Assembly: GCF_003704095.1 (NCBI RefSeq)
Contig: NW_020845410.1
Span: 620,001 to 684,000, forward strand
Origin: Pocillopora damicornis
Lineage: Eukaryota
Length of the DNA: 64,000 nt
Reading direction: 5' to 3'
In this document: one piece after another, positions 1 to 64,000 of the stretch
How the letters are laid out: every line of letters begins with the position of its first letter
Numbering within the stretch: position 1 is the first letter of the stretch
Notes under the pieces: generated by a model
Told to the model about the DNA's origin: nothing
Databases searched by the model: none
The model's input: only the letters and a program-made list of their open reading frames with translations
Program-made: the position numbers and the translations under genes

Positions 1-2022
1 GACAAATTTTTCGGATTATTTTGGATGAGGGAAACATTGTAATAACTGAAAAGAATAAAAATAAATAATCCCGAATCCCCTTAGTCAGTAGATGGCATAC
101 TCCACTAAATGGATGGCAACGCGAAAGATGTCAACGCTTCTTAGGAGTGAAAATAATTTTTTCTCCTTTATAAAGAAACCACGGATTAACTTCGAGTCAA
201 CTTCAGCTTGGCACAAACATTCAGTAGAAGAATACAGGTGTTCAAGGCCTTCATTAGTCATCAGTTTATCTAGGTGCGCCCTCTGTGGCGAATTTGGTTT
301 CCTCCAAGGCGGAGATTCAAATGGAATAGTCAAGTACTATGATAAATACATAATCCTACAAAGTTATCATTATCATGAATGCCATCTTAATAATTCGTGT
401 ACTAAATGTCCACGACATTACCTTTATCCAGCTTTGCAAGGAACAGATGAAAGATATAACTGGATGAAACTAGCTTGCACGAAACAACACTGAGGGAAAC
501 AAAGCCAATGAGTACAGAAGTACAAAGCACCCATCAGAGCAAGTTAATTTACAAATTCCATGATCCCACTTGTAAAACGACTTAACCGCCCGCGGTTTAG
601 GATTGCTTAATTCGTAGGAGATAAATGCTCAATTTCCGTACACTGATGTCCAGTCACCGGAAAAATAGTTTTTAAAGGATCTATAGCTTTTAACATTTGG
701 GATGCAAGTGCTTTTGGAATGAATTTGGTGGTATGTCGACTTCTGCTCACTAAAAATATTTATGCAAATTAGGATAAGGAGGACCTGAGATCGCTTGGCA
801 TTTATTAACTGCCATTTATTATAGAATATGACATTTACGCAATTTAGTTAGATATGTTCACAGTAAAACGCACGTGTGAGAACATTTGACGAAGTAGCTT
901 TTACCTGAGAATTTTAAGAAAAAAAAATAAGATTGTCTGACAATTGTTATTGTGAGTCATTCGGTTGAGACCAAGAAACTACGAGTGTTTCTACTTCGAT
1001 ATAACCAATCCTAAACCGCGGGTCGTTAAGTCGCTTCACACGTGGGAGTTGATGGGTGCTTTGACTAGAAACAGTGTTTCAGAAATGAATTTAAAGCGAA
1101 AGGCACAGGTTAGCTTCAAACTTAATGAAGAAATGAATATACATGGATGTTGAATCAACCCACAATGATAAAAAAATGATCGAAGCGTGCAAGTATGTTG
1201 ATATACTTGCAGAGGAAAACAGCACATAATTCGAAAATCGCTAATGACGTGTTCCTCGATCGAGAAAACGGCGTATAAGTTAGCTCGAATTTCCGTGTTT
1301 GTTGACCAAATGATAAATTTAATTCTTTTCATCAGATTGATGGGACAAAGACTTCAAGTGGACAACCCAATCCTTGGCAAATGAAGCGTAGTTTCGGCAT
1401 CGAACTGATGAAGGCTCAGTTTCTTTTAGGGCCAAGGACAAGTATTGAGCTTTTTGGAAACACAATTTTTCTTTCGTAATTCAAGCCTTGCATTTGAGTT
1501 TTATTCATAATATTTCATCCACAGATGTTTGGATTCTCCAGACATGTACATAATTTTTGAATTCGAATTTCGCTTTGACCTCTAATTTCACAAGCGAAAA
1601 CTATGCCCCATGAGTCAGGAGAGGAATCTAGAGTTATCATCATCACTAATGACATCTTAACAATTTTCCATAACACTACCTTTGTCGAGCTTTGCCGGGA
1701 AAGGATAAAATATACAAGTAGAAGCTGAATGAATCTTGTACGCACGCCAACACTGAGAGGAGAAAACCAAATATATTCACAAGGAACCGCCCATCAGAAC
1801 AAACTAACTGTCACGGACCGTGCACGGTCAATTCGAAGTTAATGCACAAAGCATTCCAAGTCCCAAGTAAGCTTGTTACAAATAATTACACCTAAGTCTT
1901 CCTACTTGTGTACACGCAGTAACTTTTTGGAGCTTAAAAGATAGTCTTGAAGTAACGGCGCCTTCTTACAATATCAACTCGTATAATCATGGAAAAGGAA
2001 TAAACAAAATATTATTAATTTA

Positions 2023-3536
2023 TCATTTCAAAATTTGGTCTTTCATAATAAAAGAAACGTAAGTTTCAAGGGGTGTAGGCAAGGGAAGCCGTCTAACTCC
2101 CTCAAAAATATTTTTATAATTCAATTTGAGTTGGTTACGTATCACACAGCGACAAAGATGGCTTAGCTGTCTGACATTTCGAGAACATTCCATGAGCCAG
2201 GCCTGAGTATCACGTGATATGGCACAAAAGAGAGTTGACCCCCGACCCAAGGCTCCAAGGCTTACCACAGCTTGTGCGTCACATAACATGCGGCAAATGT
2301 CCAAGCGTTGATTCTCAGCGGCTGTGACAAGGGCTGTTTTTCCAAAGACCGTCTCAATACTAGGGTCTCCATGATAAGCAAGAATCAGACAAACGCACTC
2401 CACATCTTTGGCCAGATGCAAGGCAGTTCGTCCATTTCTGTCTTGCAAATCAACATCAGCGCCAAACCGACATAAAATCTCCGTAGCTGACACTCGTTCA
2501 GACTTACTGCGCCCGTATTGAGCATACATCAGCGGAGTCGCTCCCCAACAGCTCGCCAGATTTAAAGGCGCTCCGTGACAACAGAGTGCTTCCAATACGT
2601 CAAAACGGCCGTATAGTGTTGCCATTGCCACAGGTGTCTTTCCCATGCAGTCTTGCGCAGACATGTCGGCCCCATTCTCCAAAAGAATCTTAACACACGC
2701 GGCAGATTGGGCAAAATGCAGAGGCGTCATACAGGGGACTGAGCACGTGCTAGAAATAAACGAACCGGAAGTGATTTCATCTGATTTCGTACTCCATACG
2801 GCTTCTCTGTTGTTGACGTTTGCCCTGTGACAGCAAAGCCATTTTACGACAGCGATGTTATCATATTCCACGGCTATTCTGAGTGGCGTGACAGGAAGCC
2901 CGTGAGGTGAGGTCCTGAGGCTCGCCAGAAAGTTGACGTCTATCAGTCCTAACGTTTACATGTAAGATCTTATTAGGTCATCTCCTATTTCATATCGCAA
3001 TGAATCATCTTTATATCATTACGACTGCACGGCTCTAAAGGCTCAATGATACGTCGCGTCCCGCTCTGGCGAACTCATCACTGGAAATGAAACTTATAAT
3101 TCTAAAACTGAGGCCATCAGAAGAAAATTAAAAAAAAGATTGAAATTGAAGACAGTAGTTTTTAAAATAAGAGAAGGGAAATTTTGATTTTGATTTTAAA
3201 ATCGAAATCTGATTATTTTAATTGATTAGTTTACCACGCCGTACATTTGAAAAATCTAAATAAGAAACTATAACGAGTAATTAATCACAAAGTTCTCTTT
3301 TTTCCCATCCGGTGCTCGTTCTTGGGAAGAGGTGATTTACAAGTTTACTCACCATATTTTGTCAAAACTGTCAAGCAGCGCACAGATCCTGCGAACGACG
3401 CAAACACAAACATTTCTTCAAAGTTTTTCATTGTTAATTCCAAAGGATTCGAGCCTCTCTTTGTCGCTTGTTCGCTTAAAATCTTATCCAGCTGCTGGTC
3501 TTCATTTTTCAGAATTAATTCCAAAATGTAATCCAT
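2023..3536 (-). CDS. Ankyrin repeat and SOCS box (ASB-family) protein, 2 exons (3353-3536, 2023-2948)
   Basis: Exon 1 MDYILELIL...TKYG ends at a GTGAGT donor (phase 1). The exon 2 acceptor ttag|GA restores the frame (GLIDVNFLAS...). Several ankyrin repeats (TPLHFA, GKTPVAMA, GRTALHLA, GKTALVTAA) are followed by a C-terminal SOCS box (LSHLCRCVIR...LPLPTPLETYV). In-frame upstream ATGs at 3554 and 3578 make the start uncertain. Confidence 0.88.
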
Positions 3537-4624
3537 AAATTGGCTGCCTCGCATGTAGTTCGATTCATCAAGGTTCATACGCAGTGAATTGAGATGACGC
3601 CCCAATTAAAGTCGAAAACATAAGAAACGAGCGTTCGATTTCTACTTATTCAGAAATTTGCATTACCCTAGGACAAAGAACATCTGAAGATGCGTGATAA
3701 ATTATTCAGTGTATCACAACTCTCCTCGGCGTATTATCAAATGAAAGGGAAAGGTTTCTAAGGAAAATGTAATTCTGCGTCGATGGGGGGCAATAACAGA
3801 ATAATTGGTATTATATCTTAGTTGTTCATGTAAATTGGCCACCGTTGGCTCTAACGAAGGGATTACGCTCGAAACTTCAGCTTTAGAAACTCTTAACGGT
3901 GGCAATTTACTTTATCCACTCAGTTGATAAACTTAATTATCCAACAATTCTTGCGTCGAGTTTAACCAGTTTATCCGTCGACTTTTTGTGCTATACTAGT
4001 ATATATATATATATTCATAGGTTATTTTGCGGTTGGTGAGCGCGTACAAGCGAACCAACTGCAAGTAACTTATTTATTATATACATACCGAGATTCATAA
4101 GTGAACAGAACTCAAAGATAAACTTATCTTTATTTTCTTTCAAAGGAAAACAACGCGCGGTGAAGCCGCCTCACTGTTCGAGAGTTGCACTGAAATGGCT
4201 TCCTTGTAAAATACTTTACATTTAAATTATTTAGCAAAAGTCCCGTTAAAAGGTAGAACTAATTAGATTAAAAAAAAGACATCCTGAAAATATGTCGAGA
4301 TAGTTCTAAGGAAGTTCAAAATTTGAAATGCAGAGGTGAAAACCCAAGACTTCATTCAGCTCTTGAAGAGTCAATTCGTCCATTTGTCTCAAATCGCCTT
4401 TCAAAACAAGAAATTCGTCGAACAGAGCAACATCGTGTTTGGTCTTTTGGTGTTTTCATTTTCCTGTCCGTCTATGAACTCTTCTACTGATGAATCTAGG
4501 CTCGGGTTTGAAGACATCTTTCTAAAGAAAAATGCGCCTGACTAATATGCTCGTTCAATGTAAGGTTGCTCGTAATGGTCAGACCTAGTGGTTTAGCACT
4601 AGACACCCTCTCTAGTTCATTATC

Positions 4625-5160
4625 ATGAAAAACTGTGGCTTATCCTTTACAAAAGATATCATGAGCTCCTTACATTTCTCGCTATTGAGGTGGACTCTAT
4701 TCTGCGTAGACCACTCCGCAACCTTATGCGCAATCTCCAGGGTACAATTTCGGTTGCCCTTGGCAACGACTTCAGATCCGGTCATAGCGTCAACGTACTT
4801 CCGTACATTAGCTAAATTGTCAACATATCAATTATTTATAAATACAAGAAATGGTCATGGGTCTAAGTTTTTCCCTGAGGGACCCCGGAGGGCAATTATT
4901 CTGACTGATAGGAGGAAATTCACCAAACCTCTCCCATTTTTAAATTCCATCATTATATTAACAAGAGTTGCATCAAGCATAGTTGCAAAGAACTCTTATA
5001 AAACTACTTTCGTTTTGGTTTACTTTGATTACATTACATAGACACATGGATCAGTCTTTGATTGGAACATCCGAGAGGCCCTGTCGAAATAATAAGAGCT
5101 GCCCTTAGCGCTGCGATTTAAGTATAACCATTCAAAAGTTCGAAGCACAGAAGTCATAGA
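4625..5160 (-). mobile_element. Degenerate LINE (CR1/L2-type) reverse transcriptase fragment
   Basis: The minus strand reads, with stops, PFLVFINN...VRKYVDAMT.SEVV...EWSTQNRVHLNSEKCKELMISF. This resembles the RT YxDD region and the LNxxKCKE motif of CR1/L2 elements. Confidence 0.7.
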
Positions 5161-5722
5161 AGAGGAGCTTTAACTTTCCTTTTGATTACTTTTCAACAAA
5201 AAAGAAAAATTTAGCCAGACAAATAAATAAATAAATAAATAGATAAATAATGGATGAAAAGATATGAATGAAAATTGAAAAATGAAAATAAATTGATAAA
5301 AACGAACGAGTGAAGAAGAAATGAAGGATAGAATTTCCGAATATCAAATGAAAACGTGGTGTGAATGACACTGCACCAACTATATAATAAAAATTGACAC
5401 ATGGCCTGTGTAGCTAGGGGTTGAATGCGTGCTTTTTAAAAACACCAAATGGCAGAAGGGGAACTAGTTGACTATTTACAAGTATGGTAGAACTGTTGAG
5501 TTTGGAACAGTTAAAAAGCAAATCCAGACAACTGTGAATGTGTGTTTCGAACTTGGAACTTCCGCATTGCGAGCACTATGCAGTCACTCAGCCGCGCTTT
5601 CTCTACTGGCAAATTGAATCACTTTAGCCCACTAACAAGAAGTCAGATTCAAATTTTATATTCTTTTAAGAAAGTGAATGCTTCATCAGGCGCTTACCCC
5701 AAAAACATTTCCGAACGGCACT

Positions 5723-8700
5723 TCAAAAAAATTCATCCAGCAAATCGTTCGACCATGGTCGTTTCTGAGGTTTCCTACAATTGAAGCAAGTATGAATAGT
5801 TCATCCTTACTACCTCTAACATTTACATATACATTTTTAACCATACAAACCATGTCAAAGCAGCCGCAATAAGATCCTTTGTAGCTTTTGATGTTTCCTT
5901 CGGCAACTTTGGTACCGTTGGCTTAGATCCAATATGGAAGATGGCCGCTGCCGGTTCAAGGTCACCCAGCGGAGGTCTTCCCGTCAACATTTCCACAACT
6001 GTACAACCTACACTCCTTTATAGGAAAGAAAGAAACCAACTCTTTGAGACCAGACTTAAACAATGATTTAAATCAATTTTAATCTTCATACTCTCATGAA
6101 ACTTGATCCTCTCTTTCATAAAATCAGATCCAAGGAAAGGAGTGACGAATGCGAAGGAACAGGTCTATCACAAGCAGTTAAACAGCTAACTACGCAGCAT
6201 TCCCACCTTTGTTCCTTCCAGCACTCTCTCTCTCTCTGTCTCACTCTATCTTTCTCTGTGTGTGTTTTACTTATTATGAAGACAGTTAAACTTACCAAAT
6301 GTCTGCCTTTCTACCGTATCCTTTTCCCCACAATATTTCTGGTGCCATCCAGTAGGGAGTGCCGTAATAGGATTCAAGAGCGGTTTTGCTCCCAATTTTC
6401 TGAGTGTGGATGAAAGAGACCAAGATTCTTTTAAGAAACGGACCTTTGGAGGGTAAACATTTGAATTTCACACCAAATTATCTTTCTCGCCGAGAGTCGA
6501 GAGGAGCGGGGATGGCTAATTTGTTTCAAATTTTGCTCTTACCACTTTGTTCTAAACCAATGACCCCACAGGGCTCCCCACAGGTCAAAATCAAAGACAG
6601 TTTCGGACGTTCAGGATGGGGTTTGCAAGAAATTATATGCAACATTTGAAATTGCCGAATTGCAAGTAAACAAACAAATTTTCCACCACGAAATGTAAAA
6701 TACCGTTTATAACTACCCTGCTCAAAGAGAGCAAAGCCCTATTTGTGGCGTGTAAAAATTTGTGAAGAATTTCTTCGTGTGATCGCATAATGGTTTTTTA
6801 CAGTAATAAAATCCATCTACAAGTTTTTTATATCTGTTTATCGCGGCTTATCGTCTTCAGCCTGTACATTTTTTCAGGAAAAGTTAGTAATGCTGTCTGT
6901 TTGTGAGGCTTAACTGAGAAATGCATTGTAATGATATGTGTGATATTGCCCGTGTGCATTTCGTGAGAATCCTATCCCCGCAAAATCAATCAAATGAAGT
7001 GCGCGTTCTGTCGGTATCCGGTCAATTCGCCACCACAACAGCAAAAAGACTCGCCATCACTGAAAGTCAAATCGCCACCGGTGGCGATTATTTCATTTAA
7101 CACGAGCTTCACACGAAGGCTACACAAAACGAAAACGTCAGATCGCCACCGGTGGCGATTTGACCTTCAGTGGTGGCGAGTTTATTCAAAGGATGTAATT
7201 AATTGAAAGGATCCTAAATATCATAGAATTGTACCTGAATTATTTTCGATAGTCCGAAATCTGCCAATTTTACATTTCTATCTTGATCTAAAAGGACGTT
7301 TGATCCTAGGAATATGTGAAAGAATCAATTAGAGATTTATAGACTTCACCTAACGAATATCACTCGGCGAAAATCACTCTGGTTTCGCTTTACGCAAAAT
7401 GATCATAATCTTCTTGATATCAACAAGTTTTATTTCATTTAATGCGAGATTCACACGACAGGCTACGCATTACGGAAAACTCAAATCGCCACCAGTGGCG
7501 ATTTGACTTTCAGTAGTGGCGAGTTTGTTGTGGTAGCGAATTGACCGTTAACCGTTCTGCCCGCTACAAACACAATCCACATCAGAGGATATAATTAATT
7601 GAAAGGATCCAAAATATCATAGAATTGTACCTGAATTACTTTCGATAGTCCGAAGTCTGCCAGTTTAACATTTCCATGTTCATCTAGAAGGACGTTTTTT
7701 CCTAAGAATATATGAGAATATATATATATTAATGAAGACTTCAGGTAATGCACAACATACAATTGACATGAGAGCGGAGTTTACCCCAGTGATTAATATC
7801 GGTATCAGACATCACCTCTCCCTGAACTTTTATTGTGGATTAAGTACTTGAATTGTGTGAGGTAAATTTCAAAGACGATTGCAAATAAAGACCACGTATG
7901 AGGAAGAAGACAAAAACTTGCATCTCAGACAATTATTTGCGTGATGGCTAATCAATGCATTTACTACAATATTTAATATGTATGATCTATGCACCTTTGA
8001 TGTCCCTATGAATAATTTCTTTTGAATGTAGAAAAGATACTCCTTCCAATATTTGCATGGTGTACTTTCTCGACTCTTTTTCAGAGAGAACTTTTTTCTT
8101 CTTTATGTGATCATACAATGATCCCTATCAATAACATCAAACAATCCTTAGCGTGCTTAACGCCAAAATTTCGGTATTTTTCATGTAGATTAAATAAACA
8201 ATAGCATGCATTTAGTGCGAAATTGTGCTCGTATACTTGTTCTTATGTATTCCTTGAAGAGAACAGTTTTCCGAGAGCGAAGCTCGAGGAAAACTATGAG
8301 CTTAAAGGAACTTTTTTTGTCCGAGGACAAACGTTCGAGTATAATTTCGCGCCGGATGGAGGCTACTGTGTCTATCATCCTATGTAATATTTTTGAATCG
8401 CGGAAGACTAAATGTTCACGAAAAGTTTACCTTTCACTGACTTGGATGTTCACTTTTCAGTGTTCGCTGGTACGACTTCATAAACAAACAAAAATATGTC
8501 CCTTCTCTGCAAAAACCCCAAAACACTGTCTTATCTTAAATTTTATTCTTAACACCGACTTTAGGGACTCACTTAGAGAATATTACCCGATTTTCCTTTA
8601 TTTTCGGTGGGGTATATCTAGTAACGTGACGTTTTGAGACCAAAGGCGCTCGAGCAAAAACATTTCATGGATTACAATTCACAGCTATTCATTAAAGTGG

Positions 8701-11700
8701 AGAAGGCTGGTGGTGGATATTTACCGGGCCGCTACTGAGCCACAGACACAGAGGTAAATAGTTGCTTTAGTATATTCAGGAGATTATGGGCAATTTATAA
8801 TCTATCGGTATAGACTAAATCAGTGAGGTAATATCAGATGGCACAAGAAGATGGGCCTCGTTGGCTATCTATCATCTCACATCCAACGTGCAATCGTGGA
8901 ATGATTGCTAAATGTATTTACAATAGTAATGAAGTTAACCAAGGTAGATTGAAGAAATATAGAATCAGAAAAAGTCAACGTTCGCTATCCAGAATTAGAA
9001 GTCGCTTAGAGAAAGCGTTACCAGCTGTATCCTGAGCTATAGTAAAACTTAAGTTTATTTTGATTTCAGTAACGCCCCTCATCTCAATTAATACCCATCA
9101 AGACTTTAGAACACTCAAAAGGTTATAGTAATCATTCATCAACCGCAGAGGCATTAAATATTGCTCTTCTTTAAACTTACCCCTTTCATCAATTCCATAA
9201 ATAGATGGAGATGATTGTCTTTCTCTACGCTTTTATAATAGGCCACAACTCGGTAGTGTCTGATTTCTTTCAAAATATTGATTTCATTTGTGAGTTGCTC
9301 CACCTCCTGGAATTTCGAAGAAGTAAATTTTTCAAGATAAATGAATTCTTCGTGAATCCGAAGAGAAGGCTCATTTCTAATTAATAGACAAATTTTTTGA
9401 TGTAGCAGTAACCGTATAGCTAAAAATCGGACGTTTTCTTAAATGAAAACATTTACATCAAAGGGTACAAGACTAACCTTTTGCGATTGAGTATACTGAG
9501 GCTCTATCTTGACTATTTTCACAGCACACAGGCCTTTATAGTCTCCCGTTGGAAAAGTACACTCATATACCTGAAAAAATTTCCCAGATTAAATCGTTTA
9601 TCAGTTGCCGTTTTTAGAAATAAAATCGACTATCTTAGAAGGAATGGAGTGTGCCTACGGCGGAGTTACCCTGTAAGAAAGCAAGTCTGTTCTCTGTTGG
9701 AATTGTTGCAACGTGGTACGTGACTTCCTCACTTAATTCTGTAGAAATAATATTGTGAGACTTCTTCCAACTTTATTACCGATGACTAGGAATAGCTCTA
9801 AATTTGCGTCGAATCCTTCAAATTTTGTTTTATGTTAAATTCCATCAAATAATATAGATTTAGCCAAGCCTAAAAGCGGAGCTCCTGTAAGTTTATTTTC
9901 CAGCCCTTCATTATGATAAGAACTGTTATAAAAGTCTTCAGCACTGGTTGCAGGAGAGTTTCTTCAAGGAGATTCAGGACCAGTCTGGGGAGGGGGGGAA
10001 GGATTTGACAAGGTCACGCCACCTGCCAAATTGTACTATGTCCGACCATTTCCCGAGGCGGATAAATAACAACAGAGGAACCCAACAAAGGTTTGTAAAC
10101 ATACCGAGCGCCGTAATTTACGTTATTATAACGTGAGCAGAGACGAAAATTCTCACAAAGAAAACGCAATCGACAGTCCGAGTTTTGAAGGTTTTCGCTC
10201 AGTTAGATTGCAGGCTTACGTACGGTAGTAAGAATTCAACACAGCTAACACTCGTGAATAAAGTATAGTTTCTTGTTCAAAAACAGAACAAAACAGGAAT
10301 GATGGAAGATATGGCCAACTGGCACAACTGTTAGAATTCATACTAATCATGAATCATGCCGAGGTCCAACGCGGCTAGCTCAACATTATGATATCCGGTC
10401 ATCGCAGTGAAGAAGCCTTAGAAATAACATCGGCCGCCCTTCGAGAGAACAACTAAGAGCTTGCCCTAACATACTTTCCGATGCGTTGGGTGGACCTCAA
10501 CGCATCGGAAAGGATGACGCATCAGTCACAGCAGGCGAGTTTTACGTTTTTATAAAGATTCTTTATTATTAAAAAATAGGGAAGCCTTGACTGCGCCCTG
10601 TACTGTTGCAAAGCACTTAGGAAGCGGCAGGAGTACTCAAGAAGTGGGAATATATAAGAGATGTGGACGCATGTTTCACCCTACTCTTCTTTCGTGCTCT
10701 AACCGCTTTCTGCGTGCTTTACAACAGAATAGAGCACAGTCAAGGCTTCTCCATTTTTGAATTGTTGATCGCGCGTGATTGGTCTAAACGCATCACGTGA
10801 CCGAATATGCCCCCCCNNNNNNNNNNNNNNNNNNNNNNNNNNNNNNNNNNNNNNNNNNNNNNNNNNNNNNNNNNNNNNNNNNNNNNNNNNNNNNNNNNNN
10901 NNNNNNNNNNNNNNNNGTTTCTTAAACAACGCTTTTCATTAACGTTAGCCTTGAAGGGTGAAGGTCACTCTTTGAGACTGCGAACTAAGTTCTTCCATTT
11001 TGACGCTTAAAAGCGTGAAATCACTATTCTTCGACCTCGACTAATCGACAAGAGGCAGAGAGCGACGTCGTAAAAGCCAACAGATCACAAAGTGTTTTGG
11101 TCCCGGGCTGTTGAGAATGATGCGAGGTTTAAACAACTTAATATATAGACAATCAACACTTGATGACACTAAAGAAAGCAAAGTCTCTTTGATAAAACAA
11201 ACTTATTCACAATTCTTCTTTTAATATCTTGGACTCAGAGTACCCAGTGACGGATGATAAACTGAGTTCCCTTTCTTCTAGTGTAGAATTAAAATATTTC
11301 TCCCTCGCCTCTTCAAAAGACTATGTGCCAACACCACTTGCAAGGTAAAGGAAGGGTAAGGAATAGCAAAGTTTACACAAGTTCGATTGCACGTTATAAG
11401 CCCATGGCCACGACATGTTCTCAATCGTGGGTTATAGGCATAACAGTTCTTTTGACATGTAGGTCAAAACAATAAAGCGCACATATCCAGATGGACATAC
11501 TGATGGACTAAACGGCTAAGGAGAAGAAAATAGACACTTGATAACGCTAACCTTCAGAGAAATTAGCTTCCAGTGACCGTAACGAAGTCCACTGAAAGAA
11601 AACGTTTGCATAAGAATACCAAATTTCACTTTGAAGCTGAACGGTTGACAGTGCCAGCATTATACTTAGAATATGATCTTCATTCTGAGAAATGTTAATG

Positions 11701-14700
11701 CCACGATAAACGAGAGACATTAAAGAACACTTTCTTAATTTGATCTGACTAGCTGGCCACTGAATAAAAAGATCACGTTAAGCCTTGTGCTACTTTTTGA
11801 ATTGAGGAGACTAGAGCAGAATCGCAAAACGAACAGGAAATTCCATGGTTCCATTGCCAGAATTTAACCAGCCACAATTGGTTACTTTTTCCTGATGATT
11901 GGCTTGGTTAAAACCAATTCTATTCAGCTATCGCTCACTCGATTTTGCTGGAGAAATTCTAAAACTTATTTATGAAACTATTTTGCTTTAAGTTATTGAG
12001 TACCAAAAAAAAAAGAAACAAAAACAAAAATCAAACCTACAGTTAAGCATTTTCCTTACCCTGGGCGACTCTGATTCAGGGACGGAAGCATAACCGAAGG
12101 ATGAAAGAAAGAAGAAAATCAATACCATTAAGATGAATATGACCCCTCCTCGCCAACATTCAGTGCTATAAACTAGTGTAAGTAATTGTGACTTCTCATA
12201 GATAAACTTCCCTCTATTGATGATCTTCCTATGAAGTTTTAGAACAAATAGATTATCAATCAATGTTTTTAATTTTTGCGTCGAGGTTTCTTAAACAACG
12301 CTTTTCATTAACGTTATCCTTAAAGGGCCTTAGTCACTCTTTGAGATTGCGCATTACGTTCTTCCATTTTGATACTTAAAAGCGTGAAATCAGTATTGTT
12401 TGGTCTAAAGAGCAACGTCGTAAGAGCCAACCGATCACGAGGTGTTTTGCTCACGCACTGTTGGGAATGACGTGAGGTTTAGACAACTCAATGTGTAGAC
12501 ACTATTTGCTCTGATCTTTTTCTGAGTCTCAATAGATTTTAGGGCTTTCCCTCTCGATAACGACAAAGTCTGAAAATTATGTTCTGCCTGTCTAGGGCAA
12601 GCATAAGAAATTGATTATATGGCAGCTCTCACGAGTTTTATCGGCAAATCGACAGAACACAAAAATATCAGCTTTCTAGGAAGGACAGGTTTATTCAAAG
12701 TAATCCTTAAAGACATTCAAAAGGTCAGGCTGAAAAGAACAAATTTTTTACAAGACGCAGGAGTTCGATGTTATCAAGAAGTTGAATGCCGGATGTGCAA
12801 GCGAAGACGTCTAATACACCGTAACATGGTAACATATTTCAATGACACTCGCACCTTATTAAAAAACAACCAAGGAATTTTTTAGGCAATTGTTTCACGA
12901 AGTGTAAAATAGAAGTATTCGTAAAATATTCATTCCAAAACAACACCAAAGACTTTTCCTTAATGTACTTTTGTATGAGAGCTTTTGGAGGTGGCAAAAT
13001 CCCAAGATTAAACGGATTTTTTGAAACTGGACGGCAAAGGTTACCAACGGCCTGTTGTCACTATTTCCTTCGTTTTAAATGCGCATGCGTGAATCGTGAC
13101 TTAGCCGCTTTAAGAAATATCTCGAAGACAATAAGGTACCCGAACTGCAGTCTTCATTTTGAGTTTTGGACAAACGCCATTCAGTAACGCATGATAAGTT
13201 TCTATTTGCTTTTCATATAGAATTTAGTTCGCATTTCGCCTTCACCTCATCAGAAAAATTTTGCACCGATAAGACTCGAAGAAGAGTTAGGAAAATCACT
13301 GTCGTACAAGTTCAATCAGTGCACGGTGTGAGCCCATGGCCACGAAATGTCACTAACAGTAGTTTATGGGTATATCAGTACTTATGACGATTAGGATGTT
13401 ATCTAGTTGTATCAAGATCGATATATGGACAGCTGAGAAGGAAAAAAAAGAAAAATAACCATTCGCTAACGCTTACCTTCAGAGGAAGACGAGTTAGACC
13501 TCCCTAGATCTAGGGCAGAACGTGTGCGTTGTAATATTGGGCTACCCTGTGAAAAAAGTCTTAAATTACTATTTGGTTGTCGTATATCTTCCAGAGTTTC
13601 TGCGCACGCGTTTCAATTGTATTATCATGCTCCGACAATCTAAAAACAGCGGTCATGTTGGATTTTCAAGCCACGCGTTGAGGCCAAGGTGCAAGTTACT
13701 TCTTTACTTTTATGGCTCTTGCAATAATTATTCCATATGTTTCTGTATATTTTCAGCTCTGTTTCGTTCCCTTTGTTGTGTATATATTATGTGTTATTTC
13801 GTACCTTCAGCTGACACCAGGTTGCATAAGCAATAAGAGTGATGCCGAATGTGTATTTGATTATTATGTACGTGCTGATAAACAGTACAAATTCTGATTG
13901 GTCGAAGGGGTTTTCTCACAAATGAGAAGTAATTGTGACCGATCACAGGCCGCAGGCGGTATTTTCCATCAGTGAAAACAATCGTATCGGTTTTCCTGCC
14001 TTTCGTGGCGCTGCAGCTCGCCAAAATGAATGAAAGTGAATTTTAGCAACGTTCGCTACTTTCTCAGAAAAATGTAAAAGTATTCAAAGCGTAACCAATT
14101 TTTCCGTGGTATCTGAACAAAAGCAGGTAAGAATGTCTCTTTTTTTTAATGGAATAACGAAAGAGAGGTTGGAGAAAACGTCATTTTTAAAAAAGAGCTG
14201 TTTCATGTGATCAGGAATTTAGTAGGTTACCTAATTAAACATAATTAAAATAATAAACAGCACAAATTCTGATCGGTCCAACAGTTTTTCTTACATGTGA
14301 GAAGTACCGATCACAGGCCGCAGGCGATATTTTTCACCAGTGAAAACAATCTTATCGGTTTTCCTGCCTTTAGTGGCACTGCAGCACGCCAAAATGATTG
14401 AAAGTGAATTTTAGAAACGTTCGCTGCTTTCCAAGAAAAAACGCAAAAGTGTTCAAAGCATAACCAATTATTCGGTGGTACCTAAACAAAAGCAGGTGAA
14501 ATGTCTCGTACTTTGAATAAAGTAACAAAAGAGAGCTTGGAGAAAACGTCATTTAGAAAAAAGAGGTGTTTCATGTGATCAGGAACTTAGTAAGGTACCA
14601 CTAAACAAGTTAAGAGAGGATGTCAGCATCCATCGCACAAATTTGAAATATTGTGGCAAGTCGNNNNNNNNNNNNNNNNNNNNNNNNNNNNNNNNNNNNN

Positions 14701-17700
14701 NNNNNNNNNNNNNNNNNNNNNNNNNNNNNNNNNNNNNNNNNNNNNNNNNNNNNNNNNNNNNNNAGGTTCTGACTGGGGTGGAGAAGGCGATCGGAAATGG
14801 GTAAGGATGCTTGTCGTAACTTTTAGGGGTAAAAAATAACAGAGACCTAGCTGGTACGTTTTAGGGTGTTTTTCGCTCAATAAAATACCTGAAATAAGCA
14901 TTGCGATTTTAATGATATGACTTGAGCCTCTAGAGCACTTCGATCAAGGAATTTTTATTTTGGGGATTTTTCAATTTTTTTGCTTTTGAATTGGTACTTT
15001 TTAGGGGTAGACATCAATTGTTGCCACTCCCACACAGATAAGACTCAGGTACTTTTTATTATTTTATAAGGGTCGTTTTCGAAATTTCCGGCGCACACCC
15101 CCGCCCTCTTACGTAAGGGTGTCCTCGGGGGTGATGATACGTGCAGCACACTTGAAATTTAGCAAGGACAAATTTTGATGTGATTTTGAGTGAAGAGAAC
15201 CAAGTTTTGTCAGCGTCTAATAGCTTGTGCGGAAGGGCCTTTACCATCGTGTGCATAATTACGCGTCCCGCCAAACGGCGGGAAGCCAACAAAGTGTTCA
15301 GACATTAGTATAGAAAACTCCGCCTCTGTCTGGATTTTTGGTAGCCTATTGACCAATTCCCAATCGAGACTTAAGTCTGACGGGACGCGTAATTTTGCTC
15401 ACGGTGGCAAGTATGAATTTTCCAGATATCTTGCACGCTTGCCAATTCCCCTATCGGCTTTTGGAATTGACTTAACCTTACCACGCAATGGCCGGACACT
15501 TCTTCAGGCACTCTACATCTACTATTGGAACCACAACTCTACTCAACATCTATATGTGGGGCAAATTGTAAAATCATCGATATCTGTTAGTGTCTCGAAG
15601 ATACCGGCAAGCGAAAAAATAAGATCAACTTCATTTTCTGGATCTGAAAACTTGCAACTCCGCGAGTGACTTGAAACGTCTTTTTACAATTGTGCAAGGG
15701 AACGACTTGAGATATGTAACTTCGGTCTTCTCGATAACTAAACCCACAAGTTCCACCAGCGAACGATTTAAATGAACAGCAAATCTCCATGTTTGCATGT
15801 AAGATGAGACGCTTACACAACAGATAATTACCTAAATCAGTACGTAGCTTGTCAATCAAATTGACTTTTGTAACCATTCTGTGACTTCGGCCGGCAAAGG
15901 AATCATGGATGGATCTTCAATTTTCTAAATGCAGCAATTCCTGAAAGGATTTTCTAGATATCATGCAAATAGGAAAAAAACCCATCCCTTGGTATTTCGG
16001 AGATTGATACATCTTTGAATTTATGTGTCTCGCCTGTCATGCAACTGATATAATAAGATTGAGAAGATAAAAAAACTGGAACTTAAATCTGGCTAGAATG
16101 TGGTAGAGCATAACGTGATCATCGAAACAGCTCATAAAATCATTAATAACCAAGGTAAGAGTGTTATGTTAGATTTTTACTGTTGTGGGAATTGCAACAA
16201 CAACATCAACAAAAAATACAGAGACCAATCTCTCTCATCAATGTGGACAGCAAAATGGCTTCTGAGGCGTTAACAAAACGATTAGAACATATTCTACCTG
16301 ACTTGATTCGTTATAACCAAAATGCGTATTTGAAAGTTAGATCATTATTTAATACGGTCAGGAGTATCGATGATGGATTAAACAAAACAAAACGGGCAGT
16401 CTAATATGGCATAGGTTAAAATATGGACTGGACTATTTTTTGGACTCTTTTTAGACCATTTTTTTTAACCATTTTATCGGGGGGGAAGCATACCATTGGT
16501 ACAAAGGGAGGGGTGGGATGCAGTCTATCAGTATACTGAGGAAGGGCTGGGAGGCAGTGTTATTACTCAGGGAGGGGTGAGAGACGAACTATGACTACGC
16601 AGGGAGGGGTTGGAGGTGGTTGTAATAGGAAACGCTACTGGTTAATGGAGCGTTTACTCGATCATACAAATTATTTTAATCGGTTTTCCGACTGACCTTT
16701 TTAATGCCAAAATTTTTGCGCTGGGCCGAGAATTCGAGACTGTTTAAAATTGTTCTGTCCAGCTGGACAATGAGAGTCAAGTCCAAGTCAGAACTTGTTA
16801 TATTTTGAACTTTGAGGGAACTTGAAACGAGAGCAGAATCGGAATTCGAAACAAGAAATTCCATGGCTCCATGGCCAGGATGTACCCGGGACTTTCTATT
16901 TCTTTACGGTTGGCTTAGTTAAAACCAATTCTATTCAGCTATCGCTCAATTTAATTTGCTTTACATTATTGAGTTCCAAAAAGCAAACAAACAAACTAAC
17001 AAAAACCAAACCACAGTCAAGTGTTCTCCTTACCTTGACCATCAATGGTGATGGTGGGATGACACCAAGAAAGTCTGGAAGAAAGAAAAAATCAAAATGC
17101 AATATCATTAAAATTGTAAGATACCTACGCGCCAACATTCACTGAGTGCTATCAACTAGTGTAAGTAATTAATTGACCCCTCATAGAAAAAATCAGCCCA
17201 TTGATAATCTTCGTATGAAGTCTTAGACCAAATGAGTTATCAATCAATGTCTTTATTTTTTACGTTGAGGTTTCTTAAACAAAGCTTTTCATTAACGTTA
17301 TCCTTAAAGTGCCATAGTCACTATTTGAGATTGCACATTGAGTTCTTCCATTTTAACACTTATAAGGGTGAAATCATTATTGTTCGGCCTAAAATAACAA
17401 GAGGCAGAGAGCGACGTCGTAAGAGCCAACCGATCACAAAGTGTTTTTCTTATGTGCTGTTGAGAATGATGCGAGGTTTAAACAACTTAATATGCAGACA
17501 ATATCTGCTCTGATCTTTTTCTGATCTTTTTTTGATAGTCTGGGGGTTATGTTCTGCCTGTCTAGAGTAAGCGTAAAATATTGATTATAAGCCAGCTCTC
17601 ACGAGCTTTATCGGAAAATCGACAGAACATAAAAATAGCAGCTTTCTAGGAAGGTAGGTTTATTCAAAGTCATCTTTAAAAAAGGCATTCAAAAGGTCAG

Positions 17701-20586
17701 GCTGAAAAGAACAATTTTTTTACAAGACGCAGGAGTTCGATGCCAGCAAGACGTTGAATTCCGGGTGTGCAAGCGAAGAAGTCCAATACACCGTTGTTAA
17801 GGTGATATATTCAATGACACTCGCGTCTTGTTAAAAACGACCAAGGAATTTTTGAAGCAATTGTTTCACGAAATATAAAATAGAAGTATTAGTAAAATAT
17901 TAATTCCAAAACCAAATACGTATCCCAAATACCACGCAGTAACGCATGATAAGTTTCTATTTGTTTTTCATGTAGAATTTAGCTCACATTTCACCTTCAC
18001 CTCATAAAAAAATTTAGCGCTGACAAGACTCGAAGAAGAGTTAGGAAAATCACTGTCGTGCATATTCAATCTGAGAGTACGGTATGAGCCCATGGCCACG
18101 AAATGTCATCAACAGTAGGTTAAGGGTACATCAGTACTTGTGACGAGTAGGATGTTATCTTCTTGTATTAACATTGATATATGAAGGACAAAAGTAAAAT
18201 AACTATTCGCTAACGCTTACCTAGAGAAGGAAGAGAGTTGGACTCGAACTTCCACTTCCCTGAGTTTTCAGCCCCAACTTCGTCGCGTCCAAAGTCTTTT
18301 TGGACACCCTGTGGAAAAGCCCAAGTCTGAAATTACCATTTGGTCGTCGTATATCTTCCAAAGAGGCTATTCCAGAGTTTCTGTGTATGCGTTTCAATTT
18401 TATTATCACGCTCCGACAATCTAAAAAACAGCCGTCATGTTGGATTTTCAAGCCACGCGTTTAGGCTAAGGTGCAAGTTACTTCTTTACTTTTGTGGCTT
18501 TTGCAATTATTATTCCATATATTTTTTTTAATGCGCCGCTTAGTATATTTAGTATAGTATATACTAATATATATACACTCAGTATATTTCCAGTTACTTA
18601 TTCTTTATTGTGTGTTATTTCGTACCTTCGCATGTTGTTTACTCCAGGTTGCACGAGCAATAAGAGCAATGCCAAATGTGTTTGAAAAATACGACATATT
18701 CGATCATTATATACTTGCTGAGATTCACTCCGAGGGAAATTGTCTCTTAAAATAATAAACAGCACAAATTCTGATTGGTCGAGCAGTTTTTCACACAGGT
18801 GGGAAGTAATCGTCTGACCAATCATAGGCCGAAGGCGAAATTTTTCACCAGTGAAAACAATCGTATCGGTTTTCCTGCCTTTAGTGGCGCTGCAGCTCGC
18901 CAAAATGAATGAAATTGAATTTTAGCAACGCTCGCTGCTTTCCCAAAAAAATTGTAAAGGTATTCAAAGTATAACCCAATTATCCTGTGGTATCTGAACA
19001 AAAGCAGGTGAAAATGTCTCGTACTTTAAATAAAGTAACGAAAGAGAACTTGAAGAAAACGTCATTTAAAAAAAAGAGCTGTTTCATGAGATAAGGAACT
19101 TAGTAAGGTACCACTAAACAAGTTAAAATGTCGGTCACCGAAAAACAGAAAGCTGATATTTTGCGAATGTTTCCCATGGTCCTTCGTTGTCTTTAACTGA
19201 TGAAACACATGGCCTGATTTAACTATATTCTCTATCGATATTTAAAACAACATGCCATTGGAGCCTCAGGATGCTCGAATTTTATGTCTGGCCCCCAAAA
19301 TAAGTCTGAAAATAAACAGTTTAGTGCGTGCCGTTCATCAGCTTACTCTTGTGGGAATTGCAACAGCAACAACAAAACAATACAGAGACCAATCTCTCTT
19401 ACTACTGTGGACACCAAAATAGCTTCTAAGGCGTTAGCCAAACAACTAAAGCATATTCTCCCTAACTTAATTAATTATAACCAAAGTACGTATGTGAAAG
19501 TTAGATTAATATTTGATATTTTTAGGAGTATCGATGATGTATTAGAATACACAAAACAAAGTGGGCAGTCTATTATGAAATAGGGTAAAAAACGAAGTGG
19601 GCAGTCTATTATGGAATAGGGTAAAATATGGACTGGACTATTTTTTGGACCATTTTTGGGACCATTCTTTGGACCATTTTATCAAGGGGGAAGCACACCA
19701 TTTGTACTCAGGGAGGGGTGGGATGTAGTCTATCAGTACTGAGGGAGGGCTGGGAGGCACAGTGATATTACTCAAGGAGGGGTGAGAGACGGACTATGAC
19801 TACGCTGGAAGGGGTGGGAGGTGGTTGTAACAGTAAACACTACTTGTCAATGGAGCTTTTACTCGATCATACATATTATTTTAATCGACTTTTCGACTGA
19901 CTTTTTTAAACCAAAATTTTTGCGCTGGGCGGCGGCGTTTCTTCCATTTTTTTGTCATGCGAATGCAAAACTGCCACCTAAACACTGGACTTTAATCGTT
20001 ATTGAATATATCGCGTCTACGATTCTCCACTGTTGGGTTATGCGCCTGGCTTTTGAGCAGAATTGTGCACCATCAGTTTCTTCACGTTTCCTTTTGTGTA
20101 TACAGTATATAATTACTAAATTTTTCTATCTTACTTTTGTCATTGACCTTAGCAGACGAGATCACGGAATTTTCGGTTAGCCCTTAGCTTAGCTTAGCTT
20201 AGCCCTTAACTTAGCAGCATAGAATTCCTATGCGCTATCACAAAAAAAGCCACACTTAACTTAGAATTTTGATCGCCCAAAGAAATTGTACACTGGTGAA
20301 ACATTACGAAAAGTGGGAATCTTTCATTCCCGTATTAGTGTGAGTAACTCCCCTTTCTACCATTCTACCATTAGTTTTATGTAATAAGCTAGTTTTATTA
20401 AACGTTCTACTTCCCTGCTCTCCGTAGTATTACGTACTAAAGAGTATTTCTCCTGTTCTATTTCTTATTCTTAGATAGCTGTTAACAAACATGAAAAAAA
20501 AAAGTTTATTTAAAATATGCAGATTTAATTTGGATTACCTTGCGAATCCTAGACTTCTTCATCTTCTTTCTCAGCTTAGAAAACAT
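5723..20586 (-). CDS. MEKK2/3-like (STE11-family) MAP kinase kinase kinase, multi-exon
   Basis: The kinase exons all have GT-AG sites and matching phases: 9478-9570 (VYEC...CAVKIV), 9181-9306 ([14 protein letters not shown]...LFMELMKG), 7995-8124 (GSL...[24 protein letters not shown]), 7631-7701 or 7235-7305 (NVLL...[10 protein letters not shown]), 6296-6399 (GTPYWMAPE...GYGRKADIW), 5851-6015 ([15 protein letters not shown]), 5723-5774 (stop). Inferred N-terminal small exons are 20539-20586 ([16 protein letters not shown]), 18221-18308, 17034-17074, 13477-13546, 12060-12100 (or 12060-12070) and 11552-11591. The GxGxxG exon was not found and probably lies in the gap 10817-10916. The kinase part is high confidence; the 5' part is moderate. 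Confidence 0.8.
7012..7554. mobile_element. MITE-like element with terminal inverted repeats, partly duplicated together with a kinase exon
   Basis: The left end cggtatccggtcaattcgccaccacaac is the near reverse complement of the right end ttgtggtagcgaattgaccgttaaccg. The flanks are ttctgt / ttctgc (possible TSD). The internal palindrome atcgccacc(g/a)gtggcgat occurs three times. Confidence 0.6.
10382..10500 (+). mobile_element. Small decayed remnant of a Crypton-like tyrosine-recombinase ORF C-terminus
   Basis: With one frameshift it reads [13 protein letters not shown]...[21 protein letters not shown]. This resembles the (S/T)GH..E.SL..Y box of Crypton/DUF3504-type recombinases. Recognised by motif only. 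Confidence 0.45.
10577..10760. mobile_element. Palindromic MITE-like repeat
   Basis: The arm gaagccttgactgcgccctgtactgttgcaaagcacttaggaagcgg pairs with ccgctttctgcgtgctttacaacagaatagagcacagtcaaggcttc. Confidence 0.6.
15330..15800 (-). pseudogene. Frameshifted remnant of a Cys-containing, probably repeat/transposon-encoded protein
   Basis: Joining frames gives [12 protein letters not shown]...[14 protein letters not shown]...PENEVDLI...FTICP...[10 protein letters not shown]...PKADRGIGK. It is inserted only in duplicate copy B. The family was not identified. Confidence 0.35.
16183..16404 (+). mobile_element. L1/Tx1-type LINE RT fragment (copy in duplicate B)
   Basis: [36 protein letters not shown] matches the RPISLLNxDxK motif at the N-terminus of L1/Tx1 RT. 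Confidence 0.75.
19345..19583 (+). mobile_element. L1/Tx1-type LINE RT fragment (copy in duplicate C)
   Basis: [38 protein letters not shown]...[11 protein letters not shown]; homologous to 16183-16404. Confidence 0.75.
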
Positions 20587-21794
20587 CTTTAAACTGTCCT
20601 TTTGGGAATTAAAGAAAATAATATCCTCAATATACTAAATTACTTTAGGGATATTTGAAATATGCAAAAAGAGACTTCCTTACAAAGGATATTCACTAAA
20701 ATATTAGGAAAGAACAAGCGATTATAATTGGCAAAAATTAAGATATCAGAACTGAAAATGAACCCGACTTGAAGCGGCAGTATACGCAGAAATAGCGAAT
20801 ACGTATCGTATGTCATCTTGTAAATAACCTTCTTCAAGCGGTATGTAAATCCAAATTCACTGCAAGCATTGATTGAAATTCAAATTACTCCCCATTCGAA
20901 CCTAGACTACTGAATTTTCCTTGAATCGTTGCAATTTCATGAGTTTCAGGCAGTCAAGAAAATAATCTACATTTCCTTTTGGATGAAGGAGCACGAATAC
21001 AAAGATTTCCTGGACGGGCGAACGGACCGGAGGATAACATATTTTGAGACACCGATTAGGCCACCCCGCAGTAGGGGCAAAGACGAACGACATCATCGTC
21101 ACGTCATTAACATAACGCGCAATGGCGAAGATGACTAGAAGGAAGTTCTGAACTTTATGTTAGATCACCGTGTGATAAATAAGTTGCAATATTTGGGGCA
21201 AGAACAATGCATCGTGTCTCTGGAAACATCCTCACGTTCGAACAGGATAGAAATTTTCTATTATGGGTAACGAATCGTAACGCGATGAATGTTCATTCGT
21301 CTTTTACTTTACAAGGCTAAAAGGTTTACATAACGATCATGATAAATGAAAGACAATGGTTCAGTTACACACCTTCAGATTTTTTTCCGTTAGCTTATGT
21401 GAGTCGAAGAGAGTTGATTTACCCGTATCTCAATACGAAGTGATCTACTCTAGAGCCAAACCAAGATGTTGAAAGTGGTGGTGGCCGACGCGAATCTGTA
21501 ATGACGAAATTCGCTATTAATACCCATGTCATACACATTAGCTACGTCTTCGACCAAACCTACGCAGTCAAGCGACGAATCGTGAGTCACATGATATTCG
21601 TTCTCGTTCTCGTACCCCTTCGTGTCTCTCAAAGTTAAACTACTTTCATTCAATGATCAGCGTTGGAAAGCCTGTTGCATTTATGAAATACGACAGAAAA
21701 AAAAGATGTTGTCGCGCAAGAGCAAAAGAGCAAGAGAATATAAACTGTTTACATTCTCCTGATAACACATGACAATGCCTAAATAAAAAAAAGG

Positions 21795-22400
21795 TTTCTG
21801 GATTTTTCTGAAGTGAAAACATTATCTAACAAGTTATAAAAACTACAAAACCGTGCTGCACGTGTAATAACTTCATCAAACTATGATGTAGATGTCGATT
21901 CCTTGTTTCACAAATTAAACTCAGCAGGAAAGACTTGAAATCTCAACGTAGAATTCAGAACGCCGTAATGGTTTTCAGGTCTTTTTACGGTCTGGTTCCC
22001 AAATATCTCACGTCTAAATTTAGAAAGCGAAATTAATCAAACTATTCTCTGAGGGACTCAGTAAACAATAAACGTGTTGTCCCCTTTCAAAGAACTAACT
22101 ACATGAAAAAATAGTTTTAGTTATAAAGGCGCAACATTCTGAAATAGCTTACCCTGTAACATTAGAGAGTCTGGTTCTTTAAACCAATTTAAATGCCTTC
22201 TCAATCATAATTTTTAAACACGGCATTCATGGAAATCAGGTTTTTAAGTGGCACATTGTTGTAAGTTAATATAATGTTCAGTTTAGGATTTGTAGGTTCT
22301 TAGGATATCAGTCATTGTATTGGAATTTTTTGTACCTGATGAATTTTTTTACCGTGTATAAATAATGATTAAATAAATACATTAAATAGATAAATAAATT
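21795..22400 (+). mobile_element. 3' end of a CR1/L2-type LINE with (TAAA)n-like tail
   Basis: Decayed ORF2 end KLQNRAARVITSSNYD...YSLRDS...SFSYKGA...NSLP, followed by an AT-rich 3'UTR ending in aaataaatac/taaataaat repeats. Confidence 0.75.
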
Positions 22401-25400
22401 TCAAGTCAAAAGGCGTGCTGTCTAACAACGAATATCAGGAAATATGTAAATAAAAACATTTTGTCAGGTTTCAATTTCTTTTGCGACTATCGGCACTTGT
22501 ATTTGGCACGCTAAAGGCTAATATTGACAAGGAATTCGAAGGGTTCATTTGGTGAAAGTTCATTGAATGAAAATTGAAAAACGTATCAGGAAACTATCAA
22601 ATACAACTTTTCGATCACCTTATGTTAATATTTTGTCTTCCCAGTTTTGAGTTCACAATCAAGCATTTTACAAGCTGTAAGTAGCAATTTTCGCGTAACA
22701 ATCGAAGTTTGTTGAAAGATCCATGGTAAACAACAAACCATGTGGCTGTGCTATTCTTTTATTTAATGAAGTGAAGAAGAAAACAGTTTTCAGGTAGGTA
22801 TTTGCAAGGAGTGAATTTGCCATACGTCTGTAATCGAGCAGAAGGGGTTAAATAAATTATGACCGTCCCATTTTAATGCATCGAGTACCCAACTGCAAAA
22901 AGAAAAAAACCTTAATCACGTTAAAAAAAAGAAAGAATTGGAAAGTTTTCAAGCTCCTCAAGCTGTTGTTCTAATTCTGTTTCCCTTTTCTCTCCATCCA
23001 ACCACGTTAACCCCGTGTAATTCCACGGCGAAATGAGTTCAGTTACATTTTGAAAGGCCTGGGAAGCAAAAAAATGCATAACTGTGTTAAAAATTACTTG
23101 CTCTTTTCACTAACGTCAAACAATGTCTTCATTTTTCAAATGTGATTCTCTGGTTCTGGAAAAAAAAATTATTTTATGTTGCATAGTTGCAGAGTAACGG
23201 GGACACCATGTATGTTTGATATCATGAGCTTGATCCGGTCTTTACTTTGAATAGTTTATTTTCTGTGCATTTCTCAGAGTAAATCTGAAATTTGAAATTA
23301 GGAAGGTCATAAGGAAGGTCATTTATTTGAATTTTGGATATAATTCAAAGTGTAAATATCACAAGAATTTTCTCGAGTTTTTTAATAATTAATCTTGAGT
23401 TTAGAAAATATAATACTCAGATACCGACTGTTAGTTCATTGACATGATCTTTATACGCAAAGATCTTTTTTGAGCTAAATAAATTTTCTGTTTTTCTTAT
23501 TTCTCTTCGGGAACATCGGTTTTAACATAATCGGTTGCCGTCAAATTTTACCACAAGCGCTGAATGTTTATTCTCATGTTTGTACCTTAGGCGAAATTAT
23601 CATCGGGATACCGCTTTAACAAACACATCTTTGCGATATTACTTTCAGGATCTTAGATAAACAATGCAGGTGCCGATGTTGAAACAAAAGCCTCGTCGCC
23701 AAATCAATCAACAAAAAAAAATTGATAAAAAAGTTGCGCTGGTGAGAGGAATTGAAATTAACGATCAGTCTGGGAAGACTTGAAATAAACCATAACTGCG
23801 ACCTTCAGAGAGAGCTGAAAACGCAAAAGTAAGTTTCTCTGATAATGACTGAGTGCCTTGTATTCCAAAACAAAAACTTTGAAATTTAAATTAAAAATCT
23901 ATTGGTGGGAAAATGAATACTTGCTATTTTTAAAGTAAGAATTCTTGATATGTATAATTCTGAAGTTTCCCGCGCCAATCTCAATTTTAGGGTGTACACA
24001 TTGAAACAAATAACCTTCAAATTGCCGAAACCGCTCGATACAACTTACTAAATGCTGTATCTTTCGAGCGCCAATGATTGGCGAAATTCGTACCAGGTTA
24101 AAAATTGAATTCATCAAAAAATCTCATTTTCGGTGTTTTAATTTAAAAGCTTAGACAAAACACGATTTACAAAAATGTCACTCATATCCGTTATAATCAA
24201 TCATTAGTTACAGTTTTACGTTAAATCTTTACATAAAGAAAACGAAAAAATTTTTTAAATGTTTCATGTCAGTGAACCTGCTATCAGTCATTCATATGAA
24301 ACTATACCGGATAATTTTATCGTTAACTCAGGCTGGTACTCTAAGATCAAATTTTAAGGCCGAAGAGTTACCCCGCCTCGAAAAGTGAGTTCAAAGTAAA
24401 TAACTTTTGCAATCCTTGAGAAATAATAGCCCGCTGAATTAGCAATGAAATTTATAATATTCAGTGACGTGCTTTTCGTAATTCTTCAGAGTGACTTTTC
24501 AGCATTTCCAATTATCAAACTAAATGCTCAAAAGGTATCCACCGGCGTAAATAATAAAAGTGATACTACAGGCATTAATGGCAGGGCTCTAAAACGCCTC
24601 TTTTATTCTATATTGGCAAGTTTTTTGGGGAGTAATCTTCACGAATAAGTTTTGTTGAAAAATTAAACGTTTTCCTTTCAGGTAGAAACAGTCGTCGTGG
24701 AACAAAAACAAAATGCCCTTAAGATTGAAATGCAAATTTTGCGCAACGTGCATTGCTTTCTGTAAACAATAAGTAGATTCATTACCTTCCGTAAATCAAT
24801 AACCCACATAAAACTTTTTAAGTAGTATCACACCCTAAGGAAAGTCCCATAATAGGGAATTTTTAACAACGGCCACCACAGCCCTTACATAGGGTCTGAG
24901 AGGAAACCATTGAAATTTTTTTAAGAACGACATTTTTTCCGCTTAATTGTAAAACAGCGGGTTCCGATTTCCCAGGTAATCTTAAATAATTCGAAAGAAT
25001 GAACGCGCTTACCCCTTTTTTCGCTTTTCATGTTTAACGTGCTGGAACTAGACACGTTATAATGAAGACACATTCCACTTAGATTTATAACTAGCGGTGA
25101 GAAAGCTGCCTCTGTTATTTGGTTGAAATAACGCTTTAACCGAAAACCTTAGGGCTTTTTTTTTCATTACCAACAGCTGCCAGCAAGAAGGAATTGAGTG
25201 GAATCAACTTAGTTACCACAGAATCCTACGCGCTAACAGAAGGAAACGGCCGCGAGAACTGACACTAAAAGAACAGCTGTAAACAATTCTGGTGAGTTTT
25301 TTTCTTCCCTGCCTATTGAGAGTTAAATGAGAGCTGTTAATTCGTTAAGTCGCTCAGGGAAAATATGAAAGGCATTAAAGTCGCTCGGCATATTCTGGGA

Positions 25401-26036
25401 CCCTTCGAGATTTTTCAGCTAACTATTATAAACCACAAAATTCCATTTAGACCTTTTTGCTAGAATCAAATTTTCTACCTCAGTTATCGACTCGTGTGTT
25501 GATTGCCTGATCAATTCGACTATAAGCGTCATTTGGGGAATATTTATCATTTCTTTGGCGGCTTTTTTTTGAAAACTTTAAATAAATTTACACGAAAATG
25601 ACAAGTGAACGCAAATTTGAAAACTGGTGGTTGCGAAAAAATTAACCAAAATCTATGCATACCATGCATAAAAAAACATTCCGCACCACTGAACTAAATT
25701 ATCTCATTAGTCACTTTCTCGCTCAAAGAGCTATTTTTCTTCTATTAAAGGATCTTCAGCTTAGTAGAGGATACATCCCTTTAAACGCATTACTGCAATC
25801 ATGAAATATCTGATAATTACAAAACCTGCGATCAATCAATCGTGAAATGAAAGGTTTTAGAATGAACCGAATTGGGTTTTTTCCTATTTAATTATCGGTA
25901 ATTATTTTGTGTTTTAAAGGTAAAATCAATCTTACGTAGGTGCTGTCATCGAAAGTCAGAATAAGGTACGGTAGAAACCCACAAAGAAACACATCGGCTC
26001 ATAAGCAACGGGGGAAAATTACCGTGCGCTGCGGGA

Positions 26037-26128
26037 ATGTCGAACAACACGGAAGCCGAGATGACGAGCTCTATCGAGCAAAACGTTAGCCTAGGTTTCT
26101 ACATCGCCATCATTGTAACTGGTTTAAT
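26037..26128 (+). CDS. 5' fragment of a second class A GPCR paralog (rest lost in gap 26129-26228)
   Basis: MSNNTEAEMTSSIEQNVSLGFYIAIIVTGL is nearly identical to the N-terminus of the minus-strand GPCR at 28606. About 240 bp of upstream sequence is also homologous. Confidence 0.6.
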
Positions 26129-27371
26129 NNNNNNNNNNNNNNNNNNNNNNNNNNNNNNNNNNNNNNNNNNNNNNNNNNNNNNNNNNNNNNNNNNNNNNNN
26201 NNNNNNNNNNNNNNNNNNNNNNNNNNNNCGAGAAATGTCTGTTGAAATATAAGGCCTTAGCAATTTTGATTTAGAATGATACATTTTCACTAAACAAAGT
26301 CTTTTGGATACAAGCAGTGATTTTCGTCGTAGAGACTTATTATTGTCAAATAAGAATAAATAACACCAGTGCAATGGATATTTCAATCGATAGCACGTGT
26401 TCAAAGTACTTTAATATCCGTGAGAGAACAATATTGTGGATGGTCAACTTAAGTCACCGTCCAAATATTTCACATCTAATTACTTTTGTCAGATCAAATA
26501 TGAGTCTCTTCTACATTTTTCCCTATCTGGTTTAGCACCCGTTGCAAATATTTCCAATGTAAGTACTCTGATAATAAACGAGAGCGTTTGCGTCAAGTGA
26601 AATTGGTTAAAAGAAACTTACTTTTGGGAAATCAAAAGCAAGCAGCACTTCTGGCCGGCGACCTAGAAATTCTTCATTTATTCCTTACTCAGGTGACAGG
26701 GTTCACTCACTCTAATTCCTGTCGAGAGGAGGACCCAGGGAATGAGGCAATGAAGGGTGGGGGGGAGGGAGGGGCACAGTATGAAATACACAGTGGTGCG
26801 GGTACGGGTTTTCACAGCCAAAAACCCGCCCAAGTGGAGTAATACTGGCATGCAGTCGCTTTAAGCTGAGGACATGGGAATAACCTGTGTTATACTCGTT
26901 TGTAGACATTATATACAGTGTGGTCTTTCGGGCCTCAAAGCTAGTCCACAGGGGCTAGATTTGGCCTCCGCCATTTACCCCTTGAAGTAAAAGCTGTTAT
27001 TTGAGGTGGACTGTTTAGGAATGCATCTCAAGGGGTGCCCCGATCTAAAAAAGACAATGGACGCAGGTACATTGCGTTGCTAATTGTAAGAGAATCGGTT
27101 CTCTGTCTCAATCTGAGATATGTTTTATTATCACCGGTACTGATCTATATCCTCGGGTGAGTACAAATAGGCTGTGCTGAGAGAATAAAATTCCTGACAA
27201 AGAACAGAACACAATAACCCGGCCAGATCCTCGACCCAGACTCCTCGTCCCAGAGTCTTGCGCGAGCCATTAGACCTCTGCGTCCCTCACAAGAGATACC
27301 GCTGAACAGACACCATTTTAAGACTAATCAATTTGTCCTTGAGTGGTTCCCATATGCGTACTTTGAATGTC

Positions 27372-28606
27372 TCAAAGTTTTGTGTTGTACTCGTTCTGAT
27401 CCGGCATCATTTCAACTACGTCTTTGCAATTGGGTGGTTTTGTTCTGTTGGTTTCAGGCGATAAAATCCCATCTGGGCTCTCCAAATCGTCGTTGCGACG
27501 TACAACNNNNNNNNNNNNNNNNNNNNNNNNNNNNNNNNNNNNNNNNNNNNNNNNNNNNNNNNNNNNNNNNNNNNNNNNNNNNNNNNNNNNNNNNNNNNNN
27601 NNNNNNNNNNNNNNNNNNNNNNNNNNNNNNNNNNNNNNNNNNNNNNNNNNNNNNNNNNNNNNNNNNNNNNNNNNNNNNNNNNNNNNNNNNNNNNNNNNNN
27701 NNNNNNNNNNNNNNNNNNNNNNNNNNNNNNNNNNNNNNNNNNNNNNNNNNNNNNNNNNNNNNNNNNNNNNNNNNNNNNNNNNNNNNNNNNNNNNNNNNNN
27801 NNNNNNNNNNNNNNNNNNNNNNNNNNNNNNNNNNNNNNNNNNNNNNNNNNNNNNNNNNNNNNNNNNNNNNNNNNNNNNNNNNNNNNNNNNNNNNNNNNNN
27901 NNNNNNNNNNNNNNNNNNNNNNNNNNNNNNNNNNNNNNNNNNNNNNNNNNNNNNNNNNNNNNNNNNNNNNNNNNNNNNNNNNNNNNNNNNNNNNNNNNNN
28001 NNNNNNNNNNNNNNNNNNNNNNNNNNNNNNNNNNNNNNNNNNNNNNNNNNNAAGCGGAATAACAAACTGAAGAATGAAAAGAGCCAGTGTGTAGGCTTTG
28101 CGATGATTCAGTGATGGCCATTCCTCGTTACATCGCCCGTTTTTCGATTTTGTGACAATAGACAAAGGCAGCACGATAATTAATGAAGAGAGCCAGATAG
28201 CAGCGATCCACAGGTAACCACTTCGTTTTTTCATTTTGGGTTTGTACGGATTTGTAATCAGCCTGCAGCGATGGATTGCCATGGAAGAGATGGTGAAGAT
28301 ACTCAAGAAATAAAAGATTGTCAACAAAGGCTGAACAAGTCGACAATAATAGACAGTTTTGTAAATGATGTTGATATACCCCTCGTAAATAAGGATTGGC
28401 ATGTAAAAGATGATGAACGACAAGTCGGCAATGCCAAGATTCAAAATAAACAGATCATATATGGACCTTTTGCTCCTCTTGCCAGAAATGACAGCGATCA
28501 CCAAACTATTGCCCATTAAACCAGTTACAATGATGGCGATGTAGAAACCTAGGCTAACGTTTTGCTCGGTGGAGCTCGTCATCTCGGCTTCCGTGTTGTT
28601 CGACAT
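27372..28606 (-). CDS. Rhodopsin-like (class A) peptide-receptor-type GPCR, apparently intronless, middle in gap
   Basis: TM1 GLMGNSLVI, TM2 FILNLGIADL, TM3 C...SMAIHRC, TM4 W...P, ECL2 CNEEWP and TM5 LQFVIP are visible. The probable C-tail VVRRNDDLESPDG...NTKL* lies after the gap. Confidence 0.85.
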
Positions 28607-30438
28607 TCCCGCAGCGCACGGTAATCTTGCCCCGTTGCTTCTGAGCCGATGTGTTTCTTTGTGGGTTTCTATCGTATCTTATTGTGACTTCGATAACAGT
28701 ACCTACGTAAGGTTGATTTTACCCCTAAGACACAAAATTATTACCTGTAATTAGCTAGGAAAAAACTCAATGCGGTTCTAGAACGTTTCATTTCACGATT
28801 GATTGATCGCAGGTCAGGTAATTATCAGATATTTCATGATTGCTCTAAACGTTTTGTTCAGTAGAGCTCGTTACCTTAGCTTCCGTGTTGTTCGACATTC
28901 CTGCAGCGCACGGAAATTTCCCTCTTTTTTTTTAAATAAACTCCGGTGTGCTCCTTTTCGGCTTACTCCGGCTAAAGAATGCTCCACTGTTCTTTTCCAC
29001 TGTTACTTTACCACTGTTACTGTACGGAAGTTAAGTGTTCCATTTAAGACGAAAGCGCCTATGTTTCAAATTAGCAGTCCACATCAAAAGCGATCATCTA
29101 AAATTATTAAGAAATGCGCTTTCCAGCAACTAAACCAACAGGTGACAATTAATTCTCGAGTCCGTTTCACCGGGGACAATTCAAACTTTAGAATAGACTG
29201 TTAGGTCCGCTAGCAGACCCGCTCTTGAAGATCTCGATCGCTTAGCAAGGGTAAAGAGAGATAAGGCAAAACCGGAGAAAGAAGACAGAGAGAGATTCTG
29301 ACCGACTTTTTGACAGGCTTCCTCTCTGGTGCCGACGTGATGTCTCTTACAACGTTGGAGACTAATTTTATCGCCAAGCATTTATATAAAGCATATCAAA
29401 TATTTATGATGGGATCTTAATTCGTGTTCATCCATCTGTCGGATACTCATTACACCAAAAACCCCAAAACCGTCAGGAAATGCCAAAATTGCGGTGAAAA
29501 CAATTCACAATTTACTCTGTCAACAAAATTATTTGAACTCAGGTTCGCTATCGACGCAATATTTTTCACAACTACATCTTCAAGTGCTGCGGTAAAAATT
29601 TGCATATGACTCCTCTTAGTTGACCGAGTACCAGAAAAATATTCACAACGCGCACCCTGATTGGTCAGAAATCTATTTTCTCCCAAAATTAACGTCATCG
29701 CGTTGTTATCAACTTACCATCTCAGGGAAATTAAAATGCAAAAAAACAAGAATGCTCTTGAGCAGAAAAGGTGGATTTAACGCTACCTGCAACGCCTTGA
29801 CCAAACTCAGCGACAAAAAATGAAACAAAAATGCCTCAAAGGACGGTTACTTTTTTCAGTGTGCCAAGCTTTATGTTCGAAGTTGAACTTTACAGAAAGG
29901 AAGTCTTTACATCGCTTCCTAGGTGATAAACATCACTAATTTACTTGCTTCCTCTGCCACAAAAAATTGTTTTCGACTCAATTTCGCCCAGCTGACGGCA
30001 CCTTTTGTCAATTTGTTATGACGTACAAACTTGCTAAATAAATTTTCTCTGCGTGTTTTAAAGTACCAATTTAATCTTTGAGGCACAAATGCAAAGTTTT
30101 TCATTCTATCTGACTGGTCATTATCTCTGCATGGCAAAAAAAAGAAATAAATTTGAGAATACATGGATTACACGCCAAGCACAACGGCTTTAACAACAAG
30201 GAGTGAAACAAAAGATGTTCAAAGGACGAGTCATATGTTCTAGAGGTGCCGAGCGTTTTATTGAAATACTTAGTTTTATCGAAAGGAAGTCAATGTCAAT
30301 GACATGTTTGCTTCGTGACATTTTTTATGATCAAAATACCGAATAACAGCCTCTCTGACAAAATAGCAGACAAGGTAATGTTTGCATTTACTTAACAAGA
30401 AGTTATGAATAATATCAAACCGTTGCCCCAGCTAAAAA

Positions 30439-30808
30439 TAGAGACCTTTAGCAGTTATGACAACAACGCCAAGGAGGACGTCAATTTAAAAATTAACACA
30501 TATTTTCAGTTGGAATTTCGTGAGTGACTGGATGTGCTTACCGTCTCTTATGGCGCCGCAAGTTAACCTCAGCATAACGTATAAGAGCAGCGTTGAGTTT
30601 CAAATGGAAACTTAAATAATCTGCCGTCGGGGTTTCCTTTCTCGGACCACGCAAATTTTGATGATTTCACGTTGTTATTTTGCAGAGGACGGCTAAGAAA
30701 TGTACACAGTTTTAAAACGCACGTGCTGAGCTATTGTTCTGCTCTTTAGATCTTTTGTTTTGTCACGTCCTTGTTTCAGTCGCCGTCGTGGTTTGCTAGA
30801 GGTCCCTA
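30439..30808. mobile_element. Non-autonomous DNA element (MITE) with short TIRs
   Basis: The ends tagagacctttagca and tgctagaggtcccta are inverted repeats. Confidence 0.55.
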
Positions 30809-31250
30809 ATAATCATAAAACGGAAGTGTTACAGATCATCATACTTTTAGTTCAAGGAAAATTCTACAATTTGTAAGTTACGTGGTCATTTATGTTTCAG
30901 TTAATCAAAGATGGAAGGATTTCCAAGCTGTCAGTGGCCAATTACATGCCTTCAACAAAAATAACAAAGCTTGACCGTTTATAGGGCGAATAACTTAAAA
31001 TGTTGGCAAAGCAATGGAAATTCGTACCGTTTGGGACGTTGCTAGGGGGGCGTAAGGGCACGAACGACCACTTTCGCTGTCAAGAAAAAGTTTAAATTTA
31101 TTGTTTATATTACAACCTGCCATCCTTTCTGACGCTAGAAGAACACTTGTGTAGTGATCACTGTGAACAATTTTGCGTACTCCCCTTGTATTTTTTCCTG
31201 GTGCGTCTTATCTAACAACCTAAGCATTATTCGGTTCACACTGCAGTGTT

Positions 31251-34200
31251 TCATTCACTGCTTTCTTGCTCTGAGTTTGATTTCTCCCCATCTCCCTCTC
31301 TTTTGATTTCTACCCTGATCAGACCAGTGGACAATGCGTACAGTGTCATGACCAGTGTAGCAAAACCAATGGCCAACCATTTATTACGCCGCTCAGATGA
31401 GTCCGAGTCATCCTGACCGTATGGCGATGAAGACGGTTGTTGTTGTTCTGATAGTTGAAAAGGAAAACAGCAAATAAATCTCCTACATCAAATATTTTTT
31501 CGCCACAAGCGGTCAAGGCTTTAAGGGAGCCATTTAAATTTAAATACCATATTTCATCGAATAAGCGCCTACGCTCTAATAGCCCCCCCCCCCCTCCCGT
31601 GTAAGCACCTACCCCTAGGCCATAATATCAAACAAACGCCCTTCTCAGATAAGCGCCCCCCTCCTTCTCACTTTCTAAAATAGTAGGGATTCAAGGAAAA
31701 CCTGTTTCTATTGCCGCTTTATTTATAACTTTTAAAGCTTCGACTACAGCGAAATCCGTACAGGAGAATAATAAATGCCCTCCTTCCAATAAGAGCCTCT
31801 CCTTTGAGCCGAAATTTTAAATAAGCGCCTGGGCGCTTATTCGAGGAAATATCTTATCTCAAGGTCTTAAAGACTAAAAGTTGGAAGAAAGTGACAAACA
31901 GTACCCTTTTTATTACAATTAAGAATGACGTAGTTGTCTTTTGTTTGCTCGCCTCTAGTTCTCGGGCCTATGCACAATCGCTTGATAAAACCGACCTTTC
32001 AACTCGTTCGCTAAAAGTCGTTTTATCTTAATACCGCTAAGTGCCGCTTCGAGTAATCATTTTCCTGAGGCTGGTTTCAGTTCAGGAAACTCTCTACTTC
32101 AAACTTCCCATAAAAGATACCGTCGTGTTTCTCCAAAATGAAAAAAAAAAACGACCAATTTTGTTTACAAGTCTGTGATTTCCATTAGTTGTTAATTTTT
32201 GCCACCCGTAACCGAAAAATGCTTCCCTCTTACCATTTACTTCTCCCGGGAAGTAGCGCTGTAATATTCGTCCACAGAACGTACACAAATTGTCATATCC
32301 TTGTAGATAGTTATACAGTTTTTTATTTGGTAATGGGGCTTTCCAGATCACTGCAAGATGAGCAAATACCACAGCATCAAGGGTGGTTGGACTGTAAGGA
32401 ACAAAAGATTTTTTATGTTAACCCTTTAATCACTAGAAGTGATCAACATGCAAATTTCAAAACACTATCCTACAAACAGGCAATGAGAATTTACATACTT
32501 ATCAGCTAAAGGGTGACTCTCCTATCCTGATGTAAAGCCAAATTCTCTTCATTCATTTACAAGGAAATATACAGCAAGTAGCCAGGAGAACAACAAATAT
32601 ATTTTGAGTTACCTGTCACCAAAAAAAAACTCCTTTCCATCCAGCATTGTGGATAACAGTTTTAGACATTCCAAAGCATCTTTGAAAAGCTGAGAGACAA
32701 AACCAAAGCCAAAATAATTCTCACATTAAAACTGCTCTGAGAAACATAGAAAACATCATATGAAGCTTGTGTTGAAGAAGCATTTAAAGCCATTTAGATA
32801 TGAGGTGGAGTGTGTACTCAAGCCCAGTCTCTGTAACATGGAACGTATGAGTATTGTACCTCCCCCCAGATAGGAAGTTAATCAAACATAGCTTATTCCC
32901 AAGAACTCCATCAGGTTACCCTGACAGTTAAGCAGTGCCTGTTTGTATTCCTAGCTGGAGAGAGGCATTGTGACAGTAAAGTGTCTTGCTAGGAACATAA
33001 CATAATGACCCAACCAGCTCTGAAACCCACACCAATCCACTCCAATAGCAGCAATCTGCTGCTTCTCCACTTTGAAGCTGTGTGGAAAGCTGGTAATTGT
33101 GTAAATGTTTTGGTACAGTATATATTCAAAAAAGCATTAGTAAGGCCACTTTAGATTTGGAGAACAGAGCAAGCTAAGAAAAAGTACAAACAGTTAAATG
33201 AAAGATAATAATGATAACCCTGTATGTTTTTTTTATAAAAGAGGTACGGATTAACCCCCCCCCCCGCCCTTCTTTGCTATCCTGTTATGGACTTACTACA
33301 TCCTCTTTCACTTTTCATAGACATTTTATCTGTTAAAAGATATAAAGAAATAAAAGCAACAACATCCTTAACAGAGATTGAATTCCTGCAGACTATGACA
33401 AATTTATCATACTACTATTTTAAGGCCTACCTTATTTTCCAGTGCATCATCTGTCACCTCTGAGTGCATTTCATTTGACAGGTGCCTCCTTGTTTGTCTT
33501 GAGATGTGTCCAGGGATAAAATAGTTCAGTGGAAAAGGTAATCTTTGTGCATACCATGGACGAGTTAATTTAGTGTAATTTGTGTTATCCACCCATAATG
33601 TAAATAACTGCAAGACCAAACAAAATTTTTGTAATTAATTCACCTCAATTTAGTTTGAAATTTAATTTAAGCATCAACATGGTTTATTGATGCAACAATC
33701 ATGACTGGCATAGTTTAGAAATAGGAATCACATTTTGTACGACTTTAACCCATTACTCTTACAGAAAGTGCATATTCAACTTACAATTGCTGGGTACAAT
33801 TTGCTATGGACCAGTGAAACAAATGCAAGAGTGTCTGCTCCCTGCTTTGCCGTCAGTTGATAATCGGCATTGAAGTTCTGTGTAGGACATAAATTTTTAA
33901 AAACCATTTTTACTGACAAGTTTTTGTGAGCGGCAAATTGCAACACAAAGAAATTTGGTACTCTGTGACTACACATAAACATACTATAGCCTTATACCTA
34001 CTTTTCCTCTCAAGTAATCCATGATCTTGCTAGACGTGACGAGTACATCTTCACCAGATTTTAAAACCGGAAATTCTCCTAGAAGAAACAAATGAATTTT
34101 CTGTGAAACATGCGTATATTTCATCACTTCTCTGATCATGGACGAGCAAATCTAAAAGTAAGACATTCAGTCTATTTCAGCACCTAATAATCTTATTTGG

Positions 34201-34456
34201 AATCGATAGTTACTGGTTCCGACTATCTCTAGAGTTAAAGTCCTCACCTATGGAAGATTTCCAAGGGTTGTTACATCGATTGACGTTTAACGGGCATTCA
34301 GCAAATTTAGCGTAGGCCTATAACAAAAATGGAGAAGCTAAGAAATGGTATTATAGATCTGGGCGTAAAGGAAGGCAGTTTACCAACCAAAACCTCCAAA
34401 CAGCAGACGTCCACCGATGGGAGATTCCAATCGCCGGACCAAGACAGAACCTCCAT
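31251..34456 (-). CDS. MTX1: Metaxin-1-like mitochondrial outer membrane protein, ~8 exons
   Basis: Exons read MEVLSWSGDWNLPSVDVCCLEVL / AYAKFAECPL...NNPWKS / GEFPVLKSG...IMDYLRGK / NFNADYQLTAKQGADTLAF / LFTLWVD...TRPWYAQRLPFPLNYFIPG / LFKDALECL...FFFGD / PTTLDAVVFAHLA / and a last exon with a C-terminal TM (WLAIGFATLVMTLYALSTGLI), the anchor typical of metaxin-1. Confidence 0.9.
31545..31852. mobile_element. Tc1/mariner-type MITE in the last metaxin intron
   Basis: TIRs taccatatttcatcgaataagcgcc and ggcgcttattcgaggaaatat, with internal aataagcgcc-like repeats. Confidence 0.6.
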
Positions 34457-35656
34457 TTTGAATTTAGTACAGATTCCCCAGCATTCTCTTTGTTCCTTGT
34501 TTCGGCGGAAGACTGGATATGATATTACTGAACTAGTACCCAGGTGGTGCTCTGTAACTGGCGAGACTGAAGATTTTGTTTGCGTAACTTTCGAGTCATT
34601 AATTCAGTTAGGGTTCGTAAATTTTCGTCGGCTCCGTGGTGAAAAGTTCTCAGCTGACTTTTTGAAACCCGCTATAGCCACGATTATTTGTTTGTTTTCT
34701 TCGGGAACTGATTAGAGTCAGACAGAATTCTACTTTATTTTTTTCAGGGAGGGGAGGGCGGAAGGTGCTTGTGGAAGCGAGATGGGGATATAGCAAAGTA
34801 ATTCGTCTCTGTTTGTTGCAATTAACCTTTTATAACGGTTTAATAGCACTGGCGCACCAAATATGCTTAACCAGTTTGGGAATTGCAAGGATTTTCCTTT
34901 TGGAAAATGATCAACACAAGAACTTGATTGACAGGTGGTCAGTTTATTCATACTGCAGACAAAAACTGCATGGTCAACCTACTGCATACAAAATCTCACC
35001 TCAATGAATACATCTTAAAAAGAAAAGACTCCAAGTTTTACTGGCAAACCAGAAAAGTACAAAACATACAAGATATTTTAGAAAAGAAGAAAAGTGAAAA
35101 TGTTAGAGAAAAATATTTTCCAGTCTGCCCTTTAGAAAAGTTAAGGAAATTCCACGCACAAATTGCATTCAAGTACTTGACCTGTTCACCTTGTCTCATA
35201 AGATAAATCTTTGAGCAGGTCCTTTAAAACTTTCCCTTTCAGAAAAATGCACACAATGTATCACTGGAATGCATCAACACCACCATCTTTTAAAGCCCCA
35301 CACAAAATATATTATTCTTGTTCTAAAAATTAAGTTTAATGAACAAAATGTTTAGGCTGCTGTTATGATAAAAGCTTTAGAAGCCCTTGTACACTGAAGA
35401 TTTCATTCAAAATAAATACAATGGAAACGTAGTTTACCTTAAGCAGAATGTGATGATAGAATGTAGACAATCAATTGGAGTATTGAAAATTTGGGTTAAA
35501 AAATTGTACTACAAACAGGTTTTACAAATAAAAAAGTACTTTGGCAAGTTCTTTTTCTACACAAAAAGATATAGCTCATAATTTTATTTTGTTCTTCAAA
35601 CTGAAGGACTGACTAAAAAGCTCAAAATCAGTTGTTACAATTGAAAAGTTGTAGCA

Positions 35657-38600
35657 CTACTGAATTACACAACCTTTGCTAGTTTCACCCTAAAGAAGAA
35701 GAAAAAAAAACTATTAGTCACTTTAATAATGATAATAATGCATCTATATAAAGCATTATCCATTGTACTATACTCTAATGTTTTTTAAAACACTCTGTGG
35801 GGGATTTTGGCCAGGCTCTTTTGAGCAGTTTCTTATTTTATAAAAGGAAATTTAACATGTGCCCCCAGTTTAGGAATTTTTCAGAAAAAAGGCCAGATAA
35901 TAGGGCACCACATTCTCCTTCGCTATTTTAAGACCCTGATTGTTGGTCTGGACTAGCTCTGCATAGAACTCTGGAGATGAGGCTCACAGTGATCCTCTAA
36001 TGCTTGACCAACAGACTCCACTGAAAAGGGGGAACTGCTTGAAGTCTAACATGAAGCTAAAGCAACTATCAATTGGGTGCAACAAGAGCAGCCATGTCTT
36101 ACCTCACGTTGTCCAGACATCATACTTTGTCGCCGACTGTCAATTTCATCAGTCCTAATGCTGACTTCTTCAACAATTGCAGAAGCTGCTTCCTACAAGA
36201 AATATATGGAGTTATCAATAAGAAAACTGGGCTTCAACAAAATAGCACCATTTCCTCTCCTCAAAAAAAAAGAAAAATAATAATGAAATGTAGATTGTGT
36301 ATCAAATTTTCTCAAACAGGCTTTTGCAGCACGAAGATTCAGGGGTCAAAGTCCACCCAACAAATAGAATACTGGGTTGTGGCGAGACAAGACCAATCAA
36401 TTAATCCAAGCTAAGCTTGCCTTCCACATTTTCAAGCATTTCTCGTGACTCATATATGATATGCCTCAAATTGTTATTGACTCCAAAATTCGCTGTATTT
36501 TTGGACTTAAAACGTGTTTAGGATCATATAGTGCGACAACCTGGCAAGCCCATCTAAGTTAAAGGGGATCTGCTTTGGAATCCCTTGTCAGGGATTACAG
36601 CCTATGTCCCAATAATACTTTTAATCATTGTTTCTTGAAGTATTTTAGTATTATTCTTTTTGACTTTTACGGATTACACCCTACACCATTCACCCCTGAC
36701 TGTGCCATGCCAACTACCAACATTATTAACCCTTACAGAACCTGACAACATCAGAAATGGTAAGAGTAATAATACCTTGCTCCAAGAGGAAAGCCTCTGA
36801 GTTTAAAAATTTACATACCTTTAATTTTCATTTAAATTTGTAGCAGGGAACTGTATACAATTGAAAACTATGATATATTTACAAATTTACAAAAATAAAA
36901 AGAACAAGGTTGATGGATTTAGGTGGCCACATCTCCTGAGAAATTATTTTATTGATCATAAACCTGATGGATTCCTTTCTTGAAAACAAAAATGATTTTA
37001 CTGGTCTAGCTGACCAATTCTGTCTAATGCAAGGTGCCCTAGGTCTTTCAATATCTGTATATGAACTGCACAAAATATAAACTGCTTAACAATGGTTGTC
37101 AATGATATCAATAAACTGTTGTTATAAAGTTCTTTTATCTAATCAGTTGGCTCTGTAATGAAAATGAGCGCAGTCCAAATATCTAAAGGGAATTCCAACT
37201 TGACTGGAAAGTAACTGAAGTTAAAAAATTTCCTCTTCTACATCCTCATCAGCAAATTGACAAACACAGACACAAACCTGGCCATCTGCATCTTTCAACA
37301 CTGTTTTTGTTTCTTTACCAACACCCCAGCTGGCTTTCTGTCTAAATACCAGTTCTGAAGGTGGTTTATGCTGGCCGCCACCTTGGGATGCCCAAATCTA
37401 AAATGAACAAGTTATTTCTTGATTAAAATGATATCAGAAAGTTTCGATGGAAGCATGAATGGCACAGTGCAGAGAGAGTGCCTTCTGGCAATGTAGCCCA
37501 GGTAAAAGTTACCGACATTTACCTCCCCCTAGTCCTTGGGTTTTCCGTCCACAGAAAGAAGACTAACACACTAAATTCATTAACCTACAGACTATGGTAT
37601 AAGTAAATTTTTCAGCTTTCACTTCCACCCCGACTACTGCCATAGACAAGACATATTTCAAGTGAATTCCAAAAGAAAAAAGAAGCATTTTAGATTGTTT
37701 TCTTTCCCTTTTGAACACAAACATAAACTAAATTAAAATAAATTTTCTGTTAGAAATAAAGCATGGGTATTCTTTTTCTCCCTGGTATCCCCTATCTTCC
37801 ATTGATCTTAGATAGTAAACAAAATGTAAAATCACTTACTGTTACATAAAATCCACTTTTCAAGACATATTTCGGTGTGAACTTGTAGATTACAGGTGGT
37901 TCCCCATCTACTGATTTTTCCAAACTCCAGCCACCAAGAGGCATATCCTAGGAAGAGAAAAGATTTAGCAAGTAATTAACTATAATCAAAATCTTCCAAA
38001 AAAAATTAATCCAAAAAGACGGTAATCTGCACTTTCATAACCCTTGACACAGATAAGGAACCCAAAATTGAATGCAAGAATGGGAGAAAAAAAAGGTAGG
38101 GATTTAACAACCAAAGGCTAAAAACTTTCTTCCACTAAAAATTTTACATTCTGGAGTAACTCCCACTCTGCGAAGTTTAACTAAAATTAACATTTTCCAA
38201 TTCTTAAAACAAAATAAACAATCATGAAAACTCATCAGCTTATCATGAATAAATTGAAAGACTCACATTGGCTCCACTGTTGAACAGCTTGACAAAGGTA
38301 CCATCTGCACTTGCCTCTTTTATCTGAATGTAACCTTTGTTTGAATACTTAGTTTCTACAGTCTCTTCCTCTGTGCGGATTCGCTTAGCAGAACGTCTGC
38401 CACTTTTTGCAGAAGCTCCAAATACTGGGGAAGCTGGGGGAGTTATGTTCAACCTGAAGGATAACTGTGCCTGTTAGAAACTTAACATTTATTTTCTTAC
38501 TGCTCTCTCTTATGGACTAATAACACTTGGCAACAACCCCAGGGTTGTGGCTAAGGAAACAATAAACGAGAAATGAGCCTGCTCAAAGAGAAATCTTGTC

Positions 38601-41600
38601 ACAAAATATTGGTCCCAGTCTCTTCCATTACCCTTCACAATTAGGCTACCAAGCTTCATATTTTACAATATGGCCAATGCAGGACATTGAATGAGAACAA
38701 TGCAAACAACTGATCATAACTGGATTTTACTCAATATGTCTTATTTGTTTAAGTGGCAATGGTACTCAAGATGGCAAGGAGTTTACTTAATCCTTTTCAC
38801 TGAGATTTTTTTTGATACGAACAGTTGTGTATGTATGACCTAAAAAATATTCACATCCCTTTACTAAGTAATCACCAGCCAAAATCCAAGTGGCAAATTT
38901 TGTTGACAGCCAGTGCCTAAGGAAAATACTGTAACCCTGATCCATTTATTACTATTTTAAAACTAACAGAACACAGTTTCAATGCACCTTGATTCCTCTC
39001 CTTCTAACATCTTTCTGTAAGTCAAAATCTCCAGATCAAGAGCAGTCTTCACTCCCATAAGATCCTCATATTCCCTGAGTTGAGCATCAATTCTCTTGCG
39101 TAGTTCTTTGATTTGTGCATCTCTGTTTGCTATTGCCTCATCAGCTATCTTTTGGTCACTAGCACGCAAACTTTCTAAGTCTTCAATTCTTTGTAACAAG
39201 CTTGAATTCTGTGGGTTTGAAAAAGGTTAGCAACTATTACTTCAAGTTTAAGACTTCTGCTCTCTCTAATAGAGTCTGATTCACCTTTCAAAAACACAAA
39301 AAAGTTTCAACATCAGCCCATGTAAATAAAATAGCCATCATTAATGTTCTACATATATATACCTTGGACTGCAACTGGTTTAGTTCTGATTTGATATTTT
39401 CAACAGTGATTGACAAAGTTCTTTTTTCTTCTCTGATCAGTGTCAACTCCTCCAAATCCTTTGTGTTCATCCTCTGGAGTTCATCATACTTGAAAAGAAA
39501 AAAAAAATATTTATTACCAGGGTGTTAACTCTTTAACTCCCAGATCAATTTTGTAATTCTCCTTACTGTCAATCATACAATTCTTATAATGTTAGTTCAG
39601 AGAATTTTGTATTGGATCAACTAATTATTCCCAAATTGATATTTTTCTTTATTCTCATCACTAATCTAGTTGATGTTGTATTGACATTGTAAGGAGAAAT
39701 TCTGTCTTGGTCACTCATGGGAGTTTAAGGGTTAATAAGCTTGAAGTAGATGGCAGATCAGAAAAAGCAGGTGGTTGGGTTATCATGGACACCATGTTGT
39801 ATCATCAGATTACAAATAAGGATGGGAACTATTCAGTTAAAAAATCCAAGGCACTAACCCAAACTTCAAATATAGAAACATCTAAACCTATTACTGATAA
39901 ATAATGCATCCAATTCCACTTAAAAATAGGAGATGTCTGCTATGCAAATTCTCTGTGATGGTATTTTGAACAACAATTGTACTGGTTTTTTTTAATATTC
40001 TATTTGTATATAAGGATGTACAGTAAACTGGGTGGAAATAGCCAGCTAATGATGGCAGACTAGCTGATAACTTTGGTGGCATGTGGGCTCTTAATGTCAG
40101 CTCTGACTACATACTTAACTATCATGAAATACTGGGAAGTTTCCTGTTCACAACTTTTAATCTCAAGATCTTATTAGTAATTCTCCTTACTGTCTGCTAC
40201 ACAATTCTTAATGTGTTCCTTTGGACAATTTGTATTGGATCAATTCAATAATCCCCCAATTGATATTTTCTTTTCTGTTACACACTCATTGGAGTTAGAG
40301 GGGTCTGAAGCACACTTACCATTTACATTATCACTATGTAAAGAAACAATGTTGTCGTTGTAAGCAGGCACATGTATTTCCACATCAACTCTTTAACTTT
40401 CAGATCAAATTTGTAATTCTCCTTACTGTCTACTGTACAATTCTTACAATGTTAGCACAGAGAATTTAGTATTGGATCAACATATTATCCCCAAATTGAA
40501 ATTTTTCTTTATTTGCATCACTTATCTGGTTGATGTTGTATTGATATTGTAAGGAGAAATTCTGTTTTGGTCACTCATGGGAGTTAAAGGGTTAAGGTGC
40601 ATTGAACAATTTGTATTGGACATTTTAAATTTACCAACATAACTGAGGTTGAATTCAACCTCGCTTCATGCCTTCTATTTGAAAAGATGGGGCTTAATGT
40701 TCATCAATAGAGATCTCTACCTTAGCACCATAAAGACCATCAGTTTCATCTTTATATTGCCTGGCCTCGCTATCAAACATCTCTCTCAGTTCATGTAGCT
40801 TTTCTGACAAGATTCCTTCATATCTGTTCTTCGCTTCAGCTTCTATTTTGCTGCGCTGTGACTCTACACTTTGTAACTGAGAACGGATCTCAATCATTTC
40901 CTGAAGAAACAAAGAAATGATTCCCGGTTAATTCTATATTCCTTTTAGAGAAAAAAAATAGACTTTTTGGACATCTTTTCAATATAATGCTGCCCTCCAT
41001 TTTTTTCATTCTACCACTATAAGTTTTGGTTCTAACAAACATTAAAAATATTGATCGACAAAGTTTAAATTCATGATAAAAAATTCACTGTGGAACAAAG
41101 TCAAGTTTACCTGTACTTTAATTCCTTATCATCTGATATCAGAGATAAATTTATAAACGTGCAATTGAAAGTACAAATTTCACAAATGTGATCCTGATTT
41201 TGTTATATTTTCCACCATTGCCTCTGTTGGAATTTTGTTATTTCACAACTATAAAACTGGAGAGTTTTCCTTCAAACAAAAATCTAAGAAGTTTTTGCTT
41301 CTAAAAGTCACTGCTTATTCCCTGTGCAGAAATGTTGATTTGGATTTTAAAAGCAATGATAATTTTGGCTCAAAAGTCAAATAAAAGTCAAACTTTTACC
41401 TTACTGTACATCTCTTTCTTGAAATTGAGTTCTTCTTCTTTGGACTGGAGTTTGTTCTCGAGGTCCACTCTTGATAGGGTCTCCTGCTCAAGGGCATATT
41501 TAGCTGATTCCAAAGCATCCTTCAGTTCTTGGCACTCTTTCCTTAGGTCCTGGATAACTGCTTCTAACTTCTTTGCCTCTTGATTTACATTTGCTAGCTG

Positions 41601-43034
41601 TGCATCTCGATCACACAACTTTCTCTGAGATGCTTTCAAGGCATCTTCACTGTTCTTGTGTGCTGCAGCTGCTTTCTCAAACCTTTGATGTCATAAACAA
41701 ATAGTCAGTGGAGAGTGTGACATTGAACACAAAAGACAGCTATAAACATCAGCATGCTATTGATAAACACAAACCCTTCACATGCTTTCAAAAAAACCCA
41801 TCTCATTGAAATTTATTGACAATTTTGAATATTTTCGAGGAATTTGCATAATCTTTACCATAATATGCTGCACCTTCCGTTTAGCAAATACTCTAAATAT
41901 TCAAGGAATATAAAACGGTAAAATGTGAGCCATTCAACGTAAGTTTATTCACTTTTTGTAGGAACTGGATGGGACCAAAGCCTAGAAATAAGTTCAAATC
42001 AACAAAGGGTCTGACAATGAGAAAATTAGCATGCTGAACAAAGGAGGTTTCACAAAGTTCAATTTAAAAAAAGTTTGCTCCATGTTTTACATCAAAATAT
42101 TTAAAGGAACTTACGCGTGACCAGTCAGCGTAGCTAGTGTCTCTAGTAGGATAACTTTACAAAATGCTCTCGCCTCAAAATGACCGCTCGGTAACTGATC
42201 TACGTGGTTTACAATGATAACAATAATTTTTTTACCCGACGCTAGCCTAGGAAACACCCATTACAATGCTGTCTAGGGAGTAACGTAGATGTCTCTCCCG
42301 AATAATCACGAATATTGATGCAAACGTTCGTTTGAGTTCGTATAATGTAATTGATGAAATCGACATGCGGGTAACGGAATCAACAAGTTTCCATTTCACC
42401 TCAGTCTCGGTTGTTTGAACAGAACGAGTGAAGAAGATGACCGAGCCAGCCGAATAAATTAAGACTACGATCATGCTCATGACATTAGCTTCCACGTGCA
42501 GGCAATAACGTCCGAGAGCGCGACCGTCATCAATTTATACTCCTAACGCAACTTTGGAAAACCACTTATCAACCAACCGAAAAGAACTCTTCAAGCGAAA
42601 ATTCAGTTATTTTAGAAGGAAACAATTGCTTTTGAAAACAGACAGCCTGCCCATTGGTTTATGAAAAAAAGGTTAACTTACTTCTTCTTGAATTCCTCAA
42701 CCAGTGCGGAGTTCTTCTTGTTCTCGATCTGCTCGCGTGCCTTGTCCTTTGCGACCTCGTCCAACAACCTCCTCACATCCCTCAGCTCTGCTTCAAGCGA
42801 GTTCCTCACGGTTTCAATTTCAGTCTGTTTTTTGCTCGTTATCACAGTAATTTCTGCTGTCAACTTGCTGTTCGTTTCTTCCAAGAATTTGACTCTGTCA
42901 ATGTAAACGGCGAGACGATCGTTCAAGTGTTGAAGTTCTTCCTTTTCTTGAATCCGGGTCATCTTCGTCGGGGAGGCCACCTCGACCCTCGCTGAAGACG
43001 CCGGAGTGCGAGGTGATATTACAGTTGTAGCCAT
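35657..43034 (-). CDS. LMN: Nuclear lamin (B-type, CaaX = CVIQ)
   Basis: Head with a CDK site (ASPTKMTR), coil 1[13 protein letters not shown], coil 2 end [28 protein letters not shown], Ig-fold LTD (LGGWSL...YKFTPKY...IWASQGG...PPSELV), last exon 35657-35689 [10 protein letters not shown]. Exon 1 42682-43034 (phase 2) joins exon 2 starting at 41682. Confidence 0.95.
39525..39735. mobile_element. ~210-bp TTAA-flanked MITE (piggyBac-like ends); related copies at 40385-40595, ~49810-50020, ~54897-55110, partial ~40150-40300 and ~32420-32590
   Basis: The ends are ttaactctttaactccc ... gggagtttaagggttaa. The copy at 40385-40595 has a near-identical body. A second subfamily (aaccctttaacccctaagagtgac...aaagggttaa) lies in CDK7 and DNAAF4 introns. 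Confidence 0.7.
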
Positions 43035-44056
43035 TTTGGAAAGTAAGCTAAACTCAAAGCAAAGTAAAACAAAATTCGCTCAGAAGTTAAGACTTCTAGA
43101 ACCGCGCAGAAATCTGCTCAAGTTTTGGCGGTTCTCTACTGACATGTGACTAGATTTGACCAATAAGAGAGTGCGTTCTTTGAAAAATTCTTTCAAAGCA
43201 AATAAATGATTGGTTAAAATTGAGGCGTGACTTTTACAGTAACGGTCACGGTATGAAACGTATAACTCCCGTATAGTCTGATCCCGCTCGTAAAATGCAT
43301 TGGAGAACGTGAAGTAGAATTAAATACTTTCACAAACGCACACATAAATATCTTCCGTATCAGGTGATAACTTAAATTTGATATATTATCCCTTTCAGTT
43401 TCGACTCGAACACCGCTGGTCGAATGGTAACTCAAGAAGAATCAGCCTTTCGAACAACTATTTCACATTTCGCACTTTCAAAAACACAAATATCGCTTAA
43501 GAAAAATATGGCAACCGATCCTTTATTCACTTTGAATTCTTCCTCCGCGAAAGCGTCTTCAGGATGATGGAAATGATGCACAGGCTACCCAGGCGGGGAT
43601 AAAGTCGCGCCCAAATGTTATTGGAAATATTGACAAGAAATGTTACCATGAAAAAAAGAAAAAAGAAAACAAAACAAAACATGTTTACGACTTCTGTTTT
43701 AGCTCATGGTATTCTCGAAGAAGTAAAGTTCACTCGAATATCATGACCTCCTCTATGGAAGGATCGTTGAAATGGTTGGCACCATTGTTACCCTGGGAAA
43801 AAGCAAATCAAGGAAACTCCGTCTTCCCTATGATTACCCCAAAAACAAACATTCCCAATTCCAATTCGACCTGGAAACAGTGGACAAGAAGAGAATCTCC
43901 GTGACNNNNNNNNNNNNNNNNNNNNNNNNNNNNNNNNNNNNNNNNNNNNNNNNNNNNNNNNNNNNNNNNNNNNNNNNNNNNNNNNNNNNNNNNNNNNNNN
44001 NNNNNNNNNNNNNNNNNNNNNNNNNNNNNNNNNNNNNNNNNNNNNNNNNNNNNNNN

Positions 44057-44448
44057 TTCGACTCTTGCTATTTTCACACTTTCTCGCACCTCTTCTACTT
44101 CGCTGTAAGGAGACCAAAACGACTGCTGAGTACGATAAAATAATTCGAGTAAGGGGGCTAAAATTTCATAGAGGGAGGGTAAGAGCTCGAGTTTTAAAGA
44201 ACTTTGTAAGCTAACCTCTCCCTCTGTTACCTTAGTCCAATTACTCACCATGCCTCATTTTTGAGCTTTTTATTTTCCTCTTCCAGATTCCTGACTTTTT
44301 CTATGTAAGCCGCAAAACGGTCGTTTAAATTTCTCAGATCGTCTTTCTCTTTAGCAAGAGACATCTTCCTTTTGTTGCGCGTAAGTAGATCTCCGGTCGA
44401 AGAAGTTCGAGTTGAGTGCCAAGACGGCGATTTTACAACAGAAACCAT
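44057..44448 (-). CDS. Extra intermediate-filament head + coil 1A exons upstream of lamin (44249-44448; 44102 into gap): alternative lamin 5' end or truncated paralog
   Basis: MVSVVKSPSW...KEKDDLRNLNDRFAAYIEKVRNLEEENKKLKNEA ends at a GTGAGT donor in phase 2. The next acceptor ccttacag|C continues EVEEVRESVKIARVE into the N gap. Confidence 0.75.
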
Positions 44449-45244
44449 GTCAGAAAGTACACTAAACATTAATGAAAACTGCAAAGAGACAACAACTGTG
44501 CAGAGGGTTTCAGCGTTTTAAGAAATCAATGGAATCTTGGCCTGAGTAACAAATCCTTTTCTTGTCACCTTTTCTCTATTCGCTGTCACTTTTGAAAGCT
44601 GCTCTTACCAGTCACTCACCTGAAATACAGTTCTCTGTTAAAATTAAATTCACTTCATAAATAGCGCGACGTACGTAATTGTGTGCGTCATCAGTTGCTC
44701 GAGCAATTGGAACATGGTACATGTCGAAGAACGAGAGTTACTGTGGTCAGTAAAAGAAAATTGACATTTTATTTTCTTGTTTTCTCGAATTATTTTTCAA
44801 TTGTTGGATTTTATGATTCTCCTACTCAGTAACCTAACCTTCATGTCCGATCCTAATCTCGTACCCCGACCTCACACTGCCAAGAAATTTCATTTACTAT
44901 TAGACGTTAGGATCTGGGTTCGAGATTAATTTGGTTCTTGTTACGCAAGTTACGCGTCAGTGTGGGAAAAGCTGTCCTGCTCTCACTCATCCTCCATACT
45001 ATATCAATTGCAATTGCTTCCCAGAGCTCAACAGAACGTTGCACGGATTTCCTCTCTTCCTCCCAATTGCCCACCATGAAAGAGAAGAAAAAGGCCTGGT
45101 TACATCTCACCCCTATTCATGTAGAAACACGGCCTTTTCTGGAGACGGGATCGGGATCATTGAGTGAAAACTTTCCAACGCAAAATATTCCAACGCGTAA
45201 TAGGTTTGGGATTGGACAATATGACAGGTGTTTATGAAAGGGGT

Positions 45245-46795
45245 TTATCTGCAAGGGTTGTCGTTACTTCCTTTGATTAACAATGAATGAGTTGCCAGTA
45301 ATCGGATCCTTGCGTTTGCGCACAGGTTTCTGGGATCACCACGGGGCAAACATTGCAACTCGCCTTGGATATGGCGAAAGGTTGTTTCGACGTCCGAAAA
45401 AACGATTTTGGAGAGTGATTATCGCTTTTTCGCCGCAGTTTCATCATAAATAGGCGAAGATAATGTCGATACAAGGGAAGTGTAAGTTTTACCACGAAAT
45501 ATGCTTTAAAATAGACCGACAGACTTCTCTCCTTGCATAGGATTTATAATGGTAATAGGACCGAGTGGAGTCCAATTCGTTCTGTAATCATACGAGTGAT
45601 TAACAAAATCGGAGGACCGCGAAGCGGGAGTCCGATTTGACAATCACGAGTAGGGACATCTCCAGTAGGGACAATGTCTAAAGCAAAAAAATTAGGAAAT
45701 TTCCCAGTTTTTTTTTTCTTTAGCTTTTCTGTGATTGGTGGATTCAGCTGAGTGGACTTAGTATGATTGGCTGCTTCAACTTTCTGCCTGCAGGTGTCCG
45801 ATTACAGCCAACAGTCCGATTACACTGTCCGATTACAACTTTACAAAGTGATTAGTGAAATATAGAGCAGCTGATGCACCAATCACATGTGAGGAAATTG
45901 TAATGGTTATGATTAACTGTAGAATCGTCATCGCGTAATGGTCTCGAAATATTTCAAATTAGCAATAAATTGCTAGGAAATGACTCATTTCAGTCTTTTC
46001 AGTTGTATTTCTACGTGAATAGCCTGTTTTTATACTTGTTAACGTATTAAATAGACAAATTACGACGTTTGAAAATACACCTCCCTAAAGGAGAGAGGTC
46101 GTTGTCAGCGGAGATGGAAATTGTCTTTACCGAGTTGTTGTTCTCTGAAAGGATGAAATAACTTATGAAAAAAATGAGGAAATCCCTTGGTCAAGTGATA
46201 CTTTGTTTGAGAAAAATCCAAGTCTTTGAGCTGCAACTTCTCTTCTCGAACTTCTTGGAGGATCTTGCCAGGAAAAGCAAGATCACGGGAACCTCGGCAG
46301 AAACTGTGGACATGTAATCAGTTGTTCATCGCTCCTTAGGCGACCCATTTGTACCTACCCATCGTCACAAAAGAAAGGGTTCAGCTTTAAGCAGACTTCC
46401 AGCGCTCTGTTGTATAACCAAGCCACAAAAATAGATAGAGGTAGACTTAAAACACGTCCATAAGACTAATAAGGCTTTGTCGAGTTATTTCTTGGCAATT
46501 TATAGTTAGTTTTTCTAAATTCGATACCATTACGTGATGTCAAATTCACAACACACATTGCGCACGCATGAAGACAAGTTAATGATAAAACAGCGGCGAA
46601 AAAGCAACCATCTCTCTCCAAAATCGTTCTTTTGGTCGTCGGAATAACCTTTCGCCAAACATTTCCTTCTAGCGAGTTGCAGTGTTTGCCTCGTGGCGAA
46701 CCCAGAATTCTGTGCGCAAACACAAGGATCCGATTACTGGCAACTCGTTCATTTAATCCATTGCGTTTTATGGAAGACTTGATTTGCAGAGACCA
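45245..46795. mobile_element. ~1.55-kb element with ~200-bp terminal inverted repeats and an internal decayed OTU-like protease fragment
   Basis: gagttgccagtaatcggatccttgcgtttgcgcacag (~45289) is the reverse complement of ctgtgcgcaaacacaaggatccgattactggcaactc (~46710). The + strand at ~46095-46330 reads VVVSGDGNCLYRVV...KSKITGTSAETVD with stops. Confidence 0.6.
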
Positions 46796-47758
46796 CCATT
46801 TTCGATCTTCAGAAATTGATGATCCTAACAATATATAAAACTGAGAGAATTACTTCCTTCAGTAACTAGGGTTTTTTTTCTTTGCTGCATGTCTACACAC
46901 ACGTTTCTATATCTTTCTTAAATTAAATGTTGACGTCGATTCGTTTTTTCATCTACGGTATGTACATTTATGAGTATCATAGCTTGCATTAACATACAGC
47001 GAACACTTCTCAATTCCAAAATCAATACGAGAGCTTCACGTCTCTACTTAACTCTACCGATAATATGCGCCATTTTTTTTTTAAACAGTTGACCATTTTT
47101 CGGGTGAACGTAATGTCACTCTCAAAGCGAAATTTTGGGCCGACTCCTCCCCTGTGGTTCCCCTTTTTTGATACGCACGAGCGGGAGACTGGCACTATCA
47201 TGAAAAAGGGACAGTGGCGCTTTCCTTGAGTTAGATGTTCTTGTGAACTGGTGTTTGTGAATAGGGTACTTTCAACGACAGTTTCGCTTAGCATGCGCAA
47301 CTGTCAAAGTTTACCTCCGAAACTTCGGTTGCGAGGACATTATTGTACGCTCTCCATGATCATCGTTCAACTTGCTCTTTTGAGGGCCATCCTGAACTGA
47401 AAGAACGCTTAGCCAATGGCCATAGCGTGGTTGATGTCCTCCTCGTCGGTCGTTTCGTGTCAAATATCACACAACATAAAAATCCCTAAACGAGAGTTTG
47501 CCACGCTGGAACGTGGTTCGTACAACTTGGGAAACAATAAATGGATAATTCTTTGCCTTTGACAGAAATCACACTAGAATACCAGCTTTTTTGCTCTGAT
47601 AGTTCCTAGAAAATGAAAGAGCAAAAATTACACATTCAGCTAATAAAGGACTCCTGCTTAATTCAGCGCTTATGTGCTACTTTTCAGAGATGGTGACGGC
47701 CCGATGCTTCCTTTTTTACACGGAACAATTTTGCATGCAAAAGGTCGTTTAAAATTGG

Positions 47759-51848
<4,090 letters not shown>

Positions 51849-52877
51849 TTTGATTCTTCTTTTCCTTCATTTGGGACTGGGTACTAAAATCTGGATAACT
51901 ACGTCTTGTACTACAGCATGTATTTTTCCATAAACCTCGCCGCAAAATTACCATTCTGACCACACTTTTAGTCCCTCCTTTTCGGCGGATTCCTTGTGCA
52001 AGTCAAAAAGCGGAAAAAAAAAAAAAAAAAGATGTTTGATGTTAGCGCGCCGCGCAGAACCCTGGGCACATCAATTTTTTTCCACTAATTTTTTGTGACT
52101 CGCGCGACGGACTTCGCCCGAAAGGAGGGACTGCTCGTAGTCTAACTTGAAAAGTACCTCAGGTATTTAAGGCAAACGTCTAATGAGTAGAAACTCAACA
52201 CTGGAGATGTTACACGGTTGTTAGCCACAAAAATGAGAGTTTGAACCTTTTCTTCAAGCTTACTCCGGAAAGAGTCACAGTTTCGGCAAGAAAGGCTCGG
52301 TAACTGGACGCACTTTAGTGAAAATGAGCATAAAACTGTTTGGCACGCGTAAACTATTTTGCGGTTGGAAGAGTTTCTGTATATAAAAAAAGTTGTTTTC
52401 ACGTCTTGTCCTCTTTATTAAGAGTAAAAATACTGTCACAGTTTTCAGAGTTTGAATGGACAGTTTTCTTTTTTAAAATTGACATTCTATTGAGGGGAAG
52501 AAAGCTCACTGGTACAGTAAAGAGAATCACATATTTTTATTTCTTTGATTTCTCGAGTCTTGATCTCGGGATAAAGCGAACGGTGAGGTGATCTGTCGGT
52601 GGAATTTTCACCTTTTCCTAAACATCAATGGTTGCTGAGATACTTTAAATTCAAATTTTTCATTGATTTTTTCAACATTGCGTATGCTTCAGCTAAGTCA
52701 TAGAGCAGTTTAACCCTGTACAAATAATTTAACGTACAAATCGCTGTCCATTGTTGAATTTCAGGTCTAAGGTTCATTCGCTCATCAAAGTGGTCTATTC
52801 CTCAGACCGAAAGCATCAGACTCTTACAGAAAGTGCGACTTTTTCATCATCATTCGATGACATAATTTATTCTGAAG

Positions 52878-55800
52878 CTATGTGGAGCCTTGAATGATCT
52901 TTCTTATTCTCTCTGAGTCGTTCTTCAGGTCTACGTTTTTAGGGTCAAGCTTGAGGGCTGATTCATAGTCTTGAAGAGCTGAAAGAAAATAAATTAAGAA
53001 AACAAAGATAATGAAACCAAGGTCGATACTAATGTTTGGGGCCTTCCTACTGCAAAATTCTTCTAATCTCTGTTCTGATGTTGTTTCACGTTCAATGAAA
53101 AAACAAAACAAAACAAAACAAAAGAGAAAAAAGCTGATAACCCATTTAAAAGATATGACAGAGTTGCTACTGCGAAAGCTGGTGCTCTTTTAGGGTCTGT
53201 CAACTCCTTAATTTTTTTCTTTAAGGGCGGCTGTACACTGTTATTCTGTGACCGAATCATCTGCTTAGTGGCAGTCTATGCAATGATTTATAACACGACC
53301 TCGCACTTTAACCAAACGATTTCTTCAAAAAGCTGTCGTTACACACAAAAAAAAGGCGTGTATCATACACAAAAACTATAACGTCAGAAATTCCAAACAC
53401 TGGCGAATAATGGAGCCCTTTCTTGTTTAATCATTCAAGTGTAAATTACGGTCAGAAATCTCCAAGTTTACTATAATTTCCGAGGTTATATGAAAACCGC
53501 AATGAAAACCCGTTTACTCACCCAGCACGTATTCTTGTAATTGCATGTACGCGGTCCCTCGTCTGACATGCGCTTTACATCTGGAAGCACAATTGGCCGG
53601 AACCGGAGGAACAAGGAGTTCTAGTGACTGTAGAACGAACGTCATCAGAAGTAAACTCAAATGAAATAAAACTCACTTTGTACTAAAAAATAGAAGCTGA
53701 AAATTTGACGAGAATCTTACACTTGTACAGTCTTGAATGCACTCTTTGTACTGTTTCAATTGAAGATGACATGCAGCACGGTTAGAGTATAACCTTCACA
53801 AAGTCAAGGAGAGAATCTCATTTTCATCCGAGTATTTTGCTACACCCCGTATTTGTCTAAGTTGTCGCATCCACGTTACAAAAACACCCGTGATTATATT
53901 TCTTTTAATTAAAAGGCGTTCTTATTTGTGTAACAAGTAGTTCAACAACTGACGAAAAAGACGTGATAAAAAAAATATACAAACAAAAACAAAAACAAGG
54001 CGAATCTTTTTTCTTCCTCAGCCACCGTTTCCCTTCTCCCCCTATGTCCAACGTTTTCTCATTAAGATGATACGGTGCTCTTTTTGAATTTGTTACGATC
54101 TTAATATTTTGGTTAACTTGTCTTATTATTATCTTTGAACTTTTTCTAAGACCAGAGTAAGTTTATCTTTGGGTGATTTGCGAAAATAGTGAGTTCATAG
54201 TCTTTATATCTAAGTAGTTCTTCCAGAAAGTGTTTCAATCTCTCTCGCAAAGCTTTCCTCCTTACAACTAATTGCTATCAAATATAAGATGGGGAAGTAT
54301 TCTAAGAACTGTTTTTTGAGCTCCTCTTTTGAACTGAGCTAAGGAGAGAAAGGTAACAGACGGTTTGGGACTGGGAAAGAGTGTGATAGCAAACTAGTTT
54401 TCTTCAGTTAAAGGATACGATGGTATTGAGTCATCCAGTACGATGGCTGCTGTGAATGCATTGATAGCCGCTACAAAGTTTCCAGCCTTGTAAAACCCAC
54501 TGCCAACGGAACGTCAAAAACATAAAATTAAGAGAAATTTCACTATAAATTTGATTCACTGAACGGAGTTAGTACTTTTAAAGTACTTTTTAAGTTCGAT
54601 AAAATTCGACTTAATGAATATTAAAAGTAAAAGGAAAAAAATTCAGATAAGTAATATTCAGCAGTTTTGATCATTTGCACTGGTTTCAGGGTGTTTGCTT
54701 AATTTCAACTTTGAGCTTGTGTGGTTTGTTGTGATACTTATGGATTTGGTTTCAAAACATTCTACTGTGATATGCTCTGATCATACCTCCCTCCTGTGAT
54801 GAAGTTTGTTCTTTTCTTCCTTTCTTTTCTTTGCTCATTTGTCCATTTTTGTTGTATGTTTTATACCAGTTAAGATATCATTTACCCTGTCTTCATTGTA
54901 ACCCTTTTAGCCCTAGAAGTGACTGTCTTTTAATTTTCTCCCTAACAGAATCATGGCTGAATCAAACAACAAAGTCATGAGAATTAAGAGAATGATCACT
55001 GATTAAAGAAGCTCTAGATTTTTCTACAAATTCTCATTCACAATCCATAGGAAATATCTAGAGGACAGTCTGGAGAATATGTAACTATACTGATGTTGGG
55101 ATGTAAAGGGAGCAAACTCACATTCCTTTGTCTTTTAACCACACTGGGTTCATTTCTTCCATATCAACAGCATCAGTGTTGGTAGTATCTGTTTTTCGGC
55201 TTGCACCAGCCATCTTTTTCAGCCACTATGAACAAAAACAAATCTTCATGTTTAACCACTGAACAGAAAGGATTGGATCCTCACAAATTCTAATGGTGTC
55301 AAATGTCTGATCCCTAAGTTAAGGGTCAACTCTTTAATTGGAAATATTTCATTAATTTTCATCTCACACCCTATACTATGAAATGTGAGATGCTTAGACC
55401 AATGCAAGACCTGAGAGGCAGGGGAGGAGGGGGTGTGGGGTTGTGGTGGTGGATGGTCTGTTTCAGAGTTACAGAGCTGTACACTGTAGAATAGCTTCTT
55501 AATGAACATTACATGATTATCATAAGAAACTGGAGTAGAAGCAATCACACACAAACAAAAATAAAAACTGGAGGAAGATTGTGACTTACAGATTAAACTG
55601 ACAATAAAGATGAGTTACCTCTTCTTCTTCTGGTGCTTTGGATTCTCTTGCAGCTGTTTTGAAAACACGAGGAGTGAATGACACTGAAATGGAGCCAGAT
55701 ACCCTTGGCTCTGGAACTGCCTTTTCAAGGAAGTCTTTCTTTTTTTCTAAAGATGGAGACTACATTGTCAGAACAACAAACTGGAGCAAGGTAACTAAAG

Positions 55801-56962
55801 AGTATCATTCAAATAAATGCATGTGCATGGTTAGTAAACAACAGATATCAAAGAAAAGGAAACAAGAGATTATGAGAAGGTTTAAAAAGCTACCTTCATT
55901 TTCTACCAATCCCCTTAATTTTGTAGCGGGTAACACCATAAAAATTGACAGTCGTACCATTTGTCCTTTCTTTGTTGTAAGGAGCCATTTTCTTTGTAGC
56001 TGGTTTTAGAAGTGGCTCTTGATACTCTCCCACCTCTAGGTCAGCTTTTGTTGCAGACATGTTGGTGTCTTCATATTGATTTACATTACTGTTCGAAGTG
56101 ACTTTTTCTTCTTCTATGCTTGTAGGCTGCAATTTTTGATTTTCTTTCCATCTTTCAATGGCCTTAGTTGCCTTTTTACGTTCTTCCTCCTTTATGGCAT
56201 CTATTCTAGCTCTTTCTTCCTGTTCCAGCTGACATTTACACAAACACAAGAAGTTTTAGTCTTTTGTTAATAAAGAACTCTGTCTTGATTAATTTTGGTC
56301 TGAAATTATACTTGTGATCTTACATTGGACTTGCACAGGGCATTTGGAAATCACGCACGTCATTTCAGACCAAACTGCTCTAAAATCAGTTCAAAGGAAA
56401 ACTAGTGCTATGCATGATCGCTATCTCTACAGAATTTCAATACACCAAACCTTCATCTGTTCTTGAAGTGCCAATTTTTCTTGTTCTCGTTTCTCAGCTG
56501 CTTTTCTTTGCTTTTCTTTTTCAGCTCTCTCGTGCGCCTTACCAACAGCTTCCTCTCGTTTCTTTCTCATGAATTCTTTGTCCTCTGATTCTGATGCATG
56601 TAACTGATTCCATTTGGATGAGCTCTTCTTTAATAATTGAAACTTGACAACTCCACTGCCAAATGTTGCCTTACTCTTAGTATCTTCGACTTCACCGAAC
56701 AGGAAGACTTCAAAGATATACGGAGGATAGCTAGCCTATGGGCGATACTCTATTAATATTTTCTCTTCAATTAAATGTGACATTGGGAACTCTTCCCATT
56801 TCAATCTATCTTGACAGACTGCACACATTCACAACTAACCTTGATATAATCATCAATTGAAAAAATATCCACTCGATTTGACGGCACTCCTTTCAAAGGA
56901 ACAGTAATCAAAACCGTTTCATCTGTTTCCTCCCAAACGTAGTCCTTCACCTGTATCGGCAT
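52878..56962 (-). CDS. DNAAF4: Dynein axonemal assembly factor 4 (DYX1C1): CS/p23 domain + coiled coil + TPRs
   Basis: [13 protein letters not shown]...VPLKGV; [12 protein letters not shown]; [16 protein letters not shown]; TPR motifs [30 protein letters not shown]; the C-terminus is [15 protein letters not shown]...[10 protein letters not shown]. Confidence 0.93.
53794..54418 (-). other. U12-type (minor spliceosome) GT-AG intron in DNAAF4
   Basis: The 5' splice site is |GTATCCTTT. A branch site TCCTTGAC is followed by tttgtgaag| with no polypyrimidine tract. The join TC|G gives [11 protein letters not shown] in frame. Confidence 0.85.
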
Positions 56963-57106
56963 TTTTGCTTACTACTTCTCCTAAATCATTGCAAAATTAT
57001 CATCTCGTAGTCGTCCATCTTTGTGTCTCAAATACAAAATCTTGCAGGCGCGTTTCTAAGCAGTTCCCAGATCTCTTACAACTCTTATTTCGCGCCAACT
57101 TCAAAG

Positions 57107-59078
57107 ATGGCGGACAAAAGCGCTCGACGGAAAGTCGGTGTCGGTGTTGGCGTGTTTATAATCTCATCTGATCACCCTAACTGTGTCATAGTTGGACAGA
57201 GAAAAGGCTCATCAGGAAGTGGGAAGTATGGGTTACCTGGGGGACATTTGGAATTTGGGTGAGAAATATTACTTAGTGTTATAAATTACCGGTAATTGCA
57301 AAATGAACGATTATGTAAGTTATTATCAACCATCCTGCCTATGCTATGAAATGAGCTGATTCCGTTTTAGTGGGAGATGTAGTTAAAAATGCGTCAAGCA
57401 TTGGTTCGAAATGGACCTCTCTCTTGAGAATTTAGTTTTACAGCGCATGCCAGTTGGTGAGGTAGAGAGCCCTAAAAGAACTTCAGACGGGGGTACGGTG
57501 GGAAGCGGGAAGGGTGGGGAGGGGCGTGGGAATAATTAGTAGACTAATAATTTCGCCTCAAATTTATGCTCCAAGCAAAATGAATTGGAGAGTCAATGCA
57601 TTGGTTTATCCTCAAGTTCTTGCTGTACATGATTTACTTGCTTTCTATACTTTTAGTATGTTAATCTTCCTTACTCTTTCACTCATCCACCATAGCTTTT
57701 GGAATAGTCCATCCCATAAAGATATATTATAAAGAAGCTTTGCTTGGATTTTTCCTTGACCCAGAGATAGTTTAACATGGATACAATCAAGATTTTCATT
57801 AAGAGATATATTTACATGAGAATATAGCAAAGTAACACTCTGCAAAACATCTAAAATATCTGCTTTTCAAGGAATTTCGAGTAGTTAACAGTTTAACATG
57901 GATACAATCAAGATTTTCATTAAGAGATATATTTACATGAGAATAGAGCAAAGTAACACTCCACAAAACATCTAAAATATCTGCTTTTCAAGGCATTTTC
58001 ATAAATTCTGGCAGCAAGGAGAACTTTGACTCAGTTTCCAACATTAACCTGTGTAAGGATTCTTTAATTTATCACTCAGCCAGCAATCAGCTGTGAGCCA
58101 GCTGTGATCATATCAAGTTTTCTGAATTTATTAACAGTGAAGAATGGTCTGAATGTGCAGCAAGAGAAACATTAGAGGAAACTGGACTGAAGATTAAGAA
58201 TGTTTCATTTGGAACTGTAGTTAATGCAGTTGTTCCTGAAGAGGATTACCATTACATAACAATTTTCATGAAAGGAGAAATTGATAACAGCCAGGCAAAA
58301 GAACCAGAGAACCTGGAACCAGACAAGTGTGAAGGTGAGGGGAGAAAGAAAACATCTACTCTTCAGCTAGAAAGCAAACCCTGCCAGAAATTATATCAGT
58401 TTATGTAACACAAAGCTTGGACTTATGTCTCTCTTTTTGCGATGAACAGAATGTCATTCCTTCTGAAGGTTACCCCCAATTTTTGTCCAGTTTCTGCATC
58501 AGTTTGCAGGAGGTCTTACCCAAACCACAGTTTTACGTAATCAGCGGGCCTCAGGCTTTCTTTATAAGTTAAATTCCACTGTTAGCTTTTAGCCCTCTTG
58601 AGGCTGTTCACATAAATAGATGGTTAGATAAAAGGTTCAGCTAAATTGAGGGATTGTTTAGGACACAGCTTTGTTAAACAACAGTTAAGCTTTGTTTAAA
58701 TAATCAGACCTAAGTGTCTTAACCAAGAACACAATGCAGCAACCCAGCCACTTCTTGAACCCAGGCCACTTAATCCACCACTAACCCTCTGCATTTCCCA
58801 TTTTCAAAACTCATTATTGTTATCCTTGCATAAGCAATCAGTCACTTAGTATCTACACAGTACAATAAACAAAGTAAGAGTCTGTAGAAGTGATATAAGT
58901 TGTTAATTATCTATTTGCTTGGTTTTTGTCTTTAGGTTGGGGTTGGTATGACTGGGACTCATTCCCTTCTCCACTCTTTGAACCTCTCAGAATAGCAAGA
59001 CTACAGGGATACCAACCATTTGACAATGAAAAGCATGGTCACATTGACTCTGCACTGTTTAGCATTTGTTCTAATTAG
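57107..59078 (+). CDS. NUDT15: Nudix hydrolase NUDT15 (MTH2)-like, 3 exons (57107-57258, 58138-58334, 58936-59078)
   Basis: VGVGVGV...[46 protein letters not shown] (Nudix box), [32 protein letters not shown]. Confidence 0.9.
57770..57995. repeat. Two near-identical ~105-bp direct repeats (121-bp period) in NUDT15 intron 1
   Basis: gtttaacatggatacaatcaagattttcattaagagatatatttacatgagaata occurs at 57771 and 57892. Confidence 0.9.
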
Positions 59079-59649
59079 AACCATACACAGTGTTCATGAT
59101 ACAAGAGACATCAAACACTGTGTCTTAGTTAATATCATCAAATGCAGAGATGAAATTTCAAAATTAAAAACAACTTAAGTATAAAGATTACATTCTTAAA
59201 AAGAAAAAAGAAAATGACAAAACTATTGCAAGGAATAGTCTCCAGGACTTGAGTAATAAATGAATCTAAGCTCAATACAAGTTATTTTTGTAAGAAAATA
59301 CCATCACTTTTTATGATAAAGGCAAATTCGATTTGCACATAAGCACTTTCTCTGTTGACATTTTTGTGGAAAAATTATCTGATTACCCTTACTACCAGTA
59401 GAGTCTTTTACAATCTTGGCTCTTAAGTTCAAAATAATTGAGTTGAAACTTATTGTTGAGTACTACTCCTCAGCACATTTTTCAAACATTCTGTGTTAAT
59501 ATTAGATAACAGGCTTTGGATAATTTAGAAGTTTTTAACATTGCCATAAATAAAGATGATTTCCAAGCTGTAATGGTCTTTATGTAGTAATTATTGTGAG
59601 CTAACTTGTGAAAATGAATGCCTAGCTTTTTATTGGTTAATTTCCTTTA

Positions 59650-61431
59650 TCAACTAAGCTTTCCATCTGCTCCACCATATGTTAGTGAAGTAAAGTCCAC
59701 TTCATGTCCAAGTGCCGCAGAAATCTCTGATGATAAAAGATCATGAAGATAAACACCATCATGTGTATATATCCAGGAACCATCTTTGAAATCGTACCTC
59801 TTGGGACCACTGAAATTTAACAGAATAGACAGAATTTTAACAATTCTGAGTAATCTCCAAAAAGTTTAAAAAAGAAGTGCATGATGAAAAAAGCTGAGAA
59901 AAGTAAGTTTGTACAAGTAGAGTGAAAAGGTAGACCTAGAGTAAATGTCTCTTGTTTACCTTGTTGGAGAGGACAACCATATTTGTTTGTTAGGGCTTTG
60001 TTTGTTGATCACATAGGTACCACGTCCAGCTGAAAGAACACAATTAAATCAAACCTCTTCTTTTTTTAAGCAAACAATTACATGTATAATATGACTCAGT
60101 TGCCTTTACATATGTCTCAAGCTAGTTCTCAGATACCTCTGGGATAATTTCGAGTTTAATGATATCACTTGGAAAAACCTCACTTCAAAGAGAAGGCAGA
60201 GGAGAGACTTGGAGTTCAAGAATTTTTTAAGAATATGCATATTGGGCAAGGATGAGAATTATCTTTAATTTGTGTAATAAAAACAAAATAATTTTACCTC
60301 CCAAGTTGACTGTTAGGACTCCATCCTAATAAGAAAAAAGAACATGGTGAGCCCTGAGATACTAATTGATTGTAAATTGTTTAATTGTTGTTTTTTTTTT
60401 AATGATGACAAAGTGATTGATATGGTTACCTGAAATAGCTAATATGTTGTTCTGGATTCTTGTTTTGAATTTTCCCAAATTCTTGTTTCTGTGTCCAACA
60501 CTTTAACAAGAATTACAAGGTAATAAACAGGTGATAAACAGCTGAAGAGAAAAGCACCCTGCCATTTTTTAAAATTATTTGACACTTCCAAATAGATCAA
60601 TTCTGGTTCAAGTAGTGGATGGAATTTAAAAAAGAAAATATCCCCTAAATATGCTTGGTTCCTTTTACCTTTTCTCTGACGGAGAAAAATGTCATTAAGG
60701 AAAGTGAATGCTAAGTCACTTTGTGAACCACTGGATTGTGCAATACATGAACATTGATCTATAATAACTCAATTGACACTCACACTCATCTGGACATCAT
60801 AGTCAGCAGGGCTTGATGGGCTTTCACCAAGGTCATCAAATAACTCAGCTATGGCATCCAGTGTCTCATCTGCGATACTGTGGTAAGATAACTCATCTAG
60901 GGTGCTGAAAGTATCAAAGTGCAATTTCCAGTTATCTCTGACATAGAAACAGGCACGGAGAATTTCATATTGTAGGAGTAATTAAAAAAACATATTCTAA
61001 TATTTTACATTGGAATGAACAAACCAGGATACAAACCTTTCGGTACTGAACGCTCTTGTCAGGGGAATCCTTCTTTGGTCGAGCTGAAATTGATCAAATG
61101 TGTTGTGAAAAGTTTGAAAGGAGGTCAATTTGATTGCAAAAGAAACAGCTGGAAATAATAAAAGAAGAAGCTAAACCACGGAAGGTTTCACCTGAAGTCT
61201 TTTCGACAGCAGCCCAACATGTGATCTTCTACTTGCAGACAGAATCAAGCTACTTCTACTGGAAACAACAGAGTAGAATGCCACAGTCCTTACACTAAAG
61301 TTTTTAAGGAAACGAATGCGTCGAAATGCAATCATGGCAGAAACTGTTCCCTTGCCATCGAAATGTCGAAATTGGCCAGGCGTTCTTACTAATTGGGAGA
61401 GAGAGCCTGGGTCCAGAGTTCCCGCGGCCAT
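59650..61431 (-). CDS. FXN: Frataxin, mitochondrial
   Basis: Exons read [25 protein letters not shown]...DYDV / DGVLTVNLG / [21 protein letters not shown] / GPKRYDF...[19 protein letters not shown]. There is an Arg/Ser-rich leader. The start (61431 or 61335) and the first intron are unresolved. Confidence 0.92.
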
Positions 61432-61448
61432 TTTGAAAGTGGCAGAGT

Positions 61449-62642
61449 ATGAAAGTCAAAGTGAAGCGTAAGTGGCCTTTTTCGCGAAACTTTAACCTAA
61501 TTTGACTTTGTTTCATGCTCTATTAGATGGAAATAATTTTTAAATCTTACGTATTTGCAATGTGCTTTTTCTTTTCTCTTATGATATGGCATACTTCTTG
61601 ATCCTGCTGTTGCACGAAAAATTCATCAAATGGCTGATTATTTTAATTTTATCCTTTTGTCACCATTCAGAGTGAGTACAAACAACTTGGCTTTTAACAC
61701 TCCTATTATTCGGAACACATAGCTCTTGAGGCCATTTCGATGTTAAGTGGGAATTAGCAACCATAATTACCTATCATCTGTCGAAAAATTTAGGTGAAAT
61801 GATAGGGGAAGAGTTTTTTTTGTATTAAGAAGATGATTATGTGGGACAGGGAAGGCGAGATTTCCCCTCCTTCATGTTTGGCTAAGGTCTACTGTACTTT
61901 ATTGAAAATTATTAAGATTATTCCCCACTTACCAGCTGTAGTGAAAGTTGTGACCAAAGAACCCTTTCTGTCATTGCCACCCACATTACATGTAACAGTG
62001 TCTAGGATGCATCAGTCCCATGTAGACATGTAGGTTTAAATAATTTTCAAGTAAAATGTAGTACAAAATGGTACTGTTAGTAAGTAGTAATATTAGGCCA
62101 AGAAAACTGGAATAACCTCAAGCCTGTGAATGGCTGTAGCTTGTGAAGGGTTGCTTGATCTTAAATTACCCACTCAGACATAAATGTGATCATGTGTTCC
62201 TTAGGTGGACTGGTGTGGCCACATGGCGCTGGGTTGCCAATGATGACAATTGTGGTATTTGTCGCATGGCATTTGATGGTTGTTGTCCAGACTGCAAGAT
62301 ACCAGGGGATGACTGTCCTTTAGGTAAGATCACAATGTTTTGTTCAAGCAAGCTGCATTACTCTGCAAGTGATGGCATTTTCAGCTCTCACTTCAGGTTA
62401 TGACATAATTGTCGAAATCAATACTTGTAATACAAATATGACTATTCAGGTGATACTTTCTCATGACATGTGATCTTGAACCAGGAGATACCTTTATAAG
62501 ACTCAACTATCCGTTTCCTCTTTCAGTTTGGGGTCGTTGTTCTCATGTCTTTCACATGCACTGTATTCTTAAATGGCTAAACTCGCAGCTGCATCAACAG
62601 CTGTGCCCGATGTGCAGGCAGGAGTGGCAATTCAAGGAATAG
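61449..62642 (+). CDS. ANAPC11: Anaphase-promoting complex subunit 11 (RING-H2), exons 61449-61467, 61671 (1 nt), 62205-62323, 62527-62642
   Basis: The spliced product is MKVKVKQWTGVATWRWVANDDNCGICRMAFDGCCPDCKIPGDDCPLVWGRCSHVFHMHCILKWLNSQLHQQLCPMCRQEWQFKE*. Exon lengths sum to 19+1+119+116=255 nt, i.e. 84 aa plus stop. Confidence 0.93.
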
Positions 62643-63225
62643 ACATGTGCTTCATAAACTACTCACTATTTTAACTGGCTTTTAAGGTTGTTGGTTTGAT
62701 GCCTTGAGAATGGTGTTTGCTCTCTTCAGCTGTTCACGGAGTGAGGAATGGATGCTGATAGATTAGGGGATAGTTAAGAGAACAGGAAGTAACTTTGATC
62801 AGAACTAAAGCACAGTGCAAGTGTGAAGAGGTAGTCCAAAAGCTGACTTGTCTGTCGAAAATAAATTCAGTACACTTCCACATAATGAGCTTATATCTGA
62901 ACTCATCAGGAAATTTGTGCTTTTTTAAAGACAAAACAAAATATCCCTACTTTCATTGTAAATTATCCATGTTTATTTCAAAGATTACAATCTGTAAAAT
63001 GCTTGCTGTGGCTACCTAAGAAAACATTAAATTATTGCAAAACACATTTACATGCTTGTTTTTTCCTTAAGGGGGGCCTGTACACATCATTTACATCCTA
63101 AAAGGTCTTGAAATAACTTTACTCTTAGGGAACACAATTCACACTAGCTTAGGAGGAACAGACCAGCACCACATCAATATTACACTGCAAACAATTCAGT
63201 TTGAGTGAATCACAGTAAGCTCCAT

Positions 63226-64000
63226 TCAATTTGTTCCAGACCAGAACCCTGATCCTTGGTAGCCACCCTGATGACCCTTATTCTGCCCTTGTTTAGGCCC
63301 CTGTCCTTGAGACCCTCTCTGAGATGATCCAGGCTGGCCTGTTTCCATATGATGAGGCATATGGTGGTGGTAGTGGGATGGTGGGTGGTGTTGCTGTACA
63401 GGGGTCATCATTGACATGAATGGGTGTCCTGTATGTGGATAGCTTCCCAAAGGACCATGCTGTCCTGTCATGGACAGATTTAACGCTGGTGGTGGAGGTG
63501 TACCACCCATAAATGGTTTGTTGTCATTGAACTGAAAAAAGGAACAAAGTATTTCACATTACTATAAGCAGAAAAAATGGTCATTACAAACTAAACCACA
63601 TTTGACCCATTAGTTATAGTTGCCTAATGATAAGAGGTTAATATTTGCGATACTGACAAGCACCTAATAATAGAGAATGCCAACACTTGCATAAATGTTA
63701 TTTGTAGGTGGGAATTGAATCTTCCACTGAGTGTATTTGCAAACATTTTATTGTTGGGTCCTTTGACATAACCCTTAACTGTCTTCTAAAGAAAGTGTCA
63801 CAGATAAATAAGAGAAATGTGGCCAAAGAAACATCTGATTACTAACCCAGTGAATTTCCTTCCTTAACAAATAAATAAATTTATCATCATTTACTTTGAA
63901 CACTGCAAATAAACAATATTTTACCTTTCCAACTTGGGGTTTGTAAGAAGCTCCTGAGAGATCTGAAGCACTACTTACAGCTGGACCTGTCAACAGAAAA
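63226..64000 (-). CDS. UBAP2L: 3' exons of UBAP2/UBAP2L (Lingerer)-like protein; gene continues beyond the window
   Basis: SDLSGASYKPQ then FNDNKPFMGGTPPPPALNL...HPFMSMMTPVQQHH...GSSQRG...FWSGTN*. This parallels the UBAP2L C-terminus (GTP..FNL, PFM..TP.QQ.H, GS.QR, terminal W..N). Confidence 0.75.

Follow-up and report, generated by a model that had tools for sequence, protein, structure and literature searches.

An upstream exon encoding a second head and coil 1A is spliced in frame to the lamin gene of stony corals

The 64,000-nucleotide stretch of Pocillopora damicornis DNA analyzed here (hereafter the window) carries a lamin gene that is preceded, on the same strand, by an exon resembling the beginning of lamin itself. 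We sought to understand what this exon, hereafter named U1, contributes to the lamin gene. The initial annotation had proposed an alternative-promoter isoform with a shortened rod, or a truncated duplicate. The transcript started upstream and the truncated duplicate of exon 1 were both retained from this proposal, but the shorter rod was not. We consider it likely that U1 is spliced in frame before the whole lamin, so that the product would bear a tandem pair of head/coil-1A modules and would alter the end-to-end assembly of filaments. The features of the locus are collected in Table 1.

Table 1. Position of the lamin exons and upstream features in the window.
Feature	Position	Strand	Remarks
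U0, end of a small upstream exon	44620..44658	-	donor TTCAG/GTGAGT at 44620, conserved in relatives
U1, duplicated head and coil 1A exon	44249..44461	-	ORF, PF00038 match, RNA contigs in 4/4 runs
Second exon of the initial annotation	44057..44102	-	unsupported as a conserved exon
N stretch	43906..44056	.	simple trinucleotide repeat in genome copy
U1-exon 1 intron, 1201 nt, GT..AG	43048..44248	-	join 44249->43047 in a contig of run X20
Tandem acceptors before lamin start	43035..43052	-	43047 (-13) and 43052 (-18)
Canonical lamin exon 1, coding part	42682..43034	-	head with SPTK CDK-type site, coil 1A, start of coil 1B
Lamin exons 2-10	35657..41682	-	RNA joints; last exon ends in CaaX-type motif
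Lamin exons 2-5	41400-41682, 40721-40900, 39363-39488, 38988-39208	-	
Lamin exons 6-10	38267-38453, 37840-37947, 37278-37397, 36103-36192, 35657-35689	-	

Ten exons make up the lamin gene, whose 566-aa product, as modelled, shows no difference from the Pocillopora damicornis lamin record P0063. The coding sequence starts at the ATG at 43034 and exon 1 ends in phase 2 at 42682. Intron 3 contains a high-copy short repeat element (39525-39735 and 40165-40595) matched by thousands of RNA contigs. Judged by eye from the open reading frames, the neighbouring spans (2026-9438 and 48600-62639) presumably hold an ankyrin-repeat ORF and genes for a MAP3K-type kinase, a CDK7-like kinase, DNAAF4-like and NUDT15-like proteins, frataxin and APC11.

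U1 has its acceptor at 44461, an ATG at 44448, the Met that begins the coil at 44364 and a phase-2 donor, TG/GTGAGT, at 44249. The minus-strand ORF read from the ATG at 44448 encodes a head rich in Ser, Thr and basic residues, followed by coil 1A LNDRFAAYIEKV. In a profile search of the genome, U1 scored above the Pfam PF00038 cut-off (43.1 bits, E 6e-9), and it aligned with the solved coil 1A of lamin A and vimentin; its likeness to coil 1A is therefore not due to chance. The different head and preserved coil 1A described initially were thus borne out by ORF, profile and structure alignment. The same profile search returned the lamin, a gene on C808, U1 and one sub-threshold match on C2371, counts that are lower bounds, while a genome search with U1 found three places: U1 itself, lamin exon 1 and the nematocilin-like gene on C808. 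No rod or tail exon was seen between U1 and lamin exon 1, in agreement with the initial annotation, and U1 has no coil 1B, coil 2 and tail exons of its own, as an independent intermediate-filament gene would.

Two further possibilities raised for the region downstream from U1 did not survive. The N stretch had been taken for an assembly gap that might hide an independent intermediate-filament gene; this was rejected, since the genome copy has letters there, and as these letters are a simple trinucleotide repeat, neither a gene nor a rod exon is concealed. A second exon, thought to begin at 44102 and to continue into this stretch, has an acceptor in phase, but its frame stops within the repeat. 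Its peptide resembles coil 1B only marginally: among 426 background acceptor peptides, 4 score at least as well, about 10 sites were available, and the site at 43415 reaches the same score. In three other coral loci, a search of the introns gave no counterpart (0/3). The bin containing 44102 has contig cover in one of four RNA runs, which proves nothing by itself. Elsewhere in the U1-exon 1 intron, a 477-nt contig of run X15 (43411-43888) may derive from DNA, from pre-mRNA or from the 3' portion of a short transcript.

To locate the splice partner of U1, we aligned the contigs of four RNA runs (X15, X17, X19 and X20), each from a different study, to positions 35500-44800. U1 was covered by contigs in all four runs, and exon 1 was joined to exon 2 in all four. 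The contigs cover U1 together with sequence upstream of it, and one of them joins U1 to the lamin exons, as expected of an alternative first exon or promoter. This X20 contig (record 14, 1907 nt) runs from 44563 to 44249, then from 43047 to 42680, and on through the lamin exons. The join of 44249 to 43047 falls at adjacent record positions (1593/1592); it was read from the positions of the contig pieces, is not among the 15 joints listed, and is displayed in one of the four runs. It is in frame and adds five codons, which gives a protein of 637 aa (from the ATG at 44448) or 644 aa (from an ATG at 44469), that is, 71-78 residues more than lamin, with the two tandem modules 67 residues apart. 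Because the join lands before the normal start codon, the rod stays whole, and since the normal ATG remains in the U1 mRNA, ordinary lamin could be made from the same message.

The other three runs end close to the U1 donor. The X19 contig aligns up to the donor and no further, leaving 13 letters unplaced, and in X15 the contig ends 7 nt past it. In X17, the contig aligns two bases beyond the donor with 27 letters unplaced, and the main lamin contig appears to begin at about 43053. Two tandem acceptors lie here: the one at 43047, preceded by TTTAG and 13 nt before the ATG at 43034, is the in-frame site used in X20, and the one at 43052 is out of frame and would yield a 77-aa product. X15 and X17 carry a changed base (allele) at 43052, and judging from its contig ends, X17 probably uses this out-of-frame acceptor in the variant allele, which speaks against a uniform in-frame join. 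Both acceptor AGs are present in 7 of the 8 other coral loci that contain the lamin start. In other corals, the last ~190 nt of the U1-exon 1 intron are conserved at about 80%, and the normal (proximal) lamin promoter likely lies there. Contig depth for U1 and exon 1 was 12.7 vs 247, 20.7 vs 337 and 4.2 vs 99 in three runs, although contig depth cannot rank gene parts. Neither the acceptor at 43047 nor the conserved U0 exon with its donor at 44620 had been part of the initial annotation.

These contigs bear directly on the splice route suggested at first, in which U1 replaces exon 1 and is joined to exon 2 (41682), producing a lamin of 515 aa that lacks 55 residues of the rod and would thereby resemble mammalian lamins C2 and B3. 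Its arithmetic was right: U1 ends in phase 2 as canonical exon 1 does, the join would be in an open frame, and the count of 27 vs 82 residues from LNDR to the junction is correct. Furthermore, some lamin rod deletions measure a multiple of 11 residues (PMC4448529), which 55 also is, and contigs drop rare forms, so that a germline-only form could be missing from these runs. However, no join of 44249 to 41682 occurs among the joints listed or the contig pieces of the four runs, all of which show exon 1-exon 2, and the sole RNA join of U1 goes to 43047, which keeps the rod whole and lengthens the protein. The 515-aa form was likewise absent from the database proteins inspected, and all four fused proteins described below use the -13 acceptor. 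We therefore regard splicing to exon 2 as very improbable.

Fusion of U1 to complete lamin was also sought among proteins. A pattern match found two coil-1A motifs in 4 of 320 protein sequences: P0064 (P. meandrina gene model, 644 aa), P0004 (Porites lobata gene model, 636 aa), P0073 (Pocillopora cluster, 2579-nt Logan contig) and P0088 (Stylophora cluster, 2800-nt Logan contig). In each, the motifs are 67 residues apart, and a single residue followed by L[LV]SK connects the module to the normal start, as produced by the -13 acceptor. P0004 and P0064 are automated gene models, while the Logan contigs of P0073 and P0088 are intron-free and thus presumably derive from RNA. Taking the RNA contig and the database proteins together, spliced fusions are found in three genera. 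Fused forms are a minority of their clusters (2 among 15 listed of 24 members, and 1 among 15 listed of 21), and none was present among the listed members from Acropora (0/22), Montipora (0/4) or the P0005 cluster (0/8). The anemone lamin records listed (566-580 aa) have one module each. A word-index search of U1 against longer proteins gave no match even though P0004 exists, so that its blank is no evidence. Two vertebrate-type cytoplasmic intermediate-filament proteins, P0117 and P0119, show letter-identical tandem repeats of the head end and coil 1A, and these are probably assembly or gene-model artefacts.

We then examined genomic loci of relatives. A first metagenome scan confirmed 0 of 593 candidates. 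An alignment-based scan yielded 44 loci, of which 9 were of the coral-lamin type; the 35 set aside comprised 31 other intermediate-filament-like loci and 4 without a motif match. Both modules were present in order in 6 of the 44 loci, with ~0.85-0.93 kb between the U1 module and the canonical coil 1A that follows it. All six have a phase-2 donor and an AG at -13, with a predicted in-frame join, so the order, donor phase and acceptor seen in the window are conserved across stony corals. In L013 and L019-L021 the U1 donor is placed 12 nt earlier and the frame is kept.

The start of the long isoform is more variable. The U0 donor (AG/GTGAGT) is conserved in the window, L004, L013 and L006, and transcription would start from a distal promoter via U0, whose splicing was not seen in the RNA contigs of the four runs. 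U0 provides an in-frame start of 10 codons in L004 and L006 and is out of frame in L013 and in the window, where its ATG is followed by a stop. The U0-spliced form matches the N-termini of P0088 and P0198. In L004, the U1 ATG is replaced and U0 supplies the in-frame start. The second in-frame ATG of U1, at 44469, is usable when the U0 intron stays in; it overlaps the U1 acceptor (44449-44480), so Pocillopora is able to start U1 without U0 splicing. Three Pocillopora variants have lost the ATG at 44448 and kept the one at 44469. Two loci point to decay. L006 has a 4-nt frameshift before the U1 donor (L006:1050-1340), and L011 has AC rather than AG at -13 (L011:1950-2000), with no U1 module in its 1996 upstream bases. 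The contig name of L011 shares the L006 prefix, but the contigs do not overlap, which leaves this link unproven. One coral lineage may have lost the isoform, which thus seems dispensable in at least one lineage.

The U1 module is also encountered alone. A HMMER search of 1.84 billion representatives gave 51 matches, including stand-alone U1-type ORFs of several other coral types, and in Acropora cervicornis the module is annotated as a separate 82-aa gene whose accession directly precedes that of lamin, on a contig of the same length. A stand-alone head/coil-1A peptide of 67-82 aa could be the selected product, capping the coil-2 ends of lamin or nematocilin, with the fusion as a by-product. 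Consistent with this, read-through stops one codon past the donor in the window, in L004/L005 and in Porites- and Acropora-type ORFs, and such a peptide would account for selection on the coil without any join. However, the stop is the automatic outcome of a phase-2 GTGA/GTAA donor. A free peptide needs neither a conserved donor phase, nor a -13 acceptor, nor a 12-nt donor shift that respects the frame, and the spliced fusions occur in three genera. We give this explanation only a small chance.

Comparison of U1 with lamin exon 1 gave clues regarding its origin. Both copies have GTTTAG at a distance of exactly 13 nt from the ATG, on its 5' side. Of the 20 bases that precede the ATG, 14 match, a value reached by none of 2142 other ATGs, and the similarity of the copies ends at the end of coil 1A. 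The duplicated unit therefore consisted of acceptor, ATG, head and coil 1A. Upstream modules are 68-78% identical across the Pocillopora, Porites and Acropora types (37 residues) and 49-62% identical to the canonical coral copies. In a tree of 37 columns, which cannot date the duplication, the 10 upstream modules group together, set off by one branch (90/82, not starred). This grouping, together with a mutual identity above that to canonical copies, suggests one duplication before the split of complex corals (which we take to include Porites and Acropora) and robust corals (Pocillopora and Stylophora, on the same assumption); the duplication would thus predate the split of the sampled stony corals. 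An origin of U1 from nematocilin was disfavoured, as its coil is closer to canonical lamins and its 5' DNA is common to lamin exon 1.

Over the 31 codons of the U1 coil, dN/dS ranged from 0.15 to 0.46 in 9 of 10 pairs, with Fisher p<0.05 in 6 of 10, counts being small and pairs not independent; the closest pair (L013/L020) gave 0.79. The canonical coil block has a dN/dS of 0-0.06, and the U1 module evolves faster. Among Pocillopora variants of U1, 13 of 35 head columns differ vs 4 of 38 coil columns (p=0.012). The U1 coil is thus under purifying but relaxed selection, and with an open frame and dN/dS below 0.5 in 9 of 10 pairs it does not behave as a pseudogene, L006 alone being frameshifted, near the end.

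The relaxed constraint could nonetheless reflect a slowly decaying duplicate, with a distal promoter and use of either tandem acceptor, whose role would not go beyond that of an upstream ORF or decay switch tuning lamin output. The presumed out-of-frame join in X17, the L006 frameshift, the acceptor loss in L011, the out-of-frame U0 of the window and L013, the dN/dS of 0.79 in one pair, and the replacement of the U1 ATG in L004 and three Pocillopora variants all fit such decay. However, coil 1A of U1 is still 68-70% identical between Pocillopora and Porites/Acropora, with 11 invariant columns, despite a synonymous divergence of 0.6-1.2 in distant pairs. An upstream ORF would need no LNDR..YI pattern, and L004, having lost the U1 ATG, gains an in-frame start from U0. 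Decay is in our view improbable, and a lamin with two head/coil-1A modules is the reading that we favour.

Within the long isoform, the canonical lamin of 566 aa is preserved in full, with a complete alpha-helical rod, an Ig-like tail (PF00932 on P0002/P0004) and a CVIQ terminus of the CaaX type. The isoform departs from a lamin with one head and one coil 1A by having two such modules. An AlphaFold2 model of P0064 has residues 33-80 as a helix; residues 80-103, which represent the normal, proline-containing head, are a linker of low confidence, and the rod starts at 105, with long helices at 105-301 and 313-467 and a strand-rich part at 497-614. In this model, the layout suggests two separate helices rather than one longer rod. 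Alignment of coil 1A in 16 rows showed 11 invariant columns, including a Tyr invariant in 16/16 and aligned with the lamin A Tyr, which we take to be Y45. A [ST]Px[KR] site near the coil is found in 2 of 10 upstream modules, both Porites-type, vs 11 of 13 canonical heads.

Published work gives these features a context, as far as the available text of each source goes. The N-terminal region of human lamin A binds the coil-2 end, and a change of the coil-1A Tyr impairs head-to-tail joining (PMC7407374), for which overlap estimates range from 1 to 14 nm (PMC7407374). CDK1 phosphorylation of the lamin head abolishes the head-to-tail interaction (PMC9400090), and in C. elegans helix 1A limits lateral bundling and filament thickness (PMC8824219). 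Engineered lamin A fragments 1-70 and 17-70, which bind coil-2 end fragments in solution (PMC7407374), cover the same span as U1; U1 differs in being natural and tethered to a complete lamin, and its likeness to these binding fragments is one of sequence. U1 is accordingly described as a candidate head-to-tail (ACN) docking module and putative binder of the coil-2 end.

The double-headed protein is presumably made, and the conserved Tyr, the published roles of lamin A, CDK1 and helix 1A, and the rarity of the CDK-type site would fit a co-assembling isoform with an extra docking helix. The mechanism that we propose is tentative, and on its own somewhat short of an even chance. The intact rod, tail and CaaX motif would bring the isoform into the lamina; two copies of the extra helix would pair into a further coil-1A dimer, with the normal head as a flexible tether; and this dimer would offer, or compete for, a coil-2 docking site of the next dimer, in most lineages without an adjacent CDK1 switch. 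A bolder version is speculative and rather unlikely: a cell-type-specific coral lamin with two working docking modules per chain, whose outer module, CDK1-free in most lineages, would engage a second coil-2 end and so branch or cross-link filaments, or hold them through CDK1 activity. If true, it would be a natural branching subunit for intermediate filaments.

How does this lamin relate to known ones? In mammals, lamin B3 is missing its head and the beginning of its rod. The same loss is described for lamin C2 (PMC4615672, in the part available). The coral isoform resembles these germline forms in being a second form of one gene made via a different 5' exon. However, C2 and B3 remove sequence, whereas the coral form loses none and gains a coil-1A module; as the join precedes the normal ATG, the analogy drawn initially fails. 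Copepod lamins, one with a PDZ domain (Kollmar 2015), also carry extra sequence before the rod, but they have no tail, and the accessible part of PMC4448529 does not describe duplicates of the rod among their extensions. Nematocilin/cytovec (cilin) is also a lamin-derived duplicate with an LNDRFA-type coil 1A, but is a separate complete gene. The U1 coil is 41% identical to the nematocilin-like copy (L003) and 49-54% identical to canonical coral lamins, and unlike that separate gene, U1 shares 5' DNA with lamin exon 1. The gene on C808 (L003:1468-3008) encodes another intermediate filament; its head is short, its first intron is likewise in phase 2, and it is likely nematocilin/cytovec, as we would label it; the portion seen of the cilin preprint (10.1101/2025.08.21.671432) does not mention corals.

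A doubled head/coil 1A does not appear in the main section of the lamin architecture survey, whose supplementary alignment may bear on this (PMC4448529), and no description of a double-headed coral lamin was found in the literature, subscription journals being mostly outside the search. Compared with the cnidarian B-type lamin (Hydra HyLMN, and those of Nematostella, Exaiptasia and Actinia), the long isoform contains the whole canonical ten-exon lamin, preceded by an additional head and coil 1A. We conclude that the coral double-headed lamin is a real, conserved new lamin variant. Hydra is described with a single lamin protein and cnidarians with one simple lamin (PMC5990382, in the text available), and the second form in corals doubles the assembly end of the rod. 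It was already present, undescribed, in two public gene models. The doubled form has been kept in what we take to be both major stony-coral clades, and it offers a natural test of the debated role of coil 1A and the CDK1 site in head-to-tail and lateral lamin assembly.

What the first reader, a model, noticed from the sequence alone, without database searches (positions are those of the whole stretch)
61449..62210. Single-nucleotide exon (A at 61671) in an animal ANAPC11 gene
Seen in sequence: exon 1 ATG AAA GTC AAA GTG AAG C ends at a perfect GTAAGT donor (61468, phase 1). The large exon starts ttag|G TGG ACT (62205, phase 2). Direct joining is out of frame by exactly one base. Between them lie a branch-like CTGAT (61634), a pyrimidine tract, cattcAG (61669-70), one base A (61671) and immediately GTGAGT (61672). 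Including it builds codon C|A|G = Gln7 from three exons and gives MKVKVKQWTGVATW..., 84 aa, the canonical APC11 length. Established knowledge: a single-adenine exon has been reported in Arabidopsis APC11, whose protein also has Gln before the first Trp. Inference: the 1-nt exon may predate the plant/animal split and survive in this lineage. It would need an unusual ordered or recursive-type splicing route and could act as a splicing-dependent control on an essential cell-cycle E3 ligase. Standard annotation pipelines are likely to miss it.
Basis: partly seen in the sequence, partly recalled or inferred. Interest (0 to 1): 0.96.

Follow-up and report, generated by a model that had tools for sequence, protein, structure and literature searches.

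The report
One-base exon in coral ANAPC11
In this coral, the gene for an essential cell-division enzyme subunit reads in frame only if a lone letter A between two introns is spliced in as an exon; this layout is known from plant APC11, and I also find it in other corals, two sea anemones and probably an acorn worm.

Summary
Exon 1 (61449-61467, 19 nt) ends in phase 1 at GTAAGT. The next large exon starts in phase 2 at 62205. Between them lies cattcAG|A|GTGAGT, with the A at 61671.

The window matches Pocillopora damicornis, and the gene is single copy with no retrocopy. RNA contigs of one run carry the GT..AG joint 61671->62205, and the RefSeq model XP_027044675.1 is built on the same joint.

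Six other hexacorals (Stylophora, Orbicella, Acropora, Porites, Exaiptasia, Nematostella) and the hemichordate Glandiceps all have a 19-nt phase-1 exon 1 and a phase-2 exon 2. Each has exactly one strong AG|N|GTRAG(T/C) site between them. N is A in corals (Gln) and G in the others (Arg or Ser). The Exaiptasia RefSeq 84-aa isoform has the Arg that its G predicts.

Land-plant APC11 has the same 19 nt | A | G-TGG layout.

I did not see the exon 1-to-A joint in RNA. It lies about 29 nt from the mRNA's 5' end, which contigs cannot resolve. The main rival is a weak donor 4 nt downstream, giving 85 aa.

Verdict: a real single-nucleotide exon (about 0.85). I found no report of a nuclear one in an animal in the searched literature. 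Public annotations misread it in about a dozen species.

The parts
61424..61435 (+). GCGGCCATTTTG motif just upstream of the start codon. It contains the GCCAT core that I recall for YY1 sites, and probably belongs to the core promoter shared with the divergent frataxin gene.
   Evidence: the same motif, or a close variant, sits 10-40 nt upstream of the ATG in all seven anthozoan loci. The function is inferred, not tested.
61449..61467 (+). Coding exon 1, 19 nt (Met-Lys-Val-Lys-Val-Lys plus the first base C of codon 7), phase 1. The longest RNA contig starts at 61439.
   Evidence: One search shows that the 19-nt length and MKV(K/T)(V/I)K coding are kept in 8 species, with changes mainly at third codon positions.
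61468..61670 (+). Intron 1 (203 nt): GTAAGT donor, CTGAT branch-like site at 61634-38, pyrimidine tract, CAG acceptor.
   Evidence: Its removal was not observed directly. It is kept in the contigs and read as coding in RefSeq model P0149.
61671..61671 (+). Single-nucleotide exon A, the middle base of codon 7 (C-A-G, Gln).
   Evidence: It is the only strong AG|N|GT in the interval, its donor is used in RNA, and it sits at the identity peak (0.97) of the Pocillopora-Stylophora comparison.
61672..62204 (+). Intron 2 (533 nt): GTGAGT donor, ttccttAG acceptor.
   Evidence: table 5: joint 61671->62205, GT..AG, in 2 contigs of run X5. The same joint underlies RefSeq XP_027044675.1.
62205..62323 (+). 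Exon 3, 119 nt (third base of codon 7, then Trp8 through the first part of the RING-H2 domain).
   Evidence: 95-100% identical to annotated APC11 proteins.
62324..62526 (+). Intron 3 (203 nt), removed in all four RNA runs laid.
   Evidence: table 5: joint 62321->62525 (cut +2), GT..AG, in X1, X13, X14 and X5.
62527..62642 (+). Last coding exon (rest of the RING-H2 domain, stop TAG at 62640-42). The 3' UTR continues and there is an AATAAA at 62860-65.

Best explanation
The window holds the single-copy ANAPC11 gene of a Pocillopora coral (matches P. damicornis). Its coding sequence is split into four exons of 19, 1, 119 and 116 nt. The lone A at 61671 is a constitutive spliceosomal exon that supplies the middle base of codon 7 (C|A|G, Gln), giving the canonical 84-residue APC11.

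Most likely route: intron 2 goes first. Its GTGAGT donor, right after the A, is paired with the acceptor at 62204 while exon 1 + intron 1 + A act as an ordinary 223-nt first exon. Intron 1 then goes as an ordinary 203-nt intron whose downstream exon is A plus exon 3 (120 nt). Neither step needs a spliceosome to define a 1-nt exon.

Shown: the sequence anatomy, use of the donor after the A, molecules that keep introns 1 and 2 while intron 3 is gone, and conservation. Inferred: removal of intron 1 at CAG|A in this species, and the order of the two steps.
For: (1) Anatomy is as described, and the only GT-AG ways to an in-frame full-length protein are the A exon or a donor 4 nt downstream (own enumeration).

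(2) RNA contigs of run X5 join 61671 to 62205 with GT..AG ends (2 contigs; the largest short side is 25 nt, apparently on the intron-1 tail, since depth rises in the 61649-61705 bin). That would be the intermediate with intron 2 removed and intron 1 kept.

(3) RefSeq models are built on the same kind of joint. P. damicornis XP_027044675.1 equals window 61586-61671 joined to 62205 onward. By their protein signature (Ser/Leu-Glu-Trp, or Ser-Gly-Trp in Exaiptasia), so do the models of P. verrucosa, Orbicella, Oculina and Exaiptasia isoform X1.

(4) Stylophora, Orbicella, Acropora, Porites, Exaiptasia, Nematostella and the hemichordate Glandiceps all have a 19-nt phase-1 exon 1 followed by GTRAGT (GTAGGT in Glandiceps) and a phase-2 exon 2. 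Each has exactly one strong AG|N|GTRAG(T/C) site, 126-421 nt after exon 1. The chance of such a site is 1-11% per species.

(5) N varies: A in five corals, G in three others. Each time it gives a sensible codon (Gln, Arg, Ser). The Exaiptasia RefSeq 84-aa isoform X2 has Arg7 = C+G+T, which is what its G exon predicts and not what the +4 donor would give.

(6) The identity peak (0.97) between Pocillopora and Stylophora inside the 737-nt interval is centred on the A, as high as in the coding exons. Divergent RNA haplotypes carry many differences in the intron but none between 61641 and 61697 (table 3).

(7) The gene is single copy with no retrocopy or second APC11, so this locus must yield a working protein.

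(8) Exon 1 codes the conserved APC11 N-terminus, with changes mainly at third codon positions. The stretch that the models read as an N-terminal extension is not conserved between genera.

(9) Precedent: the same 19 nt | A | G-TGG layout was proven by mutagenesis in Arabidopsis and is conserved in land plants.
Against: No read or contig showing exon 1 joined to the A was obtained.

The four runs laid were contigs only. In X1, X13 and X14 the main contig runs unspliced through both small-exon introns.

The 61671->62205 joint was seen in only one of four runs.

Two RefSeq models (Acropora digitifera, Glandiceps talaboti) use the +4 donor and give 85 aa. I could not check whether RNA supports them.

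The Exaiptasia 84-aa model could also arise from a non-canonical TA..AG intron, because its single base G equals the first intron base.

That RefSeq models rest on RNA-seq joints is my assumption about the pipeline, not something I verified.
Confidence: 0.85

Rival explanations
1. Exon 1 is 23 nt long. The GT at positions 5-6 of the GTAAGT donor (61472) is the real donor and joins straight to 62205. This gives Lys-Arg-Lys-Trp and an 85-residue protein, and the AG|A|GT site is an unrelated cryptic or alternative site.
For: It is the only other GT-AG solution that keeps the frame. RefSeq models of Acropora digitifera (Lys-Arg-Glu-Trp) and Glandiceps (Lys-Ser-Ser-Trp) are built this way.
Against: A GT at +5/+6 is part of every GTRAGT consensus, so this option exists by construction. 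The resulting donors are weak and unalike (GTGGCC, GTTATT, GTTAAG, GTATTT, GTAGGC, GTTTGC, GTCAAG) and overlap a perfect U1 site. The inserted residue would vary (Lys, Glu, Asn, Ser) in an otherwise fixed N-terminus, whereas most correctly modelled APC11 proteins listed are 84 aa. It leaves unexplained the conserved, used donor after the A. The Exaiptasia 84-aa RefSeq isoform excludes it in that species.
Confidence: 0.07
2. The real protein starts at the internal ATG (61586) and is the 106-residue RefSeq product. Exon 1 is only a short upstream ORF in a long first exon, and there is a single intron, 61672-62204.
For: RefSeq annotates exactly this in two Pocillopora species. The joint 61671->62205 with an intron-1 tail upstream is what the contigs show.
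Against: The extension is not conserved between genera. It is 28 residues before the joint codon in Pocillopora, 10 in Orbicella, 3 in Oculina and 16 in Exaiptasia, all unrelated in sequence. In Acropora the nearby ATG is out of frame (own count). Exon 1 keeps the universal APC11 N-terminus under coding constraint in 8 species and always ends at a strong donor. From established structural knowledge, not tested here, that N-terminal strand is what docks APC11 on APC2.
Confidence: 0.04
3. A non-canonical intron (TA..AG) starts one base later, so the extra base in the mRNA is the G at 61468 (codon CGG, Arg).
For: It would give 84 aa, and Arg7 is what the sea anemones have. In Exaiptasia and Nematostella this reading cannot be told apart from a G exon.
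Against: TA..AG introns are extremely rare (established knowledge). GTAAGT at 61468 is a perfect canonical donor. This reading does not explain the conserved AG|A|GTRAGT site, or why its donor is used in RNA.
Confidence: 0.02
4. The frame break is an assembly error, or the locus is a decaying pseudogene.
For: None beyond the frame break itself.
Against: Independent RNA contigs match the assembly with no indel at either exon edge. Seven other species have the same phases. The locus is single copy, expressed, spliced at intron 3, and 95-100% identical in protein to relatives.
Confidence: 0.01

Closest known systems
Single-nucleotide exon of Arabidopsis / land-plant APC11 (Guo & Liu 2015, PMC4674806; Yu et al. 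2022, PMC8831610)
   Same: It is the same gene with the same architecture: a 19-nt first coding exon ending in C, a lone A flanked by CAG and GT(A/G)AG(T)-type sites, then an exon starting G-TGG. The codon is C|A|G = Gln7, the protein has 84 residues, and annotation is wrong in nearly every genome. In moss, an isoform carries the base at the end of a larger exon, which resembles the intron-1-retaining form seen here.
   Different: This is an animal. The base is not fixed across animals (A in corals, G in anemones and in the acorn worm). There is no mutational proof and no cDNA across the first joint. The plant papers place the origin in early plants, which the animal cases call into question.
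1-nt microexon of plant VPS55 and the one-nucleotide exon of Fusarium CYP621A (PMC8831610; PMC12940212)
   Same: A single base between a phase-1 and a phase-2 boundary, conserved AG|N|GT with strong GTRAGT-type donors, found by frame logic plus comparison, and missed by gene models.
   Different: These are unrelated genes and lineages. In those cases reads across both joints were shown.
Recursive (ratchet-point) splicing at AG|GT sites in long introns of Drosophila and vertebrates
   Same: A juxtaposed acceptor and donor inside what looks like one intron, removed in two ordered steps.
   Different: Recursive sites leave zero bases in the mRNA and serve very long introns. Here one base is kept, it is coding, and the whole interval is only 737 nt.
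Potato invertase 9-nt mini-exon (cited in PMC4674806)
   Same: The downstream intron is removed before the upstream one, the order suggested here by the intermediate seen.
   Different: 9 nt rather than 1 nt, a plant, and tested experimentally.
Placozoan mitochondrial cox1 single-base-pair exon (PMC5436844, title and abstract only)
   Same: A one-base exon in an animal.
   Different: It is in a mitochondrial gene. The abstract mentions a fragmented cox1 and trans-splicing introns, so presumably not the nuclear spliceosome. I did not read the paper's body.

Membership tests
[quoted passage not shown] | Sequence membership: zf-ANAPC11 (PF12861) RING-H2 domain, about 84 residues, N-terminus Met-Lys-Val-Lys | tested here: met
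   The exon-3 ORF hits APC11 proteins at up to 100% identity, all carrying PF12861/PF12678. RefSeq names the same locus APC11-like. It is the only such locus in the genome.
Single-nucleotide spliceosomal exon (plant APC11 type) | Flanking exons are out of frame by exactly one base, with no other canonical in-frame join of the expected length | tested here: met
   The phases are 1 and 2. The only other GT-AG join is the +4 donor, which gives 85 aa.
Single-nucleotide spliceosomal exon (plant APC11 type) | An AG|N|GT with good acceptor and donor context between the flanking exons, conserved in relatives | tested here: met
   one strong site per species in 8 species, and an identity peak on it.
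Single-nucleotide spliceosomal exon (plant APC11 type) | RNA uses the donor directly after the single base | tested here: met
   joint 61671->62205, GT..AG, in 2 contigs of X5. The RefSeq P0149 structure also uses it.
Single-nucleotide spliceosomal exon (plant APC11 type) | Mature cDNA carries exactly that base between the two flanking exons (upstream joint used) | tested here: inconclusive
This was not seen in Pocillopora. Only contigs were available, and the joint lies about 29 nt from the 5' end of the longest RNA contig. Indirect support comes from Exaiptasia RefSeq isoform X2, which has Arg7 = C+G+T.
Single-nucleotide spliceosomal exon (plant APC11 type) | Changing or deleting the base changes the cDNA or breaks the frame (minigene test of Guo & Liu) | not testable with these tools
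   Bench experiment.
Orthology of the exon with the plant one (same two intron positions) | Introns after nt 19 and after nt 20 of the CDS in both lineages | tested here: met
   Animal side, from DNA. Plant side, indirectly: the Arabidopsis exon-1 primer ends at nt 19 (C) and the mutagenesis primers give CAG[A]GTAGG. Plant mis-annotations read through ag|G-TGG or show the Glu-Trp joint signature, and Beta vulgaris has Gln-Trp. My look-up for a plant locus failed.
Orthology of the exon with the plant one (same two intron positions) | Continuous presence, or traceable loss, in lineages between plants and animals | not tested
   Only scattered data. Lepidoptera have just the phase-1 intron, a state reachable by loss of intron 2, and a beetle copy is intronless. 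No sponge, placozoan, fungal or protist locus was examined.

The most novel reading that the evidence does not exclude
The one-base exon of APC11, two introns one nucleotide apart in codon 7, is the same ancestral feature in land plants, cnidarians and deuterostomes. It would then have been inherited from the common ancestor of plants and animals and lost piecemeal elsewhere: intron 2 lost in Lepidoptera and bivalves, both introns lost in beetle retro-type copies, monocots and perhaps vertebrates. That would make it the smallest and among the oldest conserved exons known. It would also show that a spliceosome able to handle it, by ordered removal of the two introns, has been maintained for over a billion years.
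Probability: 0.4. Interest if true: 0.92.

Novelty: new member of a known kind. Interest (0 to 1): 0.82.

Why it matters
One-base exons are known from only a handful of genes: plant APC11 and VPS55, and Fusarium CYP621A. In the library searched, none is reported for a nuclear gene of an animal.

Finding it in an animal, in the same gene and at the same codon position as in plants, makes an open question about intron evolution directly testable. The question is whether two introns one base apart can persist since the plant-animal ancestor, or whether this layout arises repeatedly.

It gives animal splicing research a natural substrate for asking how the spliceosome copes with an exon too small for exon definition.

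There is a practical side. The APC11 protein is wrong in public annotations of at least a dozen cnidarian and hemichordate genomes, and it is an essential, much-used marker gene. The same frame logic can be used to screen other genes.

The apparent persistence of molecules that keep both small-exon introns after intron 3 is gone hints at slow, possibly regulated, maturation of an essential cell-cycle transcript. That remains untested.

Tried and rejected
(1) Reads. The single read-laying run returned contigs only, with no joint from 61467. The longest RNA contig starts at 61439, so the first joint lies about 29 nt from the 5' end. That is shorter than the 31-nt words the run index is built on, and I assume the assembler drops such short ends. 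Absence in contigs is therefore uninformative, and I do not count the unspliced X1, X13 and X14 contigs as evidence against.

(2) A scan of metagenome contigs with the 19-nt exon 1 gave 14 hits, all unrelated chance matches.

(3) I looked for a retrocopy in the same genome as a fossil of the mature mRNA. There is none, and the gene is single copy.

(4) I looked for a full-length 84-aa coral protein among database clusters. Only mis-modelled N-termini and 51-aa ORFs from unspliced DNA or RNA were listed.

(5) I first took Asp-Trp and Glu-Trp N-terminal signatures in insect RNA contigs as further one-base exons. I dropped this reading after the Lepidoptera loci showed a plain phase-1 intron, exon 1 A|GT...ag|GT-TGG. 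Such signatures also arise from simple read-through of a phase-1 acceptor.

(6) Look-ups for Exaiptasia isoform X2 and Beta vulgaris isoform X2 were not on record, and one ENA contig had no DNA.

(7) Earlier findings of this scan: nothing relevant.

Exons were searched one by one by reference.

Full report
**What is in the sequence.**
- The ATG is at 61449. Exon 1 reads ATG AAA GTC AAA GTG AAG C and ends at 61467 in front of a perfect GTAAGT.
- The next recognisable exon starts behind ttccttAG with G TGG ACT at 62205. It runs to 62323, and the last coding exon is 62527-62642.
- Exon 1 ends after the first base of codon 7, and the large exon begins with the third base.
- At 61669-61677 lies AG|A|GTGAGT, preceded by a pyrimidine-rich stretch and a CTGAT 33 nt upstream.
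- With the A included, the CDS is 19+1+119+116 = 255 nt, i.e. 84 codons plus stop.
- My enumeration of GT and AG sites finds only one other canonical in-frame join. It uses the GT at 61472, which is positions 5-6 of the GTAAGT itself, and gives 85 residues (Lys-Arg-Lys-Trp).

**Which organism and gene.**
- The exon-3 ORF, searched by reference, hits APC11 proteins at up to 100% identity.
- The RefSeq protein XP_027044675.1 of Pocillopora damicornis (P0149) equals the translation of window 61586-61669, a Glu codon made of g61670, A61671 and G62205, and then the remaining exons.
- A 51-aa ORF found on many public contigs equals window 61316-61471.
- The genome has 234 Mb in 4,393 contigs and holds one APC11 locus only, with no retrocopy.
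- So this single locus has to produce the essential protein.

**RNA evidence.** I had one run search and one read-laying run. All four runs laid were stored as assembled contigs.
- Intron 3 (62324-62526) is removed in all four runs.
- In run X5, two contigs join 61671 to 62205 with GT..AG ends. The largest short side is 25 nt, and depth rises in the 61649-61705 bin. I take that side to lie on the tail of intron 1 (about 61647-61671).
- On that reading, these molecules have lost intron 2 and kept intron 1. The RefSeq model has this same structure.
- In X1, X13 and X14 the main contig runs unspliced through both introns 1 and 2 while intron 3 is gone.
- No contig joins 61467 to anything. This absence carries little weight. 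The longest RNA contig begins at 61439, so the first joint lies about 29 nt from the 5' end. That is shorter than the 31-nt words the run index is built on, and I assume such short ends are usually dropped in assembly.
- The contigs do show two things. The genomic sequence is right at both exon edges, with no indels (table 4). Divergent haplotypes carry many intron differences but none between 61641 and 61697 (table 3).
- Table 3 lists no difference at 62210. Record 13 of X5 starts at 62211, which I read as two sequence paths merging there. P. verrucosa has Ile where the window has Thr (ACT against ATT), so I suspect that variant. This is inference.

**Comparison with relatives.** I fetched the loci behind annotated proteins of Acropora digitifera, Orbicella faveolata, Exaiptasia diaphana, Nematostella vectensis, Porites evermanni and Stylophora pistillata.
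- Every one has a 19-nt exon 1 coding Met-Lys-Val-(Lys/Thr)-(Val/Ile)-Lys plus C, followed by GTRAGT, and an exon 2 that starts one base before the Trp codon.
- Every one has exactly one AG|N|GT with a strong donor in between, 126-214 nt after exon 1. It is cag[A]gtgagt in Stylophora and Orbicella, cag[A]gtaagt in Acropora, aag[A]gtaagc in Porites, cag[G]gtaagt in Exaiptasia and tag[G]gtaagt in Nematostella.
- In dinucleotide shuffles such a site turns up in 1-11% of intervals per species.
- In a seven-way alignment the only invariant block is AG.GT.AG.
- Between Pocillopora and Stylophora the identity peak inside the interval (0.97) sits on the A, level with coding sequence, while the rest of the introns range from about 0.2 to 0.8.
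- Exon 1 differs between species mainly at third codon positions, so it is under coding constraint in the Met-Lys-Val frame.

**The base varies and the protein follows.**
- Corals have A, giving C-A-G (Gln).
- Nematostella has G with exon 2 starting G, giving Arg.
- Exaiptasia has G with exon 2 starting T, giving C-G-T (Arg).
- RefSeq lists two Exaiptasia isoforms. X1 starts at an ATG inside intron 1 and ends its extension with Ser-Gly-Trp, i.e. tca-gG|T-TGG, the same intermediate-type structure as the Pocillopora model. X2 has 84 residues and reads Met-Lys-Val-Lys-Ile-Lys-Arg-Trp.
- X2 is what exon 1 + G + exon 2 gives. The +4 donor would instead give Lys-Arg-Asn-Trp and 85 residues.
- Because the Exaiptasia base equals the first base of intron 1, that model alone cannot exclude a TA..AG intron. 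In corals the two readings differ (A against G).

**Beyond cnidarians.**
- The hemichordate Glandiceps talaboti has a 19-nt exon 1 ending in A before GTAGGT, and an exon 2 starting T-TGG behind ctcAG.
- It has a single perfect cag[G]gtgagt 421 nt into the interval. A-G-T is Ser, which would restore the common Met-Lys-Val-Thr-Ile-Lys-Ser-Trp.
- Its RefSeq model instead has Ser-Ser-Trp and 85 residues, which is the +4 donor. For Glandiceps this is prediction only.
- Lepidoptera have just the phase-1 intron (A|GT...ag|GT-TGG), a state reachable from the one-base-exon layout by loss of intron 2. One beetle copy is intronless.

**The plant precedent.**
- Guo & Liu proved by mutagenesis that a lone A is an exon of Arabidopsis APC11.
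- Their primer table gives an exon-1 primer of 19 nt ending in C, and the context CAG[A]GTAGG.
- Yu et al. found it conserved in land plants, and found that moss also makes an isoform with the base at the end of a larger exon.
- Plant proteins in my hit list either read through ag|G-TGG or carry the Glu-Trp joint signature, and Beta vulgaris has Gln-Trp.
- So plants and hexacorals share both intron positions, after nt 19 and after nt 20 of the CDS.
- In the paper library I found no report of a nuclear one-base exon in an animal. A 2026 paper calls the Fusarium case the second example known.

**How it most likely works.** If intron 2 goes first, the upstream unit seen by the spliceosome is exon 1 + intron 1 + A, 223 nt long, and its donor is a perfect GTGAGT. 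After that, intron 1 is an ordinary 203-nt intron with a GTAAGT donor, a branch-like CTGAT, a pyrimidine tract and CAG, and its downstream exon is A + 119 nt. Neither step requires recognition of a 1-nt exon. The intermediate seen and the RefSeq models fit this order, which is also the order reported for the potato mini-exon. The reverse order would regenerate a donor at the new joint, as in recursive splicing, and is not excluded. Both contig series show molecules that keep both introns after intron 3 has been removed. This suggests slow removal, but contigs give no amounts, so a regulatory role remains speculation.

**Rivals.**
- The +4 donor is available wherever the donor is GTRAGT, so its existence carries no information. 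The donors it would use are weak and unalike. The inserted residue would vary in a conserved N-terminus. It also leaves the conserved and used site at the A unexplained.
- The 106-residue RefSeq product would replace the conserved N-terminal strand by a stretch that is unrelated in Orbicella, Oculina and Exaiptasia, and that is out of frame in Acropora.
- An assembly error is excluded by independent contigs and by seven other genomes.

**Annotation.** The same gene has at least ten different wrong N-termini in public records: Pocillopora damicornis (106 and 142 aa), P. verrucosa, Orbicella, Oculina, Stylophora, three Porites species, Desmophyllum, Acropora, Nematostella and Glandiceps.

**Limits.**
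- The first joint is inferred, not observed.
- That RefSeq joints rest on RNA-seq is my assumption.
- The plant side rests on papers and protein signatures, because the plant locus look-up failed.

Noticed in passing
window 61424-61435; L001, L002, L003, L004, L005 and L006 just upstream of each ATG: The motif GCGGCCATTTTG (GCCAT core, which I recall from YY1 sites) lies 14-25 nt before the APC11 start codon. It is kept with small changes in all seven anthozoans. The longest RNA contig starts 4 nt after it (61439), so the 5' leader may be only about 10 nt long.
   Followed up: partly
window about 60780-61345 (minus strand) and 63200-64000 (minus strand); L001-L006: APC11 sits head to head with a frataxin gene. 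RNA contigs of the two genes end about 95 nt apart, with no coverage at 61364-61420. It is tail to tail with UBAP2. The frataxin-APC11 pairing is kept from Nematostella to corals, and UBAP2 follows in the scleractinians.
   Followed up: partly
window 61316-61471: A 51-codon ORF in another frame overlaps exon 1 and stops at the TAA inside the GTAAGT donor. It is called as a protein on many public contigs in at least six variants. It was fused to APC11 in the GenBank model pdam_00000793 (142 aa) by joining 61467 directly to 62205. It is probably an annotation artefact.
   Followed up: partly
window 62205-62323 joined to about 62688: Pocillopora verrucosa RefSeq isoform X2 (94 aa) joins the end of exon 3 to an acceptor in what is the 3' UTR here. 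This drops the second half of the RING-H2 domain. It may be a minor or non-productive isoform.
   Followed up: no
window 62030-62033 and 61783-61845: RNA contigs of three runs (X13, X14, X5) carry about 50 other letters in place of 2 at 62031-32, plus several small indels and about 4% substitutions in intron 2. This is a second haplotype or sister species with an insertion in the intron.
   Followed up: no
L004 4001-4036 (Nematostella); L006 about 4003-4010 (Stylophora): The RefSeq models of these two species start at short ATG-containing pieces inside intron 2 that end in phase 2. The Nematostella one is flagged LOW QUALITY. They may be alternative first exons, or fixes invented by the pipeline to restore the frame.
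   Followed up: partly
protein P0030 (Dreissena polymorpha isoform X2): A mussel isoform inserts 37 residues exactly between Lys6 and Ser7-Trp8, at the same codon-7 intron site. This suggests a cassette exon at this position in bivalves.
   Followed up: no
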